Part shown: positions 1-64,000 of the stretch, piece after piece | How positions within the stretch are numbered: position 1 is the first letter of the stretch | Layout: every line of letters begins with the position of its first letter | Source: an uncultured Pseudomonadota bacterium | GTDB taxonomy: Bacteria > Myxococcota_A > Polyangia > Fen-1088 | NCBI GenBank assembly: GCA_963779495.1 | Contig: CAVZYM010000005.1 | Span: 2,265,554-2,329,553, forward strand | Direction of reading: 5' to 3' | Length of the DNA: 64,000 nucleotides | Made by a program: the position numbers and the translations under genes | The notes under the pieces: generated by a model | What the model was told of the DNA's origin: nothing | The model's input: the letters and a program-made list of their open reading frames with translations, nothing else | Database searches by the model: none

Positions 1-836
1 GTGTCGGAGTCGGCGCCGAACGCGGTCGTCACCTTGCCGCCGGAGCCGAAGCCGGCGTCGAGCGAGCCGTCGCTGTTGTAGCGGGCGAGGGCGAAGTCCT
101 GGCCGCTGCCGGTCACGGTGGTCGTGCCGGCGACGACGATCTTGCCGTCGGCCTGCACGGCGACCGCAAGCGCGGTCTCGCTGGCGCCGGCGAAGTCGGT
201 CAGCACCTTGCCGGGTGAGGTGGCCGGCCCGAACGTCGTGTCGAGCGCGCCGTCGCGCTCGAAGCGAATGACGGCGAAGTCGCCGAGGTGCTCGGCGGCG
301 CGGCCGGCGGTGACGATCTTGCCGTCGGCCTGGAGGGCCATCGCGTAGGCGTAGTCGTCGCTGATGCCGGCCGGGATCACGACCTTGCCGCCGGCGAAGC
401 TGGTGTCGAGCGAGCCGGGCGGGCCGTAGACCGTCACGGTCAGCGGCTTCTTCACCACCGTCTCGCCCGACGTCCCCTGGACGTCGACCGCGGTCGGCAG
501 CGAGTGGGGCGCGTCGGCCGGGGCGGCGACGGTCAGCGTCGCCTGGGTCTCCCCGGCCGCCAGCGTCGCGGGGGCGAAGGTCGCCGACGCGCCGGCCGGC
601 AGGCCGAGGGGCGCCAGCGTGACGGCGCCGGTGAACCCGGCGTCGCGCGTGACCGTGACCTCGACGGTGGCGCTGGCGCCGGTCAGCACCGGCAGCTTGT
701 CGGCCGCCAGCGTGAGCGTGAACGTGGCGGTGGGCGGCGGCGGGTCCTGGTCCTCGGGGGCGGCGGCTCCGCCTCCACAACCCAGGGTGGCGGCGGCGAG
801 CAGGGCGAGCGTCGGGACGAATGCGGCGGTCTTCAT
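1..836 (-). CDS. delta-60-repeat lipoprotein (C-terminus lies beyond the window edge)
   Basis: A minus-strand ATG at 836 gives MKTAAFVPTLALLAAATLGCGGG (signal peptide plus lipobox Cys). Downstream units such as LQADGKIVTAG..DFAVIRFERDGALDTTFG and DFALARYNSDGSLDAGFG match the delta-60 repeat type. The frame stays open to position 1, which is why it is absent from the ORF track. Confidence 0.7.
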   Translation of the reverse strand, partial: MKTAAFVPTLALLAAATLGCGGGAAAPEDQDPPPPTATFTLTLAADKLPVLTGASATVEVTVTRDAGFTGAVTLAPLGLPAGASATFAPATLAAGETQATLTVAAPADAPHSLPTAVDVQGTSGETVVKKPLTVTVYGPPGSLDTSFAGGKVVIPAGISDDYAYAMALQADGKIVTAGRAAEHLGDFAVIRFERDGALDTTFGPATSPGKVLTDFAGASETALAVAVQADGKIVVAGTTTVTGSGQDFALARYNSDGSLDAGFGSGGKVTTAFGADSD

Positions 837-1071
837 GGCGGCGGATCTCCTCGTGTGGATGGTTCGCGCCTTGAAGTGGCGCGAGCCGGACTTTCGTTAC
901 ACGGAGAAATACGCCCGCCGCGGCGTTTGCTTTCCTTATGTCTTCCCTAACGACTTCTTAAGAATTCGCTAACCCGCGGATCCGGATGCTCAAGCCCCCT
1001 TACGGACCCGCGATTGCGGCCTCGGGCGCATTGAGCGATTCTCCCCAGCGATATCAGGGAGGGAGGTCTCG

Positions 1072-2198
1072 ATGGCGAATCAGATGGACGACGATGTTGT
1101 GGCGGCCGAGAAGAGCGCGGCGTTTTTGGCTGAGATCGACGCGGAACTGGTGGCTGGCCCAACGCCCCGCGATAGCTCGGTAGGGACGAACGATGGGGCC
1201 ACGAACGAGATGGAGGATTGGCGTCGTCGGATGCAAGCGCTGGCCGATGCAGCAGGACCACGGGACTCTGCGGCCGTCGAACGATTCCGTAAGATCGCCA
1301 TCGGCGACAATGTAAAGGTCTCGCAGGTCTTGAAGGCGGTGCACGTCCTTCGAGCCGATGTCGCCAAGGGGCTGTATCAGCGTTCCTCGGGCCAACTGCT
1401 GCGGGCCGCGGAGGCAGATGCTTTTCGGGCGGCATTTCGTTCGACCTGGTTGCGATCGGTCACCTTGGTCGCTCTAGGTGGCTCGATAACGATGTTGGTG
1501 TTTGCGTTCGTTGGACTCATTCAGGTGAGAGGCGTCTCGCTCGATCTTAGGAAAGAGATGCAGTCGACCGCTACGGACTTCAGGGTCACGGCAGAGTCGT
1601 CCACCAGAAACTTCAAGACTCAGCTCGGTGACTTGGAGTCGGACGCAAAACTGAAGAACGAAAGTTTGACGCGTGCCGTGGCAGACGCTGAACGGAAGAT
1701 CGGCGGTCTGAAAAATGCGGTCGACGACTGGGCGAAGGAAAACGTGGGACCGAGGCTCGAACGCGCGATCGCCGCGGAGGAGAAGAAGATTCCTCTGGAG
1801 GTCAGCGATCGGATTGCGCGACTCGAGCCCGTCGCAAGAGCCGAGATGAGCAAGGAGGTCCGGGCGGCGTACGAGTCAATCGGTGAGATCAAGGAGAAGC
1901 TGCGGCAGGTCGAGGCGGCTCACGCGGCAGTCAAGGCCTCACAGGTCCAGCACGAGACTCAGTCCCGTCAGATCGGCCAGCGGGTCGAGGCGGCGTCAGA
2001 GGAAGTGAATCTTCTGAACGCAGCTCTAGGCGCCAAGGCGGATGGCGCCAGTGTTCGTCGGCTCGGCGATCTGAACATGATCGCGCGATACGGGCGGCCG
2101 GCTGCAGTCGTGCTGGCCCTTTCCGGTCTGGTTTCGATCGTTATGATGGTGCGATTCGTTGCCTCGGGATTTGGTCGGATCAGACGGAAGATGAGGGC

Positions 2199-2202
<4 letters not shown>
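1072..2202 (+). CDS. hypothetical membrane protein with two TM segments flanking a long coiled-coil region
   Basis: 376-aa ORF preceded by GGGAGGGAGG. It has hydrophobic segments (VTLVALGGSITMLVFAFVGLI and AAVVLALSGLVSIVMMV) around about 190 aa of heptad-like E/K/R/A-rich sequence. GC is visibly lower than in the flanks. I recognise no family. Confidence 0.55.
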
Positions 2203-2777
<575 letters not shown>

Positions 2778-2792
2778 AGCGAACGTTCCCGC

Positions 2793-4827
2793 TCATGGCG
2801 CCACGGCGGCGGCGGGCGCGGTGTTCGGGGTTGGGCGCACCCGGTCCCAGAACGCGGCGACGTCCTCCAGCAGCTCGGTGCGCGGGCAGTCGGTGGGGAG
2901 GCTGGCGATCAGCGTGTGGCCGTAGGTGCGGCGGGCGATCCGCCCGTCGAGCACGCCGACGATGCCGCGATCGCCGCGGCTGCGGACCAGGCGCCCGAAC
3001 CCCTGCTTCAGGGAGAGCGCCGCGCGCGGGAGCTGGTACTCGGTGAACGGCTCGCCGCCGGCGTCGCGGATGCGGTCGATGCGGGCGGCGGTCAGCGGAT
3101 CGTCGGGGACCGCGAACGGGATCCGGTCCATCACCACCAGCGACAGCGCCTCGCCGGGGACGTCGACCCCCTCCCAGAAGCTCTGCGTCGCCAGCAGCAC
3201 CGAGCCGATCCGCTCGCGCAGAGCCGCCAGCAGCAGGTGGCGCGGGCGCTCGCCCTGGACCAGCAGCGGGAAGGCAGCCTGGGCGCGCAGGTGCGCCTCG
3301 GCCACGCGCAGGTTGCGGAAGCTGGTGAACAGCAGCAGCGCCCGCCCGCCGGTGATCGCGCAGAGCTCGCCCATGCGCGTCGCGACCGCCAGCGGGAAGG
3401 CGTCGTGGTTCGGATCGGGGAGATCGGCCGGCGAGGTAGAGCAGGGCCTGGCGCCGGTAGTCGAAGGGCGACGGGTAGCTGGCGTCGGCGGCCGTGTCGC
3501 CCAGGCCGACGCGCGTGCGCAGGTAGTCGAACGAGCCGGCCACGGTCAGCGTCGCCGAGGTGAGGACGATCGGGCCCGGGCAGGCGTCGAGCGCGCGTCC
3601 GAGCAGCGGCCCGACGTCGACGGGGGAGGCGTGCAGCGCGACGCGCGGGGCGAGGCGGCGAGCCAGCGGACGTGCTCGCGGCCGCGGCTCTCGACCAGCA
3701 GCGCCGAGATCGCCGCGCAGCGCCTCGGCCCGCCGGGAGAGCGCCGCCACCTCGGCGGGGCGCCGCGACGACGCCACCGCCTGGCCGTCGGGGTTCAGCC
3801 AGTCGGCGATCTGTTCCAGCGCGGCGTCGAGCTCGTGGTAGCGCCCGAGCACCGCGCCGGTGGCCAGCTCGATGGGGAACGACAGCCGTGCCTCCTCGAC
3901 GCCGGCGCGCGGCGGCGGCAGCAGGTCGCGCAGCGCATCGGCCAGCGCGCCGGTCGCGGTCAGGAGGCGGGCCGACGCGCGCTGGGCCCGGACCACGTCG
4001 ACCCCGGTCTCGCGCCCGAGGTCGCGGCCGAGCGCGAACAGCCGCTGCGTCGAGGCGTGGACGCCGAAGAACTCCGTCGCCACGTCCTCGATCTGGTGCG
4101 CCTCGTCGAAGATCACCACCTCGTAGGGGGGCAGCACCTGGGCCTCGGGCCAGCGCGCCTTCAGGGCCAGGTCGGCGAAGAACAGGTGGTGGTTGACGAT
4201 CACCAGCGGCGCGGCGGCCGCGCGCCGGCGCATCGCGGTGACGAAGCAGCTCTCGTAGTACGCGCAGCGCGGCCCGATCCGCGTCTCGGGCGTCGCCGCG
4301 ATCTCGCCCCAGACGGCGGCGTCGTCGGGCAGATCGGCCAGCTCGGCCCGATCGCCGGTCGGTGATTCGTTCGCGAAGGCGAGGATGCGCTCGAGCTCGG
4401 GGTCGCGCACCAGGACCCCCTGGCGATCGCGCTCGGCGAGGCGCCGCCGGCAGACGTAGTTGCCGAGCCCCTTCATCACCGCCCACTCGAGCGGCGCCGG
4501 GAGCAGCCCCGCGTGATCGAGCATGGCGCGCAGCCGGGGGAGATCGACGGTGGCGATCTGGTCCTGAAGGGTCTTGGTGCCGGTGCTGACGACCACCTTG
4601 CGGCCCGAGAGCAACGCCGGCACCAGGTAGGCCAGCGTCTTCCCCGTGCCGGTGCCGGCCTCGACCAGCAGCCGCTCGTCGCCGTCGATCGCGGCGGCGA
4701 TCCGGTCGGCCATCGCCAGCTGGCCGGGGCGGGCCTCGTAGCCCGGGAAGACCGACGCCGCCGCGCCGCTCGGCCCCAGCACGCGCCGGATCGCCTCGCG
4801 CGCGGACGTGCTGGCGGTGCCGATCAT
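2793..4827 (-). pseudogene. dinG: DinG-family ATP-dependent DNA helicase, reading frame interrupted (possibly an assembly artefact)
   Basis: MIGTAST..ARPGQLAMADRIAAAI..LLVEAGTGTGKTLAYLVPALL, VIFDEAHQIED and a C-terminal FWEGVDVPGEALSLVVMDRIPFAVPDDP identify the family. The frame changes near 3430: removing one base gives LLYLPADLPDPNHDAFPLAVATRMGELC. A probable compensated pair lies near 3655-3720, where the alternative frame reads LLVESRGREHVRWLA. The start overlaps the hisIE stop (ATGA). Confidence 0.75.
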
Positions 4828-5519
4828 CGCGGCTTGCGGCTCGCCTTTTCGTCGATCCCCGAGACCCCGAAGCGGCGCGCCAGCTCTGCGAACACCGCCT
4901 CCGGCGGCACGCCGGCCGCCTCCAGCCCGACCAGCATGTGGAACAGCAGGTCGGCGGCCTCGTGGGCGGTGTGCTTGGCGTCGCCCGCGGGCAGCGCCTC
5001 GACCAGCTCTCCCGCCTCCTCGGTGATCTTGCCGTTGATCTTGGGCAGTCCCGCGTCGAGCAGCGACACCACGTACGACTTCTCGGGCCGCTCGCGCCGC
5101 CGCCGGGCGATCACCTCGGCGACGCGCGACACCACCACCGCCGGCGGATCCGCGGGGCCATCGTCCTCGTCCAGCGCGCCGCTCGCGTCGACGCGGCGGT
5201 AGAAGCACGACGTCGCCCCGGTGTGGCACGAAGGCCCGTCGGGCTCGACCTGGTAGAGCACGACGTCTCCGTCGCAGTCGAGCCGGACATCGCGGACGGC
5301 CAGCGTGTTCCCGGAGCTCTCCCCTTTGCGCCAGAGCGCCTTGCGCGAGCGGCTCCAGAAGTGGGCGGCCCCCGTCGCCAGGGTCTGCGCCAGGGCGTCG
5401 CGGTTGGCCCAGGCGAACATCCGCACCATCCCGGTGCGCGCCTCTTGCGCGATCACCGGCACCAGACCGTCGGCGTCGAACTTGATCGCACCCAGGAGGA
5501 AGTCAGGCGGCGTCGCCAT
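4824..5519 (-). CDS. hisIE: bifunctional phosphoribosyl-AMP cyclohydrolase / phosphoribosyl-ATP pyrophosphatase
   Basis: The N-terminal half ([47 protein letters not shown]) is HisI. The C-terminal half ([40 protein letters not shown]) is HisE. Confidence 0.9.
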
Positions 5520-6291
5520 GTTGCCTATCTCGCACCGGGACGCCGCGCGCGCGCAAGTAATCGTGCGCCTGCCCGACGGTCGCCTCGCCGAAGTGGAAGA
5601 TCGACGCCGCCAGGACCGCCTCGGCGTGGCCGTCGGCGATCCCCTGGTAGAGGTGCTCCAGGTTACCGACGCCGCCCGACGCGATCACCGGGATCGGCAG
5701 GCGATCGGCGACGGCGCGGGTCAGCTCGAGGTCGAAGCCGTCCCGGGTGCCGTCGCGGTCCATGCTGGTCAGCAGGATCTCGCCGGCGCCGTTGCCGGCC
5801 ATCCGCTCGCACCAGGCGAGCGCGTCGAGGCCGGTCGCGCGCCGGCCGCCGTGCGTGTAGACCTCCCAGGCCAGCGGATCGGCGCCCGGGATGCGCCGCG
5901 CGTCGACGGCGACGACGATCGCCTGGTTGCCGAAGGCGTCGGCGGCGCGCCGCACCAGCTCGGGGTCGGCGACCGCGGCGGTGTTGATGCCGACCTTGTC
6001 GGCGCCCGCGAGCAGGAGGCCGCGCACGTCCTCGACCGAACGCACGCCGCCGCCCACGGTCAGCGGCAGGAAGACCCGCTCGGCGGTTGCGCGCACGACG
6101 TCGAGCATCGTGGTCCGCCCGTCCGACGACGCGGTGATGTCCAGGAAGCAGACCTCGTCCGCCCCCTGGGCGTCGTAGGCGGCGGCGACGGCGACCGGAT
6201 CGCCGGCGTCACGCAGCTCCTTGAACCGGACCCCTTTTTTGACCCGCCCGCCGTCGACGTCGAGGCAGGGGATGACCCGCTTGCACAGCAT
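5503..6291 (-). CDS. hisF: imidazole glycerol phosphate synthase cyclase subunit
   Basis: [33 protein letters not shown]...[15 protein letters not shown] is typical HisF. Confidence 0.95.
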
Positions 6292-6293
6292 GG

Positions 6294-7025
6294 CTAGGCG
6301 GCCGCGCGGGCCAACGCCTCGGAGACGGTGAACACCCCTTCGTACAGCGCCTTGCCGATCACCACCGCCGCCGCGCCGGTCGGGGCCAGCGCGTCCAGAT
6401 CGTCGAGCCGGGCCACGCCCCCCGACGCGATCACCGGGCAGGGGGCCAGGCGGGCCGCCAACCGCGCCGTCGCCTCCAGGTTCGGGCCGCTGCGCATGCC
6501 GTCGCGGCCGATGTCGGTGTAGAGCACGGCCGCCGCGCCCGCGCGCGACACGGCCAGCCCGACGTCGACGGCGTCGACGGTGGTCGCCTCGGTCCAGGCC
6601 TCGACGGCGATCTTGCCTTCGCGCGCGTCGACCGCGACGACGATGCCGTTCGGCCAGCGCTTGCAGGCGGCCTCGACCAGCTTGGGATCCTTGACCGCGA
6701 CGGTGCCGAGCACGACGAACTTGACGCCCACGTCGAACAGCCGCGCGCAGTCGTCCAGCGTCCGCACGCCCCCGCCGGTCTCGACCGGCATCGGGCTGGC
6801 GGCGACGATCCGGGCCAGCGTCGCGCGGTTGTCGATCGGCGCCTCCGACGCCCGCGTGAACGCGGCGTCCAGGTCGACGACGTGCAGGCGCGGTGCGCCG
6901 GCGGCGGCGAACTGGGCGGCGACCTCCCAGGGGGCGCGGCTGTAGATCGTCGCGCTGTCCCGCCGCCCCTGTTCGAGGCGCACGGCGTTACCACCCATAA
7001 GATCGATAGCGGGGAAGATTTCCAT
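6294..7025 (-). CDS. hisA: ProFAR isomerase HisA
   Basis: [21 protein letters not shown]...[16 protein letters not shown] is typical HisA. It lies 2 nt upstream of hisF. Confidence 0.9.
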
Positions 7026-7107
7026 CGGGGGGCGCTAGTCTACCTGCCACCGCGGGGCTTGCGGCAAGATGCGCGACGCCTGCGCCGGCCGGCCTTACAA
7101 TGGGGCG

Positions 7108-7980
7108 ATGCGGTTGGGGTTTGCGACGCGAACGCTGGTCGCCGCGATCGGCTGTCTGGGGCTCATCGCCTGCGGCTCTATCAGCTCCAGCAACGGCACG
7201 GACGCCGGGGCGGCCGGCACCAGCGGCCCGGCGGGGCGGGGCGGCGCAACGGCCGGCCAGGCCGGGATCGGCGGCCGGGCCGGTAGCGGCGGCGCGGGTC
7301 TCGCCGGCAGCGGCGGGACCGCCGTCAGCGGCACCGGCGGCATCGTCGTCAGCGGCGGGGGCGGCGTCGCCGTCGCCGGCAGCGGCGGACGGGCCGGCGC
7401 GGGGACGGGCGTCGCCGGTTCGACCGGCGTCGCGGGCGCCGCCACCGGCGTCGCGGGAAGCCCGGGCGGCAGCGGCGGCGTCGCGGGCGCGCCTGGCCGC
7501 GGCGGCACCACCGGCGCCGCGGGCGTCGCCGGCAGCGGCCTCTTGGGGCTGGGCGGCAACCTCCTGGGCCTCGGCGGCATCGGCCTCCTGGGCACGGCCG
7601 GCCGCGGCACGGCCGGGCTCGGCGTCGCCGGCAGCAACGGCTGCATCTGCCCCGTCGGCCAGGTCTGCCAGAACAACATCTGCGTCTGCGGCGGCACCGG
7701 CTGCGTCGGCTGCTGCGACAAGCAGACGCCCGAGGGCCCGGCGGCGTTCAAGACGGACATGTACGAATGCGCCTGCTCCGATCCCTGCTACTCGGTCTGC
7801 AAGACCTTCTGCGACACCAACGCCGGCGTGACGCCGGTCTGCCTGGCCTGCATGCACGACAACCTCGACGCCAGCCAGTTCTGCCGCACCAGCTCCGCCA
7901 AGTGCGGCAACGACCAGTCCTGCAAGCCCTACGTCGACTGCGTCCTCAACCGCTGCGCCGACAAGAGCGGGCCGGGCTGA
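7108..7980 (+). CDS. lipoprotein with a Gly/Ala-rich linker and a C-terminal Cys-rich domain
   Basis: MRLGFATRTLVAAIGCLGLIACGS has a lipobox. About 170 aa of GxAGxGG repeats follow, then a Cys-rich tail (CICPVGQVCQNNICVCGGTGCVGCC...). ATG 7108 is chosen over 7069 because it sits directly before the signal peptide. Confidence 0.6.
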   Translation: MRLGFATRTLVAAIGCLGLIACGSISSSNGTDAGAAGTSGPAGRGGATAGQAGIGGRAGSGGAGLAGSGGTAVSGTGGIVVSGGGGVAVAGSGGRAGAGTGVAGSTGVAGAATGVAGSPGGSGGVAGAPGRGGTTGAAGVAGSGLLGLGGNLLGLGGIGLLGTAGRGTAGLGVAGSNGCICPVGQVCQNNICVCGGTGCVGCCDKQTPEGPAAFKTDMYECACSDPCYSVCKTFCDTNAGVTPVCLACMHDNLDASQFCRTSSAKCGNDQSCKPYVDCVLNRCADKSGPG

Positions 7981-8034
7981 CTCTCCGTCAGTAAGTTACG
8001 TCGGCGCAACACGGCCCCGTGTAGGCTGGCGCCG

Positions 8035-8652
8035 ATGTTCGTCCTCGGGATCGCCGGTGGCAGCGGCTCTGGCAAGACCACCGTCGCGGAGAGGCTCGTC
8101 GCGGGCCTGGCGCAGCACCCCGTCGAGCTGATCGACCACGACGCCTACTACCGCGATCGCTCGGGCCTGTCGGACGCCGAGCGCCTGCGCATCAACTACG
8201 ATCACCCCGACGCGATCGAGACGGAGCTTCTGGTCGCGCACCTCGCGGAGCTGCGCGCCGGCCGCGCCGTCGAGATCCCCCAGTACGACTTCCGCCATCA
8301 CGTGCGCCGCGCCGAGACCCGTCGCATCGCGCCGGCGCCGGTGGTGATCGTCGAGGGGATCCTCGTCCTCGCGGACGAGCGGCTGCGCGCCCACATGGAC
8401 CTGAAGATCTTCGTCGACACCGACGCGGACATCCGCTTGATGCGCAGGCTGGAGCGCGACATCGAGCAGCGGGGTCGCACCTTCGCGCAGGTGCGCGAGC
8501 AGTACGACACGACGGTGCGCCCGATGCACCTCGCCTTCGTCGAGCCGTCCAAGCGGTTCGCCGATCTGATCATCCCCGAGGGCGGCGAGAACCGCCCCGC
8601 GCTGGACGTGATCGTCGGTCACCTGGCGCAGGTCATCTTGGCGGGCGGCTAA
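8035..8652 (+). CDS. udk: uridine kinase
   Basis: GIAGGSGSGKTTVA P-loop, INYDHPDAIE, IVEGILVL and VDTDADIRLMRRLERDIEQRGR. Confidence 0.9.
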   Translation: MFVLGIAGGSGSGKTTVAERLVAGLAQHPVELIDHDAYYRDRSGLSDAERLRINYDHPDAIETELLVAHLAELRAGRAVEIPQYDFRHHVRRAETRRIAPAPVVIVEGILVLADERLRAHMDLKIFVDTDADIRLMRRLERDIEQRGRTFAQVREQYDTTVRPMHLAFVEPSKRFADLIIPEGGENRPALDVIVGHLAQVILAGG

Positions 8653-8871
8653 CCTCGAACGGCTACCGGCCCTCGCGCCCAGGCTCGAACGCCGGGCACG
8701 CCAGGATCGGCTGCCGCGGATACTTCGTCGGCAACGCCGTGCACATCAGAAACGTGGACGTCTTCGTCGCGATGGTGCGGCGCCGGGTGCAGCGGTGACA
8801 GAGGCTCTCGGGGAATTGGGGCCTCGCTTCCGGTCCTCGCGGCTTCACGGTGCTGGTAGGGTAGCTCGCCG

Positions 8872-9357
8872 ATGGCGAGCATCGAGGTTCCGGGGCTCGG
8901 GAAGCTCTCCGAGGTGCCGAATTCGCCGCCGGGCGAGCGGTTCTGGGCGGGGTCGTACCGCTACCACGAGGAGGGCGGGACGGCGGTGTCCGTGTTCTTC
9001 CTGTGCGTCTCCGGCGACGGCGCGCCCTCGCGCGCCCAGCTGGAATTTGCGCGAACGATCCTGGCGGCGATTGACGCACACCTCGTGAGCGCGCGAGGGC
9101 GGCTCGCTGAAAAGTTACGGGACGACCCCGGTTTCTTCGGGATCGACGGCGCGCGCGCGGCGCGCTACCTCGAGACGGGCGACGCCGGGTTGCCGTTCGG
9201 TCTGCCGGAGCCCACCTTCTTCGCTCCCGAGGAGTGGCACATCCGATTCGCCGAGAGCCCGCTGTCGGGACCCGAGACCCTCGGCGTCAGCGTGACGTTC
9301 CAGGGAACGACGCCGCTCGAGATCGAGGATCTGTCGGGCGCGCTGGCAATCGAATAG
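8872..9357 (+). CDS. hypothetical cytoplasmic protein
   Basis: 161-aa ORF with normal codon bias, no signal peptide and no family I recognise. It sits in the opposite-strand insert between hisA and hisH. Confidence 0.5.
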   Translation: MASIEVPGLGKLSEVPNSPPGERFWAGSYRYHEEGGTAVSVFFLCVSGDGAPSRAQLEFARTILAAIDAHLVSARGRLAEKLRDDPGFFGIDGARAARYLETGDAGLPFGLPEPTFFAPEEWHIRFAESPLSGPETLGVSVTFQGTTPLEIEDLSGALAIE

Positions 9358-9369
9358 GCCGCAGCGCCG

Positions 9370-10002
9370 CTAGGCCGCGACGAACTGGCGCAGCAGCGCG
9401 AGCCCGGCGGCCTGGCTCTTCTCCGGGTGGAACTGGCAGCCGAAGACGTTGTCGCGGGCGACGGCGCAGGTGAAGGGCGTGCCGTGCTCGCTGGTCAGCG
9501 CCACGTCCTCGGCGCGGGCCGGCTCGGGGTAGTAGCTGTGCACGAAGTAGAAGAAGTCGCCGTCGGGGATGGTGCCGACCGATGGGCTGCGGGCCGGGCC
9601 GCGCGCCGTCCGGTTCCAGCCCATGTGCGGGATCTTCAACCCCGGGCGATCGGTGAAGCGGACGACCCGACCGGGCAGCACGCCCAGCCCGCGCGCCTCG
9701 GGATTCTCTTCGCTGCGCTCGAACAGGAGCTGCATTCCGATGCAGATGCCGAAGAACGGGCGCCCGCTGCGGATCACCTCGAGGACCGCTTGCCGGAGCG
9801 CGCCGCCGCCGCGGTCCAACCCGACGGCGCAGGCGCCGAACGCGCCCTGGCCGGGGACGACCAGCTTGTCGGCGCGCGCGACGGTGTCGGCGTCGGCGCT
9901 GACGACGGCGTCGGCCCCCGCCGCGGTCAGCGCCTTCTCGACGCTGCGCAGGTTGCCGCTGCCGCTGTCGGCCACCACCACGCGGGGCCGCGTTCCGGTC
10001 AT
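9370..10002 (-). CDS. hisH: imidazole glycerol phosphate synthase glutamine amidotransferase subunit
   Basis: VVVADSGSGNLRSVEKAL..LVVPGQGAFG..FFGICIGMQLLF..GCQFHPEKS, including the class I GATase Cys and His motifs. Confidence 0.9.
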   Translation of the reverse strand: MTGTRPRVVVADSGSGNLRSVEKALTAAGADAVVSADADTVARADKLVVPGQGAFGACAVGLDRGGGALRQAVLEVIRSGRPFFGICIGMQLLFERSEENPEARGLGVLPGRVVRFTDRPGLKIPHMGWNRTARGPARSPSVGTIPDGDFFYFVHSYYPEPARAEDVALTSEHGTPFTCAVARDNVFGCQFHPEKSQAAGLALLRQFVAA

Positions 10003-10015
10003 CGCCGCGCGGCGC

Positions 10016-10612
10016 TCACGCGGTGAGCGTCCCTTTGGTCGACGGCACGCCCTGCACGCGCGGGTCGATCCGGACGGCAGCCGCGGTGGCCCGCGCGAAC
10101 GCCTTGAACAGCGCCTCGATCATGTGGTGCGCGTTCTCACCGTAGCGCACCTCTAGGTGCAGGTTGCACAGCGCGGTCGACACGAAGCCGCCGAAGAACT
10201 CACGGCCGAGCTCCACGTCGAAGGTCCCGACGCGGCGCCCTTTCAGAGCCTCCGCCCGGTAGACGAAGGCCGCCCGGCCGCTGAAGTCGACCGCCGCCGC
10301 GACCAGCGTCTCGTCCATCGGGATCGTCGCCTCGCCGTAGCGCGTGATGCCGCTGCGGTCCCCCAGCGCCTCGCGAAAGGCCTGTCCCAGGCAGATGCCG
10401 ACGTCCTCGACCAGATGGTGGGGGTCGACTTCGACGTCACCCGAGGCCGTGATCTCCAGGTCGTAGAGGCCGTGGCGGGCGACCGCTTCCAACATGTGGT
10501 TGAAGAAGGGGACCGGGGTGGTGATCCGGCGCTGTCCCGACCCGTCCAGGATCAGGGCCAGCTCGATGGCGGTCTCGTTGGTCTTCCGTTGGACCTTGGC
10601 GCGTCGGTTCAT
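10016..10612 (-). CDS. hisB: imidazoleglycerol-phosphate dehydratase
   Basis: RKTNETAIELAL..PFFNHMLEAVARHG..DPHHLVEDVGICLG..GENAHHMIEALFKAFARA. Confidence 0.95.
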   Translation of the reverse strand: MNRRAKVQRKTNETAIELALILDGSGQRRITTPVPFFNHMLEAVARHGLYDLEITASGDVEVDPHHLVEDVGICLGQAFREALGDRSGITRYGEATIPMDETLVAAAVDFSGRAAFVYRAEALKGRRVGTFDVELGREFFGGFVSTALCNLHLEVRYGENAHHMIEALFKAFARATAAAVRIDPRVQGVPSTKGTLTA

Positions 10613-10703
10613 GTGCGGGTCAGGTAGGAGCCAGGCGACGATTGTATCCCACGTTCCTCAAGGAATCTCCGATGTTCAGCGATATACTGATGTGGACCAC
10701 GCG

Positions 10704-11702
10704 ATGAGCCAGCGCGCTCGCAGCCCGGTGCTCGGGTACAACCACAACGTCCGTCACGGCGGGCGGGTTTTCCACGTGCAGACCGAGGATTCGGGCACCG
10801 GCTACGCGCGGCTCTACACGCATCTCTTCTTCGAGGGGACAATCCTCTCCTCGAAGAAGATGGAGTACGACCCCCAGTCGCCCGAGGACGCCGTGCGGTC
10901 GCTGATGCAGAAGCTGCACAAGGCGATGATGAAGGAGCTGTCGCACGCGGAGCACGACGCGCGCATAGCGGCGTTCTTCGCCGCGCGCGGACAGCCGGCG
11001 CGTCTCGGGGACGCCGCGGTGAACACGTCGGGCGTCGTGGAGCCGCCGGCCGCGTCCGACGCGCCCGCGGTCGTCGCGCCTGCGTCCACCGAGCCGATGC
11101 CCCTGGAGGCGCCCGTGCCGCTGGCCGCCGCGCCTCCGGTCGCGGTCGCGACGCCGGCGCGCGTTCCGACGAAGCCGGTGGTGGTGGTCAAGCCGGGCGC
11201 GCTGAAGCGTCCGCCGGTGGTGCTTTCGAGCTCGGCGGACGGCGTGGTCGTGCGCCGCAACGTCGTGGTCAACGTCGGCGGTGGCGCGCCGCCCGTCAAC
11301 GGGAGCACGCCCTCGCCCGCGGCGACGGCGCCGATCAACGGCACGCCCCCTCCCGCCGCGCGCCCGCGTGTGGCGACCAGCGGCGACGGCATGTTCGTCG
11401 GTGCGGGGGCCGTGCGCCTCCCCGTCGCCGCGCCGCGGACGTCCGCGGCCGGGCAGCCGCTGGCCTCGTCGCGCGACATCCGGATGCCCTGGGAGACGCC
11501 GGCCCCAGCGCGGGTCGTCGCCCCAATCGTCGCCGCCGCCGAGCCGCCGCCGCCCGCCGGAACATCGCGCGAGCTGCGGATGCCGTGGGAGGCGGGAGGT
11601 CCGCCACCGCCGACCGACGCCTTCGCTGCCGATCTGGTCAACGACAAGAGCCTCGACGAAGTGATCCTCGAGTACCTGTCGGACGACGGCGAGAGTCAGT
11701 AG
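10704..11702 (+). CDS. conserved hypothetical protein with a compact N-terminal domain and a Pro/Ala-rich tail
   Basis: MSQRARSPVLGYNHNVRHGGRVFHVQTEDSGTGYARLYTHLFFEGTILSSKK, followed by a low-complexity tail carrying two R(D/E)(I/L)RMPWE motifs. ATG 10704 is preferred over the upstream part of the track ORF, which overlaps hisB. Confidence 0.6.
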   Translation: MSQRARSPVLGYNHNVRHGGRVFHVQTEDSGTGYARLYTHLFFEGTILSSKKMEYDPQSPEDAVRSLMQKLHKAMMKELSHAEHDARIAAFFAARGQPARLGDAAVNTSGVVEPPAASDAPAVVAPASTEPMPLEAPVPLAAAPPVAVATPARVPTKPVVVVKPGALKRPPVVLSSSADGVVVRRNVVVNVGGGAPPVNGSTPSPAATAPINGTPPPAARPRVATSGDGMFVGAGAVRLPVAAPRTSAAGQPLASSRDIRMPWETPAPARVVAPIVAAAEPPPPAGTSRELRMPWEAGGPPPPTDAFAADLVNDKSLDEVILEYLSDDGESQ

Positions 11703-11711
11703 GCCGGCAGC

Positions 11712-13895
11712 TCAGTGGATCGTGGTCGGCGCGAGCCTGACCACCAGGCCGGCGTCGGCGTCGACCAGGACCTCGTCGCCGTCGCGCAAGATCTGGGTGG
11801 CGCCGGCCGCCCCCACGATCGCCGGGATGCCGCGCTCGCGCGCCTGCGCGGCGACGTGATCGAGGGCGCCGCCGGTCTCGACCACCAGCGCGATCGGCGC
11901 CAGCAGCGGCAGCTCGGTGGGGAGCAGCGTGCGCGCGACCAGCACCTCGGACGGGCCGCACGCGTCGGCCGCTTCGCTGTGGAGACGGACGCGACCGATG
12001 CGGGCCCCAGGGGAGCCCGGCGTGCCGCGGACGACGTCGCCGGGGAGATCGCCCGCGCCGATGGCCGCCGGCGCGCCGCGCAGGGCCGGGGTGCGCGCGG
12101 CCCATTCAATCGGCGGTGGCTGTCCGCGCGCGGCCTCATCGGCCCGGACCGCCGCGACGATCGCCCGCGCCGCGTCGGCGGTCGTCAGCGGCACGTCGCC
12201 GCGCGCGTCGCCGCGGACCATCTCGAGCGGCAGCCAGAAGACATCCTCGGCCTCGGCGAGCACGTCGGCCGCCCGCAGCCGCTCCCCTTCGCGCAGCAGC
12301 GCCCGGCGGACGTGCCCCTGCAGGCGGGCGTAGAGCGCGTCGTCGTCCTCGGCGACGGCGACCGCGGCCCGCCCCGCGGCGAGGCAGGCGTCCCAGTCGG
12401 CGAGCGCGGTCAGCGGGAGCGCGGCCCGGACGGACGCGGCGGCCAGGTCGGCTTCCGCGCTCGCCGTCGGCAGATCGATATGGGCTCCCAGCAGCAGCCG
12501 TTCGAGGGACGCCGGCACCTCGCGCCAGGTCGGCGCGGCGACGTCCCAGCGCGGCCCCTCGTCGCCGAACAGCGCCAGGTAGATCGCCAGCGCGGTGGCA
12601 CGCGTTTCGGGCGTGGCGGCGTGGGCCAGCGCGCGCGCGCAACGCATCCGATCGGTGGCCGCCGAGGCGACCCCCGCCAGCAGGGCCGGCAGGCGCGGTC
12701 CCGGCTCCAGGCCGTGCCGGGTCAGGAACGCGACCAGCGCGTCGCGCGCCGCCCGCGCCGCCGGCTGCACGCTGCCGAAGAGCGGCTCGTAGAGGGTCGT
12801 GAAGGTCTCCAGCGCCTCCTCGAGCGTCGACGCGGACTGGGAGAGCATCGGCGCGGCGATCTCGCGCAGCGTCCGCAGCGCATCGGGCGCCCCCGACGCG
12901 GCGTCGGCGCGGTCGTCGTCGACGGCGTAGAAGAGGTAGCCGTCGACGACCCGCTGGCGCAGGCCGATCCGGCAGCGATCGTCGACCAGCGCAACCAGCC
13001 CCGCCTGCGCCGGCGACAGCGGAACCGGGTTGTGGGCGGCGTCCCAGCGCCAGGGCCGGTTCGTGTCGGAGGACGGATCCGCGAGGCGCGCCATCCCCGG
13101 CCAGGCGGTGCGCGCCGGAGCGCGATAGGGGCGCAGCTGCAGGAACGTCGGGGCATCGCCGCGCGCGACCCACTCGAGCTCGACCGGACCGTGCGCGGCG
13201 GCGAGCGTCCGCGCCGCGTCGGCGATCCGGGTCCGCGCCGCCGCGGTCAACCCGCCGCCGGCGTGAACCTCGACCAGCGGCGGAACCCCGGAGGGCTCAC
13301 ACGCGGCGGCGCCGGCGGCGTCGCCGGCGATGAAGGGGTGGATCAGGACGGCGATGCCGAGGGCGGCGGCGCCTCCGCGCGCGTCGAGATACGCCCCCAC
13401 GCCGGGCGCGAGGGCCGACGCGAGCACGGCGCGAAGGGCCGCGGGGACGTCGGCGCGCGCGACGTCGACACGCGAGGTGAAGAGGCCCGGCGCCAGCACG
13501 CCGGCTTCGTCCTCGACGGTCGCCGACGAGCGAACGGCGAAGCGGGCGTCGGCCCCGGGCGCCAGCGCGGCCAGGGCACCCGCGAGCTCGTCCTCGAAGC
13601 CGTCCGGCCAGGGCGCCCCGGCCAGCGCCGCCTCGGCCCGGGCGAGCGCCGCCAGCGCGTCGGGGGCGGTCAGGCGGGCGGGGAGCGCCGGCCCGCCCGC
13701 GCGCAGCGCCGCGAACAGATCGGTGGTCACCACCGTCGCGGGCGGCACCGCCAGCCCGGCCGCCGCCAGACGCAGCAGCGAGCGGGCCTTGCCGCCGAGC
13801 TTCGCGTAGAGGTGGGCGGGAGGAGCGGGTGCGAGCGAAATACAGAAGCTCACGACGGTCTCAACCCGCGCGCTCGTGTTAGCCTCGGCGGCCAC
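11712..13895 (-). CDS. PEP-utilising enzyme family protein (ATP-grasp N-terminal domain plus C-terminal phosphohistidine swivel domain)
   Basis: The N-terminus (LYAKLGGKARSLLRLAAAGLAVPPATVVTTDLF) is PPDK_N-like. The C-terminus (VLVARTLLPTELPLLAPIALVVETGGALDHVAAQARERGIPAIVG) is the PEP-utilisers mobile domain. No TIM-barrel PEP/pyruvate domain follows it. Confidence 0.75.
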   Translation of the reverse strand: MAAEANTSARVETVVSFCISLAPAPPAHLYAKLGGKARSLLRLAAAGLAVPPATVVTTDLFAALRAGGPALPARLTAPDALAALARAEAALAGAPWPDGFEDELAGALAALAPGADARFAVRSSATVEDEAGVLAPGLFTSRVDVARADVPAALRAVLASALAPGVGAYLDARGGAAALGIAVLIHPFIAGDAAGAAACEPSGVPPLVEVHAGGGLTAAARTRIADAARTLAAAHGPVELEWVARGDAPTFLQLRPYRAPARTAWPGMARLADPSSDTNRPWRWDAAHNPVPLSPAQAGLVALVDDRCRIGLRQRVVDGYLFYAVDDDRADAASGAPDALRTLREIAAPMLSQSASTLEEALETFTTLYEPLFGSVQPAARAARDALVAFLTRHGLEPGPRLPALLAGVASAATDRMRCARALAHAATPETRATALAIYLALFGDEGPRWDVAAPTWREVPASLERLLLGAHIDLPTASAEADLAAASVRAALPLTALADWDACLAAGRAAVAVAEDDDALYARLQGHVRRALLREGERLRAADVLAEAEDVFWLPLEMVRGDARGDVPLTTADAARAIVAAVRADEAARGQPPPIEWAARTPALRGAPAAIGAGDLPGDVVRGTPGSPGARIGRVRLHSEAADACGPSEVLVARTLLPTELPLLAPIALVVETGGALDHVAAQARERGIPAIVGAAGATQILRDGDEVLVDADAGLVVRLAPTTIH

Positions 13896-13907
13896 ACGGG
13901 ATCGGCG

Positions 13908-14450
13908 ATGCGACGGGGACCGCTACTTTCAGGACCACTGGGAAGCGCGCCGGCGCTGGCCGCGCTGCTGCGTTGGACCGAGGGGCGGTCGCCGGTCGTG
14001 GTGCTGGCTCCCCCCTGGCTCGCCGACGCGGTGGCGACCGGCGGCCCCGCGCTGGCGCTGATCGAGACCGCGAACCGCCCGACGGCGCTGCGCGCGCGGC
14101 GCCGCGCCACCAAGGAGGGGCGGCCCCTCACGATCGCGCTGGCGGCGGACGAGCTTCCAGTGCGACGGGGCTCGCTCGGCGCGCTGGTGGTCGAGAACGT
14201 GGCCGGCCTGCCGCCCGAGGACGCCGCGCGCTGGGTGGCGGCGCTGGTCCCCTGCCTGCGACCGGACGGTCGCCTGATCGCCGCCGACGCGACCTCGAGC
14301 ACCGACGCCGCCGCGCGCGTCGCGGGGGTGTTTCTGGCCGCGGCGCTGACCGACCTGGTGCAGGAGTGGCCGCGTGACGGCGCGGTGCTGACGGTGGGCA
14401 TCGCTCCCGCGGCCGCGATCGTCGCCGCGCGGTTCGGCCTCGACCGGTAG
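13908..14450 (+). CDS. hypothetical protein, weakly methyltransferase-like
   Basis: 180 aa starting at ATG 13908, which is the tail of the 911-aa track ORF. LGALVVENVAGLPPEDAARWVAALVPCLRPDGRLI resembles the post-motif region of class I SAM methyltransferases. The assignment is weak. Confidence 0.4.
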   Translation: MRRGPLLSGPLGSAPALAALLRWTEGRSPVVVLAPPWLADAVATGGPALALIETANRPTALRARRRATKEGRPLTIALAADELPVRRGSLGALVVENVAGLPPEDAARWVAALVPCLRPDGRLIAADATSSTDAAARVAGVFLAAALTDLVQEWPRDGAVLTVGIAPAAAIVAARFGLDR

Positions 14451-14459
14451 GCGCGGGGC

Positions 14460-15494
14460 ATGGCGCAAGCCTATCAGGTCTGGGCGGGCGTTCTTCTCGC
14501 GGTGGTGCTCTCGGCCTGCGGCGGCGGCGGGCAGCGGTCGGCCGACGCGGGGATCCTGTCCGACGCCGGCGCCGATTCGCTCAGCCTCTGCAACGACATC
14601 CAGCTCGGTACGTTCTTCTCCTCCTCGCCCTACCAGATCGTTCTCGATCGCAGCGCCGGCATGGCGGTGACGATGCCGGGGACCGATCGCACCGTCTGGG
14701 AGCGGACGCGCGAAGCGCTGCTGCCGTTCGCGACCCAGGGGGGCCCCATCGGGCTGACGCTGTTTCCCGACGACGGCGACTGCGCGCGCGGTCCGGTGGC
14801 GGTCCCGTCGGCGATCGGGCCGCGGGCTACGCCCGACGCGGTCCAGGCGGCGCTGGCGGCGGCGACGCCGGCGGGCGGTCGACCGGCGGCGGACGCGGTC
14901 GGGCTCGCGATCGCCGACGGCAAGGTCCTCGAGCCGCTGCTCGGTCGCCCGATCGTCGTGCTGTTCACCAACGGCGCGCCGGAAGCGCTGGCCGGCTGCG
15001 GCGGCGACGGCGACGGCCTGGCGGCGCTGCGCCGCCAGTTCGAAAGCGCGTACGACGCCGGCATTTACGCCTGCATCGCGGCGCTGCCCGGCACCGGAAC
15101 GGCGGCGGACGGCTTGCGCAAGGTCGCGCTGGCCGGCGCGGGAGCCGACCCGACGCGGGCCTGCTACGTCGACTACGACACCGACGACGGGCCCGAGCGG
15201 TTGAAGGCCGACTTCTGCAGCTTCGGATGCCAACGCGTGCCGCGAAGCTGTTTGCTCCACGCCCCCATCGACGAGACCACCTACCTCGACCGCGCCCGTC
15301 TGCTGGTGACCCTGGACGACGCCCCGACGATCAGCCTGGAGCGGACGCCGGGCTGCGCCGAAGGCTCCCCTGACGCCGGCTGGGACGTGGGCGCCGACGG
15401 TCGCTCGATTCAGCTTTGCGGCTCGCTCTGCGCTGATTATGCGGACGCCTGGACCGGCTCGTTCACGCTGACGGTGCTCTGCAGCGTGCCTTAG
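14460..15494 (+). CDS. lipoprotein, VWA-like
   Basis: The signal AGVLLAVVLSACGGGG has a lipobox Cys. IVLDRSAGMAV...GPIGLTLFPDDG...IVVLFTNGAPE resembles a degenerate von Willebrand A fold. The C-terminal part has many Cys. Confidence 0.55.
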   Translation: MAQAYQVWAGVLLAVVLSACGGGGQRSADAGILSDAGADSLSLCNDIQLGTFFSSSPYQIVLDRSAGMAVTMPGTDRTVWERTREALLPFATQGGPIGLTLFPDDGDCARGPVAVPSAIGPRATPDAVQAALAAATPAGGRPAADAVGLAIADGKVLEPLLGRPIVVLFTNGAPEALAGCGGDGDGLAALRRQFESAYDAGIYACIAALPGTGTAADGLRKVALAGAGADPTRACYVDYDTDDGPERLKADFCSFGCQRVPRSCLLHAPIDETTYLDRARLLVTLDDAPTISLERTPGCAEGSPDAGWDVGADGRSIQLCGSLCADYADAWTGSFTLTVLCSVP

Positions 15495-15555
15495 AGCTCG
15501 GAGCCCACGCCACGCAGATAGGCCGGTCGGCCGCGGGCGGCGCATAATCAACGTC

Positions 15556-16896
15556 ATGCTGCGGCGCGGAAGTCTCGGCCTTGCGCTGTCGCTGCTGGCC
15601 CACCTGGCCCTGGTCGTGATCCTGCTGGTGCGCGGAGGGGGCGGCTTCTCGGGCCCGATCGACATCGAGATGACGGGCGGCGTCCACCTGGAGGAGGTCA
15701 AGGACGTCCCGCTGGGCGCGCCGCAACCGGGTGACAAGGGCCAGGAGAAGGCGCGCAAGGCCCGAACCCGCGCGCCCCGCGTCGCCGCCGACGAGGGGAC
15801 CCTGGGGACGCGCCCCGACGACCAGGATCGCAAGGGAGCGGCGGCGACCGAGGACGACAGCGCGCCGGCCCCGACCAGCGACCTCGGCGCCTACGGACCG
15901 ACCGGCTCGCGGCTGACGGTGCTGCTGCGCCTCGACCGCCTGCGCGGGACCGACTACGCCGCGCCGATCGACGACCTGTTGATGCACCTGCCGGATCGCC
16001 GCTTCCTGCTGCAGGGGACGGGGCTGGAGCTGTTCACCGATTTCGACGCGCTGCTGGTCGCGACCCCCAACCCGCGCGATCCGACGGTGACGTTCGTGGT
16101 CGCCCGTCACCATCTGGAGGAGGAGGCCCTGCGCGCGGCGCTGAACCGCGGCGCGCGCGCCGGCGAGCGGCCGCTGACCTGGCGGGTGCAGTACGGCCGG
16201 CCGGTCGGCCAGCGCCGGGTGCGCAAGGTGGAACCCGACGCCACCCTACCGCCCGGCCTCGACGCGCGCGACGATCGTCTGGTCGTGCTGGCGGCGCCCA
16301 AGCTCGCGGTGGTCACGCCGCGCGCCTACCTGGACCTGATGTTCAAGCCCTCGCCCGCGCCCAACGGCCCGGGCGAGGCTGCGCCTGGTGGCGTGAGGCC
16401 GGCGGTCAACGAGGCCGCGCCCGGCAGCGAGGACCCGCAGAGCTCCCAGCGCGCCGGTGTCTGGGCCAACTTGCTCACCCGCATATCCGCCGACGAGGGG
16501 CTGATGCCGCCCGACGGCGTCGTCCTGATCCGCGCGGTCGACATGTGGAAGCCCGCCGGCACCCCCGGCGACGCGTCGCCCGTTCTCTACGGCATGGAGA
16601 TTCCGCAAGAGGTGAAGGGCTTCATCGCCGTCGAGGACGCCGCGCCCGTCCTCGACATCACCGGCACCTTCAAGACCGAGGCGCCCGCCCGCCACTGGGA
16701 GACCGTGTGGCCGGGGCTGCAGCGCAAGCTGCGGACGAACCCGTTCGTGATGCTGTCGGGCTTCTCCGGCGTCGTCGCCCGCGCCACGCTGGTGCGCGAG
16801 GGGGACGCTGTACGGCTGCGGCTCGGCGTCTCGCGCGACGAGGCGCTGCGCCTGCTGACGTTCGCGGTGCAGATGCTGACCAGCCGCGGTATGTGA
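15556..16896 (+). CDS. hypothetical membrane-anchored protein
   Basis: 446-aa ORF with an N-terminal TM segment (LGLALSLLAHLALVVILLV), a charged linker and a globular C-terminal region. I recognise no family. Confidence 0.55.
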   Translation: MLRRGSLGLALSLLAHLALVVILLVRGGGGFSGPIDIEMTGGVHLEEVKDVPLGAPQPGDKGQEKARKARTRAPRVAADEGTLGTRPDDQDRKGAAATEDDSAPAPTSDLGAYGPTGSRLTVLLRLDRLRGTDYAAPIDDLLMHLPDRRFLLQGTGLELFTDFDALLVATPNPRDPTVTFVVARHHLEEEALRAALNRGARAGERPLTWRVQYGRPVGQRRVRKVEPDATLPPGLDARDDRLVVLAAPKLAVVTPRAYLDLMFKPSPAPNGPGEAAPGGVRPAVNEAAPGSEDPQSSQRAGVWANLLTRISADEGLMPPDGVVLIRAVDMWKPAGTPGDASPVLYGMEIPQEVKGFIAVEDAAPVLDITGTFKTEAPARHWETVWPGLQRKLRTNPFVMLSGFSGVVARATLVREGDAVRLRLGVSRDEALRLLTFAVQMLTSRGM

Positions 16897-16974
16897 GCCA
16901 CCGCGATCCCGAAAAAGGGATCCGCCAGCGTCGCAACGGGCATATCGTGAGTGGCTTTTACGGAGGGCCCCCCG

Positions 16975-18204
16975 ATGCGATTCGCCTGGAAGCTTTGGTG
17001 TGTTGGCGCGCTGCTCGGTTCGAGCGTCCTCTTGGGCTGCGCAACGGGGGTGACCGACGATCCCACCGGGAACGGGGGGAGCACGGTCGGAAGCGCCGGC
17101 AGCGGCGGCACGTCGGGCGCGGCCGGCCAACCCGGGATCGCGGGTAGCTCCGGCGGCAGCTCCGGTGTCGCGGGCGCCGCGGGCGGCAGCTCAGGCGTCG
17201 CAGGGACCTCGGGGGGCGGCGGCGGCAGCACCGCGATCACCGGCATCGCCGGCAGCACGGGCGTCGCCGGGGCGGGGACCGGCGGAACGGCGGCCGGCGG
17301 GCAGGGCGGCACGGCGGGGCGTGGCGGCAGCGGCGTGGCGGGACGCGGCGGCAGCGGCGTGGCCGGCGGAAGTGGCGGCAGCGCGGCCGGCACCAGCGGC
17401 GGGGCCGGCGCCGGCGGCGGCGGAGACAAGGTCCCGGCCGATCCGAGCGCGGGCTGCGGCAAGGCGAATCCGGCCGTGGGCTCCTCGGGCAGCCCGCTGA
17501 CTGTCTCGAGCCACCAGTACTACGTGAAGCTGCCGACCGGCTACGACGCGAACAAACCGTACCCCGTCATCATGATGTTCAACCCGACCGGCAACCCGCT
17601 GAGCTGGGCCGAGCAGAGCGCCGGCTTCGAATCGAACGGCGCCAAGGCGGGCGCGATCCGCGTCTATCCGGGGCCGGCCAGCATGGCGAACGGCTGGGGC
17701 GCGGGTGACGTGTCGTTCTTCATGCCCCTCTACAGTCAGATCATCGGCGCCTACTGCGTCGACAAGGCGCGCGTCTTCGCCGCCGGCGAGAGCTCGGGCG
17801 GCGACTTCTCCAGCATCCTCGGCTGCGAGCACGCCGACGTGCTGCGCGCCGTCGCGCCCTGCGCGACGAAGGACGTGAGCGCCTATCCCCTCAACGCCAC
17901 GACGCGCAAGTGCACCGGCCAGGTCACCTCGGTCGTCATCCACGGCAAGAACGACAACGTCGTCGGCCCGGCGAACGGTCCCAAGACCCGCGACTTCTAC
18001 CTGGCGCTGAACCACTGCGGCACCACGAGCACGCCGGTGCAGGGCTACACCGACACGATGTCGAACTGCGTCCAGTACCAGGGGTGCGATGTGCCGTACC
18101 CGGTCTACTGGTGCTTGCACACCAATCCCGAGTACAGCGGCACGAACCACGGCTGGCCCCACTTCGCGGCCAACATGCTCTGGTCGCTGTGGTCGTCGTA
18201 CTGA
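16975..18204 (+). CDS. secreted lipoprotein esterase (PHB depolymerase / feruloyl esterase-like alpha/beta hydrolase) with a Gly-rich linker
   Basis: GGAGGG lies before ATG 16975. MRFAWKLWCVGALLGSSVLLGCA has a lipobox and is followed by about 130 aa of Gly-rich repeats. Then come YYVKLPTGYDANKPYPVIMMFNP and VFAAGESSGGDFSSILG (GxSxG nucleophile elbow). Confidence 0.65.
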   Translation: MRFAWKLWCVGALLGSSVLLGCATGVTDDPTGNGGSTVGSAGSGGTSGAAGQPGIAGSSGGSSGVAGAAGGSSGVAGTSGGGGGSTAITGIAGSTGVAGAGTGGTAAGGQGGTAGRGGSGVAGRGGSGVAGGSGGSAAGTSGGAGAGGGGDKVPADPSAGCGKANPAVGSSGSPLTVSSHQYYVKLPTGYDANKPYPVIMMFNPTGNPLSWAEQSAGFESNGAKAGAIRVYPGPASMANGWGAGDVSFFMPLYSQIIGAYCVDKARVFAAGESSGGDFSSILGCEHADVLRAVAPCATKDVSAYPLNATTRKCTGQVTSVVIHGKNDNVVGPANGPKTRDFYLALNHCGTTSTPVQGYTDTMSNCVQYQGCDVPYPVYWCLHTNPEYSGTNHGWPHFAANMLWSLWSSY

Positions 18205-18210
18205 CCGCGG

Positions 18211-19287
18211 TCAGCGCCCTTCGATAAGCTTCGTCGCGCGCTTCCACCAGGCCGCGACCGGCGGCTCCGCGCGGAACAGCCAGGCCGCCCCGAGGGCCCC
18301 GGCCAGCACGATGAGCACGAGCCACCGGGCGAGCCGCCGCGGTGGCCGCGGCGCCGGCGCGGGGGACGCCACCGGCTCCATCGCGCGCGCGGGGGTGGGG
18401 GCGCGCGCGGGCACGCCCCGGATCGCCCCCTCGAACGCGCGCGCGAACGCCTTGATGGTCGGGAAACGGTCGTCGCGGTTCTTCGACAGCGCCCGCCGCA
18501 GGACCTCGTCCACCTCGGGCGTGAAACGCGGGCCGCCGGGCACCAGCGGCGTCGGCACCGCTGACATCACCTGGTTCAGCGTGCCGTTCACGTCGGGCTG
18601 GCTGAAGGGGAGCTGCGCCGTGAGCGAGAACCAGGCGATGCAGGCCAGCGACCACTGATCACTGCGGTGGTCGATCTGTTCTTGCATCCCGGCGGCCTGC
18701 TCGGGCGGCATGAACTCGGGTGTGCCGAACACCGCCCGCGCGACGGTCAGCTTCGTCGCCGATCGCTTGAGCACCTTCGAGATGCCGAAGTCCACGACCT
18801 TCACGAAGACCGACTGGTCGGGGCGCTGCACCATGAAGACGTTCCCCGGCTTCAGGTCGCGGTGGACGATGCCTCCGGCGTGGGCGACCGTCAGCGCCGA
18901 CGCCAGCTGCGTGACCATGGTGGCGACGGCGTCGGCGGGCAGCGCGCCTTCGCGTTCCAGCCGCACCTGCAGGTCCTCGCCCTCCAGGTACTCCATCACC
19001 AGGTAGGGCTCGCCGCCCGCCGCCTCGCCGAACCCGTAGACGGCGACGACGTGCGGGTGCGACAGCTCCGACGTCACCTTCGCCTCGCGGCGGAACCGGG
19101 CCAGCAGCTCCGGGTACGCCATCAAGCCGCGCGACATGATCTTGATGGCGACGCGCTTGCCGGCGCCCGTGTGCACGCCTTCGTAGACGGCGCCCATGCC
19201 GCCGAGCCCGATCAGGCGCGTGAGCCGGTAGGTCCCGTTGTCGAGGGTGGTGCCGATCGGCAGGGCATCGGGGCTGACGTGGCTCAC
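18211..19287 (-). CDS. Ser/Thr protein kinase with a C-terminal TM anchor
   Basis: LIGLGGMGAVYEG..VAIKIM, HRDLKPGNVF, DFGISK and GTPEFMPPEQ are Hanks kinase subdomains. The C-terminal LARWLVLIVLAGALGAAWLF is a TM segment. The proposed start is GTG at 19287; the rest of the 1001-aa track ORF is read-through. Confidence 0.85.
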   Translation of the reverse strand: MSHVSPDALPIGTTLDNGTYRLTRLIGLGGMGAVYEGVHTGAGKRVAIKIMSRGLMAYPELLARFRREAKVTSELSHPHVVAVYGFGEAAGGEPYLVMEYLEGEDLQVRLEREGALPADAVATMVTQLASALTVAHAGGIVHRDLKPGNVFMVQRPDQSVFVKVVDFGISKVLKRSATKLTVARAVFGTPEFMPPEQAAGMQEQIDHRSDQWSLACIAWFSLTAQLPFSQPDVNGTLNQVMSAVPTPLVPGGPRFTPEVDEVLRRALSKNRDDRFPTIKAFARAFEGAIRGVPARAPTPARAMEPVASPAPAPRPPRRLARWLVLIVLAGALGAAWLFRAEPPVAAWWKRATKLIEGR

Positions 19288-19325
19288 GTGGGACGCAACG
19301 ATACTGAAGTTCTGAGGCCCAGCGA

Positions 19326-19337
19326 GTGAGATCTCAC
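19326..19337. promoter_or_regulatory. perfect 12-bp palindrome GTGAGATCTCAC in the kinase/Rhs divergent intergenic region
   Basis: Read directly from the sequence. It is the only perfect palindrome of this length in the 165-nt lower-GC spacer. Its function is unknown. Confidence 0.25.
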
Positions 19338-19452
19338 CCGCGCCTCCGCGCCGAAAAAATCTCGGGGTTCCGCGAGGATGCTTTGCTTGACTATCCCGTT
19401 TCGCCGCCTCGCGTCGGAGTTTTTGCACAGACACGACCCGACAGGCGTCTTC

Positions 19453-22400
19453 ATGTCGGGAGGACTCCTGGGCATGGTCGCATTCAGGGTTGGTTCGGCT
19501 GTTGTGGTCGCTTCGCTGGTCGTCTTTTCCGGTTGTCGGGGCGGTGATCCGCCCGCGACTCCGACGAAAGGAGCGGCCATCCTGTCGGCTCTGCGCGGTA
19601 GACCGGGGTCGCCGTTCGCGGCGCGCGGGAAGGCGACATTCGACACGAGCGGCGGTGTCCTTCGGGCGCGGTTCGTGGAGAAGGACGCCGAGCCGACGCG
19701 CGCGCGGGTCACGCTGCCGATGCTGGCGAGCGCGGCGGTCCGGGTCGAGGACGCGGGCAGCGGCGCCGGCGTCGACGTCTCGCTGAGGGGGGCATCGTCT
19801 TCGTCGGCCCAGACGGTCGATGGACACGTCGTCTACCCGGAGGCCCTCGCCGGGGGCGCGACGCTGATCCAGCGGCCGCTCGCGAGCGGCGTCGAGGACT
19901 TCGTCAACTTCGAGACGCGCCCCGCGAAGCCGGAGCTGACGTACGACATCTCGCCCAGCAAGGGTGTCAGCGGGCTGCGCCTGGTGGACAACACGCTGGA
20001 GCTGCTCGACGCGGGCGGCGCGCCGCGCCTGCGCGTGGCGCCCCCCTACGTCGTCGGCGCGGACGGCGTCGAGACCGGCGCGATCCTGGCCGTCGAGGGG
20101 TGCGCCGTGGACAGCAATCCGTCGGCCCCCTGGGGGCGCGCGGTGACGGCGCCCGGCGCCACGCACTGCACGCTGCGCGTGCGCTGGCCGGAGTCGGTCG
20201 CCTATCCGGCGGTGGTCGACCCGCGCTGGACGACGACGGGGGCGATGATCACGGCGCGGCAGGAGCACACGGCCACGCTGCTTTCCACGGGCAAGGTGCT
20301 CGTGGTCGGCGGGCGGACCACGACCGGGACAGCGGCGCTCTCCAGCGCCGAGCTGTACGACCGGGCGACCGGGCTCTGGGCGGCCACGGGGAGCATTTCC
20401 GGCGCGCGGCGGCTGCACAGCGCGACGCAGCTCAACACGTCCTCGAATGCGACGACCAGCGGCAAGGTGCTGGTGGCGGGCGGCATCGACGGGACGAGCA
20501 CGCTGACGACCGCGCAGCTCTACTCGCCGACGGAAGGCACCTGGATCGCGGCGGGCAACCTGAACACGGGGCGCTATGCGCACACGGCGACACTGCTCGC
20601 CGGCAGCGCCGATGGGAAGGTGCTGCTCGCCGGCGGCGTGAGCGGCTCGACGACGCTGGCCACCGCGGCGATCTACAACCCGGCCTCGGGCGCCGGGGCG
20701 TTCGCGGCGACGACGGGGCCGCTCCCGCAGGGGGTGAAGGCGCACACCGCCACGCGACTCGCGACCGGCAACGCGCAGCTGAACAACAAAGTGCTGCTGG
20801 TCGGCGGCAACAACGGCTCGCTCTCGCTCTCCGCGGTCTATCTGTTCGACCCCACGTCGTCGGCCTTCAGCACGCTGGCGTCGCTCTCGACCCCGCGCGA
20901 GGGGCACACGGCGACGCTCCTGGCCGACGGCAAGCTGCTGGTGACAGGCGGCAAGAATGGGTCGACGACCCTGGCGACGACGCTCCAGTTCGACCCCGGC
21001 ACCGGGCCCGGGTCGTGGTCGACGAAGGGGAACCTGACGATCGCGCGCTGGGGGCACACGGCGACGCTGCTGCCGGCGACGGTCCTGGGGAACGGGCAGC
21101 TGCTGGTGGCGGGCGGAAACAGCGGCAGCGCGACGTTGTCGTCGTCGGAGCTCTACAGCGTTGCGCCCGGGACCTGGGCGCCGACGGCGGCGATGGCGGG
21201 GGCGGTGCAGGGGCACACGGCCACGTTGTTGCCCAGCAACATGGTCCTGCTGGCTGGCGGGCTCAGCGGGACGACCGTGCAGGGCGCGGCGCAGCTGTAC
21301 GACACGTCATCGGGCCTCGGGTGCAGCACCAACAGCCAGTGCGCCAGCGGCTTCTGCGTGAGCGGCGTCTGCTGCGACACCGCCTGCAACGGCGGCTGTG
21401 GCAGCTGCAACCTCGCGGGCTTTCCGGGGACGTGCAAGCCGCTCAGCAACACGACGGCCTGCCGCGCGTCGGCGGGCGCCTGCGACGTCGCCGAGACCTG
21501 CAACGGGACGTCGGTGGCCTGCCCGGCCGACGCATTCGCGGCGGCGACGGCGACCTGCCGCGGCGCGAACGGCGTGTGCGACGCGGCCGAGACCTGCACC
21601 GGCACGTCAGCGGCGTGCCCGGCTGATGCGCTCAAGCCGGCGAACACGGCCTGCACCGACGACGGCAACCTCTGCACGCAGGACAAGTGCAACGGCACGA
21701 GCGTGGCGTGCCAGCACCCGGCGGGGAACGCGGGAACGGTCTGCCGCGTCTCGGTCGGGTTGTGCGACGTGGCGGAGAGCTGCAACGGGACGTCGACCGC
21801 CTGCCCAACGGACGGGTTCGCGCCCGCGACGACGACGTGTCGTGGCGCCGCCGGCGAGTGCGACGTGGCCGAGATCTGCACCGGCACGTCCGCGGCATGT
21901 CCCGCCAACGCGCTGAAGCCGGCCAACACGCCCTGTACCGACGACGGCTTTGTCTGCACCCAGGACAAGTGCGACGGCACGATGACGGCGTGCCAGCACC
22001 CGGCGGGGAACCCAGGGACGGTTTGCCGTGCGGCGGACGGGTTGTGCGACGTGGCCGAGACCTGCACCGGTTCGGCGACCGCCTGCCCTGCGGATGGGTT
22101 CTTGCCCCCGACGACGACCTGCCGTCCGGTCGCCAGGGAGTGCGACGTGGCGGAGACGTGCACGGGGACGCAGCCGGTCTGCCCACCGGATGTGTCTGCC
22201 CCGAACGGCGCCCAGTGCAGTGACGGCAACGGCTGCACGTTGGCCGACACCTGCCAGTCGGGCAATTGTACGGCCGGCACTCCGGTGACCTGCACCGCGC
22301 AGGACCAGTGCCACGTCGCGGGTGTCTGCCAGGGATCGGGGACCTGCACCAATCCGGTCGTCGCCGACGGGACGCCGTGCACGGGTGGCCAGTGCGCCGC

Positions 22401-25400
22401 GGGGAGCTGCCAGTCGGGAACGCCGACGGGAAACCCGCCGACGCCAATCGACCCGACGGTCCCGCTCGACTTCCGGCAAGCCAACGCCTTCCTTTACGAG
22501 GGACCGAACGCCCAGCAGGTCGGCGTCGTGCCAGGAACAATCAAGCGAGCGCGCATCGGCGTTCTCCGCGGGCGTGTCACGGACGGACAAGGGCAACCGC
22601 TGTCTCAGGTCACCGTGCGGGTCGCCAGTCGTCCCGAATACGGAGCCACCCAGACCGCCGACGACGGCGTGTTCAGCTTGGCGGTCAACGGGGGCGAGCA
22701 GATACGCCTGGCCTACGACCGCGAGGGGTTCCTGCCCGTCCAAAGAACCGAGTTCGTGACCCCGCTCGACTACGGCTGGTTCCCCGACGTGACGATGACG
22801 GCGCTCGATTCCGCCCGGACAATCGTCGATCTCGGCGGTGGCTCTGGACCGCAGGTCGCGACCGCCACACCGACCTCGGATGCCAGTGGGCCGCGTCAGT
22901 CAATCGTTATCTTCCCGTCAGGCACCCAGGCGACCATCACCGAGAACGGCGGCGCGCCTCAACCGGCCACCACGCTGGCACTGCGTTCGACCGAGTACAC
23001 GGTGGGACCAGGGGGGCCTCAGGCCATGCCGGGGCCGCTGCCTCCGAGCTCCGGGTACACCTATGCCGTCGAGCTGAGCGTCGACGAGGCGCTGGGGCCG
23101 GGAACGCGGGTCGATTTCAACCGCCCCGTGATCAACTACGTCGACAACTTCCTGCATTTCCCGGTCGGCTCGCCCGTGCCTGTGGGCTACTACGACCGCG
23201 TCGCCGGAATGTGGGTCCCCGCCCCGAACGGGCGGGTGATCAGGGTCATCGAGAGCTTCGGCGGTTTCGCCGAGCTCGACACGGACGGGGACAGCGCACC
23301 AGATGACGCTTCCACGCTCGCGGCGTTGGGGATCGACGACGAAGAGCGCGCGACCCTGGCCACCCTCTACTTGCCCGGTCAGGACGTGTGGCGGGTGCCG
23401 GTGACGCACCTGACCCCTTGGGACTACAACTGGCCGTTGGCCCCGCCCGAGGACTTCGTGTACCCGGATGATCCCGATCCGCGGCCCAGGAACAAGCCGA
23501 CGGAGTCGAGCGACGGGCGTAAACCGCCCTGCGATGAGATTCAGGTCGGATCGTCGGTGGCTTGCAGCTCCCAAACGTTGAGTGAGGCCGTTCCCATCAC
23601 CGGAACGCCATTCTCACTCGTTTACACGACGTCGCGCTCTCCGGCATACGGTGCCGGGGCTGCTACGACAGACGTGAAGGTCAGTGGTCCGACGATTCCG
23701 GCCTCGGTCAAACGGATCGAAGTGTCCACGACCATCGCGGGGCGTCTGATTAAGCAAACATTCGCGCCGGCGCCCAACATCACGACTTCGGTGCCATGGG
23801 ATGGTCGCGACGCCTATGGCCGTGCTGTTACAGGCCGTCAGCCTGCCACGGTCAGCGTAACGTATGTTTACGGCGGCGTTTATAACCGTCCACTAGAAGA
23901 CGTGATCAGCTCGTTTGGGCGGTTTTCCGAGTTTCCCGAGATTCCGATCGATGGAGACCTCGGCCGAGGCGAGTTGTTTGCTCCGCACGTCGGCAAAACC
24001 ATGATCGAGCACCCGAATGCGTCGCTCGAGGAGGGCCTTGGAGGCTGGACGCTGGACGTCCACCACACCTACGACCCCCGAACGTTGACGTTGACCCGGG
24101 GCGACAACAAAAGACTCTCAGCCGATGCCCTCGGAGGCCGCGCCGCGGCGAACACGGCAAAGCTGTTAACCGAGGATGGCAGCATCGGCATCACCGACTT
24201 CCGTGTCACCAGCGACGGCAAAATATATACGGCCGGTTACGGCCGTATTCTGAGGATCGGGGATGATGGCGCCATCGAGGTTGTCGCGACTGATGTGGAG
24301 CCCACGTCCTTGGTGATCGCGGGTACGCGCGTATTCTTCTCCAATCAGCACGAATACCACGGCGGAGAAGCCCAATTAGTATACTGGCCAGGCCAGATCA
24401 AGGAACTGAAAGGGGATGGCAGCGTCGTGACACTGGCCGGGAGCACGAGGGAGGACTGCACTCCTCCGGACTATTACTCGAATCACGCCGCCCCGTTGTT
24501 CTTCGGCAATGAAGGTCCCGCGACGGACGCATGCTTGGAGAACATAAGGAGCGTAGGCGTCGCGCCCGACGGAACCATCTACGTGCTCGGCTACGTGTCC
24601 TTCCATTGGCAAATCCGGCGGATTACTTCCGACGGGATCATTCACGCGTTTTTGTCCGGAGGATTTCCGCAGGACGGTTCGACTGTGGACAAGCCGGGAT
24701 TCTTCGCCGGTGACCTGGCCATTTCTGGTGACTACTCAATGTACCTCAATGGCACCTATGCCACGGAAATTGACTTTGGCCGTTATCGGCCCTATCGAGG
24801 CGTGTTTCAGCGTCTGCTAACGAACGGCGCCGTGCAACCGGTGCTAACGATCGATTATCCGAACGGCAGCGCCAGCCTCTGCACCATCGACGAACTCACC
24901 AATGGCACCAGCGTGCCTCGTTGTCAGCCCAGTGCCGTGACGGTCGGGCCCGACGGACTCCTTTACGCTCAAACGAACGTGTCATTCAACGATCCGCGAT
25001 TCCCCGATTGGCCGCAGCACATGGCGAGAGTTGTGAGGATTCGCCCGGACGGCGTGCTGGCGGAAGCGTTCGCTGGCTTCAGCGACATGAACGTTTCAAA
25101 ATACACGATGTCGAGCGACGGCACGATCCTGATGATGGCGCGCCCATTCGCCGGACTCGGACGGGACGACAACCAGTATTGGGGAGCCCTTTCACTCTAC
25201 CGGCTCTACCCCAACCTCCCCTCCGTGTCGGACCAAGGATATCTCCTCCCGGCGAGCGACGGCAGCGAGATCTACTCATTCGACAACCGGGGACGCCACC
25301 TCCGCACGTACGACCGGACGGGGGCCGTCACGAAGCTTGAGTTTCAATATAACACCACCAACGGCCTTCTGACCGGCATCGCTGATCGGAATGGGCTGAC

Positions 25401-28293
25401 AACGACGATCGAGCGCGACGGCAGCGGTAAGCCGACCGCTATCGTTGCGCCCAACGGCCAACGAACGACACTCGCCGTGGACCCGAATGGATATCTCAGC
25501 TCCATCACGAGCCCCACCAACGCCATCGTGCAGTTCACGTACGTCAACGGCGCGATGACGCAGGAGATTGATGCCCGGAACGGAGTCCACCGGTTCACGT
25601 ACGATCCAGACGGAAGGCTCATCGTCGACCGCACGCCCACGACCGGTGAATGGACCTTCTCGCGTTCTCCGGATGGCTCGGTTGTCAGCTCGGCGAGCGC
25701 CGAAGGGGTCAACCATTCGTATGCTGTCAGCGAGCCGGTAGGCGCTTCCCAGCAAACGATCGTCGATGGCGCCGGTCTCACGTCGACGGTCCGTACCGAC
25801 GCTGCCGGGATGAGTCATGCCACGATGAGCAACGGCGTCGAGACGTTCACAAAGACCACTCCCGACCCTCGCTTCGGTGCGGCTGCGCCCTACGTCTCCC
25901 AAGAGTCCACCCGCACTCCGAGCGGACTGACGTCGATCACCAACATAAAGCGTCAGACGACTGTGTCTCCCGGCAATCCGCTCGTCATGACGGCACAGAC
26001 CCAAACGATCACCGTCAATGGGAAGACCACGACCGTGGCCTACGACGGGACGGCTCTGGAAACGCTGGTCACGTCGCCCGCGGGGAGGCAGACCGTCTAT
26101 CGCACGGACGACCATGGGCGGCTCGTCTATCTCCGGCGAGGAACCCTCGCTCCCGTCTCGTTGGCCTACGACGGACAGGGACGGCGGGTCGGCAGCCAGA
26201 TTGGTACGGGCAGCGACATCCGGACAACCACGGTGACCTACGATCCGCAGAGTCGTCCGGACTCCGTCACCGACGCGTCGTCGAGGATCAGCCACCTGAC
26301 CTATGACGCGGGCAATCGGTTGACTTCGATCGCGCGGGGCGGCGGTCTTCCGCTCAGCTTCTCGTACAACGGGGCCGACGATCTGGTGTCCCTCACCCCG
26401 CCTGGGGGCAGCGCTTTTACGTTCGGCTTTACGGCGGCAGGGGACACCGCCTCTTACTCGGTCCCTGGCGTCGGCGGCGAAAATCCGACGACCGGATTCG
26501 AGTTCGATCTCGATCGACGACTGACCCGGATCATCAACCCCGCGGGGACCCAGGCCGTCTTTGGCTATGAACCCGTAACCGGCAGGATCGCGAGCATCAC
26601 CTACGCCCGGGACGCCGGCGTGGCGGCGGCGGGAAATGTGACCGCGTCGATCGTGTACGCTCCGACAACAGGCAACGTACAGACGATCGCCGTCACCGAT
26701 GGTCCCCAGCTGACCTTCCAGTACGACGGACCGCTTCTGCTCTCGACGACCTGGTCCGGTTCCATCGCGGGAAGCATCAGCCACAGCTATGACAGCGACT
26801 TTCGCGTCATCAGCCAGAGCGTGAACGGAGGCAATACGGTCTCTTTCAGCTACGATGCCGATGGCTTGCCGACGGCTCTCGGCGACCTGACGCTGACGCG
26901 CGACATTCCGAATGGGTTCGTGACCGATTCGACTCTGGGTGGCGTCACCGATCACACGGCGTACACGATGTTCGGCGAGGTCCGAGACTATGAGGTCCGG
27001 CACGCGGGGCAGCCGCTGTACCACGCCGACTACCAGGCGCGAGACGCGCTCGGTCGGATCGAGACGAAGGTGGAAACGATCCAGGGCGTCACGACCACCT
27101 GGAGCTACGGGTACGACGACGCTGGCCGACTCTCTCAGGTCATGAAGGATGGCACCGTGACCGCGTCATACGGGTACGACGCCAAGGGGAACCGGACGAG
27201 CGGCCCGGCCCTGCCGACGGCGCCCGTCTACGACGTTCAGGACAGGCTGCTCAGCTATGGACACTGGGCCTTCACCTACACCGCCGGCGGAGATCTATCG
27301 ACCAAGACGGATACGAACAGCGGCGCAGTGACGAGGTACCACTACGACAGCGCCGGCGCGCTCCGCGAGGTCCGGCTGCCGGATGGTCGTTTGATCGAAT
27401 ATGTCATCGATGCCGCCGGCCGCCGTGCCGGGAAGAAGGTTGACGGGGTGCTGGTGAAGGGGTGGCTCTACGGCGAAGATGATCTGACGGTCGTCGCAGA
27501 GTTGGACGGGAGCGGCGGCGTCGTGAGCCGGTTCGTCGACAACCGCTATTTCGTCCGCGGTGGCGCGACCTACCGTGTCGTCACGGACGAAATCGGCACC
27601 GTCCGTCTGGTGGTGGATGTCGCGACGGGGGCGGTGGCGCAACGCCTCGACTACGATGAGTTCGGTAATGTCCTGCAGGACACGTCGCCCGGGTTCCAGC
27701 CGCTGGGGTTTGGCGGGGGCCACTACGATCCCGACACCGGACTCGTGCGCTTCAGGGCGCGGGACTACGATCCGACCGTGGGACGATGGACGGCGAGGGA
27801 TCCCATCATGTTCGAAAGTGGGGAGGCGCTTCTCTACGCGTACGTGGGAAACGACCCCGTGAACCATGTCGATCCGACCGGTCTCGTGAAGTTGGAGCTC
27901 AACAGGGCTACCGGCGAGTTGCTCGTTGACCCGGAACGGCCGGGCGCGGACCCCTATGTTCTCGGGGCCGATTCGGGCAAGGAGAAGTGCCGGAACAATC
28001 CGCTATGCGAGAGAAAAAAGGACCAGGGCCCCACGCCCAGAGGGGATTACCACTTCAAGCCGAGTGGAATAAAGCCGTCGCCCAGCGACGGTCGAGACTG
28101 GGGCCCTTGGCGCGTCAGGCTGACGCCGGATTCCGGGACCAATACCTTCGGTCGTGACAGGTTCTACCTCCACGGGGGGAAGACGCCGGGCACGAGCGGG
28201 TGCATCCAAATCAACCGAGAGATGGACCTGGAGCGGCTCAGATTCGAGCTTGAGTCGGATCCGGACGACTACGTACCATTGTTAGTGCGGTGA
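19453..28293 (+). CDS. Rhs/YD-repeat polymorphic toxin with teneurin-like architecture and a lipoprotein-type signal
   Basis: One uninterrupted frame. MSGGLLGMVAFRVGSAVVVASLVVFSGC starts at ATG 19453. It contains Kelch blades, Cys-rich repeats, TTR/FN-plug (WRVPVTHLTPWDYNWP), an NHL-like propeller, about 2 kb of YD repeats, an RHS core ending DPVNHVDPTGL, and then a 135-aa C-terminal domain. Confidence 0.9.
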   Translation: MSGGLLGMVAFRVGSAVVVASLVVFSGCRGGDPPATPTKGAAILSALRGRPGSPFAARGKATFDTSGGVLRARFVEKDAEPTRARVTLPMLASAAVRVEDAGSGAGVDVSLRGASSSSAQTVDGHVVYPEALAGGATLIQRPLASGVEDFVNFETRPAKPELTYDISPSKGVSGLRLVDNTLELLDAGGAPRLRVAPPYVVGADGVETGAILAVEGCAVDSNPSAPWGRAVTAPGATHCTLRVRWPESVAYPAVVDPRWTTTGAMITARQEHTATLLSTGKVLVVGGRTTTGTAALSSAELYDRATGLWAATGSISGARRLHSATQLNTSSNATTSGKVLVAGGIDGTSTLTTAQLYSPTEGTWIAAGNLNTGRYAHTATLLAGSADGKVLLAGGVSGSTTLATAAIYNPASGAGAFAATTGPLPQGVKAHTATRLATGNAQLNNKVLLVGGNNGSLSLSAVYLFDPTSSAFSTLASLSTPREGHTATLLADGKLLVTGGKNGSTTLATTLQFDPGTGPGSWSTKGNLTIARWGHTATLLPATVLGNGQLLVAGGNSGSATLSSSELYSVAPGTWAPTAAMAGAVQGHTATLLPSNMVLLAGGLSGTTVQGAAQLYDTSSGLGCSTNSQCASGFCVSGVCCDTACNGGCGSCNLAGFPGTCKPLSNTTACRASAGACDVAETCNGTSVACPADAFAAATATCRGANGVCDAAETCTGTSAACPADALKPANTACTDDGNLCTQDKCNGTSVACQHPAGNAGTVCRVSVGLCDVAESCNGTSTACPTDGFAPATTTCRGAAGECDVAEICTGTSAACPANALKPANTPCTDDGFVCTQDKCDGTMTACQHPAGNPGTVCRAADGLCDVAETCTGSATACPADGFLPPTTTCRPVARECDVAETCTGTQPVCPPDVSAPNGAQCSDGNGCTLADTCQSGNCTAGTPVTCTAQDQCHVAGVCQGSGTCTNPVVADGTPCTGGQCAAGSCQSGTPTGNPPTPIDPTVPLDFRQANAFLYEGPNAQQVGVVPGTIKRARIGVLRGRVTDGQGQPLSQVTVRVASRPEYGATQTADDGVFSLAVNGGEQIRLAYDREGFLPVQRTEFVTPLDYGWFPDVTMTALDSARTIVDLGGGSGPQVATATPTSDASGPRQSIVIFPSGTQATITENGGAPQPATTLALRSTEYTVGPGGPQAMPGPLPPSSGYTYAVELSVDEALGPGTRVDFNRPVINYVDNFLHFPVGSPVPVGYYDRVAGMWVPAPNGRVIRVIESFGGFAELDTDGDSAPDDASTLAALGIDDEERATLATLYLPGQDVWRVPVTHLTPWDYNWPLAPPEDFVYPDDPDPRPRNKPTESSDGRKPPCDEIQVGSSVACSSQTLSEAVPITGTPFSLVYTTSRSPAYGAGAATTDVKVSGPTIPASVKRIEVSTTIAGRLIKQTFAPAPNITTSVPWDGRDAYGRAVTGRQPATVSVTYVYGGVYNRPLEDVISSFGRFSEFPEIPIDGDLGRGELFAPHVGKTMIEHPNASLEEGLGGWTLDVHHTYDPRTLTLTRGDNKRLSADALGGRAAANTAKLLTEDGSIGITDFRVTSDGKIYTAGYGRILRIGDDGAIEVVATDVEPTSLVIAGTRVFFSNQHEYHGGEAQLVYWPGQIKELKGDGSVVTLAGSTREDCTPPDYYSNHAAPLFFGNEGPATDACLENIRSVGVAPDGTIYVLGYVSFHWQIRRITSDGIIHAFLSGGFPQDGSTVDKPGFFAGDLAISGDYSMYLNGTYATEIDFGRYRPYRGVFQRLLTNGAVQPVLTIDYPNGSASLCTIDELTNGTSVPRCQPSAVTVGPDGLLYAQTNVSFNDPRFPDWPQHMARVVRIRPDGVLAEAFAGFSDMNVSKYTMSSDGTILMMARPFAGLGRDDNQYWGALSLYRLYPNLPSVSDQGYLLPASDGSEIYSFDNRGRHLRTYDRTGAVTKLEFQYNTTNGLLTGIADRNGLTTTIERDGSGKPTAIVAPNGQRTTLAVDPNGYLSSITSPTNAIVQFTYVNGAMTQEIDARNGVHRFTYDPDGRLIVDRTPTTGEWTFSRSPDGSVVSSASAEGVNHSYAVSEPVGASQQTIVDGAGLTSTVRTDAAGMSHATMSNGVETFTKTTPDPRFGAAAPYVSQESTRTPSGLTSITNIKRQTTVSPGNPLVMTAQTQTITVNGKTTTVAYDGTALETLVTSPAGRQTVYRTDDHGRLVYLRRGTLAPVSLAYDGQGRRVGSQIGTGSDIRTTTVTYDPQSRPDSVTDASSRISHLTYDAGNRLTSIARGGGLPLSFSYNGADDLVSLTPPGGSAFTFGFTAAGDTASYSVPGVGGENPTTGFEFDLDRRLTRIINPAGTQAVFGYEPVTGRIASITYARDAGVAAAGNVTASIVYAPTTGNVQTIAVTDGPQLTFQYDGPLLLSTTWSGSIAGSISHSYDSDFRVISQSVNGGNTVSFSYDADGLPTALGDLTLTRDIPNGFVTDSTLGGVTDHTAYTMFGEVRDYEVRHAGQPLYHADYQARDALGRIETKVETIQGVTTTWSYGYDDAGRLSQVMKDGTVTASYGYDAKGNRTSGPALPTAPVYDVQDRLLSYGHWAFTYTAGGDLSTKTDTNSGAVTRYHYDSAGALREVRLPDGRLIEYVIDAAGRRAGKKVDGVLVKGWLYGEDDLTVVAELDGSGGVVSRFVDNRYFVRGGATYRVVTDEIGTVRLVVDVATGAVAQRLDYDEFGNVLQDTSPGFQPLGFGGGHYDPDTGLVRFRARDYDPTVGRWTARDPIMFESGEALLYAYVGNDPVNHVDPTGLVKLELNRATGELLVDPERPGADPYVLGADSGKEKCRNNPLCERKKDQGPTPRGDYHFKPSGIKPSPSDGRDWGPWRVRLTPDSGTNTFGRDRFYLHGGKTPGTSGCIQINREMDLERLRFELESDPDDYVPLLVR
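20224..21310 (+). other. Kelch-type beta-propeller region of the Rhs protein (seven blades)
   Basis: Seven units of the form R-x-x-HTATLL-x(2-10)-GKVLVxGG-x-G-x(6-10)-ELY/IY-x-P-x-x-G-x-W. Confidence 0.75.
21316..22420 (+). repeat. Cys-rich repeat region of the Rhs protein, including about 2.4 copies of a 282-nt (94-aa) super-repeat
   Basis: CRxxxGxCDVAExCxGTSxACPxD modules. The super-repeat copies start at 21460, 21742 and 22024, an exact 282-nt period. Confidence 0.8.
22552..23440 (+). other. carboxypeptidase-regulatory (TTR)-like domain plus FN-plug-like region, as in teneurins
   Basis: RIGVLRGRVTDGQGQPLSQVTVRV...DDGVFSLAVNGG, then MPGPLPPSSGYTYAVELSVDEA, NFLHFPVGSPVPVGYYDRVAGMWVPAPNGRVI and LYLPGQDVWRVPVTHLTPWDYNWP. 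Confidence 0.7.
27335..27885 (+). other. RHS repeat-associated core domain ending at the predicted autoproteolysis motif
   Basis: RLDYDEFGNVLQDTSPGFQPLGFGGGHYDPDTGLVRFRARDYDPTVGRWTARDPIMFESGEALLYAYVGNDPVNHVDPTGL. Confidence 0.85.
27886..28293 (+). other. C-terminal toxin domain, Tlde1/DUF2778-like (L,D-transpeptidase/YkuD fold)
   Basis: 135 aa follow DPTGL. GPTPRGDYHF...WRVRLTP...FGRDRFYLHGGKTPGTSGCIQINREMDLERL matches the H-x(n)-S-x-GC catalytic pattern of YkuD-fold enzymes and the GPxPxGxY lead-in of DUF2778. Confidence 0.55.
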
Positions 28294-29183
28294 TGATCGC
28301 GCTCGCCCTCCTCGTGATGGGGACGGTTTCGCCCGGGCGGTCCGGCCCGGGCCACGTGGCTCCGATTGTGGGCGCACTGGAAGACGTGGAGGTAGCGGGC
28401 CGCGAGGAGGGCCACCTCGCCCGCCGGGTGAGGACGCTGTTCCGGTACGACGGCCACAAATGGATGGCCTACCCGCACCGTCCTCGGGACCAGCGAGAGC
28501 TCCGGGGCCTCGCAGGCAAGTTCCCGCCTTCGGTCTCCTGGACCATCTGCCATGATGGGAAGGCGCTGGGTGTCGTCGTGGGTCGCGCGAGCCGGCGATG
28601 GGGCTTCTACGGTCAAGTCGGCCTTCAGGAGCCGATTCCCGATTCAGTCGCGCCCAGCGTGGGCGAGCCGAGCCGGCGGTTTGCAGGGGACTCCGAGCTT
28701 CCCGTGCACCATCCGCTCGTGGCGACCACGGGACGGTGTCGGCTGGACGGATGGGCCTTGGTTCCTAGCCTGCCGAAGGAAGTTCAGGATCGCGTGATCG
28801 CCGCGCTCCCGGATCCGGGAGCGTCGCAGAGACGCGTCACCAGCTACGCTTGGCCCGCGTCGTACCGCGGCCCCGAGGGGAGTTGGATCGTCGAGGTCCA
28901 TCGTTCCGTGCCGCGTCTCACCGAACGCCGCGTGGTCTTCGTCGGCCCCGAGGGGACCACTGTGGCCGCCGGTGAGCCGGGCAGCCATGTCGGACTTTCG
29001 GATGACACGGGACCGCTGGCGCCCGGAAGAATCAGTCCTCAGTTGATCGTCGATATCGGCGACTGGAACGGTGATGGCAAGAGCGAGGTCTTGACGAAGT
29101 TCGAGCGGGATAACCTCGAGGGATACATCCTGCTCTCCAGCTCGGGCCAAGCGCTGGCGACCTTCGACTGGAACTATCACTAG
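28290..29183 (+). CDS. candidate cognate immunity protein (secreted, FG-GAP-like C-terminal motif)
   Basis: GTG 28290 or ATG 28293 overlaps the Rhs stop (GTGATGA). The N-terminus MMIALALLVMGTVSPG is hydrophobic. The C-terminus DIGDWNGDGKSEVL is an FG-GAP/VCBS-like Ca-binding motif. GC is as low as in the 3' part of the Rhs gene. Confidence 0.55.
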   Translation: MMIALALLVMGTVSPGRSGPGHVAPIVGALEDVEVAGREEGHLARRVRTLFRYDGHKWMAYPHRPRDQRELRGLAGKFPPSVSWTICHDGKALGVVVGRASRRWGFYGQVGLQEPIPDSVAPSVGEPSRRFAGDSELPVHHPLVATTGRCRLDGWALVPSLPKEVQDRVIAALPDPGASQRRVTSYAWPASYRGPEGSWIVEVHRSVPRLTERRVVFVGPEGTTVAAGEPGSHVGLSDDTGPLAPGRISPQLIVDIGDWNGDGKSEVLTKFERDNLEGYILLSSSGQALATFDWNYH

Positions 29184-29338
29184 GTCAGGCCGCTCGTCAC
29201 CGATTCTGCGCGCGGCCGCCTCCTCGACGTTACCGCTCCGGAACGCCTGCCCGACATTTTCGGGGTAATCGCCGTCAGGGCTCGCCTGGTACGCCTCGTG
29301 CTCAGCGTAGGTCGAACGCTGACTACGAAGGAGATCCC

Positions 29339-29650
29339 ATGACGACCCGCATGAAGACTTGGACCTATACGATGTTCGCCGCGCTGCTCTTCACCTTCGG
29401 CGCCGCGGCCGGCGCGGGCTGCGACGCGGTCGAAACCGCGTTCGACTGCGATCAGGTCTGCGCGCGTTACCAGAACTGCTTCGATGGCGACTACGACGTC
29501 GGTGCCTGTCGCAGCCGGTGCCGCGATCGCGCGGCCAACGACGACAGCGTCCGGCAGGCCGCCGACACCTGTGAGGACTGCATCGACGACATGTCCTGCG
29601 CCTCGGCGACGTTCAACTGCGGCGCCAGCTGCAGCAACATCGTTCCGTAA
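29339..29650 (+). CDS. small Cys-rich lipoprotein
   Basis: GAAGGAG lies 6 nt before the ATG. MKTWTYTMFAALLFTFGAAAGAGC has a lipobox. There are 11 Cys in 103 aa. Confidence 0.6.
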   Translation: MTTRMKTWTYTMFAALLFTFGAAAGAGCDAVETAFDCDQVCARYQNCFDGDYDVGACRSRCRDRAANDDSVRQAADTCEDCIDDMSCASATFNCGASCSNIVP

Positions 29651-29665
29651 CGGGGTCGGCGCCCG

Positions 29666-32659
29666 TCAGCGCGGCGCAGGCGGTTTGCCGGGCGCCGCCG
29701 CCGGCGGCTTTCCCGCTGCACCCGGCACAAGCGGCTTCGCTCCCGGCGCGGCCGCCCCCGGCCGCATCGGCCCGGCGCCCTTGCCGGCGCCCGGGCCGAT
29801 GCCCTTGGCCGCGTCGTCCGCCTGCACCTCTTCCATCGTCGTGCGCAGCGTGCCGCCGGTGTCGTCGGGCTTCACGCCGGGGGGGCGCGACCAGGGGACC
29901 GGTTGCAGCGGCTGGCCGGCGGTGACCTCGCTGATGTAGCGGGCGAACATCGGCACCGTCAGCATGAAGGCGGCGTCCTTGTGGCCCAGCGGGCGCTCGC
30001 GCAGGTCGTCGCCGATCCAGGTCGATGTCATCCAGCGCGAGGTGTAGCCGATGAACCAGGTGTCCATCGTCGCGCTGGACGTGCCGGTCTTGCCCGGCCG
30101 CCGGGATGCCGGCGCTGCGGATCGCGGGGGCGTGGCCGCGCGTCACCACGTGGCGCAGCAGCGTCGACGTCAGCCAGGCGGTGCGCGGCGGGATGACCGG
30201 CTTCGGCTTGCTGCCGGTCAACGACCACCAGGCGATCGAGCCGCTCGCCCTGGCGTCCCGAAGGGATCGCCTGGCACCGTGTTGTCCTCCAGATCACGAC
30301 GCCGGTGCGGTCGCGCACGCGGCGGATGTAGACCGGGTCGATCAGCACGCCGTTGCGGGCGAAGGCCGAGAACGAGCGGGTCAGCTCGTCGATGCGCGTG
30401 CACGACGCGCCCAGCGCCAGCGCCTGGTCGGGGATGATCTGGGTGGTGATCCCCAGCCGCCGCGCCCAGGCCTCGACCTCGCTTGCCGCCCACCAGCTTG
30501 AACAGCTGCACCGACGGGACGTTCTTCGACCAGATCAGCGCGTACTCCAGCGTCACCTGGTACTCGACGGTGTTGTTCAGGTTGGTGGGCGTCCAGACCT
30601 CGCCCGTGATCGGATCGACCTCGGCGCGCGGGACGTCGTTCAGCAGCGAGTCGAAGCCGTAGCCCTTGTCCAGCGCCAGCGAGTAGTACATCGGCTTGTA
30701 GACCGACCCGGGCTGGCGGCAGGCCTGCGAGCACGCGGTTGAACTCCGAGCGGTCGTAGTCGTCGCCGCCGACCATCGCCACCACGTAGCCGGTGCCGTG
30801 GTCGTAGCTGAAGATCGCCCCCTGCACGCGCGGCGTCTGCTCCAGCGTCAGCGTGATCGCCTGGCGCTTGGCGTGGTGGGCGCTCGCGGTGCGCCCGGCT
30901 TCTTCGGGGCCGCCTCGTCGAAGGCCGGCAGCCACTGCACCTCGTTCTTGGCGTCGTAGGTCCAGTCGGAGAAGCGGCGCCGCTTCGTCTGGTGGCGCGT
31001 TCTTCACCCAGATCGACGTCGCCGACGCGGAGCACGCCGACCGCCGTGTCGAGCAGGCGGCCGTTGGTGGAGTCCTTGGCGCTGTAGGGGACCGCCCAGA
31101 GCATCGTGCTCGGGCGGAATCACGTAGGCGTGCGTGCCGACGCGCACCTTCGCGCCGCCGGTCGGCGAGCACGGCCTCGACCAGGCCCAGGTAGAGGCGC
31201 CCCTCGACCGGCGGGTCGTTCGCCGTAGCGGGCGGCGGCGCGGCGGCGGAACTCGTCGGCGGCGGCGCCCCGTCAGGCGCGCCACCGGACCGCGCCAGCC
31301 CTGGCGCTTGTCCAGCTTGCGCAGCGAGAAGTCGACGTTCTCCTGGCCGGCGATGTCGATCCAGGGGACGACCGTGGTCTCGATCGTCATCCCCGCCTCG
31401 ACAGCGTCTTGTCGCCGTAGCGGCGGGCGATGTCGCGGCGCACGTGCTCGGTGAAGTAGGGGGTGGTGCTCGCGGAAGAAGTCGGGGCGCTGGCGGACGA
31501 CCACGGGGCGGGCGCGCCAGCGGTTGGCCTCGTCGTCGGTCAGCATGTCCGTCGCCACCATCGCCGCCAGCACCTGATCGCGGCGGGCCCGCGCCGCCTC
31601 CAGGTTCGTCAGCGGCGAGAAGCGCGAGGGCGCGCGGGCGAGGCCCGCGAGCAGCGCCATCTCGCCCAGGTCCAGCTCGCCGACCGGCTTGTCGAAGTAG
31701 CGGCGGGCGGCCGCCGCCACGCCGTAGGCGCCGTGGCCGAGGAAGATCTGGTTCAGGTAGAGCGTCAGGATGTCGTGCTTCGGAAAGCGCGACTCCAGAC
31801 GCCGCGCCAGGATCGCCTCGCGGATCTTGCGCTGGATCGTCCGCTCCGACGTCAGGAACGACTTCGCCACCTGCTGGGTGATCGTCGAGCCGCCCTGCGC
31901 CACCTCGCCGGCGCGCAGGTTGGCCCCCAGCGCGCGCGCGATGCCGCGGTAGTCGAGGCCGCCGTGCTCGTAGAAGCGGCGATCCTCGGCCGAGATGAAC
32001 GCCTGCACCAGCTGGGGCGGGAACTGGTCGAACGACAGGATCTCGCGCCGCTCGTTGGCCAGCTCGGCCAGCGGCGTGCCGTCCCAGCCGCGCACGACCG
32101 TCGTGGTGGCGGCGACCTTGTGATAGGTCGCGATGTCGGGCAGCGCCGGCAGCGTGGTCGCGAAGTGCAGGTAGGTGAAGAAGCCGGCGATCCCCAGGAT
32201 GCCCAGCACGCAGAGCAGACCGAAGGCGTAGAACTTCAGCAGCCAGTGGATGAAGCCGCCGTCGGACGGGTTCATCACCTCGACGACGGGCGGGCCGCCG
32301 CCGGGCGGGCCCCCGCCGGACGGGCCGCCGCCCGACGGGCTGGGAGGCGGTGTCGGCAGTTCCGGAGGCGGTGTCAGCGTCTCCGGAGGTGGTGTCGCCA
32401 TTGCGGGAGGCGGTGTCGGCAGCTCCGGCGGCGGCGTCGGCAGCTCTGGCGGCGGTGTCGGCGGGTCCGCGGGCGTCATCGTCGCCGGGCTCGCCGGCGT
32501 CGCCGGGCGCGGCGGTGTCGGCAGGCCCGGCAGGGTCGCCAGGCGCGGCCGTGGCGCCGGGCGCGGCGGTGTCGCCGGTGGAGACGGCGTCGCCGGGGAA
32601 GTCGGAGGTGGGGGGAGCCGCACGTCGCCGGGCGGTGGGGGCGGCGGCTTCTGCGCCAT
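29666..32659 (-). pseudogene. mrcA: penicillin-binding protein 1A (transglycosylase/transpeptidase), frame broken at least seven times (possibly an artefact)
   Basis: After a Pro-rich N-terminus and a TM segment come FISAEDRRFYEHGGLD, GGSTITQQVAK and RKIREAILARRLE (the GT51 domain). The transpeptidase part is scattered over three frames: GAIFSYDHGTGYVVAMVGG, PGSVYKPMYYSLALDKG, LEYALIWSKNVPSV, TGTSSATMDTWFIGYTS. One compensated pair is near 31395/31465, where the alternative frame reads TTPYFTEHVRRDIARRYGDKTL. Confidence 0.8.
32344..32469. repeat. 6 x 21-nt tandem repeat encoding the (E/T)LPTPPP heptads of the PBP1A N-terminus
   Basis: Units ggaggcggtgtcggcagttcc / ggaggcggtgtcagcgtctcc / ... 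read directly from the sequence. Confidence 0.8.
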
Positions 32660-32731
32660 TTCTCAGTGAAAAGTAACACGGCTCGTGGTCCCATCACGCC
32701 GTGGATCTGTTCGATCGTCGTCCCGCTGAGG

Positions 32732-34937
32732 TTGCGCGACGACCCCGACCAGACGCTCGCCGGCACGGTCGAGCGCATCGTCTACTCGGGCGGCGACGGC
32801 GAGTTCACGGTGGCGCGGCTGGAGCTGGAGCAGGGCGGGGTGGTCACCGTCGTCGGCGGGCTGGCCGGCGTTCCGGCGGGCGCCGTGCTGCGGGTGACCG
32901 GGAAGTACGAGACCACCGCGCGCTTCGGCGAGCAGTTTCGCATCGCCCGTTACACCGAGGTCGCGCCGCAGACGCTCGACGGCATGCGCCGCTATCTCGG
33001 CTCGGGGATGATCAAGGGGATCGGCCCCGAGTTCGCGGCCCGCATCGTCGACCGTTTCGGGATCGAGACCCTGGAGATCCTGGATCGCGATCCGGGGCGC
33101 ATCAGCGAGGTGGCCGGGATCGGCCCCACGCGCGCGCGCGCGATCCGCAGCGCCTGGAGCGCGCAGCGCGAGGTGCGCAAGGTGATGGTCTTCCTGCAGG
33201 GCTACGGCGTCTCGCCGGCCTTCGCGGCCCGCATCTACAAGCGCTACGGCGCGGCGGCGATCGCGCGCGTGCGCGAGAACCCCTACCGGCTGGCCTTCGA
33301 CATCTGGGGGATCGGGTTCCTGTCGGCCGACCGGCTGGCGGCCGCGCTGGGGATCGCGCGCGACGCGCCCGAGCGCGCCGAGGCGGGCGTCCGCCACGTG
33401 CTCGACGAGGAGGCGGGGAACGGCCACGTCTTCGTGCCGCGCGCCCGGCTCGTGCGCATCGCGGCGGCGATGCTCGACCAGCCCGAGGCGGCGGTGACGG
33501 CGGCGATCGAGCGGCTGGCGCGCGCGGGCGACGTCGCGATCGACGCGTCGGTCGTCGAGGACGCGGGCGACGCCGCCACCTACGAGGTCAGCCTCTACCG
33601 CGCCGAGACGGCGCTGGCCGCGGGGCTGAAGATGCTGCTGGCCACCGCCGCGCCCGCCCGGCCGCCGCGATCGACGAGGCGCGCGCCCTCGCCTGGTACG
33701 AGCGCAGCGCCGGCATCACGCTGGCGCGGCAGCAGGCCGAGGCGGTCAGGCTGGCGCTCACGGCCAAGGTCGCGGTGATCACCGGCGGTCCCGGCGTCGG
33801 CAAGACCACGATCGTGCGCGGCATCGTGTCCATCCTTGCCCAGGCTCAGGGCAAGCAGAACGTCACCGTCGCGCTGGCGGCCCCGACCGGGCGCGCGGCC
33901 AAGCGGCTCGCCGACGCGACCGGCGCGCCCGCCTCGACCTTGCACCGCCTCCTCGAGTGGCGTCCCGCCGACGGCACGTTCGGCCGCGGCCCCGAGCGCC
34001 GGCTGGAGGCCGACGTCCTGATCGTCGACGAGGCGTCGATGCTCGACGTGCGGCTGGCTGCCGGGCTGGTGGCGGCGCTGCTGCCGTCGGCGCGGCTGGT
34101 GCTGGTCGGCGACGTCGATCAGCTTCCGTCGGTCGGCCCCGGCACCGTGCTGCGGCGACGTGATCGACAGCGGCGCCGTGCCGACGGTCCGGCTGACCGA
34201 GATCTTCCGCCAGGCGGCCGAGAGCCTGATCGTCGTCAACGCCCACCGGATCCACGACGGCGAGGAGCCCGAGCTGCGCTCGCCCGCGGCCGGCGGTCGG
34301 CGAGGACAAGCGCGACTTCTTCTTCCTCGAGGAGCCCGACCCCGCCAAGGCGGCGCTGCTGATCCGCGATCTGGTCGCGACCCGGCTGCCGCGGCGCTAC
34401 GGTTTCTCCGCGCACGACGTGCAGGTCCTGACGCCGATGCACCGGGGCGATCTCGGGGCCGGCAACCTGAACCAGCTCCTGCAGGCGGCGCTGACCGAGG
34501 GGGCCCCTGCGATCCAGCGCGGCAGCCGCGTGCTCCGCGTCGGCGACAAGGTGATGCAGGTGCGCAACGACTACGACAAGGAGGTCTGGAACGGCGACAG
34601 CGGGATCATCGACCGGATCGACGGCGACGGCGAGACCGTCCACGTCCGCTTCGACGACCGGACGATCGAATACGACCTCGACGAGACCGACGCGCTGGTG
34701 CTCGCCTACGCGGCGACCGTCCACAAGTCGCAGGGCTCCGAGTACCCCGCCGTCGTCGTGCCGGTCCACACCCAGCACTTCGTGATGCTGCAGCGCAACC
34801 TGCTCTACACCGCCGTCACCCGCGGCAAGCGCCTGGTCGTCCTGGTCGGCACCCGCAAGGCCCTGGCCCTCGCGGTCCGCAACGCCGACGTGGCCGCCCG
34901 CTGCTCGGGGCTGGCGCGGCGCCTTCCGGCACGGTGA
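32732..34937 (+). pseudogene. recD2: RecD2-type ATP-dependent helicase, three frameshifts (possibly an artefact)
   Basis: GTVERIVYSGGDGEFTVARLE (OB-like N-terminus), MIKGIGPEFAARIV (HhH), VITGGPGVGKTT, LIVDEASMLD, VGDVDQLPSVGPG, IFRQAAESLIVVNAHRI and AYAATVHKSQGSEYPAVV. The frame changes near 33660, 34152 and 34295. The start is uncertain (TTG 32732 or GTG 32666). Confidence 0.75.
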
Positions 34938-34966
34938 ACGCGGGAATGCGAAGACGGGAGGCCGAG

Positions 34967-35233
34967 ATGAAAACGAACTACGACTTCACGAACGCGATCC
35001 GAAATCCCTACGCGAGGTGGTTGACGAAACCGGTGACGATCCGGTTGGACGAGGAGACCATCAGCTACTTTCAGGGGCTCTCCCGCGAGATGTCTCTGCC
35101 GTATCAGACGCTCATGAACATGTACTTGCGAGACTGCGCCGAGACTCGAAAACGACCTCACTGGGCTGCGGCCAAGACACCAGACCGCGCACGTAAGCCG
35201 CTCCGGAAGGCCGCTTCTGGCGGACGTCGCTAG
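34967..35233 (+). CDS. BrnA-like (CopG/RHH family) antitoxin, no adjacent toxin gene
   Basis: GGGAGG lies before the ATG. NAIRNPYARWLTKPVTIRLDEETISYFQGLSREMSLPYQTLMNMYLRDCA matches the BrnA pattern (NPYAK..K..ITIRLD..vi.yFK...e..g.pYQTLIN.yLR.ca). GC is lower than in the flanks. Confidence 0.6.
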   Translation: MKTNYDFTNAIRNPYARWLTKPVTIRLDEETISYFQGLSREMSLPYQTLMNMYLRDCAETRKRPHWAAAKTPDRARKPLRKAASGGRR

Positions 35234-35294
35234 TCCCCCCGCCTGGTTGCGAAGAGCCTCCAGCACAGCCGCGTCGAGGTGCTAGGCTTCGACC

Positions 35295-36077
35295 ATGAAG
35301 ACGGCGTTCAGGACCTCCAACCCGGTTTTCTCCTCGAAGTCGTTCGGTGGGTTTGTCGGCACGGAGGCGCGTGGCGCCCAGCCGATGGGCGACACCCGCG
35401 TGATGACCATACGGGGGACCGTCGATCGAACGGCGATCCTGCTGGCGGTGCTGGTGGCGACGGCGATCATCCCCTGGCGGATCGCCTTCGGCGGCGGCGA
35501 TCCCGCCGCGCTGATGCCGTTTCTGGGGCTCGGCCTCATCGGCGGGTTCGTGCTGGCGCTGGTCACCGTGTTCAAGAAGAACTGGGCGCCCGTCACCGCG
35601 CCGCTCTACGCGGCCTGCGAGGGGCTGGTGCTGGGGGGCGTCTCGGCGCTGTACGAGTCGCGCTACCAGGGGATCGTGATTCAGGCCGTCGGACTGACGC
35701 TGGGGACGCTGGCCGTCCTGCTGGTCGCCTACAAGACCCGCGTGATTCGCGCGACCGAGCGCTTCAAGACCGGCGTCATCGCCGCGACCTGCGCGATCGC
35801 TCTGATGTACATGCTGTCGTGGGTGCTGGGGATGTTCGGCGTCAACATCGGCTTCATCCACTCGACCGGGCTCCTCGGGATCGGGATCAGCCTCGTGATC
35901 GTCGGCGTCGCGGCGCTCAACCTGATCCTCGACTTCGACCTCATCGAGCAGGCCTCGAAGCAGGGGGCGCCGAAGTACATGGAGTGGTACGGCGGCTTCG
36001 GCATCCTGGTGACGCTGGTCTGGCTGTACCTCGAGATCCTGCGCCTGCTGTCGCTGCTGAACCGCCGCCGCGACTGA
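35295..36077 (+). CDS. Bax inhibitor-1/YccA family membrane protein
   Basis: MKTAFRTSNPVFSSKSF, about seven TM segments, and a C-terminal GAPKYMEWYGGFGILVTLVWLYLEILRLLS typical of this family. Confidence 0.8.
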   Translation: MKTAFRTSNPVFSSKSFGGFVGTEARGAQPMGDTRVMTIRGTVDRTAILLAVLVATAIIPWRIAFGGGDPAALMPFLGLGLIGGFVLALVTVFKKNWAPVTAPLYAACEGLVLGGVSALYESRYQGIVIQAVGLTLGTLAVLLVAYKTRVIRATERFKTGVIAATCAIALMYMLSWVLGMFGVNIGFIHSTGLLGIGISLVIVGVAALNLILDFDLIEQASKQGAPKYMEWYGGFGILVTLVWLYLEILRLLSLLNRRRD

Positions 36078-36078
36078 A

Positions 36079-37236
36079 TCAGAGCGCGCGCATGGTCGTC
36101 GGCTGGGCCGCGCCGAGCGGCGTGGCGACGACCTGAAACAGGTTGTGCTGCCGGGTGCGGAAGTAGGCGGCGCTGATCAGCAGGTAGTACTTCCAGGCGC
36201 GGTAGAAGCGCTCGCCGTACTTCTCGCGCAGGCTGGGCCACGCGTCGTTGAAGTTCTGCCACCAGGCCATCAGCGTCCGGTCGTAGTGGGGGCCGATGTT
36301 CTGCACGTCCTCGGGGACCAGGATCCCCTCCATCGAGCTCGTCAGCTGGCCCAGCGACGGGATGGCGGCGTTCGGGAAGATGTATTTCTCGAACCAGGGA
36401 TCGATCTGGGTCTGGGCGTAGGCGCCGCCGATGGTGTGGATGAACGCCACCCCGCCCGGCACCAGACAGCGCACCGCCTGCTGCATGTAGGCGCGGTGGT
36501 TCTTGGGGCCGACGTGCTCCATGAGGCCGATCGAGACGACGGCGTCGTAGCTGCCGCTCGCGTTGCGGTAGTCGTCGTGGCGGATGTCGATCGGCAGGTG
36601 GGCGTAGTGCTGCTTGGCCCAGGCCACCTGCTCGCGCGACACCGTGTAGCCGACGACGGTGGCGCCATAGTGCTCGGCGGCGAACGAGGCGAAGCCGGCC
36701 CAGCCGCAGCCGAGGTCGAGCACCCGCATCCCCGACCGCAGGCCGATCTTGCGGCAGACCAGATCCAGCTTCGCCTCCTGCGCAGCGTCCAGCGTGTCGG
36801 CGCTGTGCCAGTAGGCGCAGGTGTAGACCATGCGGCGGCCCAGCATCTTCTCGTAGAGATCGTTGCCGACGTCGTAGTGCTTCTCGCCGACCTCGAACGC
36901 GCGCGCGGCCTGGCGGTTGAACAGGCGCGCCTTCACCAGCTGCATCCCCAGCACCAGGCTCTTCCCCAGCACGTCCTGGACGCGCGCGCGCACGAGCTTG
37001 TCGATCATCACATCCAGCGCGTCGCAGTCCCACCAGCCGTCGGTGAAGCTCTCGCCGATCGCCAGGCTCCCCCCGCGCAGGATCCGCTGATAGAGGCGCG
37101 CATCGTTGATGCGCATGTCCCAGGGGGCGTCGCCGCCGACGGTGATGCCGGCAGTGGCGAGCGCGTCGCGAATGATCTCGGCGGCGCGCCGATCGTCGAG
37201 CGCGGTGACGAGATTTCGGGCGACTTTGATCATCAT
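36079..37236 (-). CDS. cfa: cyclopropane-fatty-acyl-phospholipid synthase family methyltransferase
   Basis: HYDVGNDLYEKMLGRRMVYTCAYW, VLDLGCGWAGFASFAAEHYG, SIGLMEHVGPKN and FRAWKYYLLISAAYFR. GGAGG lies before the ATGATG at 37236. Confidence 0.85.
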   Translation of the reverse strand: MMIKVARNLVTALDDRRAAEIIRDALATAGITVGGDAPWDMRINDARLYQRILRGGSLAIGESFTDGWWDCDALDVMIDKLVRARVQDVLGKSLVLGMQLVKARLFNRQAARAFEVGEKHYDVGNDLYEKMLGRRMVYTCAYWHSADTLDAAQEAKLDLVCRKIGLRSGMRVLDLGCGWAGFASFAAEHYGATVVGYTVSREQVAWAKQHYAHLPIDIRHDDYRNASGSYDAVVSIGLMEHVGPKNHRAYMQQAVRCLVPGGVAFIHTIGGAYAQTQIDPWFEKYIFPNAAIPSLGQLTSSMEGILVPEDVQNIGPHYDRTLMAWWQNFNDAWPSLREKYGERFYRAWKYYLLISAAYFRTRQHNLFQVVATPLGAAQPTTMRAL

Positions 37237-38453
37237 GACGGGCCTCCTGAAGAGCGTCGCGCGCGCCAGCGTTCGGCGCCGCGCAGCGCGAGATCGACAA
37301 TCGGCGCGGCCGGCAACCGGGCGCCCGAGAACATCCAGGCGAACCCGGTCGCGATCGCGCGGTTGCCGAACCGCGCCAGGTGCGAATCGGTCGCCTTCAC
37401 CGCCCCGTTCCCGCCACGCGGCGGTGCGGCGCGCAGCGCGCTGGCCGTCTCGCGCAGCCGGAAGATGCGCCGGTACTCCGCCATCAGGGGGTGCGCCGCC
37501 AGCCGTTCCGCGTAGCGCGCCGGCTCGCCGGCCAGGATCGCCTCGGCGCAGACGCGCGCCGAGACCACCGCGGGCAGGATCCCCTCCGCCGTCAGCGGCT
37601 GCGCCAGCCCCAGGCTGTCGCCGACCAGCATCAGGCCGCCGCGGCCGTCCGCGTCGACGCGGGCCGGCCCTTCGAGGTGCGTCGGATCGAACAGGTAGTA
37701 GGCGTGCCCCTTCATCGCCTTCGGCTCCAGCTCGGGGGCCGCCTCCGGGGGGACGTGGCCGGCATCGAGGAAGTGCCCCCGCGCCCGCAGCCAGGCGGCC
37801 CGCACCTCGTTCGGATCGACCGTCCCGGTGCCGACGTTCAGCCAGTCGGTCTTGGGGACGTTCCAGGAGTAGCCGCGCAGATCGTCGTGCAGCAGCAGCT
37901 CGGGCTCGCCGTCGCGCCCGGCGCGCGCGCGCGCCACGGCGGCCGGATCGGCCTGGAACTCGTGCTCCTGCGCGCCGACCGGTCCGTTCGGGCGCGGCGG
38001 TTCGACCAGCCGCGCGACCGGGCAGTGCGTCCCCCCCGCGCCGATCAGGTAGCGGGCGCGCAGCCCGGCGACCGTCCAGAACCCGTCGCCGTCGCGCGCG
38101 ATGTCGCCCGCGGAGACGCCCAGGTGCAGGTCGGCGCCGCTGCGCCGCAGCAGGAAGTCGTCCAGCTCGTAGCGGCGGATGAACCAGCCGTGGCAGGCGA
38201 CGCTTCGCGTCTCGCCCCGGTAGGCGACGTGGCAGGCATGCCACTCCCAGAGGTCGCCGGTGTACTCGCCCGGGGCCAGCGCCAGCGCCTCCCAGATCGG
38301 CTCCGACAGCCAGCCGCCGCACAGCTTCACCCGCGGGAACTGGGCGCGGTCGACGATGGCGACGCGCGCGCCGCTACGGGTCAGGAACCGCGCGCAGGTG
38401 CTCCCCGCCGGCCCGCCGCCGACGATGATGGCGTCGTACGCCGGTGTGGTCAT
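37233..38453 (-). CDS. FAD-dependent oxidoreductase (geranylgeranyl reductase-like flavoprotein)
   Basis: MTTPAYDAIIVGGGPAGSTCARFLTRSGARVAIVDR (dinucleotide-binding fold), GAGGTHCPVAR and LVGDSLGLAQPLTAEGI. Its stop overlaps the cfa start (ATGA). Sequence upstream of ATG 38453 in the track ORF is discounted. Confidence 0.75.
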   Translation of the reverse strand: MTTPAYDAIIVGGGPAGSTCARFLTRSGARVAIVDRAQFPRVKLCGGWLSEPIWEALALAPGEYTGDLWEWHACHVAYRGETRSVACHGWFIRRYELDDFLLRRSGADLHLGVSAGDIARDGDGFWTVAGLRARYLIGAGGTHCPVARLVEPPRPNGPVGAQEHEFQADPAAVARARAGRDGEPELLLHDDLRGYSWNVPKTDWLNVGTGTVDPNEVRAAWLRARGHFLDAGHVPPEAAPELEPKAMKGHAYYLFDPTHLEGPARVDADGRGGLMLVGDSLGLAQPLTAEGILPAVVSARVCAEAILAGEPARYAERLAAHPLMAEYRRIFRLRETASALRAAPPRGGNGAVKATDSHLARFGNRAIATGFAWMFSGARLPAAPIVDLALRGAERWRARRSSGGPS

Positions 38454-38493
38454 CCGCAGCGTCGTAGCACGGATTTCATCTACACTGGTGAGC

Positions 38494-39543
38494 ATGGATA
38501 CTCGCTTATTGGGATCGCTTACGAAGCTGGGGATCGGCGGGGCTCTTCTGGCGTTTCTGCTCGGCAGTTCCGACCCGGCGCGCGCCTGCAGCGGACCGTC
38601 CTTGGCGGAGCCCAGTGCGCTGCCCGGACCGGGCACGACGAACGTCTCGACGGCGACCTCTATCGTGGTCCTGTCGCCGTGGGAGCCGTTTGGGTTGGAC
38701 CTGAAGGCGGGAGGTCAGTCGGTGCCGGTATACGGGTGGACGGCGCTGGGGAGTGGCATCCAATTGGGGGGCGGGAGCACTCAGTTCTGGCGAGTTCAGC
38801 TCACCGCCGGGGGTTCGATGCTGGCGCCTCAAACGGAGTACGTGGTGTCGCTCCTGCGCGGGCCCGGAGAGCTGAGCGAGCTGACCCGCTTCACGACCGC
38901 GGCGGGCTACGACAAGACGCCGGGAACGGCGCCGAACCTCGGGGCGCTCCATCTCTGGCGCGTGCGCTACCCCGTCTCCGAGATCGGAGGGGGCAGCTGC
39001 GTGTTCGCGGAGTACCACGGCTTCATCACCGTCGACTATGAGCCGGGCACCGTTCCGAACACCGACCCGGCATTCGTCGTTCACAGGTTCCGGCTCTCGC
39101 CCAAGACGGGCGGGTCGCAGCAGACGCTCGTGTGGGTGGGCGCGACGCCGTTCACGGGCTGGGCGCCGTCGAAGACATACCCGACGCCGATTTCCAGCGC
39201 GGGGTGGCAACCCGAGCTCGATCCCACGCGCGAGTACTGCCTGACCATCGAGGCCTTCGGCGACGGCGACCTCGCGCGGCAGCCGGTCTACAGCAACCAG
39301 GTCTGCGCGACGGTCACACAGCTGACGACGCTGGGAGGGTCGCTGGAACCGGACGACGGCAGCACGAGCCCCGACGGCGGCACGAGCCCCGACGGTGGCA
39401 CCGACGCTCGCACGACCCTCGGCAGCAGCGGTTGCGTCGCCGCCGGCGCCGCGCCCGGGCCCACGGCGCTCGTCCTGCTCACGTTCGTTTTCTTGTTTGC
39501 CCGCCGCCGGCCGCGCGCTCGCCAGAGCCCATCTCAGAAATAG
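38494..39543 (+). CDS. secreted protein with a MYXO-CTERM sorting tail
   Basis: N-terminal signal (LGIGGALLAFLLGSSDPARAC). The C-terminus SSGCVAAGAAPGPTALVLLTFVFLFARRRPR has the Cys, hydrophobic helix and Arg cluster of the MYXO-CTERM pattern. A tandem STSPDGG-TSPDGG repeat lies just before the tail. Confidence 0.7.
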   Translation: MDTRLLGSLTKLGIGGALLAFLLGSSDPARACSGPSLAEPSALPGPGTTNVSTATSIVVLSPWEPFGLDLKAGGQSVPVYGWTALGSGIQLGGGSTQFWRVQLTAGGSMLAPQTEYVVSLLRGPGELSELTRFTTAAGYDKTPGTAPNLGALHLWRVRYPVSEIGGGSCVFAEYHGFITVDYEPGTVPNTDPAFVVHRFRLSPKTGGSQQTLVWVGATPFTGWAPSKTYPTPISSAGWQPELDPTREYCLTIEAFGDGDLARQPVYSNQVCATVTQLTTLGGSLEPDDGSTSPDGGTSPDGGTDARTTLGSSGCVAAGAAPGPTALVLLTFVFLFARRRPRARQSPSQK

Positions 39544-39573
39544 CCGCACTCCCGCGCTGCGCGCGGGAGCGGC
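39543..39573. terminator. GC-rich hairpin between convergent genes
   Basis: GCCG-ca-CTCCCGCGC-tgc-GCGCGGGAG-CGGC: a 13-bp stem with a 2-nt bulge spanning both stop codons. There is no U-tract, so terminator function is inferred only from its position. Confidence 0.35.
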
Positions 39574-40673
39574 TAGGAGAGCCCCAGCGTCTCCAGCAGG
39601 CGCTCGAGGCGCAGGGCCAGTCCCAGATCGGACGTGGTGTGGGCGTGGTCCATGGCGGCGAAGAGGTTGGTCTGTTCCAGATCGAGCCGCTCCGGGTGCC
39701 GCTCCAGCAGGCCGACGAAGTACGCCACCGCGCGCGCTTGATCGAAGCGCGTCCGGGTCAGCACGGCGTAGCGGATGGTGGCGTGGAGGGCGAAGCGACC
39801 GGGGAGCGGCTCCTGGACCAGGTGCCAGCGGCGGAGCCGCGCCAGGGCGGGCGCCCCCTGACGGCCGGCGCGTGAGAGCGCGGCCAGCGCGTCGCTGTCG
39901 GCGTGGTCGCCCTGCAGGTGTGCGAGCGCGGTGAGCAGGCGCCGTCCCGCCACCCCGAGGCGGGGCCAGGCCCAGCGGACCAGCGCGGCCAGCGCGGGGA
40001 CGTCGTCCTCGTGGGCGACCACCTCGACGCGGGCGACGCCGCTGCGCACCAGCCAGGCATGCAGCGCCGGGACGCTGACCGCGCGGCTGGCCACCAGCGC
40101 GTTGCTGATGTCGAGGGCCAGGGGATTCCAGCGCACCAGGGCGGTCAGGTCGGCGACGGCCGGGAAGGGGCTGCGACCGGCGGTGGCCAGCGGCGGCACG
40201 ACCGGGTAGACCGACACGCCGGAGAGCAGACAGCGACGGGCGGTCACCACCCAGGTCACGTCGAGCCGGTCGAGCGTGTTCAGCAGCCGGGCCATGGCCC
40301 GATCGTCTTCGTGGTTGTCGAGCACGACCAGCATCCGCCCCCGCGCCCTCATCGCCGCGCGCAGCGCCGGCAGCCGCGCGCGCCGGGCGGCGAATCCCCC
40401 CAGCGGCACCCGCAGGCGAATCGCCAGCATGTCCAGCAGCGTCTGGTAGTCCCAGCCGCCGACGCGGAACCACTCGATGCCGCCCGGATAGCGTGGCCGC
40501 AGGCGGTGACCCAGCGCCGCCGCCAGCGTCGATTTTCCGCCGCCGCCCGGACCGACCAGGGCCAGACGTGGATTACCAGGCGCGAGACAGGCGGTCGCCA
40601 GGGTGGCGAGCTCGGCGGTGCGGCCGAGAAAGGGCTGGGGCCGGGGCGGGAACGCCACGGCCGTGTCTATCAC
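39573..40673 (-). CDS. NB-ARC/STAND-type P-loop NTPase without a recognisable sensor or effector domain
   Basis: FLGRTAELATLA..RLALVGPGGGGKSTLAAALGHRL (Walker A), MLVVLDNHED (Walker B), VVTARR, NPLALDI and LSRAGRQG..ARLRRWHLVQ (winged-helix-like). It is only 366 aa. Confidence 0.6.
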   Translation of the reverse strand: MIDTAVAFPPRPQPFLGRTAELATLATACLAPGNPRLALVGPGGGGKSTLAAALGHRLRPRYPGGIEWFRVGGWDYQTLLDMLAIRLRVPLGGFAARRARLPALRAAMRARGRMLVVLDNHEDDRAMARLLNTLDRLDVTWVVTARRCLLSGVSVYPVVPPLATAGRSPFPAVADLTALVRWNPLALDISNALVASRAVSVPALHAWLVRSGVARVEVVAHEDDVPALAALVRWAWPRLGVAGRRLLTALAHLQGDHADSDALAALSRAGRQGAPALARLRRWHLVQEPLPGRFALHATIRYAVLTRTRFDQARAVAYFVGLLERHPERLDLEQTNLFAAMDHAHTTSDLGLALRLERLLETLGLS

Positions 40674-40715
40674 GCGCGCGGGGCGCGCGTTCGCGGTTAC
40701 TCCGCGAAGGCGCGG

Positions 40716-41522
40716 TTACTCCGCGAAGGGATCAACCCACTTGCTTGGTGCCGGCGGCGCCTTGCTTGGTGCCGTCGCCTTCGCCACGGGTGCCGCCTTC
40801 GGTGCAGGCGCCGCCTTGAGCGCGGGCGGGGTGGTGGGCAGCGTGTTGTAAGCCGGTTCGGTGGCGAACGGGTCCACGACCGCGGCCGGCTTGGCGGCCG
40901 GCTTGGTGAACGGCGTGGTCGCCTCCATCAGCTCCTCTATCGTCGATGTCGGCTGCTTGGCGCGCACCGCAGGCGCCGCGGGACGGGCAGGCGTTGTCAC
41001 CGTCGTCGCGAGCGTTGGCTTCGCGAGCGCCGGCTTCGTGACGGGCGCGCGCGCGGCGACCGCCGGCGTGGGCGCGGCGATCGCGGGCGCCTCTGCGGTG
41101 GCGATCGTGACCGCGGGCAAAGGGGGCAGCTCGGGAACGGCCGGAGGCAAAGGTTGAATCTCGACCCCCGACGGGGCCTGGACGTGCGCGACCGCCACGG
41201 GCTGAGCGACGACGGCGCGCGGCCGCATTCGATCGAACGCCGTCGCCACCAGCATTCCGCAGGCGAACGTCGTCAGGCAGATGCCGACCAGAGTGGTCTT
41301 GGAGATCGCTGGTTTCGGCGGCGGCGCCCAGTTGATCGCCGGCTCTACCGGAGTCCGCCGGCGTCGGCGTTCGAAGATCCGCTCAGTCGGGGTTTCCGGC
41401 GCCCCGTTCGGGACGTCGTTCCTGACGGGACCCGGCGTTCCCGCGACCTGCATGCGGAAGGACTCCCTCCCGATGAAAAACACGCTTCCCAGATCCGTAT
41501 CCGCTGACTCGACCACGACCAT
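40716..41522 (-). CDS. Pro/Ala-rich bitopic membrane protein, paralogue A
   Basis: VFFIGRESFRMQVAGTP...TERIFERRRRR, TM segment LVGICLTTFACGMLVATAF, a Pro/Ala-rich region, then a C-terminal KWVDPFAE. It shares N-terminal, TM and C-terminal motifs with the next gene. Confidence 0.6.
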   Translation of the reverse strand: MVVVESADTDLGSVFFIGRESFRMQVAGTPGPVRNDVPNGAPETPTERIFERRRRRTPVEPAINWAPPPKPAISKTTLVGICLTTFACGMLVATAFDRMRPRAVVAQPVAVAHVQAPSGVEIQPLPPAVPELPPLPAVTIATAEAPAIAAPTPAVAARAPVTKPALAKPTLATTVTTPARPAAPAVRAKQPTSTIEELMEATTPFTKPAAKPAAVVDPFATEPAYNTLPTTPPALKAAPAPKAAPVAKATAPSKAPPAPSKWVDPFAE

Positions 41523-41601
41523 TCCCTTCCTTTCTCCCCGCGGACTATAGGGCCGCAGCGGTCAAGGGCGTGTGTCGTTTACGCTGATCTTTCGTGAAAA
41601 T

Positions 41602-41617
41602 CGCCTGTTTTCAGGCG
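41602..41617 (-). terminator. weak hairpin (CGCCTG-nnnn-CAGGCG) followed by ATTTTC on the minus strand, between the two paralogues
   Basis: Read directly from the sequence. The stem is 6 bp and the U-tract is only 4 nt, so at best it is an attenuator. Confidence 0.2.
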
Positions 41618-41633
41618 GTTTCGTGGAAATGGT

Positions 41634-41685
41634 AAGCCAGCTGCCGTCAACGAGTCGAAGCCAGCTACCGTCAACGAGTTGACGG
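41634..41685. promoter_or_regulatory. 24-nt-period direct repeat plus an 8-2-8 palindrome in the inter-paralogue spacer
   Basis: AAGCCAGCTGCCGTCAACGAGT (41634-41655) and AAGCCAGCTACCGTCAACGAGT (41658-41679) match at 21 of 22 positions. CCGTCAAC-GA-GTTGACGG (41668-41685) is a perfect inverted repeat. Read on the minus strand, each copy contains TTGACGG. Confidence 0.3.
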
Positions 41686-41704
41686 TGATCGCGGAAACGG
41701 CTTT

Positions 41705-42397
41705 TTACCCGGCGAACGGATCGACCCAGGGGCGCGTGGGCGGAACGATGCGATGCGAGCGCGCCCGGACGCCGGCGGCGCGCCCGGGTTGCGCCGCGCG
41801 CGCCGGGCGGACGCGAGGCGACGGCGTCGCCTCGGGGCGATCCTCCTGCATCGCGCCTGCGGAGGGGGCCGCCTCCGCGGCGGCGGGCGCGGCGACCGGC
41901 GGCGCTTGCACGACGGGCGGCGGCTGCACGACGGGCGGCGGCTGCACGACGGGCGGCGGCTGCACGACGGGCGGCGCGATCGGCTGCGCCTGTGCGACGG
42001 GCGGCGGCTGCACGACCGGCGGTGGCTGCAGGACGGGCGGCGGCTGCACCGCCGGCGCCGTCGCGACGCGCACGACCGGCTGTCGCGGCGCGACCGCGCG
42101 CGTGCCCAGCTGGGTGATCGCGGTCGCCACCAGGGCGCCGCACCCGAACGTGGTCAGGAACAGCGCGACGAGAGATCGCCTGCGACGCGCCGGCGCCGGC
42201 GCCGGTTCCATGATGGGGGGGCGCGAAGCGCGCACCGCCCTGCGGTCGAAGATCCGCCCCGTCGGGCTATCGGTCACCGGGGTCGGGATCGCGCCGTCGT
42301 CCACGAGGGCGTCGGGCGTGCCCACGACCTCCATCCGGAACGTATCCCGCCCCAGAAACACCACATTCGCCTGCTCACCATCCGATCGTTCCATCAC
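41705..42397 (-). CDS. Pro-rich bitopic membrane protein, paralogue B
   Basis: VVFLGRDTFRMEVVGTP...TGRIFDRRAVR, TM segment LVALFLTTFGCGALVATAI, (V/P)VQPPP repeats, then a C-terminal PWVDPFAG. Confidence 0.6.
   Translation of the reverse strand: MMERSDGEQANVVFLGRDTFRMEVVGTPDALVDDGAIPTPVTDSPTGRIFDRRAVRASRPPIMEPAPAPARRRRSLVALFLTTFGCGALVATAITQLGTRAVAPRQPVVRVATAPAVQPPPVLQPPPVVQPPPVAQAQPIAPPVVQPPPVVQPPPVVQPPPVVQAPPVAAPAAAEAAPSAGAMQEDRPEATPSPRVRPARAAQPGRAAGVRARSHRIVPPTRPWVDPFAG
41906..42050. repeat. 18-nt tandem repeat (ctgcacgacgggcggcgg) in about 8 copies, four nearly identical, encoding VVQPPP
   Basis: Copies at 41906, 41924, 41942 and 41960 are identical or differ at 1 nt. Degenerate copies continue to about 42050. 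Confidence 0.8.
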
Positions 42398-42463
42398 GCG
42401 GGGATGATCTCCGCTGACGCGCGTTCTGTCAGTTTTTCGAATTTATGGAACGACGGGTGGGGC

Positions 42464-43087
42464 TCAGATCCAGCCGCCGATCGTCACATCGAGGCCGTAG
42501 AGCGTGTAGTCGCCGCCCGAGAGGCCATGCTGGAACGAGGGGCCGGCGCCCACGAAGAGGTGCGGCGCCAGGTGATAGAGGAACGGGGCGTAGAGCGCCA
42601 GGGATGTGGCGGTGTTCGAGTCGTGGGGCAGCGATGTGTGGGCGATGAACAGCCCGCCGGTCGGCCAGAGGCCGAGGCGATCGATGAGGTTCAGGTTGAA
42701 GCCAGCCCGCGCACCCAGCGACACGGTCGTCGTCCCCTCGTCGCCCGAGACGTGGCCGATGCCGACGACGCCGCCGACCGATACGCGATCGGTGAGGAAA
42801 TAGTCGAGCGCGGGCTGCAGGTTCACCGCCCAGGTTCCGCCGCTGACCTTGTGCAGGAAGAAGCTGCCACCGCCGGGCGCGGTCGACATCGTCAGCACCC
42901 ACTGGGTCGGGGCGCCGAAGCCGCCGGCGGCCTGGACCATCGGCGCGAACGTCGGTGCCGGCTTGGCGAACGCGCTGTCGTCCCCTTGCCCTTCCCCTTG
43001 CCCTTGCCCTTGCCCTTCGGCGCGGGCAAGGGTCGTCGTCGCCAGCAGCACGCTCGTCGCGATCGCCAACACCGTCGAGCTTCTCAT
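42464..43087 (-). CDS. small outer-membrane beta-barrel protein (predicted)
   Basis: MRSSTVLAIATSVLLATTTLARA signal, a GQGQGQGEGQG linker, alternating-hydrophobic strands, and a C-terminal aromatic residue close to the end (..YTLYGLDVTIGGWI). ATG 43087 is taken from the 452-aa track ORF. Confidence 0.55.
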   Translation of the reverse strand: MRSSTVLAIATSVLLATTTLARAEGQGQGQGEGQGDDSAFAKPAPTFAPMVQAAGGFGAPTQWVLTMSTAPGGGSFFLHKVSGGTWAVNLQPALDYFLTDRVSVGGVVGIGHVSGDEGTTTVSLGARAGFNLNLIDRLGLWPTGGLFIAHTSLPHDSNTATSLALYAPFLYHLAPHLFVGAGPSFQHGLSGGDYTLYGLDVTIGGWI

Positions 43088-43211
43088 GGCCCCGCGGGTA
43101 CCACGTTCGCACCGGTCGATCAAATGCTGCACGAACATACTATCGACGCCGCGCCCGAGCCCCTTTACTGAAGGCATCGATCGCGCGTTCACAGATGCCT
43201 GGGCGCGGGCC

Positions 43212-43940
43212 ATGCGCGTCGCGGAACGACCCCGCGACGTCGCGGGCTGGCAGCGCAACCTGGCCCAAGCCCTCGCCGTCGCTGCCAAGCCGGACGGCGC
43301 CGCGGTCTCGCTCTGCACGCTCGGGTCGCGCACAGGTCTCGGCGCCGCGGTGGCCCCGTCGGAATCGTCGGCGGTGGGCCGGCGCCTGATCGAATCGCTG
43401 CTTCCTCCGGCGGACTCCCCCAACCTGGAGACCGTCTGGTCGGTCTCTGCGGCGACGACGGCGGGCCGGCGGGTCCTCCCTGTCGAGGATCTGGGCGCCG
43501 GCCTCATCGGCGCCTTCCTCAGGTCGCAGGAGGGCATCGTCGCCGGATGGATCGTCTTGCTCAGCCGCGCGCCGCTGCACGAACGGATGCGCGCCCTCGC
43601 GGTGCCGTTCGCGGAGGTCTGCCGCGCCGCCGAGGTCGCGCTGCGCGGCTCGCTGGCCATCGCCGCCGCGATGGGCGCGCGGTTTCCCAGGGTCTCGCCC
43701 GCCGGGTTGAGCGCCCGCGAACAGGAGGTGGCGACCCTCGCCTCCAGCGGCTTCTCCGATCTGAACATCAGCGCGCGCCTCGGGATCAGCGAGGGGACGG
43801 TGGGCCGCCACCTGCACAACATCTACCGGAAGCTCGGAATCGGCTCGCGGATGCAGCTTTCCGATCTGATGTGCGGGGCCGCCTTTGCTCCGCCGGAACA
43901 GAGCGCGGGCGGCCTCGTCATGCCGGCTAGAAGTCGATGA
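43212..43940 (+). CDS. LuxR-family transcriptional regulator
   Basis: The C-terminus LSAREQEVATLASSGFSDLNISARLGISEGTVGRHLHNIYRKLGIGSRMQL is the LuxR/GerE HTH. The start is uncertain: ATG 43212 is preferred over ATG 43086, which would overlap the divergent OMP start codon. Confidence 0.7.
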   Translation: MRVAERPRDVAGWQRNLAQALAVAAKPDGAAVSLCTLGSRTGLGAAVAPSESSAVGRRLIESLLPPADSPNLETVWSVSAATTAGRRVLPVEDLGAGLIGAFLRSQEGIVAGWIVLLSRAPLHERMRALAVPFAEVCRAAEVALRGSLAIAAAMGARFPRVSPAGLSAREQEVATLASSGFSDLNISARLGISEGTVGRHLHNIYRKLGIGSRMQLSDLMCGAAFAPPEQSAGGLVMPARSR

Positions 43941-44751
43941 TGCCGCAGTGCGAGTGCATGTGCGGCGTCGAGTTCCAGTTCACGTAGGAGCCGACGTTGG
44001 GATCGTCGAAGAGTCCCCCGATCGCGCCGGCCGTGCGGTAGCGCCCCTGCGGGAGGGTCCACTGGCCGCTGCCGCCGCTCTGGATGTGCACCCGGTAGGT
44101 GCTGTCGCCGACGGCGGCGCAGGCCATCGCCCGGAAGTGGAAAGCGTCGTCGCCCTTACCGTAGCTGCTGCCCGACCTGTAGAAGAACCAGCGGTAGTCG
44201 GCACGGGCCGAGCACTCGAGCCAGGTGCTGAGCCACTGGTAGTCGCAGCAGCCGTTGTTGCAGCCTGAGGGGGCGGCCGCGAAGCCCTCGGGGACGTCGC
44301 GCGGCACGTCGTCGAAGGGGGTTTCCTTCGATTCGAAGCTGGCGGGGATTTGCGTCGCCGCGCTCGGATGCAGCGCCTCCTCGCGCATCAGCCGGTCTTG
44401 CAAGTTGCGCAGCGCGACCGGCGCGGCCTTGGTGGGCGACACCGCCTTCCAGATGTCGAGCAGCTGATGAGCCTGCATGTTTGCCGGCATTTCGAACATC
44501 CGCGGCATCCCCGCCGGGCCGGTCTCGCTGATCAGCGCCCCCTTTCCCGCGTCGTAGAACTCCAGCCGCTGGCCGGTGGCGAGCGCGGCGACGGCGACCA
44601 CCGTCATCCCGTCGAGCACGCCGTCCGTCTGCGGCGGCTCGTCGCCGCCCGCGTCGGTGGCCTCGCCGGCGCATGCCGGGAGCAGCCCCGCCACCATCAA
44701 CGCCACGAACGTTCTCGAGATACCTCTACCGCTGCTTGCCCTGTTGGTCAT
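43927..44751 (-). CDS. hypothetical lipoprotein with a Cys-rich C-terminal domain
   Basis: GGAGGAGG lies before ATG 44751. FVALMVAGLLPACAG has a lipobox. The C-terminus contains SGCNNGCCDYQW...HMHSHCGIIDF. The 3' end overlaps the luxR-type gene by 14 nt (convergent). Confidence 0.6.
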   Translation of the reverse strand: MTNRASSGRGISRTFVALMVAGLLPACAGEATDAGGDEPPQTDGVLDGMTVVAVAALATGQRLEFYDAGKGALISETGPAGMPRMFEMPANMQAHQLLDIWKAVSPTKAAPVALRNLQDRLMREEALHPSAATQIPASFESKETPFDDVPRDVPEGFAAAPSGCNNGCCDYQWLSTWLECSARADYRWFFYRSGSSYGKGDDAFHFRAMACAAVGDSTYRVHIQSGGSGQWTLPQGRYRTAGAIGGLFDDPNVGSYVNWNSTPHMHSHCGIIDF

Positions 44752-44843
44752 GGAATCCTCCTCCGTTGGTGCTTCGACGGTAGGAGGGGCAAGGACCGGC
44801 GCCAATACACCGATCGGTGTAGGGCGGCGCGCGGGGACCGTTC

Positions 44844-45617
44844 TTACGAGGCGGGATCCGTCTGCTTCGTGTCCTTCGCCGTGACCTTCTTGGTTTCTTT
44901 TTTGCGCAGCCGCATGTTCAGGAGCTCGACGACCAGCGAGAAGGCCATGGCGAAGTAGACGTAGCCGCGGTTGACGTGGTGGCCGAACCCGTCGGCGACC
45001 AGCAGCACGCCGATCATCAGGAGGAACGAGAGGGCGAGGACCTTCATGCTCGGGTGGCGGGTGACGAAGTCGGCGACCACGTTCGCGAACACCAGCATCA
45101 CGCCGACGGCGAGCATCATCGCCACCAGCATCACCGACAGCGCGCGCGCCATCCCGACCGCGGTGATCACCGAGTCGAGCGAGAAGACGATGTCGAGCAC
45201 CAGGATCTGCGCCACCACCGAGGTCGCGTTGCCGGGCTTGGGCGGCGTGGTGGCGGGCGCCGCTTCCGTCGGCTCGTTCTCGGTCTGCGCGTAGAGCTCG
45301 TGCGTCGCCTTGTAGATCAGGAACAACCCCCCGGAGAGCAGCACCAGATCGCGCCCCGAGAACCCGTTGCCGAAGAGCTCGAACAGCGTCTTCGTCATCC
45401 CCATGATCCAGGTCAGCATCATCAGGAGGGCGATGCGCATCACCAGCGCGAGGCCGATCCCCAGCCGCCGCACCCGGGCCCGGCGGTCGGGCGAGACCTT
45501 CTGGGAGAGGATCGCGACCAGCAGGATGTTGTCGATCCCGAGGACGATCTCCAGGACCGTGAGGCTGACCAGGCTGGCCAGCCCCTCGCTGCTCAGTAAC
45601 GGGCGGAAGTCGAACAC
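44844..45617 (-). CDS. TerC family integral membrane protein
   Basis: LTVLEIVLGIDNILLVAIL and VLDIVFSLDSVITAVGM are the paired TerC motifs. There are about seven TM segments. Confidence 0.85.
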   Translation of the reverse strand: MFDFRPLLSSEGLASLVSLTVLEIVLGIDNILLVAILSQKVSPDRRARVRRLGIGLALVMRIALLMMLTWIMGMTKTLFELFGNGFSGRDLVLLSGGLFLIYKATHELYAQTENEPTEAAPATTPPKPGNATSVVAQILVLDIVFSLDSVITAVGMARALSVMLVAMMLAVGVMLVFANVVADFVTRHPSMKVLALSFLLMIGVLLVADGFGHHVNRGYVYFAMAFSLVVELLNMRLRKKETKKVTAKDTKQTDPAS

Positions 45618-45626
45618 GCGGGGAAG

Positions 45627-46445
45627 TTAGCTCTGCCCGAGCTTGCTGGCCACGCGCGCCGCTTCTTCGACCGCGCGCGCGATGACCGAGCGGATCCGCC
45701 CGTCTTCCATGATCAGCAGGCCGGCGATCGTGCTGCCGGCGGGCGTCGTCACTTGATCCTTCAGCGCTGCCGGGTGCATCCCCGTCTGCAGCACCATGCG
45801 GGCCGCCCCCTGGAACATCTGCGCGGCGATCGCCATGGCGGTGTCGCGCCGCAGCCCCATCCGGACCCCGCCGTCGGTCAGCGCCTCGAGGATGATGTAG
45901 ACGAAGGCGGGGCCGCTGCCGTTCAGGCTGGTGACGGCGTCCATCACCTTGTCCTCGGCCTCGATGCAGTTGCCCACGCTGCGGAAGATCTCCAGCACCA
46001 CCTTGGCCTGCGCGTCGGTGACGGCGGCGCCGCGGGCGATCACGGTCATCCCCTCGCCGATCAGGCAGGGGGTGTTGGGCATGGCGCGCACGACCGCGCT
46101 GCCGGGGAGCCAGCCGGCCAGCTGATCCAGGCGGATGCCGGCGGCGATGCTGACGACCAGCTTGCCGGCGAGCAGCCCCGCCATCTCGGGGGTGTTCAGC
46201 AGCGGCCCGACCTCGTGCGGCTTCACGCAGACCAGCACGACGTGCCCGGCGCGGCAGGCCTCGGCGTTGTCGCTGGTGGTCCGGATGCCGTGCTTCTCGC
46301 GCAGGGTGGCCGCCACCTCGGCGCGCCGGTCGGTCGCGAAGATCTGCCCCGGTTGCAGCGCCTTGGACCGCAGCAGGCCGCGCACGATCGCTTCCCCCAT
46401 CGTGCCGCAGCCGAGCACGGTCAGCGTCTGGTCGTTGGCGAGCAT
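45627..46445 (-). CDS. proC: pyrroline-5-carboxylate reductase
   Basis: LTVLGCGTMGEAIVRGLL, VVRAMPNTPCLIGEGMT, SGSGPAFVYIILEALTDGGV and VTTPAGSTIAGL. Confidence 0.9.
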   Translation of the reverse strand: MLANDQTLTVLGCGTMGEAIVRGLLRSKALQPGQIFATDRRAEVAATLREKHGIRTTSDNAEACRAGHVVLVCVKPHEVGPLLNTPEMAGLLAGKLVVSIAAGIRLDQLAGWLPGSAVVRAMPNTPCLIGEGMTVIARGAAVTDAQAKVVLEIFRSVGNCIEAEDKVMDAVTSLNGSGPAFVYIILEALTDGGVRMGLRRDTAMAIAAQMFQGAARMVLQTGMHPAALKDQVTTPAGSTIAGLLIMEDGRIRSVIARAVEEAARVASKLGQS

Positions 46446-46517
46446 GGCGGGGAAATATCGCACAAGATCTGCGCTCGCGGGCGCGGGGGCCGCCCAACCG
46501 GGATTACCTTGCCGCGC

Positions 46518-47084
46518 GTGGCGCTGCGGCAATGGCAGATCGACCGGGCCCGATCGGAGATCGCCTTCAGCGTGCGCCACATGGTGATCGCGAAGGTGCG
46601 CGGGCGGTTCACGCGCTGGCAGGGGTCCCTCTGGCTCGACGAGCAGGATCTGCCGCGATCGCGGGTCGAGGTCGCGATCGAGGTCGCCAGCATCGACACC
46701 GCCGACGCGCAGCGCGACGAGTACCTGCGCACCGCCGAGCTCCTCGACGTGGCCAGGTACCCGACGATGAAGTTCCAGAGCCGGCGCGTCGAGGCCAGCG
46801 GAAAGCGGCTGCGGGTGACGGGCGATCTCACGCTGCGCGGCGTGACCCGGTCGATCGTGCTCGACGCCGTCTTCCGGGGGCGCGTGGGGGGCGAGGGGGG
46901 AGATCAGGCGGTCGCGTTCACCGGCAAGGCCACCGTCGACCGCGAAGCGTACGGCGCCGGTTGGAGCCAGGCGCTGGAGACGGGCGGCCTCCTGGTCGGC
47001 AAACAGGTCGAGGTCGATTTGACGCTGGGCGCGACAGAGCCGGCGTCCGCCGCTGGTACGGAACACCCCGAGGGTTCCGTGTAA
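46518..47084 (+). CDS. YceI family protein
   Basis: WQIDRARSEIAFSVRHMVIAKVRGRF, DTADAQRDEYLRTAELLDVARYPTMKF and LTLRGVTRSIVLD. The start is GTG 46518 or TTG 46509. Confidence 0.8.
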   Translation: MALRQWQIDRARSEIAFSVRHMVIAKVRGRFTRWQGSLWLDEQDLPRSRVEVAIEVASIDTADAQRDEYLRTAELLDVARYPTMKFQSRRVEASGKRLRVTGDLTLRGVTRSIVLDAVFRGRVGGEGGDQAVAFTGKATVDREAYGAGWSQALETGGLLVGKQVEVDLTLGATEPASAAGTEHPEGSV

Positions 47085-47097
47085 AATCCCCGGGCTC

Positions 47098-48276
47098 ATG
47101 GCCGCTGCTTCGGACTCACGCAGGCATCTGGGAGAGGCGCACCGCATCGTCGTCAAGGTGGGGACGCACGTGGTCACCACCGACGACGGCGCGCTGGCGG
47201 TCGCCCGGCTGACCGGGCTCTGCGAGAGCCTGGCCCAGCTGCGGCGGGGCGGGCGCGAGATCGTGCTGGTGTCGAGCGGCGCGGTCGGCATGGGGATGCG
47301 CGTGCTCGGGCTCCCCGAGCGCCCCCGCTCCCTGGGGCTGCGCCAGGCCTGCGCGGCCGTCGGCCAGGGGCATCTGATCGGGCGCTACACCGAGCTGTTC
47401 GCCAAGTTCGGCGTCACCGCCGCGCAGGTCCTGCTCACGCAGGAGGACCTCGCCGACCGCGATCGCGCGCTCTGCCTGCGCACGACCCTGATGCGTCTCC
47501 TCGAGCTGGGGGTCATTCCCGTCCTGAACGAGAACGACAGCGTCAGCGTCGCCGAGCTGGTCGACTTCAGACGGGGCCAGGGGCAAGACGTCGCCGCCAA
47601 CATCGGGTTCGGCGACAACGATGGCCTCTCGGCCCGGGTCGCGGTCAGCCTCGACGCCGACCTGCTGGTGCTGCTGACCAACGTCGGCGGCCTGTACACC
47701 GCCAACCCCAAGAAGGATCCGAGCGCCGTGCGCATCCCCGAGCTCTCCGGCGTCGACGACGCCACGCTGGGGCGGGCCGACGGGGGCTCGGAGGGGGGAA
47801 CCGGCGGGATGGCGAGCAAGCTGGCGTCGGCGCGGCTCGCCTCGGCCGAGGGGACGGTGGTGCTGATCGCGCCCGGTCACGAGCCGCGCGTCGTCGAGCG
47901 GGCGCTGGCCGGCGTCGACGTCGGGACGCTGATAACGGCCTCGCGCCGCCCGGCCCGCATTCGCCACATCGCCGTCTCCGCGCGCCACCGGGGCGCGCTG
48001 ATCGTCAACGACGGCGCGCTGCGGGCGCTGGCCGGCGAGAAGGCGTCGCTGCTGCCGATCGGCGTCGTCTCCGTCGAGGGGAGCTTCGACAAGGGCGAGG
48101 TGGTCGAGATCCGCGACGGCAGCGGCCGGGTCCACGGGCGGGGGCTGGTGAACTACCCGGCCGACGCCTGCCGCAAGCTGGCCGGCCGTCACAGCGACGA
48201 CATCGACGCCGTGCTGGGGTGGCGCGGCTACGACGCGCTGATCACGCGCGACAACCTGGTGATGGGAGCCGTCTGA
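47098..48276 (+). CDS. proB: glutamate 5-kinase (with PUA domain)
   Basis: RIVVKVGTHVVT, VLVSSGAVGMG, FGDNDGLSARVA and GGMASKLASARLA. The C-terminal part (GEVVEIRDGSGRVHGRGLVNY) is a PUA domain. Confidence 0.9.
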   Translation: MAAASDSRRHLGEAHRIVVKVGTHVVTTDDGALAVARLTGLCESLAQLRRGGREIVLVSSGAVGMGMRVLGLPERPRSLGLRQACAAVGQGHLIGRYTELFAKFGVTAAQVLLTQEDLADRDRALCLRTTLMRLLELGVIPVLNENDSVSVAELVDFRRGQGQDVAANIGFGDNDGLSARVAVSLDADLLVLLTNVGGLYTANPKKDPSAVRIPELSGVDDATLGRADGGSEGGTGGMASKLASARLASAEGTVVLIAPGHEPRVVERALAGVDVGTLITASRRPARIRHIAVSARHRGALIVNDGALRALAGEKASLLPIGVVSVEGSFDKGEVVEIRDGSGRVHGRGLVNYPADACRKLAGRHSDDIDAVLGWRGYDALITRDNLVMGAV

Positions 48277-49586
48277 TGAGCGCGACGAACGACGTGAAAG
48301 AAAGCGCAATGCGGGCGACCGCCCTGGCGGCGAAGGCCGCGGGGGCCAAGCTGGTCGCGCTCGGCGCCGACGGGCGAAGGGCGCTGTTGCGTTCGCTGGC
48401 CAAGGCGCTGCGCGAGCCCGCGGCGCGGGTCGAGATCGCGGCCGCCAACGCCGCCGACATGGAACGGGCCAAGGCCGAGGGGGTGGCGACGCCGCTGGTA
48501 AAGCGGCTCGGCCTCGACGCCGGCAAGCTCGACGGCGTCTGCGACGGGCTGGAGCAGCTCGCCGCGATGCCCGATCTCGTCGGCAAGACGACGCTGCGCC
48601 GCGAGCTGGACGACGGCCTGGTGCTCGAGCGCGTCTCCGCGCCGCTCGGTCTCCTCGGCATCGTGTTCGAATCGCGCCCCGACGCGCTGGTGCAGATCGT
48701 CGGGCTGGCCTGGAAAAGCGGCAACGCGGTGCTGCTCAAGGGGGGGCGCGAGGCGCTCGGGACCAACCGGGTGCTCACCGCCGCGATTCATCGCGTGCTG
48801 CAAGCCGCCAGCGTCGATCCACGCGCCGCCGTGCTGCTGGAGGGGCGCGAGGATGTGACCGCGGTGCTGGCCCTGCACGGCATCGTCGAGGTGATCGTCG
48901 CGCGTGGCTCGTCGGAGTTCGTCCGCGAGATCATGTCCAAGAGCGAGATTCCGGTGATGGGGCACGCGGCGGGCGTCTGCCATCTGTACCTGCACGCCGC
49001 CGCCGATCCGGCGATGGCCGCCAAGCTGGCGGTCGACGGCAAGACGACCTACCCGGCCGCCTGCAACGCCACCGAGACGCTGCTCTGGGACGCCGGGGCG
49101 ACCGCGGCGCTCGACGCGACGGTGGCGGCGCTGCAGAAGGCGGGGGTCGAGATCCGCGGCGACGCGGCGACCCGACAGCGCCACCCGTCGGTGAAGGCCG
49201 CCGCCGAGAGCGACTTCGGCTACGAGTTCGGCGCCAACATCATCGCCGTCAAGCAGGTCGCCGGGCTCGACGAGGCGCTGGCCCACATCGCGGCGAACGG
49301 CTCGAAGCACACCGAGGCGATCGTCACCGGCGACGCGGCGGCCGCCGAGACGTTCCTGGCCGGCGTCGACGCGGCGGGCGCGTTCCACAACGCCAGCACG
49401 CGCTTCGCCGACGGCTTCCGTTACGGTCTGGGCGCCGAGGTCGGCATCAGCACCGACAAGCTCCACGCCCGCGGCCCGGTCGGCGTCGAGGGGCTGCTCA
49501 CCTACCGCTGGCTGCTGCGCGGCCAGGGCCAGGAGACGGCGAGCTACGGTCCAGGCAAGCGCGCGTTCAAGCACCGGGATTTGTAA
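48276..49586 (+). CDS. proA: gamma-glutamyl phosphate reductase
   Basis: PLGLLGIVFESRPDALVQIVGLAWKSGNAVLLKGGREA, ACNATETLL, HTEAIVT and NASTRFADGFRYGLGAEVGIST. The ATG overlaps the proB stop by 1 nt. Confidence 0.9.
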   Translation: MSATNDVKESAMRATALAAKAAGAKLVALGADGRRALLRSLAKALREPAARVEIAAANAADMERAKAEGVATPLVKRLGLDAGKLDGVCDGLEQLAAMPDLVGKTTLRRELDDGLVLERVSAPLGLLGIVFESRPDALVQIVGLAWKSGNAVLLKGGREALGTNRVLTAAIHRVLQAASVDPRAAVLLEGREDVTAVLALHGIVEVIVARGSSEFVREIMSKSEIPVMGHAAGVCHLYLHAAADPAMAAKLAVDGKTTYPAACNATETLLWDAGATAALDATVAALQKAGVEIRGDAATRQRHPSVKAAAESDFGYEFGANIIAVKQVAGLDEALAHIAANGSKHTEAIVTGDAAAAETFLAGVDAAGAFHNASTRFADGFRYGLGAEVGISTDKLHARGPVGVEGLLTYRWLLRGQGQETASYGPGKRAFKHRDL

Positions 49587-49624
49587 CCGCGGCAAGAGCG
49601 GCGACATCGATCTTTGACCAACCC

Positions 49625-50807
49625 ATGAGCGACGAGCTGAACCGCAGGGATACGCTGAAGGTGATCGCGGGGACCGCGGCGGCGGCGGCGGCGTGCACGC
49701 CCCGTTCGAGCCAGAAGGAGACGAGCAAGATGACAGCGACGACCGCGACGACGACCGCCACGACCACCGCGCCGGCGAGAGAACGACCCCCAGGCCATCG
49801 CCTCGGTCACGCCGCTCGGCTTCCCCTGGCGCACGCACGATCCGTTTCTGTTCTGCGTCCACCACGACGACCGCTACCCCGCGGGGAACGCGGTGCTCGG
49901 CCCGGCGGCGTCGCTGGCCGGGCGCGACCTCGGCCAGGACTTCGCCGGCGTCGACGGCTGGCGCATGTACCACGGCCAGCGCGTCCCCGGCTTCCCGCAG
50001 CACCCGCACCGCGGCTTCGAGACGGTGACGGTCGTGCGCACGGGGCTGCTCGATCACTCCGACTCGCTCGGCGCGACGGCGCGCTACGGCGGCGGCGACG
50101 TGCAGTGGCTGACCGCCGGCGGCGGCATCCTGCACGCCGAGATGTTCCCGCTGCTCGACGAGGCGAACCCGAACCCGCTCGAGCTGTTCCAGATCTGGCT
50201 CAACCTGCCCAAGGCCAACAAGTTCGTCGAGCCGCACTTCGCGATGTTCTGGGACCGGGGGATCCCGCGGCGCGCGCTGACCGACGCGGCGGGGCGCGCG
50301 ATCGAGGTGACGGTGGTGGCCGGGCGGTACGGCGACGCGACGCCGCCGGCGCCGCCGCCCAACTCGTGGGCCTCGCGGGCCGACGCCGACGTCGCGATCT
50401 GGACGATCAAGCTGGCGCCCGGGGCGACCTGGACGCTGCCGGCGGCGGCGACCGGCACGCACCGCTCGCTCTACTTTTTCCGCGGCCAGGGGCTGCGCGT
50501 CGCGGGGCGCGAGATCCCGCCCACCCACGAGGTCGAGCTCGCCGACGCCCGCGCGGTGGCGCTGGTCGGCGGCCGCGAGGAGACCGAGCTGCTGCTGCTG
50601 CAGGGGCGCCCGATCGGCGAGCCGGTCGTCCCGTACGGGCCGTTCGTGATGAACACGCGCGAGGAGATCCAGCAGGCGTTCGCCGACTACCAGCGGACGC
50701 AGTTCGGCGGCTGGCCCTGGCCCAGCGACGAGCCGGTCCACCCGCGCGACGCGGGCCGCTTCGCCCTGCACGCCGACGGCCGCGTCGACAAACCGACGAC
50801 GACCTAA
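49625..50807 (+). pseudogene. pirin family protein with a Tat-type signal, single frameshift near 49785 (likely an artefact)
   Basis: MSDELNRRDTLKVIAGTAAAAAAC (twin-Arg signal) is in one frame. Conserved pirin sequence (ITPLGFPWRTHDPFLFCVHHDD..FPQHPHRGFETVTVV) begins in another frame, upstream of that frame's first start codon. The junction is at a run of five C. Confidence 0.7.
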
Positions 50808-50849
50808 CCCGCATGTGCGTGCTGCGGATCAGCGGCAAGGACCGCGGCG

Positions 50850-51056
50850 GTGCGCGAGCTGACCAGCTACGCCTTCGCGCGGCTCCCGGTGAACCGCCTC
50901 TACGCGTTGCCCTTCGCCCACAACCCGGCGTCGATCGCCCTGCTCGCGCGCCTCGGCTACCGCCGCGAAGGCGAGCTGGTCGACAGCATCATCAAGGACG
51001 GCCAGATCCGCAGTCAGGTCGTCTACGCCATCACGCGCGCCGAGTGGCGCGGCTGA
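50850..51056 (+). pseudogene. 5'-truncated GNAT (RimJ/RimL-like) N-acetyltransferase fragment
   Basis: Only the C-terminal portion is present (LTSYAFARLPVNRLYALPFAHNPASIALLARLGYRREGELVDSIIKDGQIRSQVVYAITRAEW). There is no acetyl-CoA-binding N-terminal half upstream, and only about 40 nt separate it from the pirin stop. Confidence 0.55.
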
Positions 51057-51092
51057 CCGCGGTGCCCGGCCGCGGGCGAAAACAAACTAGTG

Positions 51093-52454
51093 CCTATTCA
51101 AGGCATCAATGGAACGTGGCGACCCGTGATGGGCAAGCGCAGCAGGTAGCCGTCAGCAGTAGGTGGCCCGCCGCCTGGTCGCGTTCGATCGGAGAGAAAA
51201 CAGGAAAAGAGGTCCCCGCCTTGTTGGGATTGGGTTGCGAAGCGCAATCGCCAAACGAGGAGGGACCTCATGGATCGTTATATCGGGATCGATGTTCATG
51301 CCCAAAGTTGCACCATCGCGGTGCTCGGGCCGACGGGGAAACAGCTCTGGTCGACGGTGGTAGAGACGAACGGGGAGGCCTTGGTGCGAGCGGTGACTGG
51401 CGTGGCCGGTCAGCGGCACATCTGCTTCGAGGAAGGCACCCAGAGTGCGTGGTTGCACGAGCTCCTGGAGCCTTACGCAGAGGAGAATCGTGGTGGCGGT
51501 TCCACCTGCACGCCAGACGGGGTCGAAGAGCGATGCGAGCGATGCCTGGCAGCGTGCGGACGAGCTGCGGCTGGGCAAGATCGAGCGGCCAGTTTTCAAG
51601 AGACCGACGGAGTTCGTCGGCTTGAGACAGGCGGTACGGGCACACGTGATGATCGTCCAGGACGTCATCCGTACGAAGAACCGAGTGAAGAGCATCTTTC
51701 GCTCGCGAGGTGTTCAGTGCGCAGGCCAGGAGGTCTACAACTCGAAGAAGGCGAATCTCTGGCTGGATCAACTTCCGCCGCACCACCGCGAGCTAGCAGC
51801 GCTGCTACTCGACGAGACGCACGCGCTCGAGGAGCTTCGGAGTCGAGCCGAGAAACGTCTGGAGAACGAGGCGAGCAAACTCCCGATCGTTCAGCGGCTG
51901 GCGACAGCACCGGGGATCGGATCGATTCGGGCCGCACAGATCGCAGCCACGGTCGTAACCCCTCATCGATTCCGCACCAAACGTCAGTTTTGGAGCTACT
52001 GCGGGCTCGGCATCGTGACGCGCTCGTCGGCCGACTGGGTGCGCGTCGACGACAAATGGGTGCGCTCGAAGGTAGCCCAGACGCGAGGACTCAATCGGAA
52101 TCGAAATTCACTACTCAAGATGGTGTTCAAGGGGGCAGCGCTGACCGTCATCAGCAACTTGCCCGATCATCCCCTGTGCGCCGACTACCAGCGCAAGGTG
52201 GCCGCCGAGACGAAGCCCAATCTGGCGAGACTGACTCTTGCTCGCAGGATTGCGGCTGCAGTGCTCGCCCTGTGGAAGAACCAGGAGGACTACGACCCGG
52301 CAAAGCACTGCGCCAAAGACTAGGCGTTCTGGATCCGTCGCATCGTCCTGCCCTGGGTAGGTCGCATGGATTGCGGACGCACAACCGGTTCGAGAGGAAG
52401 CATCCACGTGCCATCTGGCCCCAGGCGCGCGCCGCGGAGGCCCTAATTCAAGGC
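51093..52454 (+). mobile_element. IS110-family insertion sequence (approximate ends)
   Basis: A lower-GC block containing a DEDD-type transposase. It is bracketed by CCTATTCAAGGC (51093-51104) and CCTAATTCAAGGC (52442-52454). The length of about 1.36 kb fits the family. The ends are inferred from that repeat only. Confidence 0.5.
51270..52323 (+). pseudogene. IS110-family transposase, single frameshift near 51487
   Basis: MDRYIGIDVHAQSCTIAVLGPTGK (DEDD N-terminal domain), SDASDAWQRADELRLG and LATAPGIGSIRAAQIAATVV (Transposase_20 HhH). Removing one A from GAGAATCG joins ..LLEPYAEE to IVVAVPPARQTGSKSDA. Confidence 0.8.
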
Positions 52455-52837
52455 TATGCCCTCTCGGAGCATCGACTGAAGCAATGGACCCTCGAGGCCC
52501 TACTAGAAGTGTGGTGCCCTCCTTTTCGGAGAGGACAAAAGAGCTTCACAAGTGCATCCGGCATTCATCAGGTCGTAGATCGGCAAGGCAGGATCATTCG
52601 ACGACGACAAGCTGCTCGCTACATGCGCGCTTCAGGGCAGCTGGGTCGACCGAGAACACTGACAGTCGCAGGGGGTCGCCAGAGGCGAAGAGCTCAGCTT
52701 CTGACGACAGGGGACACCTTTGTCTTGACCTCCGGTTCCCTAGAAGAGGCACACCGTTCGCCGCGCCCTGTTGGGGGCGACGGCATCGATAGCGGTCCCG
52801 CCCGGGAACCCGACCCGCGCGCGGTTGTCCTTCGAGC

Positions 52838-53428
52838 GTGCGACCGGACGTGCGCGCGAGCCGATGGGGCGTGATCCTGGCGGGCGTCGGGCTGGTCGCG
52901 TTCGCGGCGCACGCGGCGGCGCGCACCCCCGCGGCGGAGGAGCGGGAGATCTGCAAGCGCTGGGTCGCCGCGACCGCAAAGACGCGGGCCCGGTTATCCG
53001 GCTTGCGCCGGTACGAGCTCGACGCGCTGAGCGAGGCGAACGCGCTCGCGCCCGTCTTCACGAGACCGACATGGCGTGGCTCGCCGAGGCGCGTGATTGG
53101 CTGGCGATGCACCCGACGCGGGTGCGCACTCTGGTGTCCCGCCTGCGCAATCCCAACCTCATCGGGTTGACGAACGCGGCCGATACCTACGTGCGCGGCC
53201 GAAACGGGCGCTTCTACGGGCACGGCGGCGATCGTCGCCGACAATCTGTTCACCGTCGCGGGGCGGGCCTCCTGGTTGCTGGCGCAGATGACCGGGCGCG
53301 CCGACCACCGGCCGGTGCTCGCCCGGACCGACCCGATCGCGCTGGCGATGCGCGCCCGTGACTGGGAGGCGTGGCTTTCGCGCGTCGACGACGGTGACGT
53401 CTGCTTCGGTCCCCCCGCGCACGACTGA
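52838..53428 (+). pseudogene. hypothetical exported protein reconstructed across two frameshifts
   Basis: WGVILAGVGLVAFAAHAAA (signal/TM), then DMAWLAEARDWLAMHPTRVRTLVSRLRNPNLIGLTNAADTY in a second frame, then IVADNLFTVAGRASWLLAQMTG...WEAWLSRVDDGDVCF back in the first frame. The family is unknown and the reconstruction is speculative. Confidence 0.35.
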
Positions 53429-53447
53429 CGCCGGGCGACGCGGCGCC

Positions 53448-54919
53448 TCACCAACCTGCGGGGACGACGATCGTGTCGCCCAGCAGGCGGTGGTGCCGTC
53501 GCGGCGGATGGCGCAGTAACCGCTCGTGAACGAGGTGATCTGCGTGAAGAGGCCCATCGGGGCGACAGCGGCGGTGACGCCGGTCTGGCCGGGCCAGCAG
53601 AGGATCGTCCCGTCGCTCCGAAGGCCGCAAGCGGTGCGGTAGTTGTAGTCCATCGCCACCTGCACGAACGCGTCGGTCGGTGGGGGGAGCGCGTCCTGCG
53701 CCGGGCCGTAGCAGAACACCTGGCCGTCGTCGCGCACCGCGCAGGCGGCTCCGTTGTTGGACGATACGTACAGGTACTTGCCGGCGGGGAAGGGGACGAA
53801 GTCGGGCTTGTGCAGGGCGCCGGTGTCGTCAATCGCGTAGACCGCCTGGTTCGAGACCGAGAGCTGGACGTACTTGCCGGCGTATCCCGTCGCCGGCAGC
53901 GCGGTGCCGTTGTAGCAGGCGAGCTCGCCCGTCGTGCGGATCCCGCAGTCGCCGTAGATCGTCGTGACGTAGTGCTTGAAGGTGTCGGTCGGGCGGAACA
54001 CCGTGTTCGTCGTCGGGCTCCAGCAGGAGACGGCGCCGGTGCCGTCGACCGCGCACGACTGCCAGGGGCCGTCGCTGACCGTCACCTCGACCCAGGATTT
54101 CTTTGGGGCGCCCGTGGTCCAGAGGCCGGCCTGCTTCTGCTCGAAGTCGTTGGCGGTCCCCCAGCAGCTGAGTGTCCCGTCCGCCTTCACGGCGCAGACG
54201 TTCTTGTAGTCGGTGCTGCCGGCGAGCTGCACCGTGCAGACGAACGACTCGTCGAGCCAGGTCCCGGTGGCGTCGCAGCGCTGGCGGCGCCCCGTCGGAC
54301 CGCAGCGGAGCTCGTCGACCGGACAGAAGACGCCGCCGTCGAAACTGGTGCCGCTGCCGGCGTCGCCCGTCGTCCCGGCGCCGCCTTGCCTTCCCCCGCT
54401 GCCCGTGGGGCTGCTTCCGCCGCTGGCCACGGCGCCCGCGGTGCCGGTGCCGCGACCGGCTGTGCCGGTTGTCCCCCCCTGGCCGCCTGGGCTCGCGCCG
54501 GCGGAGCCGGAGCCGGAGCCGGCGGCGCCGGAGCCAGAGCCCGCCGCGCCCGAGCCAGAGCCGGCGGAGCCGGAGCCAGAGCCCGCCGCGCCGGTCGTGC
54601 CGCGACCGCCGCTGCCGCCGACGCCGATCGAGCCGCCGACGCCGTTCGTGCCGCCGACGCCGATCGAGCCGGCGGCGCCGATCGCCCCGCCCCTGCCCAT
54701 CGCGCCGCCTGCGCTCGAGCCGGCCAGGCCGGAGCTGCCCGCGGAGCCGTTCGAACCCCCGCTTCCGGAGACGATCCCAGCGTCGGCGGGGCCGCTCGAT
54801 CCTGCGGCCCCGGTGCCCACCGAGCCGCCGGCGCCCGTGTCGGAACCTTTGTCGGAGCTGGCGCACCCCCCGAGCGCTGCAATCAGAGCAAGCAAAGTTA
54901 GTTTATTAAGGTGAAACAT
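53448..54919 (-). CDS. lipoprotein with a Gly/Ser-rich linker and an RCC1-like beta-propeller (frameshift in the last ~13 codons)
   Basis: MFHLNKLTLLALIAALGGCASS has a lipobox. Repeats follow: CAVKADGTLSCWG, CAVDGTGAVSCW, CGIRTTGELACYN, CAVRDDGQVFCYG, CGLRSDGTILCWPG, CAIRRDGTTACW. Adding one G to a GGG run near 53487 gives ..ACWGDTIVVPAGW-stop at 53448 instead of a 100-aa Arg-rich extension. Confidence 0.7.
54500..54595. repeat. imperfect short tandem repeats encoding GSGSGAAGSGSGAAGSGSGSAG in the linker
   Basis: Reiterated ggagccggagcc / gagccagagcc units read directly from the sequence. Confidence 0.6.
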
Positions 54920-54990
54920 CCCACAAGCGTACCGCGCAAACGGCGGGTTACGTGGGGGATTTCTCGTGGCCGCGTTACGATAGCCGGGCG

Positions 54991-55518
54991 ATGCGGCGGA
55001 TCGATCCCTTGTGGTGGGTCGCGGTGGCCCTGCTGCTGGGGGGGATGTTCGCGGTGGGCCTCTACATGTATGTGGAGCACGCCGTCGAACAGGCGCGCGG
55101 CGACGCGCTGGCCCGTATCGACCGCGAGGCCTCGCACACCGAGCGTGGCACGTCGCAGCTGGACGCGGCCGCGGCGGTCGCGTCCGCGTTCGTCGCCGAC
55201 GTGGCGGCCGGGCGGTTCGCGGCGGCGCACGCGCGCCTGGCGACGCCGTATCGGACGGCGGTTCCGGTCGCGGCCTTCGCGACCGCCTGTCGTGGGCTGC
55301 CGATCCTGATGGGGGCCCGCGCGGTCACCTTGCGCGAGCTGCGGCAGCAGCAGAGCGGCAGCGCGGCGTCGATCGAGGCCCGCGGCCTGCTCGATGCGGC
55401 CGCCGGCGCCGTTCCCATCGGGTTCGTGTTTCTGCGCGAGGAGTCCGCGTTGCGCATCCTGGTCGTGTCGCTGGCCGGCGTGCCGGTGCTGCAGGGTGTG
55501 CAACAATCCGCGCGATGA
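54991..55518 (+). CDS. hypothetical N-terminally anchored membrane protein
   Basis: MRRIDPLWWVAVALLLGGMFAVGLYMYV is a TM segment, followed by about 140 aa of soluble domain. The stop overlaps the next start (ATGA). Confidence 0.5.
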   Translation: MRRIDPLWWVAVALLLGGMFAVGLYMYVEHAVEQARGDALARIDREASHTERGTSQLDAAAAVASAFVADVAAGRFAAAHARLATPYRTAVPVAAFATACRGLPILMGARAVTLRELRQQQSGSAASIEARGLLDAAAGAVPIGFVFLREESALRILVVSLAGVPVLQGVQQSAR

Positions 55519-58500
55519 TCGGCGCGACGCGGGGCTGCTGTCGGTGGTGGTTGTTTCTGGCGGTGGCGGCGCAGCTGGCGCAGCTCAGTTGCGCGCACCC
55601 GGCGCCGCCGGCCGCGCCGGTGGTGGCGGCCCCGGCGTCGGTGGGCGAGGCCGCGGCGGGCGAGGCCGCCTTGCCGCCGCTGCCGAAGCTGCCGCCGCCG
55701 CCGCCCACCGTCGAGCATCCCGAGCTGCGCCCGATCACCGTCGTCGCGCGCGACGTCTCCGACGGCATCGAGACGTTGATCGCCGCGACCAACGACGGCC
55801 TCGGCTGCAACGGCAGGGGCACCAAGGGCGCCGCGGTTCGCATCGAAGGGGCCAGCGATCCGCGCCGCCCGTGGTCGGGCTGGTTCAACCACGTCGATGG
55901 CGCCGACGGCCGTCCCGCGCTGGAGGGCGGCCACCTGATCATTCGACGCCCGGTGCCGGGGCCCGACGAGCACCAGATCGCCCACGTCTATCAGGCCGGC
56001 GGCGCTCCCTGGTGCCCGGGGGCGCCGCAGCACTTCCGGTTCGCGCTCCCGGGCCCGGGCGGGCCGGCGCGCGAGCCCGCGGTGCTGGCGTACTGGGCCG
56101 AGGCGTTCGCCGATCACGTCGGCGACGACACCGCGTGGGCCGGGTTCGCGCGCCAGCGGGCGCGCGCGCGGTTTCCCGAGCCGCTGGCCGGGCGTCCGGT
56201 GGCGACCGCGCCGGCGAAGCTGCCGCGCGGGAAGGGGAAGCCGAGCAAGGCGCAAGCGACGGGCACCCCGCCCACGACGACGGCACGCCCGCGCGTCACC
56301 CCCGCGCGGCGCGATCCGTCGGAGCTGGCCCGGCTGATGGACACGACCAGTGGCATGACGTCGCTGCAGGAGACGCTGCAGACCGATCGCTGGCTGGTCG
56401 CCACCGACGCCGGCGCGGCGACGGTGCCGCTCGCCGCCGTGAAGGGCCCGCCGCTGCCGCAGCACCCGTGGCCCGCGATGCTGACCGCCCTCGCCGCGCA
56501 GAAAAAGAAGGTGTCGCCGCCCGACGAGCCGCTGGCGGCCGCGGCGCCGGCGGGCTTCTACTTCGTGCGCTTCCGCTCGATCGGAGATCTGATCCGGTTA
56601 CGCGCCGAGATGGACAAGGGGCTGTCTGCGAGCCTGGTCGCGCTCGAGGACCGGCTGGCCGACTACGATCTGGCGGAGCGGTACGAGGCCGAGCTGGGGA
56701 TCAAGCAGGGTCCGATGACCCGGCTGCTGGGGCCCGCGGTGATCGACGATCTGGCGGTGGTCGGCAGCGATCCGTACCTGCGCGAGGGGAGCGATCTGAC
56801 ACTGGTGTTCCGGGTCAAGGCCAAGCCGGCGTTCGAGGCGGGGCTGGCGACGACGCTGACCGTGCAGGGGGCGGCGCACGGCGGGGTGAGCGTGTCGTCG
56901 GTGGAGCGGGGCGGGGTCACGATCCAGATCGCCACCAGCCCCGACGGCGCGATCCGGCGCCACCGGGCCACCGTCGGCGGCTTCGAGCTGGTGTCCAACA
57001 GCCTGGGTGGCCTCGAGCGCGTGATCGCCGCGATCCAGAAGCGCGCGCCCTGCCTCGCCGACGAGCTCGACTTTCGCTACATGATGGCGCGCGACGCCGC
57101 CGTCACCGCCGACGTGCTGGCGTTCATGAGCGACCGTTTCGTCGCCGAGGTGGTCGGTCCGCGCCAGAAGATCCTCGAGGCGCGCCGCCAGCTGGCGCTG
57201 GCCGAGCTGTCGCGGCCCGGGTTCGCGGCGCTGCTCTACGGCTGGCTGTTTGGCCGCGCGCCGGCCAGCGCCGCCGAGCTGCTGGCGTCGGGGCTGCTCA
57301 CGCGCGGGGACCTGGCCCACGCCGACGGCGAGACGATCGCCTGGACGCCCGAGGCCGGCGCCCGCTCGTCGTGGGGGCAGGTCGGCGGGCTGCTGCCGCT
57401 CATCGATCGCCCGGTGCCGGCCAAGGTGACGGCGGCGGAGAGCGAGGCCTACAAGCTGTTCGTCGCCGGCTACCAGAACTACTGGCGCACGTACATCGAT
57501 CCCGTCGCGGTCCGGATCGCGCTGCCCGCCGACGGCAAGGGGCCGCTGGCGATGGAGCTGCGCGTGCTGCCGATCATCGACGGCACCGACTACGCCGAGC
57601 TGTCGCGCACCGTCGGTCGCGCGCGCGTCGTGGTGGGGGAGGGCCGGCAGGGGGCGCGGGCGGTGCTGGGGATCGGCGCTGACGCCTCGATCCGGCAGCT
57701 GCTGTCGCGGTCGTTGCGCGAGATGCCGCTGGTCGGGGCGCTGAAGATCGACTGGCTCGGCGACTGGGCCACCTTCGGGATCGACGACGCCGCCCGGCCG
57801 GACGGGGAGGCGGTCCCCGTCGGCGACGGCACCAGCCAGCTGGACCTGGCGCTCTCCCAGCTCAGCGAGCTGCCCGTCTTCGCCGGCGTCGAGGTCCGAA
57901 GCCCGGCCGCCGCGGTGGCGTTCCTGGCCGGCGCGCGCCAGGTCGTCGAGTCGGCGGCGCCCGGCATGATCGACTGGCGCGAGGCGGGCAAGCATCGTGA
58001 CGTCCCGTTCGTCGCGGTCCGCGCCGCGCGCGACAAGAGCGATCTCGGCGCCTTCAAGGACATCTCCCTCTACTACACGTTCTGCAAGGGGAGCCTGTTC
58101 CTGTCGCTGGCCGAGGCCGCGCTGCGCCGCCGCATCGACGACTGCGTCGACGGCCGCCGGCCCCAGGCCCCGGCGGCGGGGTCCGAGCCAGATCCGCAGA
58201 GTGCGCAGCTGGTGGTCGACGTCGACATGCGCGAGCGCGGCCCGCTCTGGTGGCGGCTGGTGATGCTGGCGACGCGCAACGACTGGAGCCGCACCGACAG
58301 CTGGTCGCACGCCGCTGCCGAGGCGGTGCTGCGGGGCGCGCCCGGGGCGCCGCCGGCCGTGACGCGCGCGCTGGCGCGGCGGACGCTGGGCGCCGTGCCG
58401 ACCACGCCCGAGGGGCAGGCCTACCTGCTCGGCGAGGACGGGATACGCGACCCCCTCCGCGGGCTGTACCGCCCGTCAGCGCCCAGAACCTGGCAGGACC

Positions 58501-58664
58501 TTGTCGCCGGGGAGGGCGCGCCCCTCGTTCGTCTGCTGCGCACGATCTCCCATCTGCGCAGCGAGGTGTCGTTCGACGAAGAGCCCCGGGTCGCTGGAGA
58601 GAAGCCGAACGCCGACCCTGCCCGCAGCCTGCACGTCCGGCTGCGTCTGAATCCGGCGCTCTGA
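55515..58664 (+). CDS. large (1049-aa) hypothetical lipoprotein/secreted protein
   Basis: CCRWWLFLAVAAQLAQLSCA (signal, possible lipobox), followed by a 3.1-kb frame with normal composition and no low-complexity takeover. I recognise no family. Confidence 0.65.
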   Translation: MIGATRGCCRWWLFLAVAAQLAQLSCAHPAPPAAPVVAAPASVGEAAAGEAALPPLPKLPPPPPTVEHPELRPITVVARDVSDGIETLIAATNDGLGCNGRGTKGAAVRIEGASDPRRPWSGWFNHVDGADGRPALEGGHLIIRRPVPGPDEHQIAHVYQAGGAPWCPGAPQHFRFALPGPGGPAREPAVLAYWAEAFADHVGDDTAWAGFARQRARARFPEPLAGRPVATAPAKLPRGKGKPSKAQATGTPPTTTARPRVTPARRDPSELARLMDTTSGMTSLQETLQTDRWLVATDAGAATVPLAAVKGPPLPQHPWPAMLTALAAQKKKVSPPDEPLAAAAPAGFYFVRFRSIGDLIRLRAEMDKGLSASLVALEDRLADYDLAERYEAELGIKQGPMTRLLGPAVIDDLAVVGSDPYLREGSDLTLVFRVKAKPAFEAGLATTLTVQGAAHGGVSVSSVERGGVTIQIATSPDGAIRRHRATVGGFELVSNSLGGLERVIAAIQKRAPCLADELDFRYMMARDAAVTADVLAFMSDRFVAEVVGPRQKILEARRQLALAELSRPGFAALLYGWLFGRAPASAAELLASGLLTRGDLAHADGETIAWTPEAGARSSWGQVGGLLPLIDRPVPAKVTAAESEAYKLFVAGYQNYWRTYIDPVAVRIALPADGKGPLAMELRVLPIIDGTDYAELSRTVGRARVVVGEGRQGARAVLGIGADASIRQLLSRSLREMPLVGALKIDWLGDWATFGIDDAARPDGEAVPVGDGTSQLDLALSQLSELPVFAGVEVRSPAAAVAFLAGARQVVESAAPGMIDWREAGKHRDVPFVAVRAARDKSDLGAFKDISLYYTFCKGSLFLSLAEAALRRRIDDCVDGRRPQAPAAGSEPDPQSAQLVVDVDMRERGPLWWRLVMLATRNDWSRTDSWSHAAAEAVLRGAPGAPPAVTRALARRTLGAVPTTPEGQAYLLGEDGIRDPLRGLYRPSAPRTWQDLVAGEGAPLVRLLRTISHLRSEVSFDEEPRVAGEKPNADPARSLHVRLRLNPAL

Positions 58665-58675
58665 CCGAGCCCGTA

Positions 58676-59422
58676 CTAGCCCGGCGCCACCGGCAGGTGG
58701 AGGCCGCACTCCTTGTTCTCGGGATCCTCCCACCACCAGCGGCCCGAGCGCGGGTGCTCGCCCGGCTGGATGGCGCGCGTGCAGGGGGCACAGCCGATCG
58801 ACGGGTAGCCGCGATCGTGCATGGGGTGGACCGGGACGCGGTGCTCTTTCGCGTAGGCGCGGACCTGCTCCATGGTCCAGCGGACGAGCGGGTTCAGCTT
58901 GGTGATGCCGCCGTGGGCGTCGTCGACCTCGACCTCGGGCGTGTCGGTCCGGGTCACGGACTGTTCGTTGCGAAGCCCGGTCATCCAGGCCTCGACGTTC
59001 GCCAGCGCGCGGGCCAGCGGCTCGACCTTGCGGATGCCGCAGCACTCGTGCCGGTTGTCCAAGGAATCCCGGAAGCTGTAGAGCCCCTTGGTCCGGAGCA
59101 GCGTCTCGACCGCGTCGTGGCGCGGGTAGAACCAGTCAATCTCGATGTCGTACTTCATCCGCACGCGCTCGGCGGTCAGGTAGGTCTCGTCGGGGAGGCG
59201 CCCGGTATCGAGGGCGAACACGCGCACCTCCGAAGGGCTTGCCTGCCGCGCCCGGTTCGCCTTCACGGCCAGGTCGATGATGACGCAGTCCTCGACCGAG
59301 AAGCTGGAGGCAATCGTCAGCTTGCGTCCGAAGCTCTCGATTCCCCAGGCGACCACCTCGCCCGGGGCGGCCCCGCGCAAACGGGCCGCGGCGGCCCCAA
59401 TCTCTGCGATAGTCTTTGCCAT
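58676..59422 (-). CDS. cysH: adenylyl-/phosphoadenylyl-sulfate reductase (Fe-S type)
   Basis: LTIASSFSVEDCVIIDL, FALDTGRLPDETY, ECCGIRKVEPL and GYPSIGCAPCTRA (the CC...CxxC cluster ligands of the APS-reductase type), plus RSGRWWWE. ATG 59422 is taken from the longer track ORF. Confidence 0.85.
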   Translation of the reverse strand: MAKTIAEIGAAAARLRGAAPGEVVAWGIESFGRKLTIASSFSVEDCVIIDLAVKANRARQASPSEVRVFALDTGRLPDETYLTAERVRMKYDIEIDWFYPRHDAVETLLRTKGLYSFRDSLDNRHECCGIRKVEPLARALANVEAWMTGLRNEQSVTRTDTPEVEVDDAHGGITKLNPLVRWTMEQVRAYAKEHRVPVHPMHDRGYPSIGCAPCTRAIQPGEHPRSGRWWWEDPENKECGLHLPVAPG

Positions 59423-59497
59423 TGAGGCGGCCAGCATACCGGAGTTTGGCGGCCTGGCTAATTGATTACAAAAACAGTGAAGAACATGGTCGTCGCC

Positions 59498-59527
59498 TTG
59501 ACCCTGCCCACCGCGCACTCGTATAAT
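59498..59527 (+). promoter_or_regulatory. sigma-70-like promoter (TTGACC, 18-nt spacer, TATAAT) upstream of the siroheme/sulfite reductase operon
   Basis: TTGACC at 59498-59503 and TATAAT at 59522-59527, in a 172-nt low-GC divergent intergenic region. The start codon is 68 nt downstream of the -10 element. Confidence 0.45.
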
Positions 59528-59594
59528 ATCGTCGTTTTCTCGTGAATATGTGGGCAACAGAGCAACGGCCAATTCTTTACTAAACAGGTAAACA

Positions 59595-60164
59595 ATGGCG
59601 CTGTACCCACTGTTCTTGAAGCTTGCCGGGCGCAAGGTGCTGGTCGTCGGGGGCGGGCCGGTGGCCGTCGCCAAGGTCGAGGCGCTGCGCGAGGCGGAGG
59701 CAACGATCCTGGTGGTCGCCCCCGAGCCGCGGGACGAGCTGGCCGCGCTGGCGGCGGCCGGGAAGATCGGGCTTCACCGGCGTTCCTTCGAGGCGAGTGA
59801 CCTCGCGGATGTCTGGCTGGTGGTGGCGGCGGCGCCCCCCGAGGTCAATCGCGCTGTGGCGGCGGCGGCGGAGTCCCTGCGCCTGTTCGTGCTCGCGGTC
59901 GACGACACCTCGGCCGCGAGCGCGTACGGCGCGGGGACCTTACGGCGCGGCGGCGTGACCGTCGCCGTTTCGACCGACGGCCGAGCCCCGGCGCTGGCAG
60001 GCCTGGTGCGCGAGGGGCTGGACGCGATGCTCCCCCCCAATCTCGACGTCTGGACGGCGGAGGCGGAGCGCCAGCGCGCGGCCTGGAAGGCGGCGGCCGT
60101 CCCGATGGCCGAGCGCCGGCCGCTATTACTCCAGGCCCTAAATAGGCTATACGAGGCCCGATGA
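59595..60164 (+). CDS. precorrin-2 dehydrogenase / sirohydrochlorin ferrochelatase (CysG N-terminal-domain type)
   Basis: LFLKLAGRKVLVVGGGPVAVAKVEAL (NAD-binding fold) and VAVSTDGRAPALAGLVRE. Confidence 0.75.
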   Translation: MALYPLFLKLAGRKVLVVGGGPVAVAKVEALREAEATILVVAPEPRDELAALAAAGKIGLHRRSFEASDLADVWLVVAAAPPEVNRAVAAAAESLRLFVLAVDDTSAASAYGAGTLRRGGVTVAVSTDGRAPALAGLVREGLDAMLPPNLDVWTAEAERQRAAWKAAAVPMAERRPLLLQALNRLYEAR

Positions 60165-60956
60165 GCGTGGACCGCCAGCTCGGCCGGGTTTTCCTGATCG
60201 GCGCAGGGCCGGGGAGCCTCGATCTGATCACGCTCCGTGGGGCCCGCCGGCTGGGCGAGGCCGACCTGGTGCTCTACGACGCGCTCGCCTCGGAAGAGAT
60301 GCGCGAGCTGGCGCCGCACGCGCGCTGGTTCTTCGTCGGCAAGCGCGCCTGCCGACAGTCGAATCGAACAGGACGTGCTCAACCGCCTGCTGGTCCGGTA
60401 CGCGCGGCGTGGGTTGACGGTCGCGCGGCTCAAGTGCGGAGACCCGTTCGTGTTCGGGCGCGGCGGCGAAGAGGCGCTGGCGCTGGCCGCGGCCGGGATT
60501 CCGTTCGAGGTGGTCCCGGGCGTGTCGTCCGCGGTCGCGGCGCCGGCGCTGGCGGGGATCCCCGTCACCCACCGCGGCCTCGCCTCCAGCTTCGCCGTCG
60601 TCACGGGCCACCACGAGGCGACCTACGCGCCGCTGCTCGACGGGTTTCCGCCCGGGGCGCTGACGCTGGTGGTGCTGATGGGGCTCGGCCAGCGGGCCCG
60701 CATCGCCGCGCGGCTGCGGGCGCGGGGCTGGGACGCGGCGACGCCGGCGGCGGTGATCCTGGGCGCCGCGACGCCGCAGAGCTGGCGCTGGACGGGCACG
60801 CTCGCCGAGCTGGGCGAGGTGGCCTTGCCGGCCTCCTCCTCTGGCGCGCCCGGGCTGCTCGTGATCGGCGCCGTCGTCGGTCTGGCGGCCGAGCTTTCGC
60901 AAGGGTTATCGTCGTTAGTCCCCCCTGTAGCAGCAAACGTAGAGGTGATCAGATGA
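60161..60956 (+). pseudogene. cobA: uroporphyrinogen-III C-methyltransferase, single frameshift near 60360 (likely an artefact)
   Basis: GRVFLIGAGPGSLDLITLRGARRLGEADLVLYD in one frame, and RLKCGDPFVFGRGGEEALALAAAGIPFEVVPGVSSAVAAPALAGIPVTHRG in the next. Removing one A from TCGAATCGAA gives GKRACRQSIEQDVLNRLLV. Both ends have ATGA overlaps. Confidence 0.8.
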
Positions 60957-62719
60957 GCGCGAATCCGTCTGTTGATTTCGTCCCCAACGGCGTGGGCCGG
61001 CCGGGGTTTTCCGACCAGGAAGACATCGACGCCTTCGTCGACATGCTCGATCGCTTCGAGCAGGGGGACATCAGCCCCGACGAGTGGCGGGCCTTCCGGC
61101 TCATCAACGGCACCTACGGTCAGCGCCAGGACGGCGTCTACATGATCCGCATCAAGCTGCCGAGCGGCCTGGCGACGGTGCCGCAGCTGCGGGCGCTGGC
61201 GGACGTGACCGAGAAGTACGCGGGCAGCGGCGTCGGCCACATCACCACCCGCCAGAACATCCAGCTTCACTTCGTCAAGGACGCCGACGCGAAGCTCGCG
61301 CTGCAGATGCTCGCCGACGCCGGGCTGACGACCCGCGAGGCGTGCGGGAACGCGGTTCGCAACGTCACCGGCTGCGCCTTCGCGGGCGTGGCGCCGCACG
61401 AGCCGTTCGACACGACCCCCTACGCGGACGCGGTGGTCCGCCACCTGCTGCACGGGCCGTTCTCCTCGTCGCTGCCGCGCAAGTTCAAGATCGCCTTCGG
61501 GGGCTGCTGCGGCTTCGACGACGTGCAGGCCCAGATCAACGACCTGGGCTTCATCATCACCACCGACGCGCAGGGGAAGCCCGGCTTCAAGGTCTACATC
61601 GGGGGCGGGCTGTCGACGCTGCGCAAGGCGGCGATCCTGGTGCACGAGTTCCTGCCGGTCGACGAGGTGCTCGAGGTTTCGGAGGCGGTGGTGCGCACGT
61701 TCCACCGGCTCGGCAACCGCAAGGACAAGCACAAGGCGCGTATCAAGTGGGTGATCCAGAAGATCGGCACCTCGGCCTTCATCGAGGAGTACAAGAAGGA
61801 CCTGGCCGCGGTGCGCGCCGAAGGGGGCCGCCCGCTGAAGCTGACGGTGGCGCCGGCGCCCGCGGTGCGCGCGCTGCCGGAGCTCGAGGCGAGCGGCGAG
61901 GCGCCGCTGCCGGACTACGAAGCGTTCGCCGCCACCAACGTTCGCCCGCAGAAGCAGGCGGGGTTCTCGTCGGTGATCGTGCGGGTTCCCAAGGGGGACA
62001 TCACGCCGGGGCAGTTCCGCTCACTGGCGGACCTGACGGTGAAGTACAGCAGCGAGGGCGAGCTGCGCACGACGAACGAGCAGAACCTGGTGATCCGGTT
62101 CGTGCCGACGGCGTCCGTCGCCGACCTGCACCGGGGGCTGACGGCGATCGGGCTCGGTCAGGGGAACGCGATGACCCTGGCCGACGTGCTGTCGTGCCCG
62201 GGGGCGTCGAGCTGCAAGATCGCGGTCACCAACTCGAAGGCGCTGGGCGGCATCCTGACCGACCACTTCGACACCAAGCCGGAGCTCGTCGCGCAGGCGC
62301 CGGGGCTGGACATCAAGATCTCGGGCTGCCCGAACGGCTGCGGCCAGCACTACAGCTCTGTGATCGGCCTGCAGGGGGGGATGCGCAAGATCGACGGCAA
62401 GCCGGTGCCGCAGTACTTCGTCTACGTCGGCGGCGGGTTCGCGGCCGACGGCCCGAAGTTCGGCCGCATCGCGGGCAAGGTCCCGGCGCGGCGCGCGGCG
62501 GCGGCGATCGAGCGTCTGGTCGCGATGTACAGCGAGCAGAAGCAGCCGGGGGAGACGCCGCTGGCGTTCTTCACCCGGATCGAGACCGCCAAGGTCACCG
62601 CGCAGATCAAGGACCTGACCGAGCTCGACGAGAAGACGGCGACCGAGCGCGACTTCTTCGACCTCGGGGAGGACAAGGCCTTCGAGCTGGTCGAGATGGA
62701 AGGCGAGTGCGCAGCGTGA
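60953..62719 (+). CDS. sir: sulfite reductase hemoprotein (ferredoxin-dependent type)
   Basis: [41 protein letters not shown], and [11 protein letters not shown]...[11 protein letters not shown] (siroheme/4Fe-4S ligands). The two-fold NiR/SiR repeat is present. No flavoprotein partner gene is nearby. Confidence 0.9.
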
Positions 62720-62741
62720 TCGCACCGTCGGCCTGTCCCCG

Positions 62742-63812
62742 ATGAGCCTGGTCGTCAAGAGCCTGACCAAGCGGTTCACGGCGAAGGGGACGCCTGCCGT
62801 GGCGGACGTATCGTTCTCGGCGCCGTCGGGCGGCATCACGACCTTGCTCGGGCCTTCGGGCTCGGGGAAGTCGACCGTGCTGCGCGTCGTGGCGGGGCTG
62901 GAGCGTCCGGACGCCGGCCAGGTGTTCTTCGGCGATCAGGACGTCACCGCGGCGGCGGTGCAGCACCGCGGCGTCGGCTTCGTCTTCCAGAGCTATGCGC
63001 TGTTCAAGCACATGAACGTGCGCCGCAACATCGCGTTCGGTCTCGGCGTGCGCAAGGTGCCGAAGGCCGAGGCCGAGAAGAAGGTCGACGAGCTCCTGGC
63101 GCTGGTGCAGCTCGACGGGCTCGGCGAGCGCTACCCGTCGCAGCTGTCGGGTGGCCAGCGCCAGCGGGTCGCGTTCGCACGCGCGCTGGCGATCGAGCCC
63201 AAGGTCTTGCTGCTCGACGAGCCGTTCGGCGCGCTCGACGCGCAGGTCCGGGTCGAGCTGCGCGACTGGCTGCGCCGCTTCCACGACGAACGCCACGTGA
63301 CGACGCTGCTGGTGACGCACGATCAGGAGGAGGCGATGGAGGTCTCGGACCACATCGTCGTCATGCACGAGGGGCGGGTGGCCCAGGCCGGCGCGCCGCA
63401 GGAGGTCTACGATCACCCGGCCACGCCGTTCGTGGCCGCGTTCGTGGGTGGCGCCAACGTGCTGTCGGGCAAGGTGGTCGACGGTCGCGTCAGCGTCAGC
63501 GCGATGGCCGTCCAGATGACCAACGGCGCCACCAGCGCGCCCGATGGCTCCGCGGTCCAGGCCTACGTTCGCCCGCACGACGTCACGCTGACCAAGGCGA
63601 CCGCCGACGCGCCCGAGATCTCGGTGGCGCGGGTCGAGCGGATGGCCTGGCTCGGCGGCTACGTGAAGCTGTCGCTGAAGCTCTCCGACGGCGTGCCGAT
63701 GACGGTGCAGATGCCGAAGGGCGAGGTCGAGACGCTGGGGATCGCCGAGGGGGACCTGGTGATGGCCAACCTGCGCGACGCCAAGGTCTTCGTCGAGGAC
63801 TACTCGATATGA
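62742..63812 (+). CDS. cysA: sulfate/thiosulfate ABC transporter ATP-binding protein
   Basis: [60 protein letters not shown], and a C-terminal TOBE-like region. Confidence 0.9.
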
Positions 63813-63848
63813 TGCGCGTGGCGAGGCCGCGCTGACGAGGCTCCTACC

Positions 63849-64000
63849 TTGCGCGTGACGACCCGCGCCCGTTACGCCATCCGCGCCCTCTACGACCTCG
63901 CGTTTCACCGCCGCGGCCAGGCGGCCCAGGCCAAGGAGATCGCGGCCCGCCAGCAGATCCCGGCGCGCTTCCTGACCCAGATTCTGCAGGACCTGCGCAA
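63849..64000 (+). CDS. Rrf2 family transcriptional regulator (N-terminal part; continues beyond the window)
   Basis: (M)RVTTRARYAIRALYDLAFH...AKEIAARQQIPARFLTQILQDLR is the Rrf2 winged-HTH N-terminus. The proposed start is TTG 63849. Confidence 0.7.
   Translation, partial: MRVTTRARYAIRALYDLAFHRRGQAAQAKEIAARQQIPARFLTQILQDLR

Follow-up and report, generated by a model that had tools for sequence, protein, structure and literature searches.

A Myxococcota teneurin-like protein with a lipoprotein signal and a predicted Tlde1-type toxin behind a shared head

The bacterial teneurin-like proteins (TLPs) were described as a family by Raoelijaona et al. (Nat Commun, Feb 2026; PMC13018210). They carry variable adhesion heads and polymorphic toxins with an immunity gene downstream, and they have no known delivery machinery. 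Type II (SPII) lipoprotein signals are reported for the members from Myxococcota, and the evidence for surface exposure of TLPs is, by that paper's own account, bioinformatic only. BiTLP of Bacillus inaquosorum (Protein Data Bank (PDB) 9PT5/9IFO) is the member to which the present protein can be aligned, and its cleavage between G723 and S724 was demonstrated experimentally. A bacteria-specific insert, TIP, is found in 96% of TLPs, and the text of PMC13018210 gives no boundaries for it. TLPs are of interest because the neuronal receptors called teneurins have their bacterial ancestors among them, and the delivery of their toxins is an acknowledged open question.

Other described systems bear on that question. 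Rhs4 and Rhs5 of M. xanthus are kin-discrimination toxins that work independently of T6SS and of outer-membrane exchange (OME); display on the surface and action by contact are presumed for both (PMC10433427). The gene for SitA, another myxobacterial toxin, is often preceded by sitB and occurs only in traAB-bearing species (PMC5562445). For the Salmonella enzyme Tlde1a, both the biochemistry and the periplasmic peptidoglycan target have been reported (PMC9638812).

The gene examined here lies in a 64-kb stretch of DNA, called the window below, all of which was analysed. Its open reading frame runs without interruption over 19378..28293 (+), and from ATG 19453 it has 2,946 codons, as the sequence-only reading had stated. 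In the public annotation the start codon is ATG 19474 instead (P0001, 2,939 aa, 100% identical). Frameshifts are present in neighbouring genes, so the local assembly quality is imperfect; in 29.6-35 kb, PBP1A and RecD2 are either true pseudogenes or genes with assembly indels. The product matches the "teneurin-like protein" entries 9pt5/9ifo at E = 2 × 10−270 over aa 997-1612 and 1917-2815, and by this measure it is a bacterial TLP. It has the YD shell, the FN-plug, the NHL propeller, the Rhs core together with a G-S site, and a small C-terminal domain (CTD) with a likely immunity gene downstream. The features of this gene and of the two open reading frames that follow it are listed here.

19453..19536, + strand: type II (lipoprotein) signal peptide, from the translation and a PS51257 core match
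19537..20253, + strand: conserved N-domain (aa 29-267; 240 aa), all-β, with two invariant Cys (CAVD..PWGR..C)
20254..21327, + strand: Kelch β-propeller with seven sequence repeats, from Pfam Kelch_1/3/4/6 and Beta-prop_ATRN-LZTR1 and from PDB Kelch matches
21328..22437, + strand: Cys-rich repeat array, disintegrin-like, from Pfam Disintegrin in 5 stretches (E = 6 × 10−21)
22546..22797, + strand: teneurin-type TTR domain (aa 1032-1115), from Pfam TTR_TEN1-4 (63.3 bits) and CarboxypepD_reg (28 bits)
22798..23457, + strand: TIP-like insert, after TTR and before FN-plug (aa ~1116-1335), aligning strongly with BiTLP 9pt5 ~462-690
23458..23889, + strand: FN-plug (aa ~1336-1479), from Pfam FN-plug_TEN1-4 at aa 1408-1474 (32.0 bits; cut-off 27.8)
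23890..25257, + strand: divergent NHL-type β-propeller (aa 1480-1935), from AF2/Foldseek, other TLPs being 24-32% identical to it in their NHL regions
25258..27885, + strand: YD-repeat shell and Rhs core aspartyl-protease motif, from TEN_YD-shell, RHS_repeat and Rhs_assc_core
27886..28293, + strand: predicted C-terminal toxin (aa 2812-2946, 135 aa), Tlde1-type and L,D-transpeptidase-like, from Pfam Tlde1_dom
28290..29183, + strand: probable cognate immunity gene ORFd1 (297 aa), its GTG start overlapping the toxin stop by 4 nt
29339..29650, + strand: small Cys-rich lipoprotein ORFd2 (103 aa, lipobox AGAGC), GC3 0.885

The sequence-only reading proposed a complete teneurin scaffold, from TTR through FN-plug, NHL and YD repeats to an RHS core with a toxin behind it, and the mapping by Pfam, NCBIfam, PDB and AF2/Foldseek finds all of these parts. 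One label has to be moved. The motifs PPSSGYTYAVELSVDEA, YYDRVAGMWVP and WRVPVTHLTPWDYNWP, which had been taken as an FN-plug signature, come after the TTR and before the Pfam FN-plug match, within a 292-aa stretch covered by no Pfam model. The region that holds them (aa ~1197-1328) aligns to BiTLP residues ~560-690 and is most likely part of the TIP insert, with the FN-plug proper coming after it. The alignment to BiTLP then runs contiguously through the FN-plug, where the predicted N-terminal autoproteolysis site, G1366-S1367 (nt 23548-23553, with Cys1360 close by), falls on BiTLP G723-S724. The NHL region scores 25.3 bits against Pfam TEN_NHL, below the cut-off of 27.1; its AF2 model (pLDDT 68) finds teneurins as the top Foldseek matches, with E from 6 × 10−12 to 1 × 10−9, followed by NHL propellers. 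Beyond it, Pfam TEN_YD-shell covers aa 1936-2784 with 87.5 bits, NCBIfam Rhs_assc_core covers aa 2734-2811, and aa 1917-2815 align to the 9pt5 domain at E = 3 × 10−133. The residues R2770/D2783/D2807/L2811 are spaced identically to the catalytic R2103/D2116/D2140/L2144 of BiTLP, and cleavage of the Rhs core is predicted after DPVNHVDPTGL2811.

The earlier reading had put a toxin after the RHS core, rightly, and had not named its type. The isolated CTD matches Tlde1_dom (PF10908) over aa 2839-2942 with E = 8 × 10−14 and 52.5 bits (cut-off 30.1), with YkuD at 21 bits. Alone, it has no significant sequence match in PDB and no match in PADLOC, and a word-index search found nothing; an exhaustive search of representative sequences gave 1,058 relatives. 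In the motif FYLH2907GGKTPGTSGC2917I the His and Cys are intact, with the H-x9-C spacing of H121/C131 in Tlde1a (PMC9638812), and of 150 sequences compared, P0001 and 149 other matches listed from the 1,058 relatives, 136 keep this pattern. The motif reads TSGC and not (S/T)HGC, with Ser at C-2 where Tlde1a has His129. Of the 136 sequences with the motif, 107 have Ala at C-2, 4 have Ser and 2 have His. The subfamily departs from the Tlde1a motif in having mostly Ala and rarely His at C-2, and Ser there is probably no defect, since Ala stands in that place in 107/136. From family membership and the intact His/Cys motif we infer an L,D-carboxy/transpeptidase activity, and a CTD of this predicted type should act on periplasmic peptidoglycan. 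That predicted site of action narrows the delivery problem to one membrane.

ORFd1, which the sequence-only reading did not identify, is likely the immunity gene of the toxin. The source genome's annotation includes it (P0121, 100%). The N-terminus of its product is hydrophobic and signal-like, and a DWNGDGKxE motif stands at the C-terminal end. It matches no Pfam or PADLOC family, and would be a new candidate immunity family. On an independent metagenome contig, L069, a homologue with 52% identity, P0122, is found 5 nt 3' of the end of a TEN_YD-shell+Tlde1 gene whose Rhs core and CTD are 57% identical to those of the present gene. ORFd2 was considered for the same role and dropped, since of the two ORFs it is ORFd1 alone that recurs next to the homologous toxin; ORFd2 is absent 3' of the L069 pair and has no Pfam, NCBIfam or PADLOC family match. 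Two relatives, P0002 and P0005, have other CTDs, each with another overlapping downstream gene, and this swapping of CTD/immunity pairs among close relatives is the mark that an active arms race leaves. At 68 TLP loci from a contig scan of genomes other than the source genome, there is no Tlde1 CTD and no homologue of ORFd1 or ORFd2.

At the N-terminus, the lipobox is VFSG-C with the cysteine at Cys28, equal to Cys21 from the annotated start 19474, and the mature protein would begin C-R-G-G-D-P-P. The leader, ..VVASLVVFSGC, fits the PROSITE PS51257 lipobox core, and with the 19474 start it satisfies the K/R rule in addition, so the lipoprotein signal ending VVFSGC, proposed earlier, agrees with the pattern. 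A lipobox occurs at the same place in 49 of 91 head-bearing homologues, and 5 more have truncated starts. In 19 of the ~73 head-bearing relatives that have a leader (~26%), the leader is hydrophobic and has no lipobox, so anchoring by lipid to the outer membrane is not universal. Sorting can be considered by the rule for M. xanthus lipoproteins, Lys at +2 and Ala at +7 (PMC5562445); by that rule, which is M. xanthus's, neither residue is present after the lipobox Cys, and +2 is Arg. Arg is chemically near Lys, the M. xanthus inner-membrane retention signal.

After the leader comes the head. The seven Kelch blades and the Cys-rich array of the earlier reading are both recovered by Pfam: the Kelch families span aa 268-620 (E ~1 × 10−24), where seven H[TS]AT motifs can be counted directly, and aa 626-995 hold 51 Cys and six CDxAExC units by direct count. 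The array has no significant sequence match in PDB. The N-domain gives an AF2 model with pLDDT 88.9 and has no match in Pfam or PADLOC; Foldseek has nothing for it at E ≤ 1 × 10−3, the top entry being a GH92 N-terminal β-sandwich at E = 3.6 × 10−3 and TM 0.36. The sequence-only reading would have given way to a PAAR, VgrG-binding or TcB-like domain in this position, and such an N-terminus is rejected, with no Pfam, NCBIfam, PADLOC or Foldseek structure match of that kind in aa 1-267.

The same head is common to ~90 giant proteins, with N-domain identity of 45-69%, in which it is built on other cocoon chassis, including a TcB/TcC-like one (SpvB, TcdB_mid, FG-GAP) and VWA–Big–YD, and also on non-Rhs proteins. 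Kelch-headed TLPs are carried by the cultivable relatives Cystobacter fuscus and Archangium gephyra (P0014, P0019, P0020). GC3 is 0.89-0.95 in the head, which is host-like, versus 0.68-0.79 in the core, toxin and immunity gene, and this fall within the gene suggests that cassettes were swapped behind a head that is resident. We put forward tentatively, as a reading that may well fail, that leader, N-domain, Kelch and Cys-rich array together are a portable export/targeting module used on at least three cocoon types in Polyangia-type myxobacteria. If that is true, the head would serve the whole lineage as a delivery platform that needs neither T6SS nor TcA, the GC3 contrast between the head and what follows it (core, toxin and immunity gene) would be the trace of a recent cassette swap, and with a periplasm-acting toxin the platform would have to breach the target's outer membrane only. 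Conserved as it is across cocoon types, the head offers a concrete candidate for what determines delivery or targeting.

With a probability of roughly 0.6, we read this gene product as a Sec-exported, lipid-anchored polymorphic toxin TLP of Polyangia-like Myxococcota that has its own immunity gene and is delivered by contact from the surface of the cell, on which it is displayed. Sec would export the precursor, which would receive its lipid on the lipobox Cys and then travel to the outer membrane, and the head would project from the anchor, probably for adhesion or targeting. The TTR/TIP-like/FN-plug/NHL/YD core would make a closed cocoon, as its homology to BiTLP, whose structure is solved, shows. 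Judging by the conserved residues, the Rhs aspartyl-protease motif would cut after L2811 and a second cut would fall at G1366-S1367, so that the 135-aa toxin would be free but caged. Contact with a neighbouring Gram-negative cell would release the toxin, which would reach the periplasm of the target and there corrupt peptidoglycan stem peptides by its putative Tlde1-type L,D-carboxy/transpeptidase activity. The product of 28290..29183 would protect the producer, presumably in the periplasm given its signal-like N-terminus. Delivery would proceed without T6SS, Tc-A or T7SS, and most likely by a route like the one proposed for M. xanthus Rhs4/Rhs5.

The earlier reading was right that the usual delivery contexts are absent from the window: Pfam and NCBIfam scans of its ~46 ORFs find no PAAR, VgrG, T6SS, TcA or WXG. 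The neighbourhoods of four relatives also have no PAAR, VgrG, T6SS, Tc or WXG component, and the Pfam families SpvB, TcdB_mid and FG-GAP are absent from the protein itself. The puzzle of export and transfer that it raised is, in contrast, not new, and PMC13018210 already states it as an open question along with the architecture and the SPII prediction. Already known, then, are the TLP architecture, the SPII signals of Myxococcota and the missing delivery machinery; new here are the predicted Tlde1-type toxin, the likely immunity gene, the head shared across chassis and the GC3 drop within the gene. The overall picture of the family is left unchanged by this TLP.

Of the other explanations, the one that survives best, while still rather unlikely, is membrane fusion, by which a periplasm-facing outer-membrane lipoprotein is passed by TraAB exchange or outer-membrane vesicle fusion into the recipient periplasm, so that the cocoon lands there and the peptidoglycan toxin crosses no membrane. 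The lipobox and the predicted periplasmic target fit this, but the lipobox is missing from the same ~26% of leader-bearing, head-bearing relatives, and the large Kelch/Cys-rich head resembles an outward-facing adhesin. OME moves lipoproteins of the outer membrane generically and is the route of SitA toxins, although SitA orthologues are restricted to traAB-bearing species (PMC5562445) and no TraAB candidate is seen in the 64-kb window. No other machinery is seen in the window or beside the four relatives, which leaves room for fusion, yet TLPs with the same core occur in Gram-positives and in many phyla without OME (contig scan; PMC13018210), and the antagonism by M. xanthus Rhs4/Rhs5 survived inactivation of OME and T6SS (PMC10433427). 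The SitA-type OME route that the sequence-only reading offered as a candidate keeps its place as one, and is not favoured, Rhs4/Rhs5 being independent of OME and about one quarter of the relatives lacking a lipobox.

It is much less probable again that the protein is mainly a receptor for cell-cell adhesion or recognition like the metazoan teneurins, with a toxin that is vestigial or secondary. A signalling role is left open by PMC13018210, and mutation of rhs in M. xanthus gives motility and predation phenotypes (PMC10433427). The elaborate conserved head with its adhesion-type folds would suit a receptor, but neither the toxin motif nor either protease site is damaged, the immunity gene is both conserved and coupled to the toxin in translation, and CTD/immunity pairs are exchanged among close relatives.

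T6SS is the route of most characterised Gram-negative Rhs toxins, a point in favour of the protein being cargo for a T6SS or Tc-A-like translocator encoded elsewhere in the genome, of which the search covered 64 kb. This is the least credible of the explanations, despite the first report of Tlde1 as a T6SS effector (PMC9638812), as the Sec/SPII leader is incompatible with cytoplasmic VgrG/PAAR loading, the protein has no PAAR, VgrG-binding or SpvB/TcdB domain, the four relatives have no such neighbours, and PMC13018210 found no machinery associated with the TLP family.

The preferred reading, of a surface-displayed TLP with contact-dependent delivery, can be set beside the known systems. Like BiTLP (9PT5/9IFO), the protein has the order TTR, a probable TIP, FN-plug, NHL, YD shell and Rhs core with both autoproteolysis sites conserved, a polymorphic CTD of ~15 kDa, a likely immunity gene immediately 3' and no known delivery machinery, and like the Myxococcota TLPs (PMC13018210) it has an SPII lipoprotein signal. 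It differs from BiTLP in a head made of N-domain, Kelch and Cys-rich array and not of BIG/S-layer-type modules, in an unusually divergent NHL propeller and in a putative immunity protein without a Pfam or PADLOC family. The CTD is by sequence a Tlde1-type peptidoglycan enzyme, unlike the membrane-active peptide of BiTLP or the ART of MfTLP.

With Salmonella Tlde1/Tldi1 (PMC9638812) it shares the PF10908 domain, the 10-residue His/Cys spacing and, by prediction, the periplasmic peptidoglycan target. Salmonella Tlde1 is free T6SS cargo, whereas here the domain would be the caged C-terminus of a Sec-exported Rhs/TLP, with Ser and not His at C-2, and the Sec/SPII leader and lack of PAAR/VgrG do not accord with T6SS delivery.

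Among myxobacterial systems, M. xanthus Rhs4/Rhs5, likened here by description (PMC10433427), are also giant Rhs proteins with a signal sequence; they are carried on the Mx-alpha prophage, while the present gene has housekeeping genes around it. SitA (PMC5562445) similarly has a lipobox at its N-terminus, a polymorphic toxin at its C-terminus, an immunity gene next to it and a myxobacterial host, but it is not described as Rhs-type, has no cocoon and carries mostly nuclease toxins.

The present protein shares the YD cocoon, the Rhs core and, by prediction, the encapsulated C-terminal toxin freed by autoproteolysis with Tc TcB-TcC and the T6SS Rhs effectors (8H8A, 7Q97, 8QJC). Unlike TcB-TcC, this one is without the SpvB, TcdB_mid or FG-GAP gate and without a TcA partner in the window, and unlike the T6SS Rhs effectors it has a signal peptide and no PAAR/VgrG adaptor. 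Its plug is the FN-plug/NHL of the teneurins, which sets it apart from the cocoons of both Tc and T6SS Rhs proteins.

The gene under study lies in a frame without a break at 19378..28293 (+), in a window whose G+C is 67-78%. Starting from ATG 19453, as the sequence-only reading did, it has 2,946 codons; the public annotated copy of the identical protein, P0001 (2,939 aa, on a 2.99-Mb NCBI/ENA contig), has its start at ATG 19474 instead, and the mature protein is the same from either one. The leader ending VVFSGC had been called a lipoprotein signal, and indeed ...VVASLVVFSGC fits the PROSITE lipobox core and also obeys the K/R-in-first-seven-residues rule if the start is 19474. The domains, in residues counted from 19453, are as follows.

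aa 1-28, +, SPII signal peptide with lipid Cys28 (translation, lipobox match)
aa 29-267, +, N-domain, all-β, conserved, without assigned family (homologues, AlphaFold2, Foldseek)
aa 268-625, +, Kelch, seven H[TS]AT repeats (Pfam, motif count)
aa 626-995, +, Cys-rich array, 51 Cys and six CDxAExC units (Pfam Disintegrin ×5, direct counts)
aa 1032-1115, +, teneurin-type TTR (Pfam)
aa ~1116-1335, +, stretch without Pfam model (strong alignment to solved bacterial protein)
aa 1408-1474, +, FN-plug_TEN1-4 (Pfam)
aa 1480-1935, +, NHL propeller, divergent (sub-threshold Pfam, AlphaFold2 model and Foldseek)
aa 1936-2811, +, TEN_YD-shell, RHS repeats, Rhs_assc_core (Pfam, NCBIfam)
aa 2812-2946, +, Tlde1 domain (Pfam)

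This map therefore confirms the earlier observation of a lipoprotein-signal Rhs toxin on a teneurin-like scaffold, with one correction: the motifs read as an FN-plug signature (aa ~1197-1328) stand upstream of the FN-plug proper, and most likely belong to TIP, the bacteria-specific insert between TTR and FN-plug. Pfam TEN_NHL scores 25.3 bits on the NHL region against a cut-off of 27.1; for the AlphaFold2 model, made from an alignment of 11 sequences with a pLDDT of 67.8, 8 of the 10 chains that Foldseek ranks highest are teneurins (E = 6e-12 to 4e-9), with classical NHL propellers next. A check for a PAAR, VgrG or TcB domain in the N-terminus found none, as the first 267 aa have no family match at E ≤ 10 in a profile scan, and the confident N-domain model (pLDDT 88.9) has no Foldseek match at E ≤ 1e-3, the closest fold being the GH92 mannosidase β-sandwich at TM 0.36.

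A sequence search of the PDB finds 9PT5 and 9IFO, both named "teneurin-like protein" (TLP), at E = 2e-270 with alignment over aa 997-1612 and 1917-2815, followed by animal teneurins (E ~1e-56) and then T6SS Rhs cocoons (E ~1e-18). The two structures are from Raoelijaona et al. (Nat Commun 2026, PMC13018210), where bacterial TLPs are defined by FN-plug, NHL and YD shell and reported in 139 genomes, >20% of Myxococcota species included. That work predicts SEC/SPII lipoprotein signals for Gram-negative TLPs, notes varying N-terminal adhesion modules and the TIP domain, describes a caged, polymorphic C-terminal toxin domain (CTD) of ~15 kDa with an immunity gene downstream, and shows autoproteolysis of the Bacillus inaquosorum protein, BiTLP, at two sites, between G723 and S724 and after L2144, with R2103/D2116/D2140. 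Judged by sequence, these features all appear to be present in the studied gene and its surroundings: G1366 and S1367 align with G723 and S724, and R2770, D2783, D2807 and L2811 are spaced exactly as in BiTLP. The protein is a myxobacterial TLP with a Kelch/Cys-rich head and a toxin of Tlde1 type, within the already described family, and therefore the delivery puzzle raised for it is real but not new, being that family's acknowledged open question. Kelch, Tlde1 and transpeptidase are nowhere mentioned in the main text or the available supplements of PMC13018210. TLP cores (query ~1000 to 2811 aligned) were seen in a genome scan at loci L001-L068, with MAGs labelled Verrucomicrobiota, Chloroflexota, Nitrospirota, Scalinduaceae, Campylobacteraceae, Binatia, Schekmanbacteria and Fibrobacteres, a range beyond the six phyla of the published survey.

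The head, meaning leader, N-domain, Kelch and Cys-rich array, is not TLP-specific, appears to go beyond the published TLP description, and is the most worthwhile lead from this analysis. The N-domain occurs in ~90 of the best 120 database matches (45-69% identity), always after the leader and before the Kelch domain. By approximate counts read off a table of precomputed Pfam lists, ~10 of the ~90 have the TLP chassis, ~50 a fused TcB/TcC-like chassis of SpvB, TcdB_mid, FG-GAP and YD shell, and ~10 VWA, Big_1 and YD shell, while some are entirely without an Rhs part. The lipobox pattern is present in 49 of the 91 N-domain proteins, with an obvious lipobox but a truncated start in 5 more; 19 have a hydrophobic leader without lipobox, and for 18 no leader was called. 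GC3 drops from 0.89-0.95 in the head (aa 1-995), like host housekeeping genes, to 0.68-0.79 from FN-plug through CTD, with 0.79 for the putative immunity gene downstream, suggesting that the core-toxin-immunity cassette is younger than the head in this genome. A small PilZ-domain gene (L073 7856-8200, L076 9253-9588) lies divergently upstream of two different giant proteins with this head, P0002 (TLP type) and P0026 (VWA type), and none was seen in the studied window.

In agreement with the earlier claim, Pfam and NCBIfam scans of ~46 ORFs across the window detected no PAAR, VgrG, T6SS, Tc or WXG component, and delivery machinery was likewise not found in the neighborhoods of four relatives, where integrases or IS elements are often there instead. 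Outer-membrane exchange (OME) moves outer-membrane lipoproteins generically (PMC5562445), and the large signal-peptide Rhs4 and Rhs5 of M. xanthus kill even with OME and T6SS both inactivated (PMC10433427). Given these constraints and the machinery not found, we favor surface-displayed, contact-dependent delivery. The main rival is membrane fusion, by OME or vesicles, which is attractive because a periplasm-facing lipoprotein with a periplasm-acting toxin would require no translocation step.

The window also has histidine, proline and sulphur-assimilation genes and several ORFs without family in the same scans, and its RomY-type regulator (10494-11702, +; RomY N-terminal domain at 86.7 bits), a Myxococcota marker, supports a Myxococcota origin. 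Upstream of the TLP gene, at 14460-18204 (+), three ORFs run in its direction. The first two encode a lipoprotein and a membrane-anchored protein, both without assigned family; the third, again a lipoprotein, combines a PHA-depolymerase-like esterase domain (NCBIfam 64.5 bits, sub-cut-off) with a long Gly/Ser/Ala linker. Across ~160 bp, the TLP gene is divergent from a gene for a Ser/Thr protein kinase (18211-~19290, -) that has a membrane segment in its C-terminal part. Downstream, PBP1A (29666-32659, -; transglycosylase domain intact at 31004-32659) and RecD2 helicase (32750-34937, +) each occupy at least 3 reading frames, with GC3 frame-plot shifts at ~30020, 30200, 30440, 30680, 33620, 34040 and 34190, and are pseudogenes or else carry indels from assembly; long-read projects are the source of many related MAGs, and the adjoining 8.8-kb TLP frame, unlike these, is intact. 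A 1,217-aa ORF at 55011-58664 (+) has coding-like GC3 and no Pfam or NCBIfam match.

The putative immunity gene, 28290..29183, has a GTG start overlapping the toxin stop codon by 4 nt and is annotated in the source genome as P0121. It has 2 homologs at 51-52% identity. P0122 follows, at a distance of 5 nt, a gene end with TEN_YD-shell and Tlde1_dom, which has 57% identity to the studied protein in Rhs core and CTD. P0123 (51% identity) is an orphan on three metagenome contigs (L070-L072), with no toxin upstream and a BON-domain gene adjoining. By eye, the N-terminus of each of the three looks hydrophobic and signal-like, as would fit a periplasmic immunity protein. The putative immunity family is previously undescribed. 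P0002 and P0005, close relatives over the whole protein (44-45% identity), keep the chassis but have CTDs of other kinds, and the overlapping gene behind each CTD (141-142 aa) differs too, a pattern classic for polymorphic toxins. At 29339-29650 (+), a short ORF for a Cys-rich lipoprotein (103 aa, lipobox AGAGC, 12 Cys, GC3 0.885) has no family match, and no counterpart beside the homologous toxin/immunity pair on L069, the contig of P0122.

Scanned in isolation, the CTD reaches 52.5 bits with Pfam Tlde1_dom, for which the cut-off is 30.1, and 21 bits with YkuD. With E ≤ 1e-3 as the limit, an exhaustive HMMER search gives 1,058 relatives, many being the C-terminal part of long Rhs or TLP proteins. 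Of 150 sequences that were examined (P0001 and 149 other listed matches), 136 have the motif R..F[FY]LHGG...G[ST]xGC[IV], which in the studied CTD is FYLH2907GGKTPGTSGC2917I. Salmonella Tlde1a is an L,D-carboxypeptidase/transpeptidase acting on peptidoglycan (PMC9638812), and we infer that the studied CTD would be enzymatically active. The H2907 to C2917 spacing equals that of H121 to C131 in Tlde1a. In sequence terms the subfamily deviates from the canonical Tlde1a motif at the C-2 position, which is His in Tlde1a, Ser in the studied CTD, and Ala in 107 of the 136 motif-bearing sequences.

Follow-up and report, generated by a model that had tools for sequence, protein, structure and literature searches.

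Organization of the locus

The window (the whole 64-kb stretch of DNA analysed, on a contig that measures 2.99 Mb or more) contains one very long gene, which encodes a multidomain Rhs/YD protein ending in a compact toxin domain and which is followed immediately by the gene of a candidate immunity protein. The features are as follows:

19378–28293 (+), stop codon included: bacterial teneurin-like Rhs/YD polymorphic toxin, a single ORF of 2971 aa
19474–19536 (+): probable true start (M33) and lipoprotein-type signal peptide, MVAFRVGSAVVVASLVVFSG followed by C, read by eye
20224–21297 (+): Kelch-repeat beta-propeller, aa ~283–640; Kelch_1/3/4/6 and KLHDC2-type matches, all over cut-off
21322–22410 (+): cysteine-rich repeats, aa 649–1011, ~55 Cys; Pfam Disintegrin model matched in 6 stretches
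22546–22797 (+): teneurin-type transthyretin-like (TTR) domain, aa 1057–1140; PF25020, 63.2 bits, cut-off 27
22798–23673 (+): 292-aa stretch between TTR and FN-plug, without Pfam match
23674–23874 (+): teneurin FN-plug domain, aa 1433–1499; PF24329, 32.0 bits, cut-off 27.8
23875–25257 (+): probable NHL beta-propeller, aa 1500–1960; weak match to PF25021 (TEN_NHL)
25258–27804 (+): YD-repeat shell, aa 1961–2809; PF25023, 87.4 bits; RHS_repeat in 7 stretches; TIGR01643
27652–27885 (+): Rhs-associated core with aspartyl-protease plug, aa 2759–2836; TIGR03696, 72.9 bits
27886–28290 (+): Tlde1/DUF2778-type L,D-transpeptidase-fold toxin domain, aa 2837–2971, 135 residues; Pfam, family profile, AlphaFold model and Foldseek
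28293–29183 (+): candidate immunity gene, 296 aa; start overlapping the toxin stop, signal-like N-terminus, no known domain

By its domain content (TEN_YD-shell, TTR_TEN1-4, FN-plug_TEN1-4, RHS_repeat, Rhs_assc_core and a weak TEN_NHL) the carrier classifies as a bacterial teneurin-like protein, the TEN_NHL match (E = 9.6e-6, 25.2 bits) lying slightly below its cut-off of 27.1. The database representative of the protein (P0007) starts 32 codons further in than the ORF, at 19474, and the N-terminal signal that follows contains, as read by eye, a lipobox-like FSGC with Cys53. The Kelch propeller is presumed to be a variable N-terminal module with a role in adhesion, and the FN-plug closes the shell at its N-terminal end. 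The Rhs core terminates in PVNHVDPTGL, which has the PxxxxDPxGL form described in PMC8636562 and is predicted to be the self-cleavage site at which the toxin is released.

The C-terminal domain

Translation of positions 27886–28293 (+) returns exactly the sequence of 135 aa after DPTGL that was quoted in the first-pass annotation, with a stop codon at its end. The domain directly follows ...GNDPVNHVDPTGL, the Rhs boundary, in the same ORF and contains the motifs GPTPRGDY, WGPWRVRL and LHGGKTPGTSGCI, with 10 residues from His to Cys. His2932 and Cys2942 (H96 and C106 in domain numbering) are the predicted catalytic pair, and C2871 and C2877 probably form a disulfide.

When the 135 aa are searched alone, Pfam PF10908 (Tlde1_dom) is matched with E = 7.9e-14 and 52.5 bits (gathering cut-off 30.1), far above chance level, whereas YkuD (PF03734) reaches 21.0 bits, slightly below its cut-off of 23.4. 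A search of 1.84 billion representative proteins gives 1052 relatives of the domain with E <= 1e-3, of which 106 reach E <= 1e-10. The pattern H-x(6-12)-[ST]-x-G-C, searched as a regular expression, is present in 147 of the 150 best relatives, nearly always with a His-to-Cys spacing of 10. In a 33-sequence family alignment, S30, G31, G48, G53, W72, G73, H96, G102, G105 and C106 are invariant; PF10908 is matched by all members except one (32/33), and an insert of 14–20 residues carried by most of the subfamily is missing from the domain studied here.

The sole PDB match of the family profile is Tlde1a of Salmonella Typhimurium (Tae5-STM, STM14_0336; 7UMA, 7UO3 and 7UO8), with E = 1.1e-4. The profile alignment places WGPWRVRL...GRDRFYLHGGKTPGTSGC of the toxin opposite WGYNRIRL...KRGGFYIHDSTKGYSHGC of Tlde1a, and through this pairing W93, R99, R115, Y119, H121, S128, G130 and C131 of Tlde1a, which are catalytic or functionally important according to PMC9638812, all have counterparts in the toxin domain; of the Tlde1a residues considered, H129 alone is replaced, by Ser. 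An AlphaFold2 model computed from the 33-sequence alignment has a pLDDT of 96.5 and a pTM of 0.89, and Foldseek ranks the three crystal structures of Tlde1a highest against it (E = 8.6e-6 to 2.9e-5, TMq 0.70–0.74), ahead of DpaA (8IKR; E = 1.5e-3, TMq 0.58) and LdtMt5. The assignment to the Tlde1/DUF2778 type of L,D-transpeptidase fold that had been made from the letters alone is thus upheld by three independent comparisons, with Pfam, with the family profile and in structure.

By homology with Tlde1a, the domain is predicted to act on the cell wall of rival cells. It is rather unlikely, though the best of the alternatives, that the fold serves another envelope linkage, either releasing Braun lipoprotein as DpaA/LdtF does or catalysing D-amino-acid exchange only. 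Such a specificity would be in keeping with DpaA as the next-best structure and with the position of Tlde1a H129, where the toxin domain has Ser and most subfamily members have Ala; the H129A variant of Tlde1a retains D-amino-acid exchange and partly loses carboxypeptidase activity (PMC9638812), and since H129 is not conserved here the reaction profile may differ. Moreover, the length of 135 aa, compared with 173 aa for Tlde1a, suggests that the capping subdomain, which shapes the specificity of Tlde1a, is probably absent. Against this, Tlde1a is clearly closer than DpaA in both sequence and structure, and R115, a residue of the D-amino-acid pocket, is conserved together with W93 and R99.

Polymorphism of the carrier and distribution of the domain

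Across 80 genome loci the core is 55–68% identical and the C-termini are unrelated, a Tlde1-like C-terminus being found in only one of them (L053); the C-terminus of the carrier is polymorphic. Conversely, among the 150 best relatives of the toxin domain, 142 carry it at the extreme C-terminus and 55 have a core of the same type upstream of it. Of the long representatives, 11 were tested; each of them is an Rhs/YD protein, and a PAAR or VgrG domain is present in none.

The downstream gene

The ATG of the downstream gene overlaps the TGA stop of the toxin (TGATG). Its 296-aa product has a hydrophobic, signal-like N-terminus, as have all four other family members whose N-terminus is aligned, and a Pfam search with it matched no family. 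A homologue with 52% identity follows a gene with TEN_YD-shell and Tlde1_dom on a metagenome contig (L005), and the pair of toxin and partner therefore recurs. Remoter homologues (28–31% identity) have no toxin gene adjoining, so that a dedicated immunity role rests on two loci. Taken together, the gene at 28293–29183 likely encodes a periplasmic immunity protein.

Proposed mechanism and route of delivery

We consider it highly probable that the locus encodes a Sec-exported teneurin-like carrier with a Tlde1-type toxin and a coupled immunity partner. In this model the carrier would be exported by Sec, probably with a lipid anchor, and would present the Kelch propeller and the Cys-rich repeats as a variable outer module on a conserved cage made of TTR, FN-plug, NHL-like propeller and YD-repeat shell. 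The Rhs core would cut off the last 135 residues at its PxxxxDPxGL end, the toxin remaining enclosed until delivery. Once delivered, the cysteine enzyme (His2932/Cys2942) would act on peptidoglycan stem peptides in the periplasm of the target, removing D-Ala4 (L,D-carboxypeptidase activity) and/or swapping it for other D-amino acids, with a weaker wall as the expected outcome. The translationally coupled downstream product would itself be exported and would most likely neutralize the toxin in the periplasm of the producer.

That the protein is instead the effector of a type VI secretion system (T6SS) whose genes lie in another part of the genome, we regard as very improbable, even though known Rhs-DUF2778 proteins are encoded close to PAAR genes (10.1101/2020.02.18.954545) and the window covers just 64 kb of the contig. 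At its N-terminus the carrier has a Sec/lipoprotein-type signal in place of a PAAR region or one that binds VgrG; Pfam matches neither PAAR nor VgrG in it even at E <= 1; and no T6SS, Hcp, VgrG, Eag or PAAR gene is recognizable within the window, in which several ORFs near the carrier gene have no Pfam match. Furthermore, the carrier shares its TTR/FN-plug/NHL/YD superfold with teneurin-like proteins, which have no known delivery machinery (PMC13018210), and we infer that delivery is T6SS-independent. Least credible of all is a non-toxic module co-opted for adhesion or signalling, or a fused housekeeping YkuD enzyme: animal teneurins do have an inactivated toxin domain, Tox-GHH (PMC3482391), and social-behaviour roles have been proposed for teneurin-like proteins (PMC13018210), but here neither the catalytic His/Cys nor any aligned substrate-contact residue is lost, all of them being (nearly) invariant across the subfamily, the domain sits directly behind the Rhs cleavage motif with a coupled downstream gene kept, and it is Tlde1_dom, not YkuD, that scores above its cut-off.

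Comparison with known systems

The first-pass annotation had regarded a Tlde1 domain inside an Rhs/teneurin-like shell as a new context and a new delivery chassis, and neither claim holds. The founding Tlde1 study (preprint, 10.1101/2020.02.18.954545) already described Rhs proteins that end in DUF2778, and recorded this in 387 of the 3510 genomes of one subfamily. Raoelijaona et al. 2026 (PMC13018210) have described bacterial teneurin-like proteins whose C-terminal toxins vary and are followed by immunity genes, and precomputed public annotation shows PF25023 together with PF10908 in several proteins. Since the toxin type has been known on Rhs carriers since 2012, the result is a good annotation and not a discovery.

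Tlde1a shares PF10908, the fold and the His-to-Cys spacing of 10 with the domain described here at ~17–19% identity, and differs in having His at position 129, where the latter has Ser. It is a free-standing T6SS cargo of 173 aa with a capping subdomain, whereas the toxin here lies behind an Rhs core, and its immunity protein Tldi1 (DUF2195) is encoded upstream (10.1101/2020.02.18.954545), whereas here an unrelated 296-aa partner is encoded downstream. Tlde1a has two disulfides (PMC9638812), and the Cys pair of the toxin domain could likewise form one, as expected of an extracytoplasmic enzyme. YkuD-type enzymes (LdtMt5, 4ZFQ; DpaA/LdtF, 8IKR) belong to the same fold superfamily and likewise use Cys/His chemistry but are housekeeping enzymes, in contrast to the toxin setting and sub-cut-off YkuD score found here, and the His–Cys spacing is shorter than in the consensus HXX14-17-(S/T)HGCh as written for L,D-transpeptidases.

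In the Rhs-DUF2778 fusions (Tae7/Tlde1c subfamily, e.g. Shigella sonnei WP_052983304.1) an Rhs protein likewise carries the Tlde1-type domain as cargo at its C-terminus; there PAAR genes adjoin and T6SS delivery has been inferred, in contrast to the Sec/lipoprotein signal and teneurin-like superfold of the present carrier. The "Tox-LD-peptidase" of Zhang, de Souza, Anantharaman, Iyer and Aravind 2012 (PMC3482391) is also an L,D-peptidase with H, S and C on proteins with RHS repeats, with linked immunity genes, secretion types that include a Sec-type one ("T2SS") besides T6SS and TcdB/TcaC, and taxa that include delta-proteobacteria, Actinobacteria and Chloroflexi; its immunity families are Imm16 (DUF2750) and Imm57, whereas the downstream protein here has no Pfam family.

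The carrier has its counterparts in the bacterial teneurin-like proteins, among them BiTLP and MfTLP (PMC13018210), which share its architecture: adhesion modules that vary at the N-terminus, then TTR, an insertion, FN-plug, NHL, YD shell and a variable C-terminal toxin; the 292-aa stretch after the TTR sits, as judged by position only, where their "TIP" insertion falls, and the NHL propeller here scores slightly under the Pfam cut-off. Their C-terminal classes comprise OMP-like, ADP-ribosyltransferase, HINT, nuclease, protease and peptidase domains, and Tlde1, transpeptidase, peptidoglycan and Kelch are not mentioned in the text or the searched supplements of that study. The lipoprotein-type signal of the carrier agrees with the SEC/SPII prediction made there for Gram-negative members, and their immunity gene lies immediately downstream, as does the candidate described here.

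Identity and fold of the C-terminal toxin domain

Translation of positions 27886-28293 (+) gives 135 aa followed by a stop codon and reproduces exactly the C-terminus quoted in the first-pass annotation, including the motifs GPTPRGDY, WGPWRVRL, and LHGGKTPGTSGCI, each of which is found in the translated domain. These residues are the C-terminus of one unbroken 2971-aa ORF (19378-28293) and start right behind LYAYVGNDPVNHVDPTGL, the exact PxxxxDPxGL boundary motif (here PVNHVDPTGL) as defined for Rhs proteins (PMC8636562). The first-pass annotation had taken this C-terminus for a Tlde1/DUF2778 enzyme and had proposed Pfam and Foldseek comparisons as checks; the assignment is now backed in three independent ways, by the Pfam profile, by a family profile run against the PDB, and by the modelled fold. 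The isolated 135 aa match PF10908 (Tlde1_dom) with E = 7.9e-14 and 52.5 bits, well above the gathering cut-off of 30.1, and PF10908 still scores 45.4 bits in the full-length protein, while the YkuD profile PF03734, at 21.0 bits, stays just below its gathering cut-off of 23.4. The same holds across the subfamily, as represented by a 33-sequence alignment of the toxin domain (A1), in which 32 of 33 members match PF10908 and only 8 of 33 match PF03734 at E <= 1e-3.

When 1.84 billion representative proteins were searched exhaustively with HMMER, 1052 relatives of the toxin domain were obtained at E <= 1e-3, 106 of them at E <= 1e-10. A regular expression for the His...[ST]-x-G-Cys motif matched 147 of the best 150 of these 1052, with a His-to-Cys spacing of 10 in nearly all. 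A word-indexed homologue search with the single toxin domain returned zero matches, and a toxin alignment of 4 sequences, when used to scan genomes and metagenomes, returned pattern matches, none of which was confirmed as a candidate. Residues S30, G31, G48, G53, W72, G73, H96, G102, G105, and C106 (domain numbering) are invariant across A1, and 90% or more of its sequences have R90.

Because phmmer with the single domain against PDB sequences gave chance matches only (a TetR regulator and an expansin), the A1 family profile was used for the PDB search. Its sole match among all PDB sequences was Tlde1a, the T6SS effector of Salmonella Typhimurium (7UMA, 7UO3, and 7UO8; E = 1.1e-4). The catalytic motif H96-x6-T103-S104-G105-C106 aligns with H121...S128-H129-G130-C131 of Tlde1a at a Tlde1a-like spacing (H96-H121, T103-S128, G105-G130, C106-C131), and the substrate/exchange-pocket residues W93, R99, R115, and Y119 of Tlde1a have their counterparts in W72, R78, R90, and Y94. 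The aligned Tlde1a residues are catalytic or functionally important according to the structural study of that protein (PMC9638812).

An AlphaFold2 model of the 135 aa from the single sequence was unusable (pLDDT 34.6) and was superseded by a run with A1, which reached a mean pLDDT of 96.5 and a pTM of 0.89. When this model was compared with the PDB by Foldseek, the top three structural matches were all Tlde1a (7UO3, 7UMA, and 7UO8; E = 8.6e-6 to 2.9e-5, probability 1.00, TMq 0.70-0.74), followed by DpaA (8IKR) and LdtMt5 (4ZFQ), the remainder being noise. The predicted L,D-transpeptidase-like beta-fold of the toxin domain is thus nearest to the Tlde1a crystal structures.

The domain also differs from Tlde1a in several respects. 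Where Tlde1a has H129, the domain studied here has Ser (S104) and most subfamily members have Ala; the H129A variant of Tlde1a keeps D-amino-acid exchange and partly loses carboxypeptidase and cross-linking activities (PMC9638812). Since the domain comprises 135 aa as compared with 173 aa in Tlde1a, the capping subdomain of the latter is probably missing. A 14-20-residue insert carried by most subfamily members is absent from this copy and from its closest relative. A disulfide could link C2871 and C2877 (protein numbering), a Cys pair that many family members share, and would suit an extracytoplasmic enzyme. Having no H129 equivalent and probably no capping subdomain, the subfamily might have a distinct activity profile.

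Organization of the carrier protein

The carrier displays the features of an Rhs/YD polymorphic toxin, namely YD repeats, an Rhs core with PxxxxDPxGL, and a variable C-terminal toxin. From the N- to the C-terminus of the ORF at 19378-28293 (+), the following parts can be distinguished:

Probable true start: M33 of the ORF, where the database representative P0007 begins
Lipoprotein-type signal: behind M33, MVAFRVGSAVVVASLVVFSG followed by C, read by eye
Stretch of ~230 residues between signal and Kelch: no domain assignment
Kelch propeller: N-terminal part, before the Cys-rich repeats
Cys-rich repeats: ~360 residues, Disintegrin model matched six times
Teneurin TTR domain: upstream of FN-plug and shell, PF25020, 63.2 bits, cut-off 27
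Stretch of 292 residues between TTR and FN-plug: no domain assignment
Teneurin FN-plug: behind the 292-residue stretch, PF24329, 32.0 bits, cut-off 27.8
NHL beta-propeller region: at the expected position between FN-plug and shell, weak match to PF25021 (TEN_NHL), E = 9.6e-6, 25.2 bits, cut-off 27.1
Teneurin YD shell: behind the NHL region, PF25023, 87.4 bits, cut-off 50; RHS_repeat in 7 stretches; TIGR01643
Rhs-associated core: between shell and toxin, TIGR03696, 72.9 bits, ending in PVNHVDPTGL
Toxin domain: C-terminal end, directly after the core

This domain order, in which NHL is a weak match, is that of the bacterial teneurin-like proteins (TLPs), which are defined by FN-plug, NHL, and YD-shell profiles (PMC13018210). 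In TLPs, adhesion modules that vary between proteins are followed by TTR, an insertion named “TIP”, FN-plug, NHL, the YD shell, and a C-terminal toxin that likewise varies; Gram-negative members have SEC/SPII signals, and the immunity gene lies directly downstream (PMC13018210).

Exchange of toxin tips across carriers

With the final 132 residues of the shell-core region as the query, a scan of genomes found 80 loci from many phyla, with cores 55-68% identical; the genome of the window was not among them, and the shell, when compared with these loci, gave no taxonomic signal. The tips behind DPxGL at these loci are mutually unrelated, and a Tlde1-like tip occurs at only one of the 80 (L053); the Rhs protein is a polymorphic toxin. 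Viewed from the side of the tip, among the best 150 of the 1052 relatives of the toxin domain, the domain lies at the extreme C-terminus in 142 and has the same core type upstream in 55, and each of the 11 long representatives that were tested is an Rhs/YD protein. Their N-termini are varied and not of T6SS type: two of these proteins are teneurin-like (P0047 and P0012), one is SpvB/TcdB-like, one has a VWA domain, and one has FG-GAP repeats. The toxin subfamily is therefore carried mostly by Rhs proteins, some relatives being free-standing, ~145 aa in length, and resembling classical Tlde1 cargo.

At L053 (4798-6406), the gene behind the toxin encodes a 140-aa multi-pass membrane protein (4801-5223), there is no homologue of the gene found downstream of the toxin in the window, and the membrane-protein gene is followed by an orphan fragment of an Rhs C-terminus whose tip is different (5285-6406). 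As the two loci encode different proteins behind the toxin, the partners of the toxin subfamily vary by locus. Orphan toxin or immunity cassettes and further copies were not found in the 64-kb window.

The downstream gene as candidate immunity partner

The ATG of the following ORF (28293-29183 (+), 296 aa) shares its A with the TGA stop of the toxin gene (TGATG), the layout expected for translational coupling. Its product gave nothing significant against Pfam, NCBIfam, and PDB sequences, and no match to Tldi1 (DUF2195), the immunity type of Tlde1, was seen. Only five relatives were found among 5.8 billion clusters. The closest (52% identity) is encoded on a metagenome contig (L005) directly behind a gene with a TEN_YD-shell and a Tlde1_dom, whose toxin is 48% identical to that of the window in the A1 alignment, so that the pair of toxin and downstream gene recurs there. 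All four relatives whose N-terminus is covered by the alignment have hydrophobic, signal-like starts, which would suit a periplasmic immunity protein against a periplasm-acting toxin.

No toxin gene was found beside the two homologues of 28-31% identity that were looked up (P0004 and P0005). They occur in unrelated neighbourhoods (L001-L004, gene at ~9562-10900; JGI sample 3300047160), one beside genes for cysteine dioxygenase and aminotransferase, another beside a beta-lactamase/DD-peptidase-family gene. These homologues may represent immunity genes that stand alone, or the family might serve some other function in the periplasm.

Genomic surroundings

The window has a GC content of 71%, which, like the domain repertoire, would be compatible with Myxococcota. 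Its identifiable neighbours are housekeeping genes, with functions in the metabolism of histidine, proline, and sulfur or coding for helicases and a PBP1-type transglycosylase; several window ORFs lack a Pfam match, among them the ones that immediately precede the toxin gene. The further features near the locus are:

14460-18204 (+): three consecutive high-GC3 ORFs (344, 446, and 417 aa) directly upstream of the toxin gene, no Pfam match
~23100-29400: low-GC block, 0.58-0.67 as against 0.72-0.74 on both flanks, GC3 falling from 0.92 to ~0.78
29339-29650 (+): 103-aa ORF, GC3 0.88, 150 bp behind the immunity candidate, lipoprotein-like signal (…FTFGAAAGAGC), ~12 Cys, no Pfam match
31004-32659 (-): PBP1-type peptidoglycan transglycosylase gene (PF00912, 215 bits), ~2 kb from the toxin locus
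32720-34937 (+): RecD2-type helicase gene broken over four reading frames
ORF 31463-33778: OB/HHH part of the RecD2-type gene
ORF 32701-34362: its Walker-A part (GGPGVGKT)
ORF 34160-35233: its middle piece
ORF 34419-34937: its SH3_13/UvrD_C_2 part

The low-GC block runs from the FN-plug through NHL and the YD shell to the toxin and also takes in the downstream gene, with the Kelch and Cys-rich part of the same ORF lying outside, which suggests that a cage-toxin-immunity module was horizontally acquired and joined to a native-like N-terminus; part of the low GC may stem from the amino-acid composition of the YD repeats. The proximity of a PBP1-type gene to a toxin predicted to target peptidoglycan is probably a coincidence. 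The split of the RecD2-type gene implies at least 3 frameshifts in ~2.2 kb, so that the gene is a pseudogene or else the assembly has successive indel errors here. The toxin ORF is unbroken over 8.9 kb.

Delivery and proposed mechanism

Delivery by a T6SS, either as Tlde1 cargo or as a PAAR-linked Rhs fusion, is unlikely here, given that Pfam detects neither PAAR nor VgrG in the carrier even at E <= 1, that no T6SS gene is recognizable in the 64-kb window, and that the N-terminus, judged by eye, is of the Sec/lipoprotein type.

The locus itself shows which domains are present, which residues are conserved, the fold, the coupling of the two genes, and the polymorphism; to these, homology with Tlde1a (10.1101/2020.02.18.954545; PMC9638812), Rhs proteins (PMC8636562), and TLPs (PMC13018210) adds a putative activity, cleavage, immunity function, and delivery route. 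In the resulting model, the carrier would be exported by the Sec machinery and probably lipid-anchored, following which the shell would fold around the C-terminal domain in the envelope and the aspartyl protease of the core would cleave behind DPTGL. Upon contact with a competitor, the 135-aa enzyme would reach the periplasm or exposed wall, where Cys2942 and His2932 (C106 and H96 of the domain) may trim or exchange D-Ala4 of the peptidoglycan stem peptides and so weaken the wall, the producer being shielded by the co-translated, exported partner.

The delivery step of TLPs is explicitly described as unknown (PMC13018210). We consider it rather improbable, if worth stating, that this putatively T6SS-independent, lipid-anchored teneurin-like carrier brings its periplasm-only cargo across by a route new for such proteins (e.g., kin outer-membrane exchange or direct outer-membrane breaching) and is guarded by a new exported immunity family. 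Translocation is less demanding when the target is periplasmic, so that the locus could be a tractable model of TLP toxin delivery.

Relation to known systems

The first-pass annotation had regarded a Tlde1-type domain inside an Rhs shell as undescribed, which is incorrect: fusions of DUF2778 to Rhs proteins and RHS-linked Tox-LD-peptidases have been published, and the combination of PF25023 with PF10908 is annotated. In the founding study of Tlde1, Rhs proteins ending in DUF2778 are reported, with WP_052983304.1 of Shigella sonnei and 387 of 3510 genomes of one subfamily as the cases cited; neighbourhoods containing other secretion systems are noted as well (10.1101/2020.02.18.954545). Zhang et al. 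(2012) described Tox-LD-peptidase with RHS repeats, with secretion by T2SS, T6SS, or TcdB-TcaC and in taxa including delta-proteobacteria, and noted that RHS architecture and linked immunity genes mark out such toxins (PMC3482391). Public annotations of relatives read “tlde1 domain-containing” or “RHS repeat-associated”, several with both PF25023 and PF10908.

For a Tlde1-type cargo on a teneurin-like carrier, no statement was found in the literature; the 2026 TLP paper mentions neither Tlde1 nor transpeptidase nor peptidoglycan, and no peptidoglycan-targeting enzyme class was found named in its survey (PMC13018210). The cargo of the 2971-aa protein gains a confident functional label, and a peptidoglycan-targeting enzyme joins the toxin types carried by TLPs, which helps annotation as well as the choice of experimental models, since delivery, the unsolved step, can be conveniently followed with a cargo that acts in the periplasm. 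Existing knowledge is left unchanged, in that L,D-peptidase toxins on Rhs proteins, Sec-exported Rhs/YD toxins, and TLPs with swappable toxins and downstream immunity genes had all been published. The Tlde1 tip on a teneurin-like carrier, a pairing found beyond the window in P0047, P0012, and L005, is an expected combination in a known combinatorial system.

Follow-up and report, generated by a model that had tools for sequence, protein, structure and literature searches.

The locus described here raises the question whether the gene that directly follows a large Rhs toxin gene encodes the immunity protein of that toxin. The window, i.e. the whole stretch of DNA analysed, is 64,000 nucleotides in length, and an earlier note on it had put forward the 297-aa product of this gene (ORF297) as a candidate for a new immunity family. 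The relevant features are the following:

19378-28293, + strand: teneurin-like Rhs/YD polymorphic toxin gene, 2971 aa (Pfam, TIGR03696)
27871-28290, + strand: Tlde1/DUF2778 (YkuD-fold) C-terminal toxin tip, 3' of the DPTGL motif (PF10908)
28290-28295, + strand: overlapping junction GTGATG, in which the Rhs stop codon is shared with the starts
28290-29183, + strand: candidate immunity gene, 297 aa from GTG (GC1/2/3, homologues, AF2 model)
28290-28367, + strand: N-terminal signal-like segment, aa 1-26, before a conserved G-[VA]-L-E (hydrophobicity, alignment)
29052-29093, + strand: single FG-GAP-like (DxDxDG-type) loop DIGDWNGDGKSEVL (FG-GAP_3 below threshold, family alignment)

The Rhs protein starts with a lipoprotein-type N-terminal signal (..ASLVVFSGC) and features a Kelch propeller, Cys-rich disintegrin-like repeats, TTR, FN-plug, YD shell and Rhs core. 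Pfam matches were obtained for TEN_YD-shell, Kelch, Disintegrin, TTR_TEN1-4, FN-plug and RHS_repeat, and aa 2759-2836 match TIGR03696 (Rhs_assc_core). No PAAR domain was found in a domain scan of the 2971-aa protein, and neither VgrG/PAAR nor any other Pfam family was matched by the window ORFs that precede the Rhs gene (14460-19329) or by the ORF at 29339 further downstream. The tip matches PF10908 (Tlde1_dom) over aa 2864-2967 with E=1.3e-11 and 45.4 bits, which is above the cut-off of 30.1 bits, and obtains 74 bits with a leave-one-out HMM. It carries the catalytic-type motif H...[ST]xGC as YLHGGKTPGTSGCIQI and is the sole Tlde1 domain in the genome. Judged from its sequence, the tip is a Tlde1/DUF2778 L,D-transpeptidase-fold domain, in line with the peptidoglycan-targeting partner that the earlier note had proposed.

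Both candidate starts of the downstream ORF, GTG 28290 and ATG 28293, overlap the Rhs stop codon TGA at 28291-28293 as had been claimed, and 28290 is the first start codon after the preceding in-frame stop (28251). The G + C content is 0.63-0.69 in the ORF and 0.58-0.66 in the 3' two-thirds of the Rhs gene, compared to 0.72-0.77 in the flanks. The GC3 value of the ORF (0.79) is close to that of the toxin tip (0.77), as the claim of a shared low G + C content requires, and is below the values of the 5' third of the Rhs gene (0.895) and of the neighbouring genes (0.88-0.93). The low-GC stretch covers about 23.3-29.2 kb, with the ORF and the Rhs gene both included.

Many long spurious ORFs are present in all frames of the window, as would also be the case if ORF 28290-29183 were a chance open frame in high-GC DNA. 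The ORF is, however, a real gene, because its GC1/2/3 values of 0.71/0.52/0.79 follow a coding pattern and because it has homologues at up to 52% identity (E=1e-82). A word-indexed protein search returned two homologues only, and the size of the family became visible solely in an exhaustive profile search, which yielded 473 representatives of clusters at 50% identity at E<=1e-3 and 220 matches at E<=1e-10. Together with the confidently predicted fold, these values refute the chance frame, whose probability we regard as negligible.

The members of this family are about 300 aa in length, carry an N-terminal signal-like segment and stem mostly from Acidobacteriota. The N-terminus of ORF297, V/M-MIALALLVMGTVSPG, is hydrophobic from residue 2. 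Its best 10-aa Kyte-Doolittle mean of 2.7 agrees with the hydrophobic N-terminus described before, although a basic n-region is absent. In the family alignment, a hydrophobic segment precedes the conserved GVLE motif in 41/41 homologues, 31 of which have a canonical K/R n-region. Some members (P0019, P0036, P0053) have N-terminal extensions, for which no Pfam match was obtained.

The FG-GAP-like motif noticed earlier is present, but DIGDWNGDGKSEVL matches Pfam FG-GAP_3 below threshold (E=0.085; 13.9 bits, cut-off 26.9). At E<=0.01, FG-GAP was matched by 4/41 homologues. This loop, [LV]-D-A-G-D-[YFW]-D-x-D-G-x-S-E, is nevertheless the most conserved motif of the family, with D254, G256, D257, G262 and E265 nearly or fully invariant. 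The polar residues conserved throughout the family are E30, R47, D254, D257, E265 and a C-terminal YH. Compared to the FG-GAP/VCBS repeat proteins (PF01839, PF13517), the one DxDxDG-type loop DIGDWNGDGKSE resembles one FG-GAP blade, whereas the match stays under the Pfam thresholds and a single motif takes the place of a propeller of repeats. The four sequence features reported in the earlier note were thus all recovered, one of them weakly.

An AF2 model based on the 41-sequence alignment is mostly beta (pLDDT 88.4, pTM 0.87). It replaced a model from 3 sequences (pLDDT 60), for which the PDB search had been empty. Comparison of the new model with the PDB yielded no fold match (best E=0.1, TM<0.25), and BFVD contained no match either. 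YesW was the best result of a PDB sequence-profile search with the family, at E=0.39. Apart from the sub-threshold FG-GAP_3 match, no Pfam or NCBIfam family was matched by ORF297, in agreement with the previous remark that its family was not recognised. The protein is also larger than typical immunity proteins, as had been stated, and more motif-rich. Its size of about 300 aa and the conserved polar residues might indicate that it binds a ligand or acts as an enzyme.

Genomic context provides additional means to assess the role of ORF297. A family member lies directly 3' of a Tlde1/YkuD-like domain in about seven further loci, which comprise 5-6 Rhs tips, one free toxin and one degraded remnant:

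L001: Rhs tip, 41.4 bits; junction with a 4-nt gap
L022: Anaeromyxobacteraceae Rhs, YkuD 25.4 bits (cut-off 23.4); junction with an ATGA overlap
L066: Rhs, 37.6 bits; junction with an ATGA overlap
L088: Rhs, 33.9 bits
L090: Rhs, 32.6 bits
L095: Rhs, no Pfam match, 44 bits by leave-one-out HMM; junction with a 14-nt overlap
L116: free 125-aa Tlde1 protein, 34.1 bits
L085: degraded Tlde1-like remnant

The position immediately 3' of the toxin on the same strand is shared by the window locus and by L001, L022, L066, L088, L090, L095 and L116. Rhs-borne and free Tlde1-like toxins alike precede family members. In L088 and L090, the neighbouring orphan tips of Rhs proteins carry toxins of other types, and no family member follows them. 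On the family tree, which shows 5 state changes, the toxin-linked members are spread over four clades or more, indicating that the toxin link is not one inherited accident. Paired tips are diverged, with 17-34% identity between most pairs. For 8 pairs, the pairwise identities of the toxins correlate with those of the putative immunity proteins (Mantel r=0.93, p=0.001; Spearman 0.51); little weight is given to this correlation because two close pairs dominate it, and shared ancestry alone could be its source. The pairing is not universal, since Tlde1-like toxins in L112, L113 and L115, from the same kinds of genomes, precede unrelated ORFs. L017 was rejected as a pair, as another ORF and repeats lie between its Rhs gene and the family gene.

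The recurrence of the pairing also bears on the origin of the junction in the window. Rhs shells encapsulate their toxins, and the low-GC segment spans both genes. The ORF might therefore be a passenger of a horizontally acquired segment, with the true immunity gene elsewhere or made unnecessary by the enclosing YD shell. This is very improbable, as family members recur behind diverged tips of the Tlde1-like kind in loci that are independent of each other, with junctions that overlap, and as 28290-29183 is the only candidate ORF that separates the toxin tip from the next gene of native G + C content at 29339.

Taken together, the Tlde1 tip, the lack of a match to known families and the recurrent pairing over at least four clades support the immunity function suggested in the earlier note: ORF 28290-29183 probably encodes the cognate immunity protein of the upstream Rhs Tlde1-like tip. 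The overlapping stop and start codons suggest that translation of ORF297 is coupled to that of the 3' end of the Rhs gene. The hydrophobic N-terminal segment would then direct the product via Sec to the periplasm, export of the window copy being a prediction. Tlde1 acts in this compartment, and the known Tlde1 immunity proteins are exported (10.1101/2020.02.18.954545). There, ORF297 may bind and neutralise the L,D-carboxypeptidase/transpeptidase-type toxin domain and cut it off from the peptidoglycan stem peptides, which would protect the producer and its kin.

Most members of the family are found without such a toxin. Among 60 non-redundant loci for which 500 nt or more of upstream sequence is available, 53 (about 88%) have no Tlde1-like domain upstream. 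The proposed check of whether homologues are always adjacent to DUF2778-like toxins was hence answered in two ways: the pairing itself recurs, but not as a rule, and homologues are in part common in contexts unrelated to toxins, which the earlier note had named as evidence against its proposal. The share of toxin-free loci means that the family could have another primary role.

Such a role might consist in a periplasmic function of its own, either binding of a cell-wall or polysaccharide ligand via the Ca-type FG-GAP loop or regulation of endogenous YkuD-type enzymes, with the position after Tlde1 toxins having arisen by later recruitment in the smaller part of the lineages or reflecting an accessory or helper role instead of neutralisation. 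The frequency of toxin-free loci, the polar residues and C-terminal YH kept family-wide, a size about twice that of Tldi1a (138 aa) and, at one locus (L077), a canonical YkuD-motif ORF 2.2 kb away are in line with this explanation. A housekeeping role, however, fits poorly with the distribution of the family, which is carried by 7/300 other Terriglobia genomes (about 2%) and by 0/400 genomes of the window's own phylum, where matches were at chance level only. It also fits poorly with the lone copies, whose neighbour genes are unrelated between loci and whose GC3 is lower than that of flanking genes. Any Tlde1 domain was found in only 4/22 family-carrying genomes, and a toxin helper would not be expected to persist in the other 18. 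The recurrence of pairing in at least four clades, with Rhs-borne as well as free toxins, is a further point against an independent function, which we consider unlikely.

Orphan immunity genes are a general phenomenon of interbacterial toxin systems, and the lone homologues fit this pattern better than a housekeeping role. From their rarity, patchy occurrence, single-copy state and variable contexts, we infer that they provide orphan immunity against neighbours' toxins of the Tlde1 type. One copy per genome is present in 20/22 genomes, the exceptions being G405 with two intact copies and G418, in which one broken gene is present as two fragments. Lone copies without a cognate toxin, patchy distribution and variable context are shared with known orphan immunity genes, whereas the orphan state is deduced here from genomics and orphans exceed paired copies by about 7 to 1. 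It is conceivable, albeit rather doubtful, that the whole family of about 300 aa, the fold of which is apparently new, is specialised in inhibiting L,D-peptidases of the YkuD fold (Tlde1-type), and that the lone Acidobacteriota copies are stand-alone shields against cell-wall toxins of neighbours. If so, the family would represent a resistance gene that is traded horizontally at the level of the community, and would supply a natural protein scaffold for the inhibition of L,D-transpeptidase-fold enzymes.

The Tlde1-type toxins have been characterised as a class of weapons that edit peptidoglycan. The immunity proteins known for them are small and diverse, and catalogues of them are poor. Literature and PDB searches revealed no Tlde1 effector-immunity complex. 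As one more toxin/immunity pair, the locus is an incremental gain. The ORF297 family is, however, probably an undescribed immunity family with members predicted to be exported to the periplasm; it is large and well conserved, has a confident model with no known fold, and pairs with Tlde1 toxins, both Rhs-borne and free, in Myxococcota and Acidobacteriota from soil. The locus would offer a tractable system for protein inhibition of YkuD-fold enzymes, and the family would make it possible to test whether soil communities commonly harbour orphan immunity genes.

Related arrangements have been described. According to Zhang et al. 2012, as cited in 10.1101/2020.02.18.954545, Rhs-DUF2778 fusions or Tox-LD-peptidase toxins are paired with Imm16 (DUF2750) or Imm57. 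The window locus likewise has a Rhs-borne L,D-peptidase tip followed by a putative immunity gene, and orphan toxin/immunity modules occur in the relatives L088 and L090. The family described here differs in being unannotated and without a PDB fold match. Among its 41 members, nothing besides FG-GAP and FG-GAP_3 was matched in Pfam at E<=0.01, and therefore neither Imm16 nor Imm57 was matched.

The effector-immunity pair Tlde1a/Tldi1a (Tae5/Tai5) belongs to the SPI-6 T6SS of Salmonella Typhimurium and also has adjacent genes (10.1101/2020.02.18.954545; PMC9638812). It shares with the window locus the toxin domain family (DUF2778/Tlde1, YkuD fold, catalytic His/Cys), the periplasm-acting toxin and an adjacent immunity gene, which is putative in the window; the product of this gene is exported in the Salmonella pair and predicted to be so here. 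Tldi1a belongs to DUF2195, comprises 138 aa and is encoded upstream of its effector, a free T6SS-secreted protein of 173 aa (10.1101/2020.02.18.954545), whereas the partner in the window comprises 297 aa and is encoded downstream. DUF2195 (Tldi1a/Tai5) was not matched in Pfam by the window protein at E<=1 or by the 41 members at E<=0.01. The toxin differs as well, as it forms the tip of a PAAR-less, teneurin-like Rhs protein with a lipoprotein signal. A T6SS sheath gene is located about 800 kb from the locus.

ORF297, the 297-aa open reading frame under study, starts with GTG at 28290 or ATG at 28293 and ends at 29183. No further start codon was found between the in-frame stop at 28251 and position 28290, and both possible starts overlap the stop codon of the preceding Rhs gene (TGA, 28291–28293), as the earlier note had described. 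The window has a G + C content of about 70%. The values of ORF297 at the three codon positions (GC1/2/3 of 0.71/0.52/0.79) form a coding pattern, which makes it exceedingly improbable that the frame is not a gene. Its GC3 is close to that of the C-terminal toxin tip of the Rhs gene (0.77), compared to 0.895 in the 5' third of the Rhs gene and 0.88–0.93 in native neighbour genes, confirming the low G + C content claimed for both. The N-terminus, (M)MIALALLVMGTVSPG, is hydrophobic as previously read. Of the proposed C-terminal FG-GAP-like motif, DIGDWNGDGKSEVL is present (29052–29093), whereas the likeness to FG-GAP_3 is sub-threshold in Pfam (E = 0.085). The low-GC segment ends at a 103-aa Cys-rich ORF further downstream (29339–29650), which has a lipobox-like signal (..GAAAGAGC), a native GC3 of 0.88 and no match in Pfam.

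Judged by its Pfam and NCBIfam matches, the upstream gene codes for a teneurin-like bacterial Rhs protein with the following features.

Features of the Rhs gene and its product
19378–28293, + strand: Rhs ORF, 2971 aa
19378–19560: N-terminus with a lipoprotein-type signal (..ASLVVFSGC)
Kelch propeller (Pfam/NCBIfam)
Cys-rich disintegrin-like repeats (Pfam/NCBIfam)
TTR and FN-plug domains (Pfam/NCBIfam)
YD shell (Pfam/NCBIfam)
aa 2759–2836: Rhs core (TIGR03696)
aa 2864–2967: C-terminal Tlde1_dom (PF10908, 45.4 bits, cut-off 30.1), motif YLHGGKTPGTSGCIQI

The genome encodes no Tlde1 domain besides the one at the Rhs tip. No PAAR domain was found in the Rhs protein; the same genome codes for three Rhs cores and, about 800 kb from this locus, carries a T6SS sheath gene. 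One may speculate that a periplasm-acting tip is delivered by outer-membrane exchange in a myxobacterium. The assembly consists of only 5 contigs (6.2 Mb) with an estimated completeness of 68%. Three co-directional ORFs 5' of the Rhs gene (14460–18204) have a high GC3 of 0.90–0.93 and are without a Pfam match.

Tlde1/Tae5 (DUF2778) proteins show periplasmic toxicity, and the Tae5 family has as its immunity protein a DUF2195 protein of 138 aa that carries a Sec signal, while in the other two DUF2778 families the immunity proteins lack annotation and are either exported or membrane-anchored (Sibinelli-Sousa et al., preprint 10.1101/2020.02.18.954545). Rhs-DUF2778 fusions are on record in the same work, so the toxin architecture at this locus is already known. 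As far as cited there, L,D-peptidase polymorphic toxins have been tied to Imm16/DUF2750 and Imm57 (Zhang et al. 2012). The structure of Tlde1a was solved alone since its immunity protein failed to co-purify (PMC9638812). In contrast to these systems, the family of ORF297 matches neither the DUF2195 model nor those of Imm16/DUF2750 and Imm57 in Pfam.

ORF297 itself has no match in Pfam or NCBIfam, in agreement with the earlier statement that its family was not recognised. No model in the libraries searched matches the family, and no mention of it was found in the literature searched. A word-indexed search yielded only two relatives (51–52% identity), one located 4 nt 3' of an Rhs tip with Tlde1_dom (L001) and the other standing alone next to a BON-domain gene (L002–L004). 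A profile search run exhaustively against 1.84 billion representatives extended the family to 473 proteins at E ≤ 1e-3, of which 220 reach E ≤ 1e-10. Members measure about 300 aa and have in common an N-terminal hydrophobic segment, conserved Trp residues, the motifs G-V-L-E, YRPLV, DPDxWK and [LV]DAGDYDGDGxSE, and a C-terminal YH. The segment is signal-like in all 41 aligned members and has a basic n-region in 31 of them; ORF297 and its closest relatives are without this region. The AlphaFold2 model of ORF297 from the 41-sequence alignment is mostly beta and confident (pLDDT 88.4, pTM 0.87). Foldseek found no match to it in the PDB (best E = 0.1, TM < 0.25) or in BFVD, and the sequence has none in the PDB. 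Several representatives (P0019, P0036, P0053) carry N-terminal extensions of 150–200 aa without a Pfam match, and at L038 (353–1189) ankyrin repeats lie in an open frame directly 5' of a family member, possibly fused to it.

Gene neighbourhoods were sampled at 22 loci from species-representative genomes and 75 metagenome loci. The former are mostly from Acidobacteriota, the rest from Anaeromyxobacteraceae, Verrucomicrobiia, Terricaulis, Inquilinaceae, Bdellovibrio, Binataceae and Dormiibacterota. Six-frame translations were scanned with Rhs-core queries and toxin-tip HMMs, and matches were checked by Pfam.

Loci with a family gene directly after a Tlde1/YkuD-like domain
L001: Rhs carrier; Tlde1_dom 41.4 bits; 4-nt gap to family gene
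L022: Anaeromyxobacteraceae Rhs carrier; YkuD 25.4 bits (cut-off 23.4); ATGA overlap
L066: Rhs carrier; Tlde1_dom 37.6 bits; ATGA overlap
L088: Rhs carrier; Tlde1_dom 33.9 bits; family gene directly after
L090: Rhs carrier; Tlde1_dom 32.6 bits; family gene broken in two by a frameshift
L095: Rhs carrier; no Pfam match, leave-one-out HMM 44 bits; TEGCI motif
L116 (genome G405): free 125-aa Tlde1 protein; Tlde1_dom 34.1 bits; family gene directly after
L085: degraded Tlde1-like remnant; sub-threshold (Tlde1_dom 19.4 bits, E = 0.0015; local toxin HMM E = 4e-6)

At L097, an orphan Rhs tip lies 3' of the family gene, the upstream side being cut by the contig end. At L088 (1793–3892) and L090 (1873–3465), arrays of orphan Rhs-core and C-terminal toxin modules of other types flank the pair, and none of these modules is followed by a family gene. 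Since most toxin tips are only 17–34% identical and occur on both Rhs and free carriers, family and toxin stay linked despite deep divergence and in both delivery formats. It could be argued that ORF297 is a passenger gene of an acquired low-GC segment, which is very unlikely given that the family follows diverged Tlde1-like tips at several loci. In a maximum-likelihood tree of 80 members, toxin-linked members fall into at least four separate clades (5 state changes), and ORF297 clusters with L001, the unpaired L002 and L022 (SH-aLRT 98). Pairwise identities of toxin and immunity proteins correlate (Mantel r = 0.93, p = 0.001; Spearman 0.51), with two close pairs carrying most of the signal; the direction is as expected, yet shared descent could be its source.

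The suggested check of whether homologues always adjoin DUF2778-like toxins gives a partly positive answer: pairing recurs at several loci and in several clades, but of the 60 non-redundant loci whose upstream sequence spans 500 nt or more, only 7 (12%) have a toxin there. A family with a separate periplasmic function, secondarily recruited to toxin loci, would fit the many homologues standing alone; we regard it as improbable, however, because the lone copies look like a rare, mobile accessory gene. Their neighbours are mutually unrelated (CHAD/Ppx-HD, AhpC/thioredoxin, esterase, PLD, TonB_C, polysaccharide deacetylase, RecX, DUF6580). A single copy is present in 20 of 22 genomes, the exceptions being G405, with two intact copies, and G418, where one broken gene accounts for two fragments; any PF10908 match occurs in only 4 of the 22. 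Flanking genes usually have a higher GC3 than the family gene. Among 300 other Terriglobia species genomes, 7 carry the family, whereas a search of 400 genomes from the window's own phylum found no member. This pattern is that of a rare, mobile accessory gene, and we infer that the lone copies are orphan immunity genes. A canonical YkuD motif (HG...H..TDGCV) occurs in an ORF 2.2 kb from a lone member (L077, 3974–4600, − strand), maybe by coincidence.

The proposal of ORF297 as an immunity protein of a new family is thus supported by the repeated position after Tlde1/YkuD-like toxins, with the lone majority as a caveat. From the sequence data, ORF297 is likely to be an exported, cognate inhibitor of the Tlde1-like Rhs tip: its translation would go together with that of the Rhs 3' end, and the product would putatively be exported and then inhibit the tip. 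New here is the immunity candidate family, while the kind of system is well known; of interest are how large the family is, its apparently new fold and the fact that orphans prevail in soil Acidobacteriota.

Other Tlde1 toxins precede unrelated ORFs, indicating that immunity to Tlde1-type toxins is provided by several families, in line with the literature. In genomes G401 and G420, free Tlde1 proteins have a TM-anchored ORF of about 210 aa directly behind them. At L112 (719–2196) and L113 (1411–2522), the free proteins are about 135 aa long (Tlde1_dom 45–46 bits) and the ORF is conserved, with no Pfam match; it is a candidate for a second family conferring immunity to Tlde1 toxins in Acidobacteriota. 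In G414, an Rhs-Tlde1 tip precedes an unrelated 250-aa exported ORF, a candidate third immunity type; at L115 (687–2140), the Tlde1-like domain of the tip is sub-threshold in Pfam and an Rhs fragment follows the ORF. At L017 (5050–5800), an Rhs gene and its 200-aa downstream ORF are separated from the family gene by two repeat copies (translated ..SDKVQVMRAV[D/N]ATQS..).
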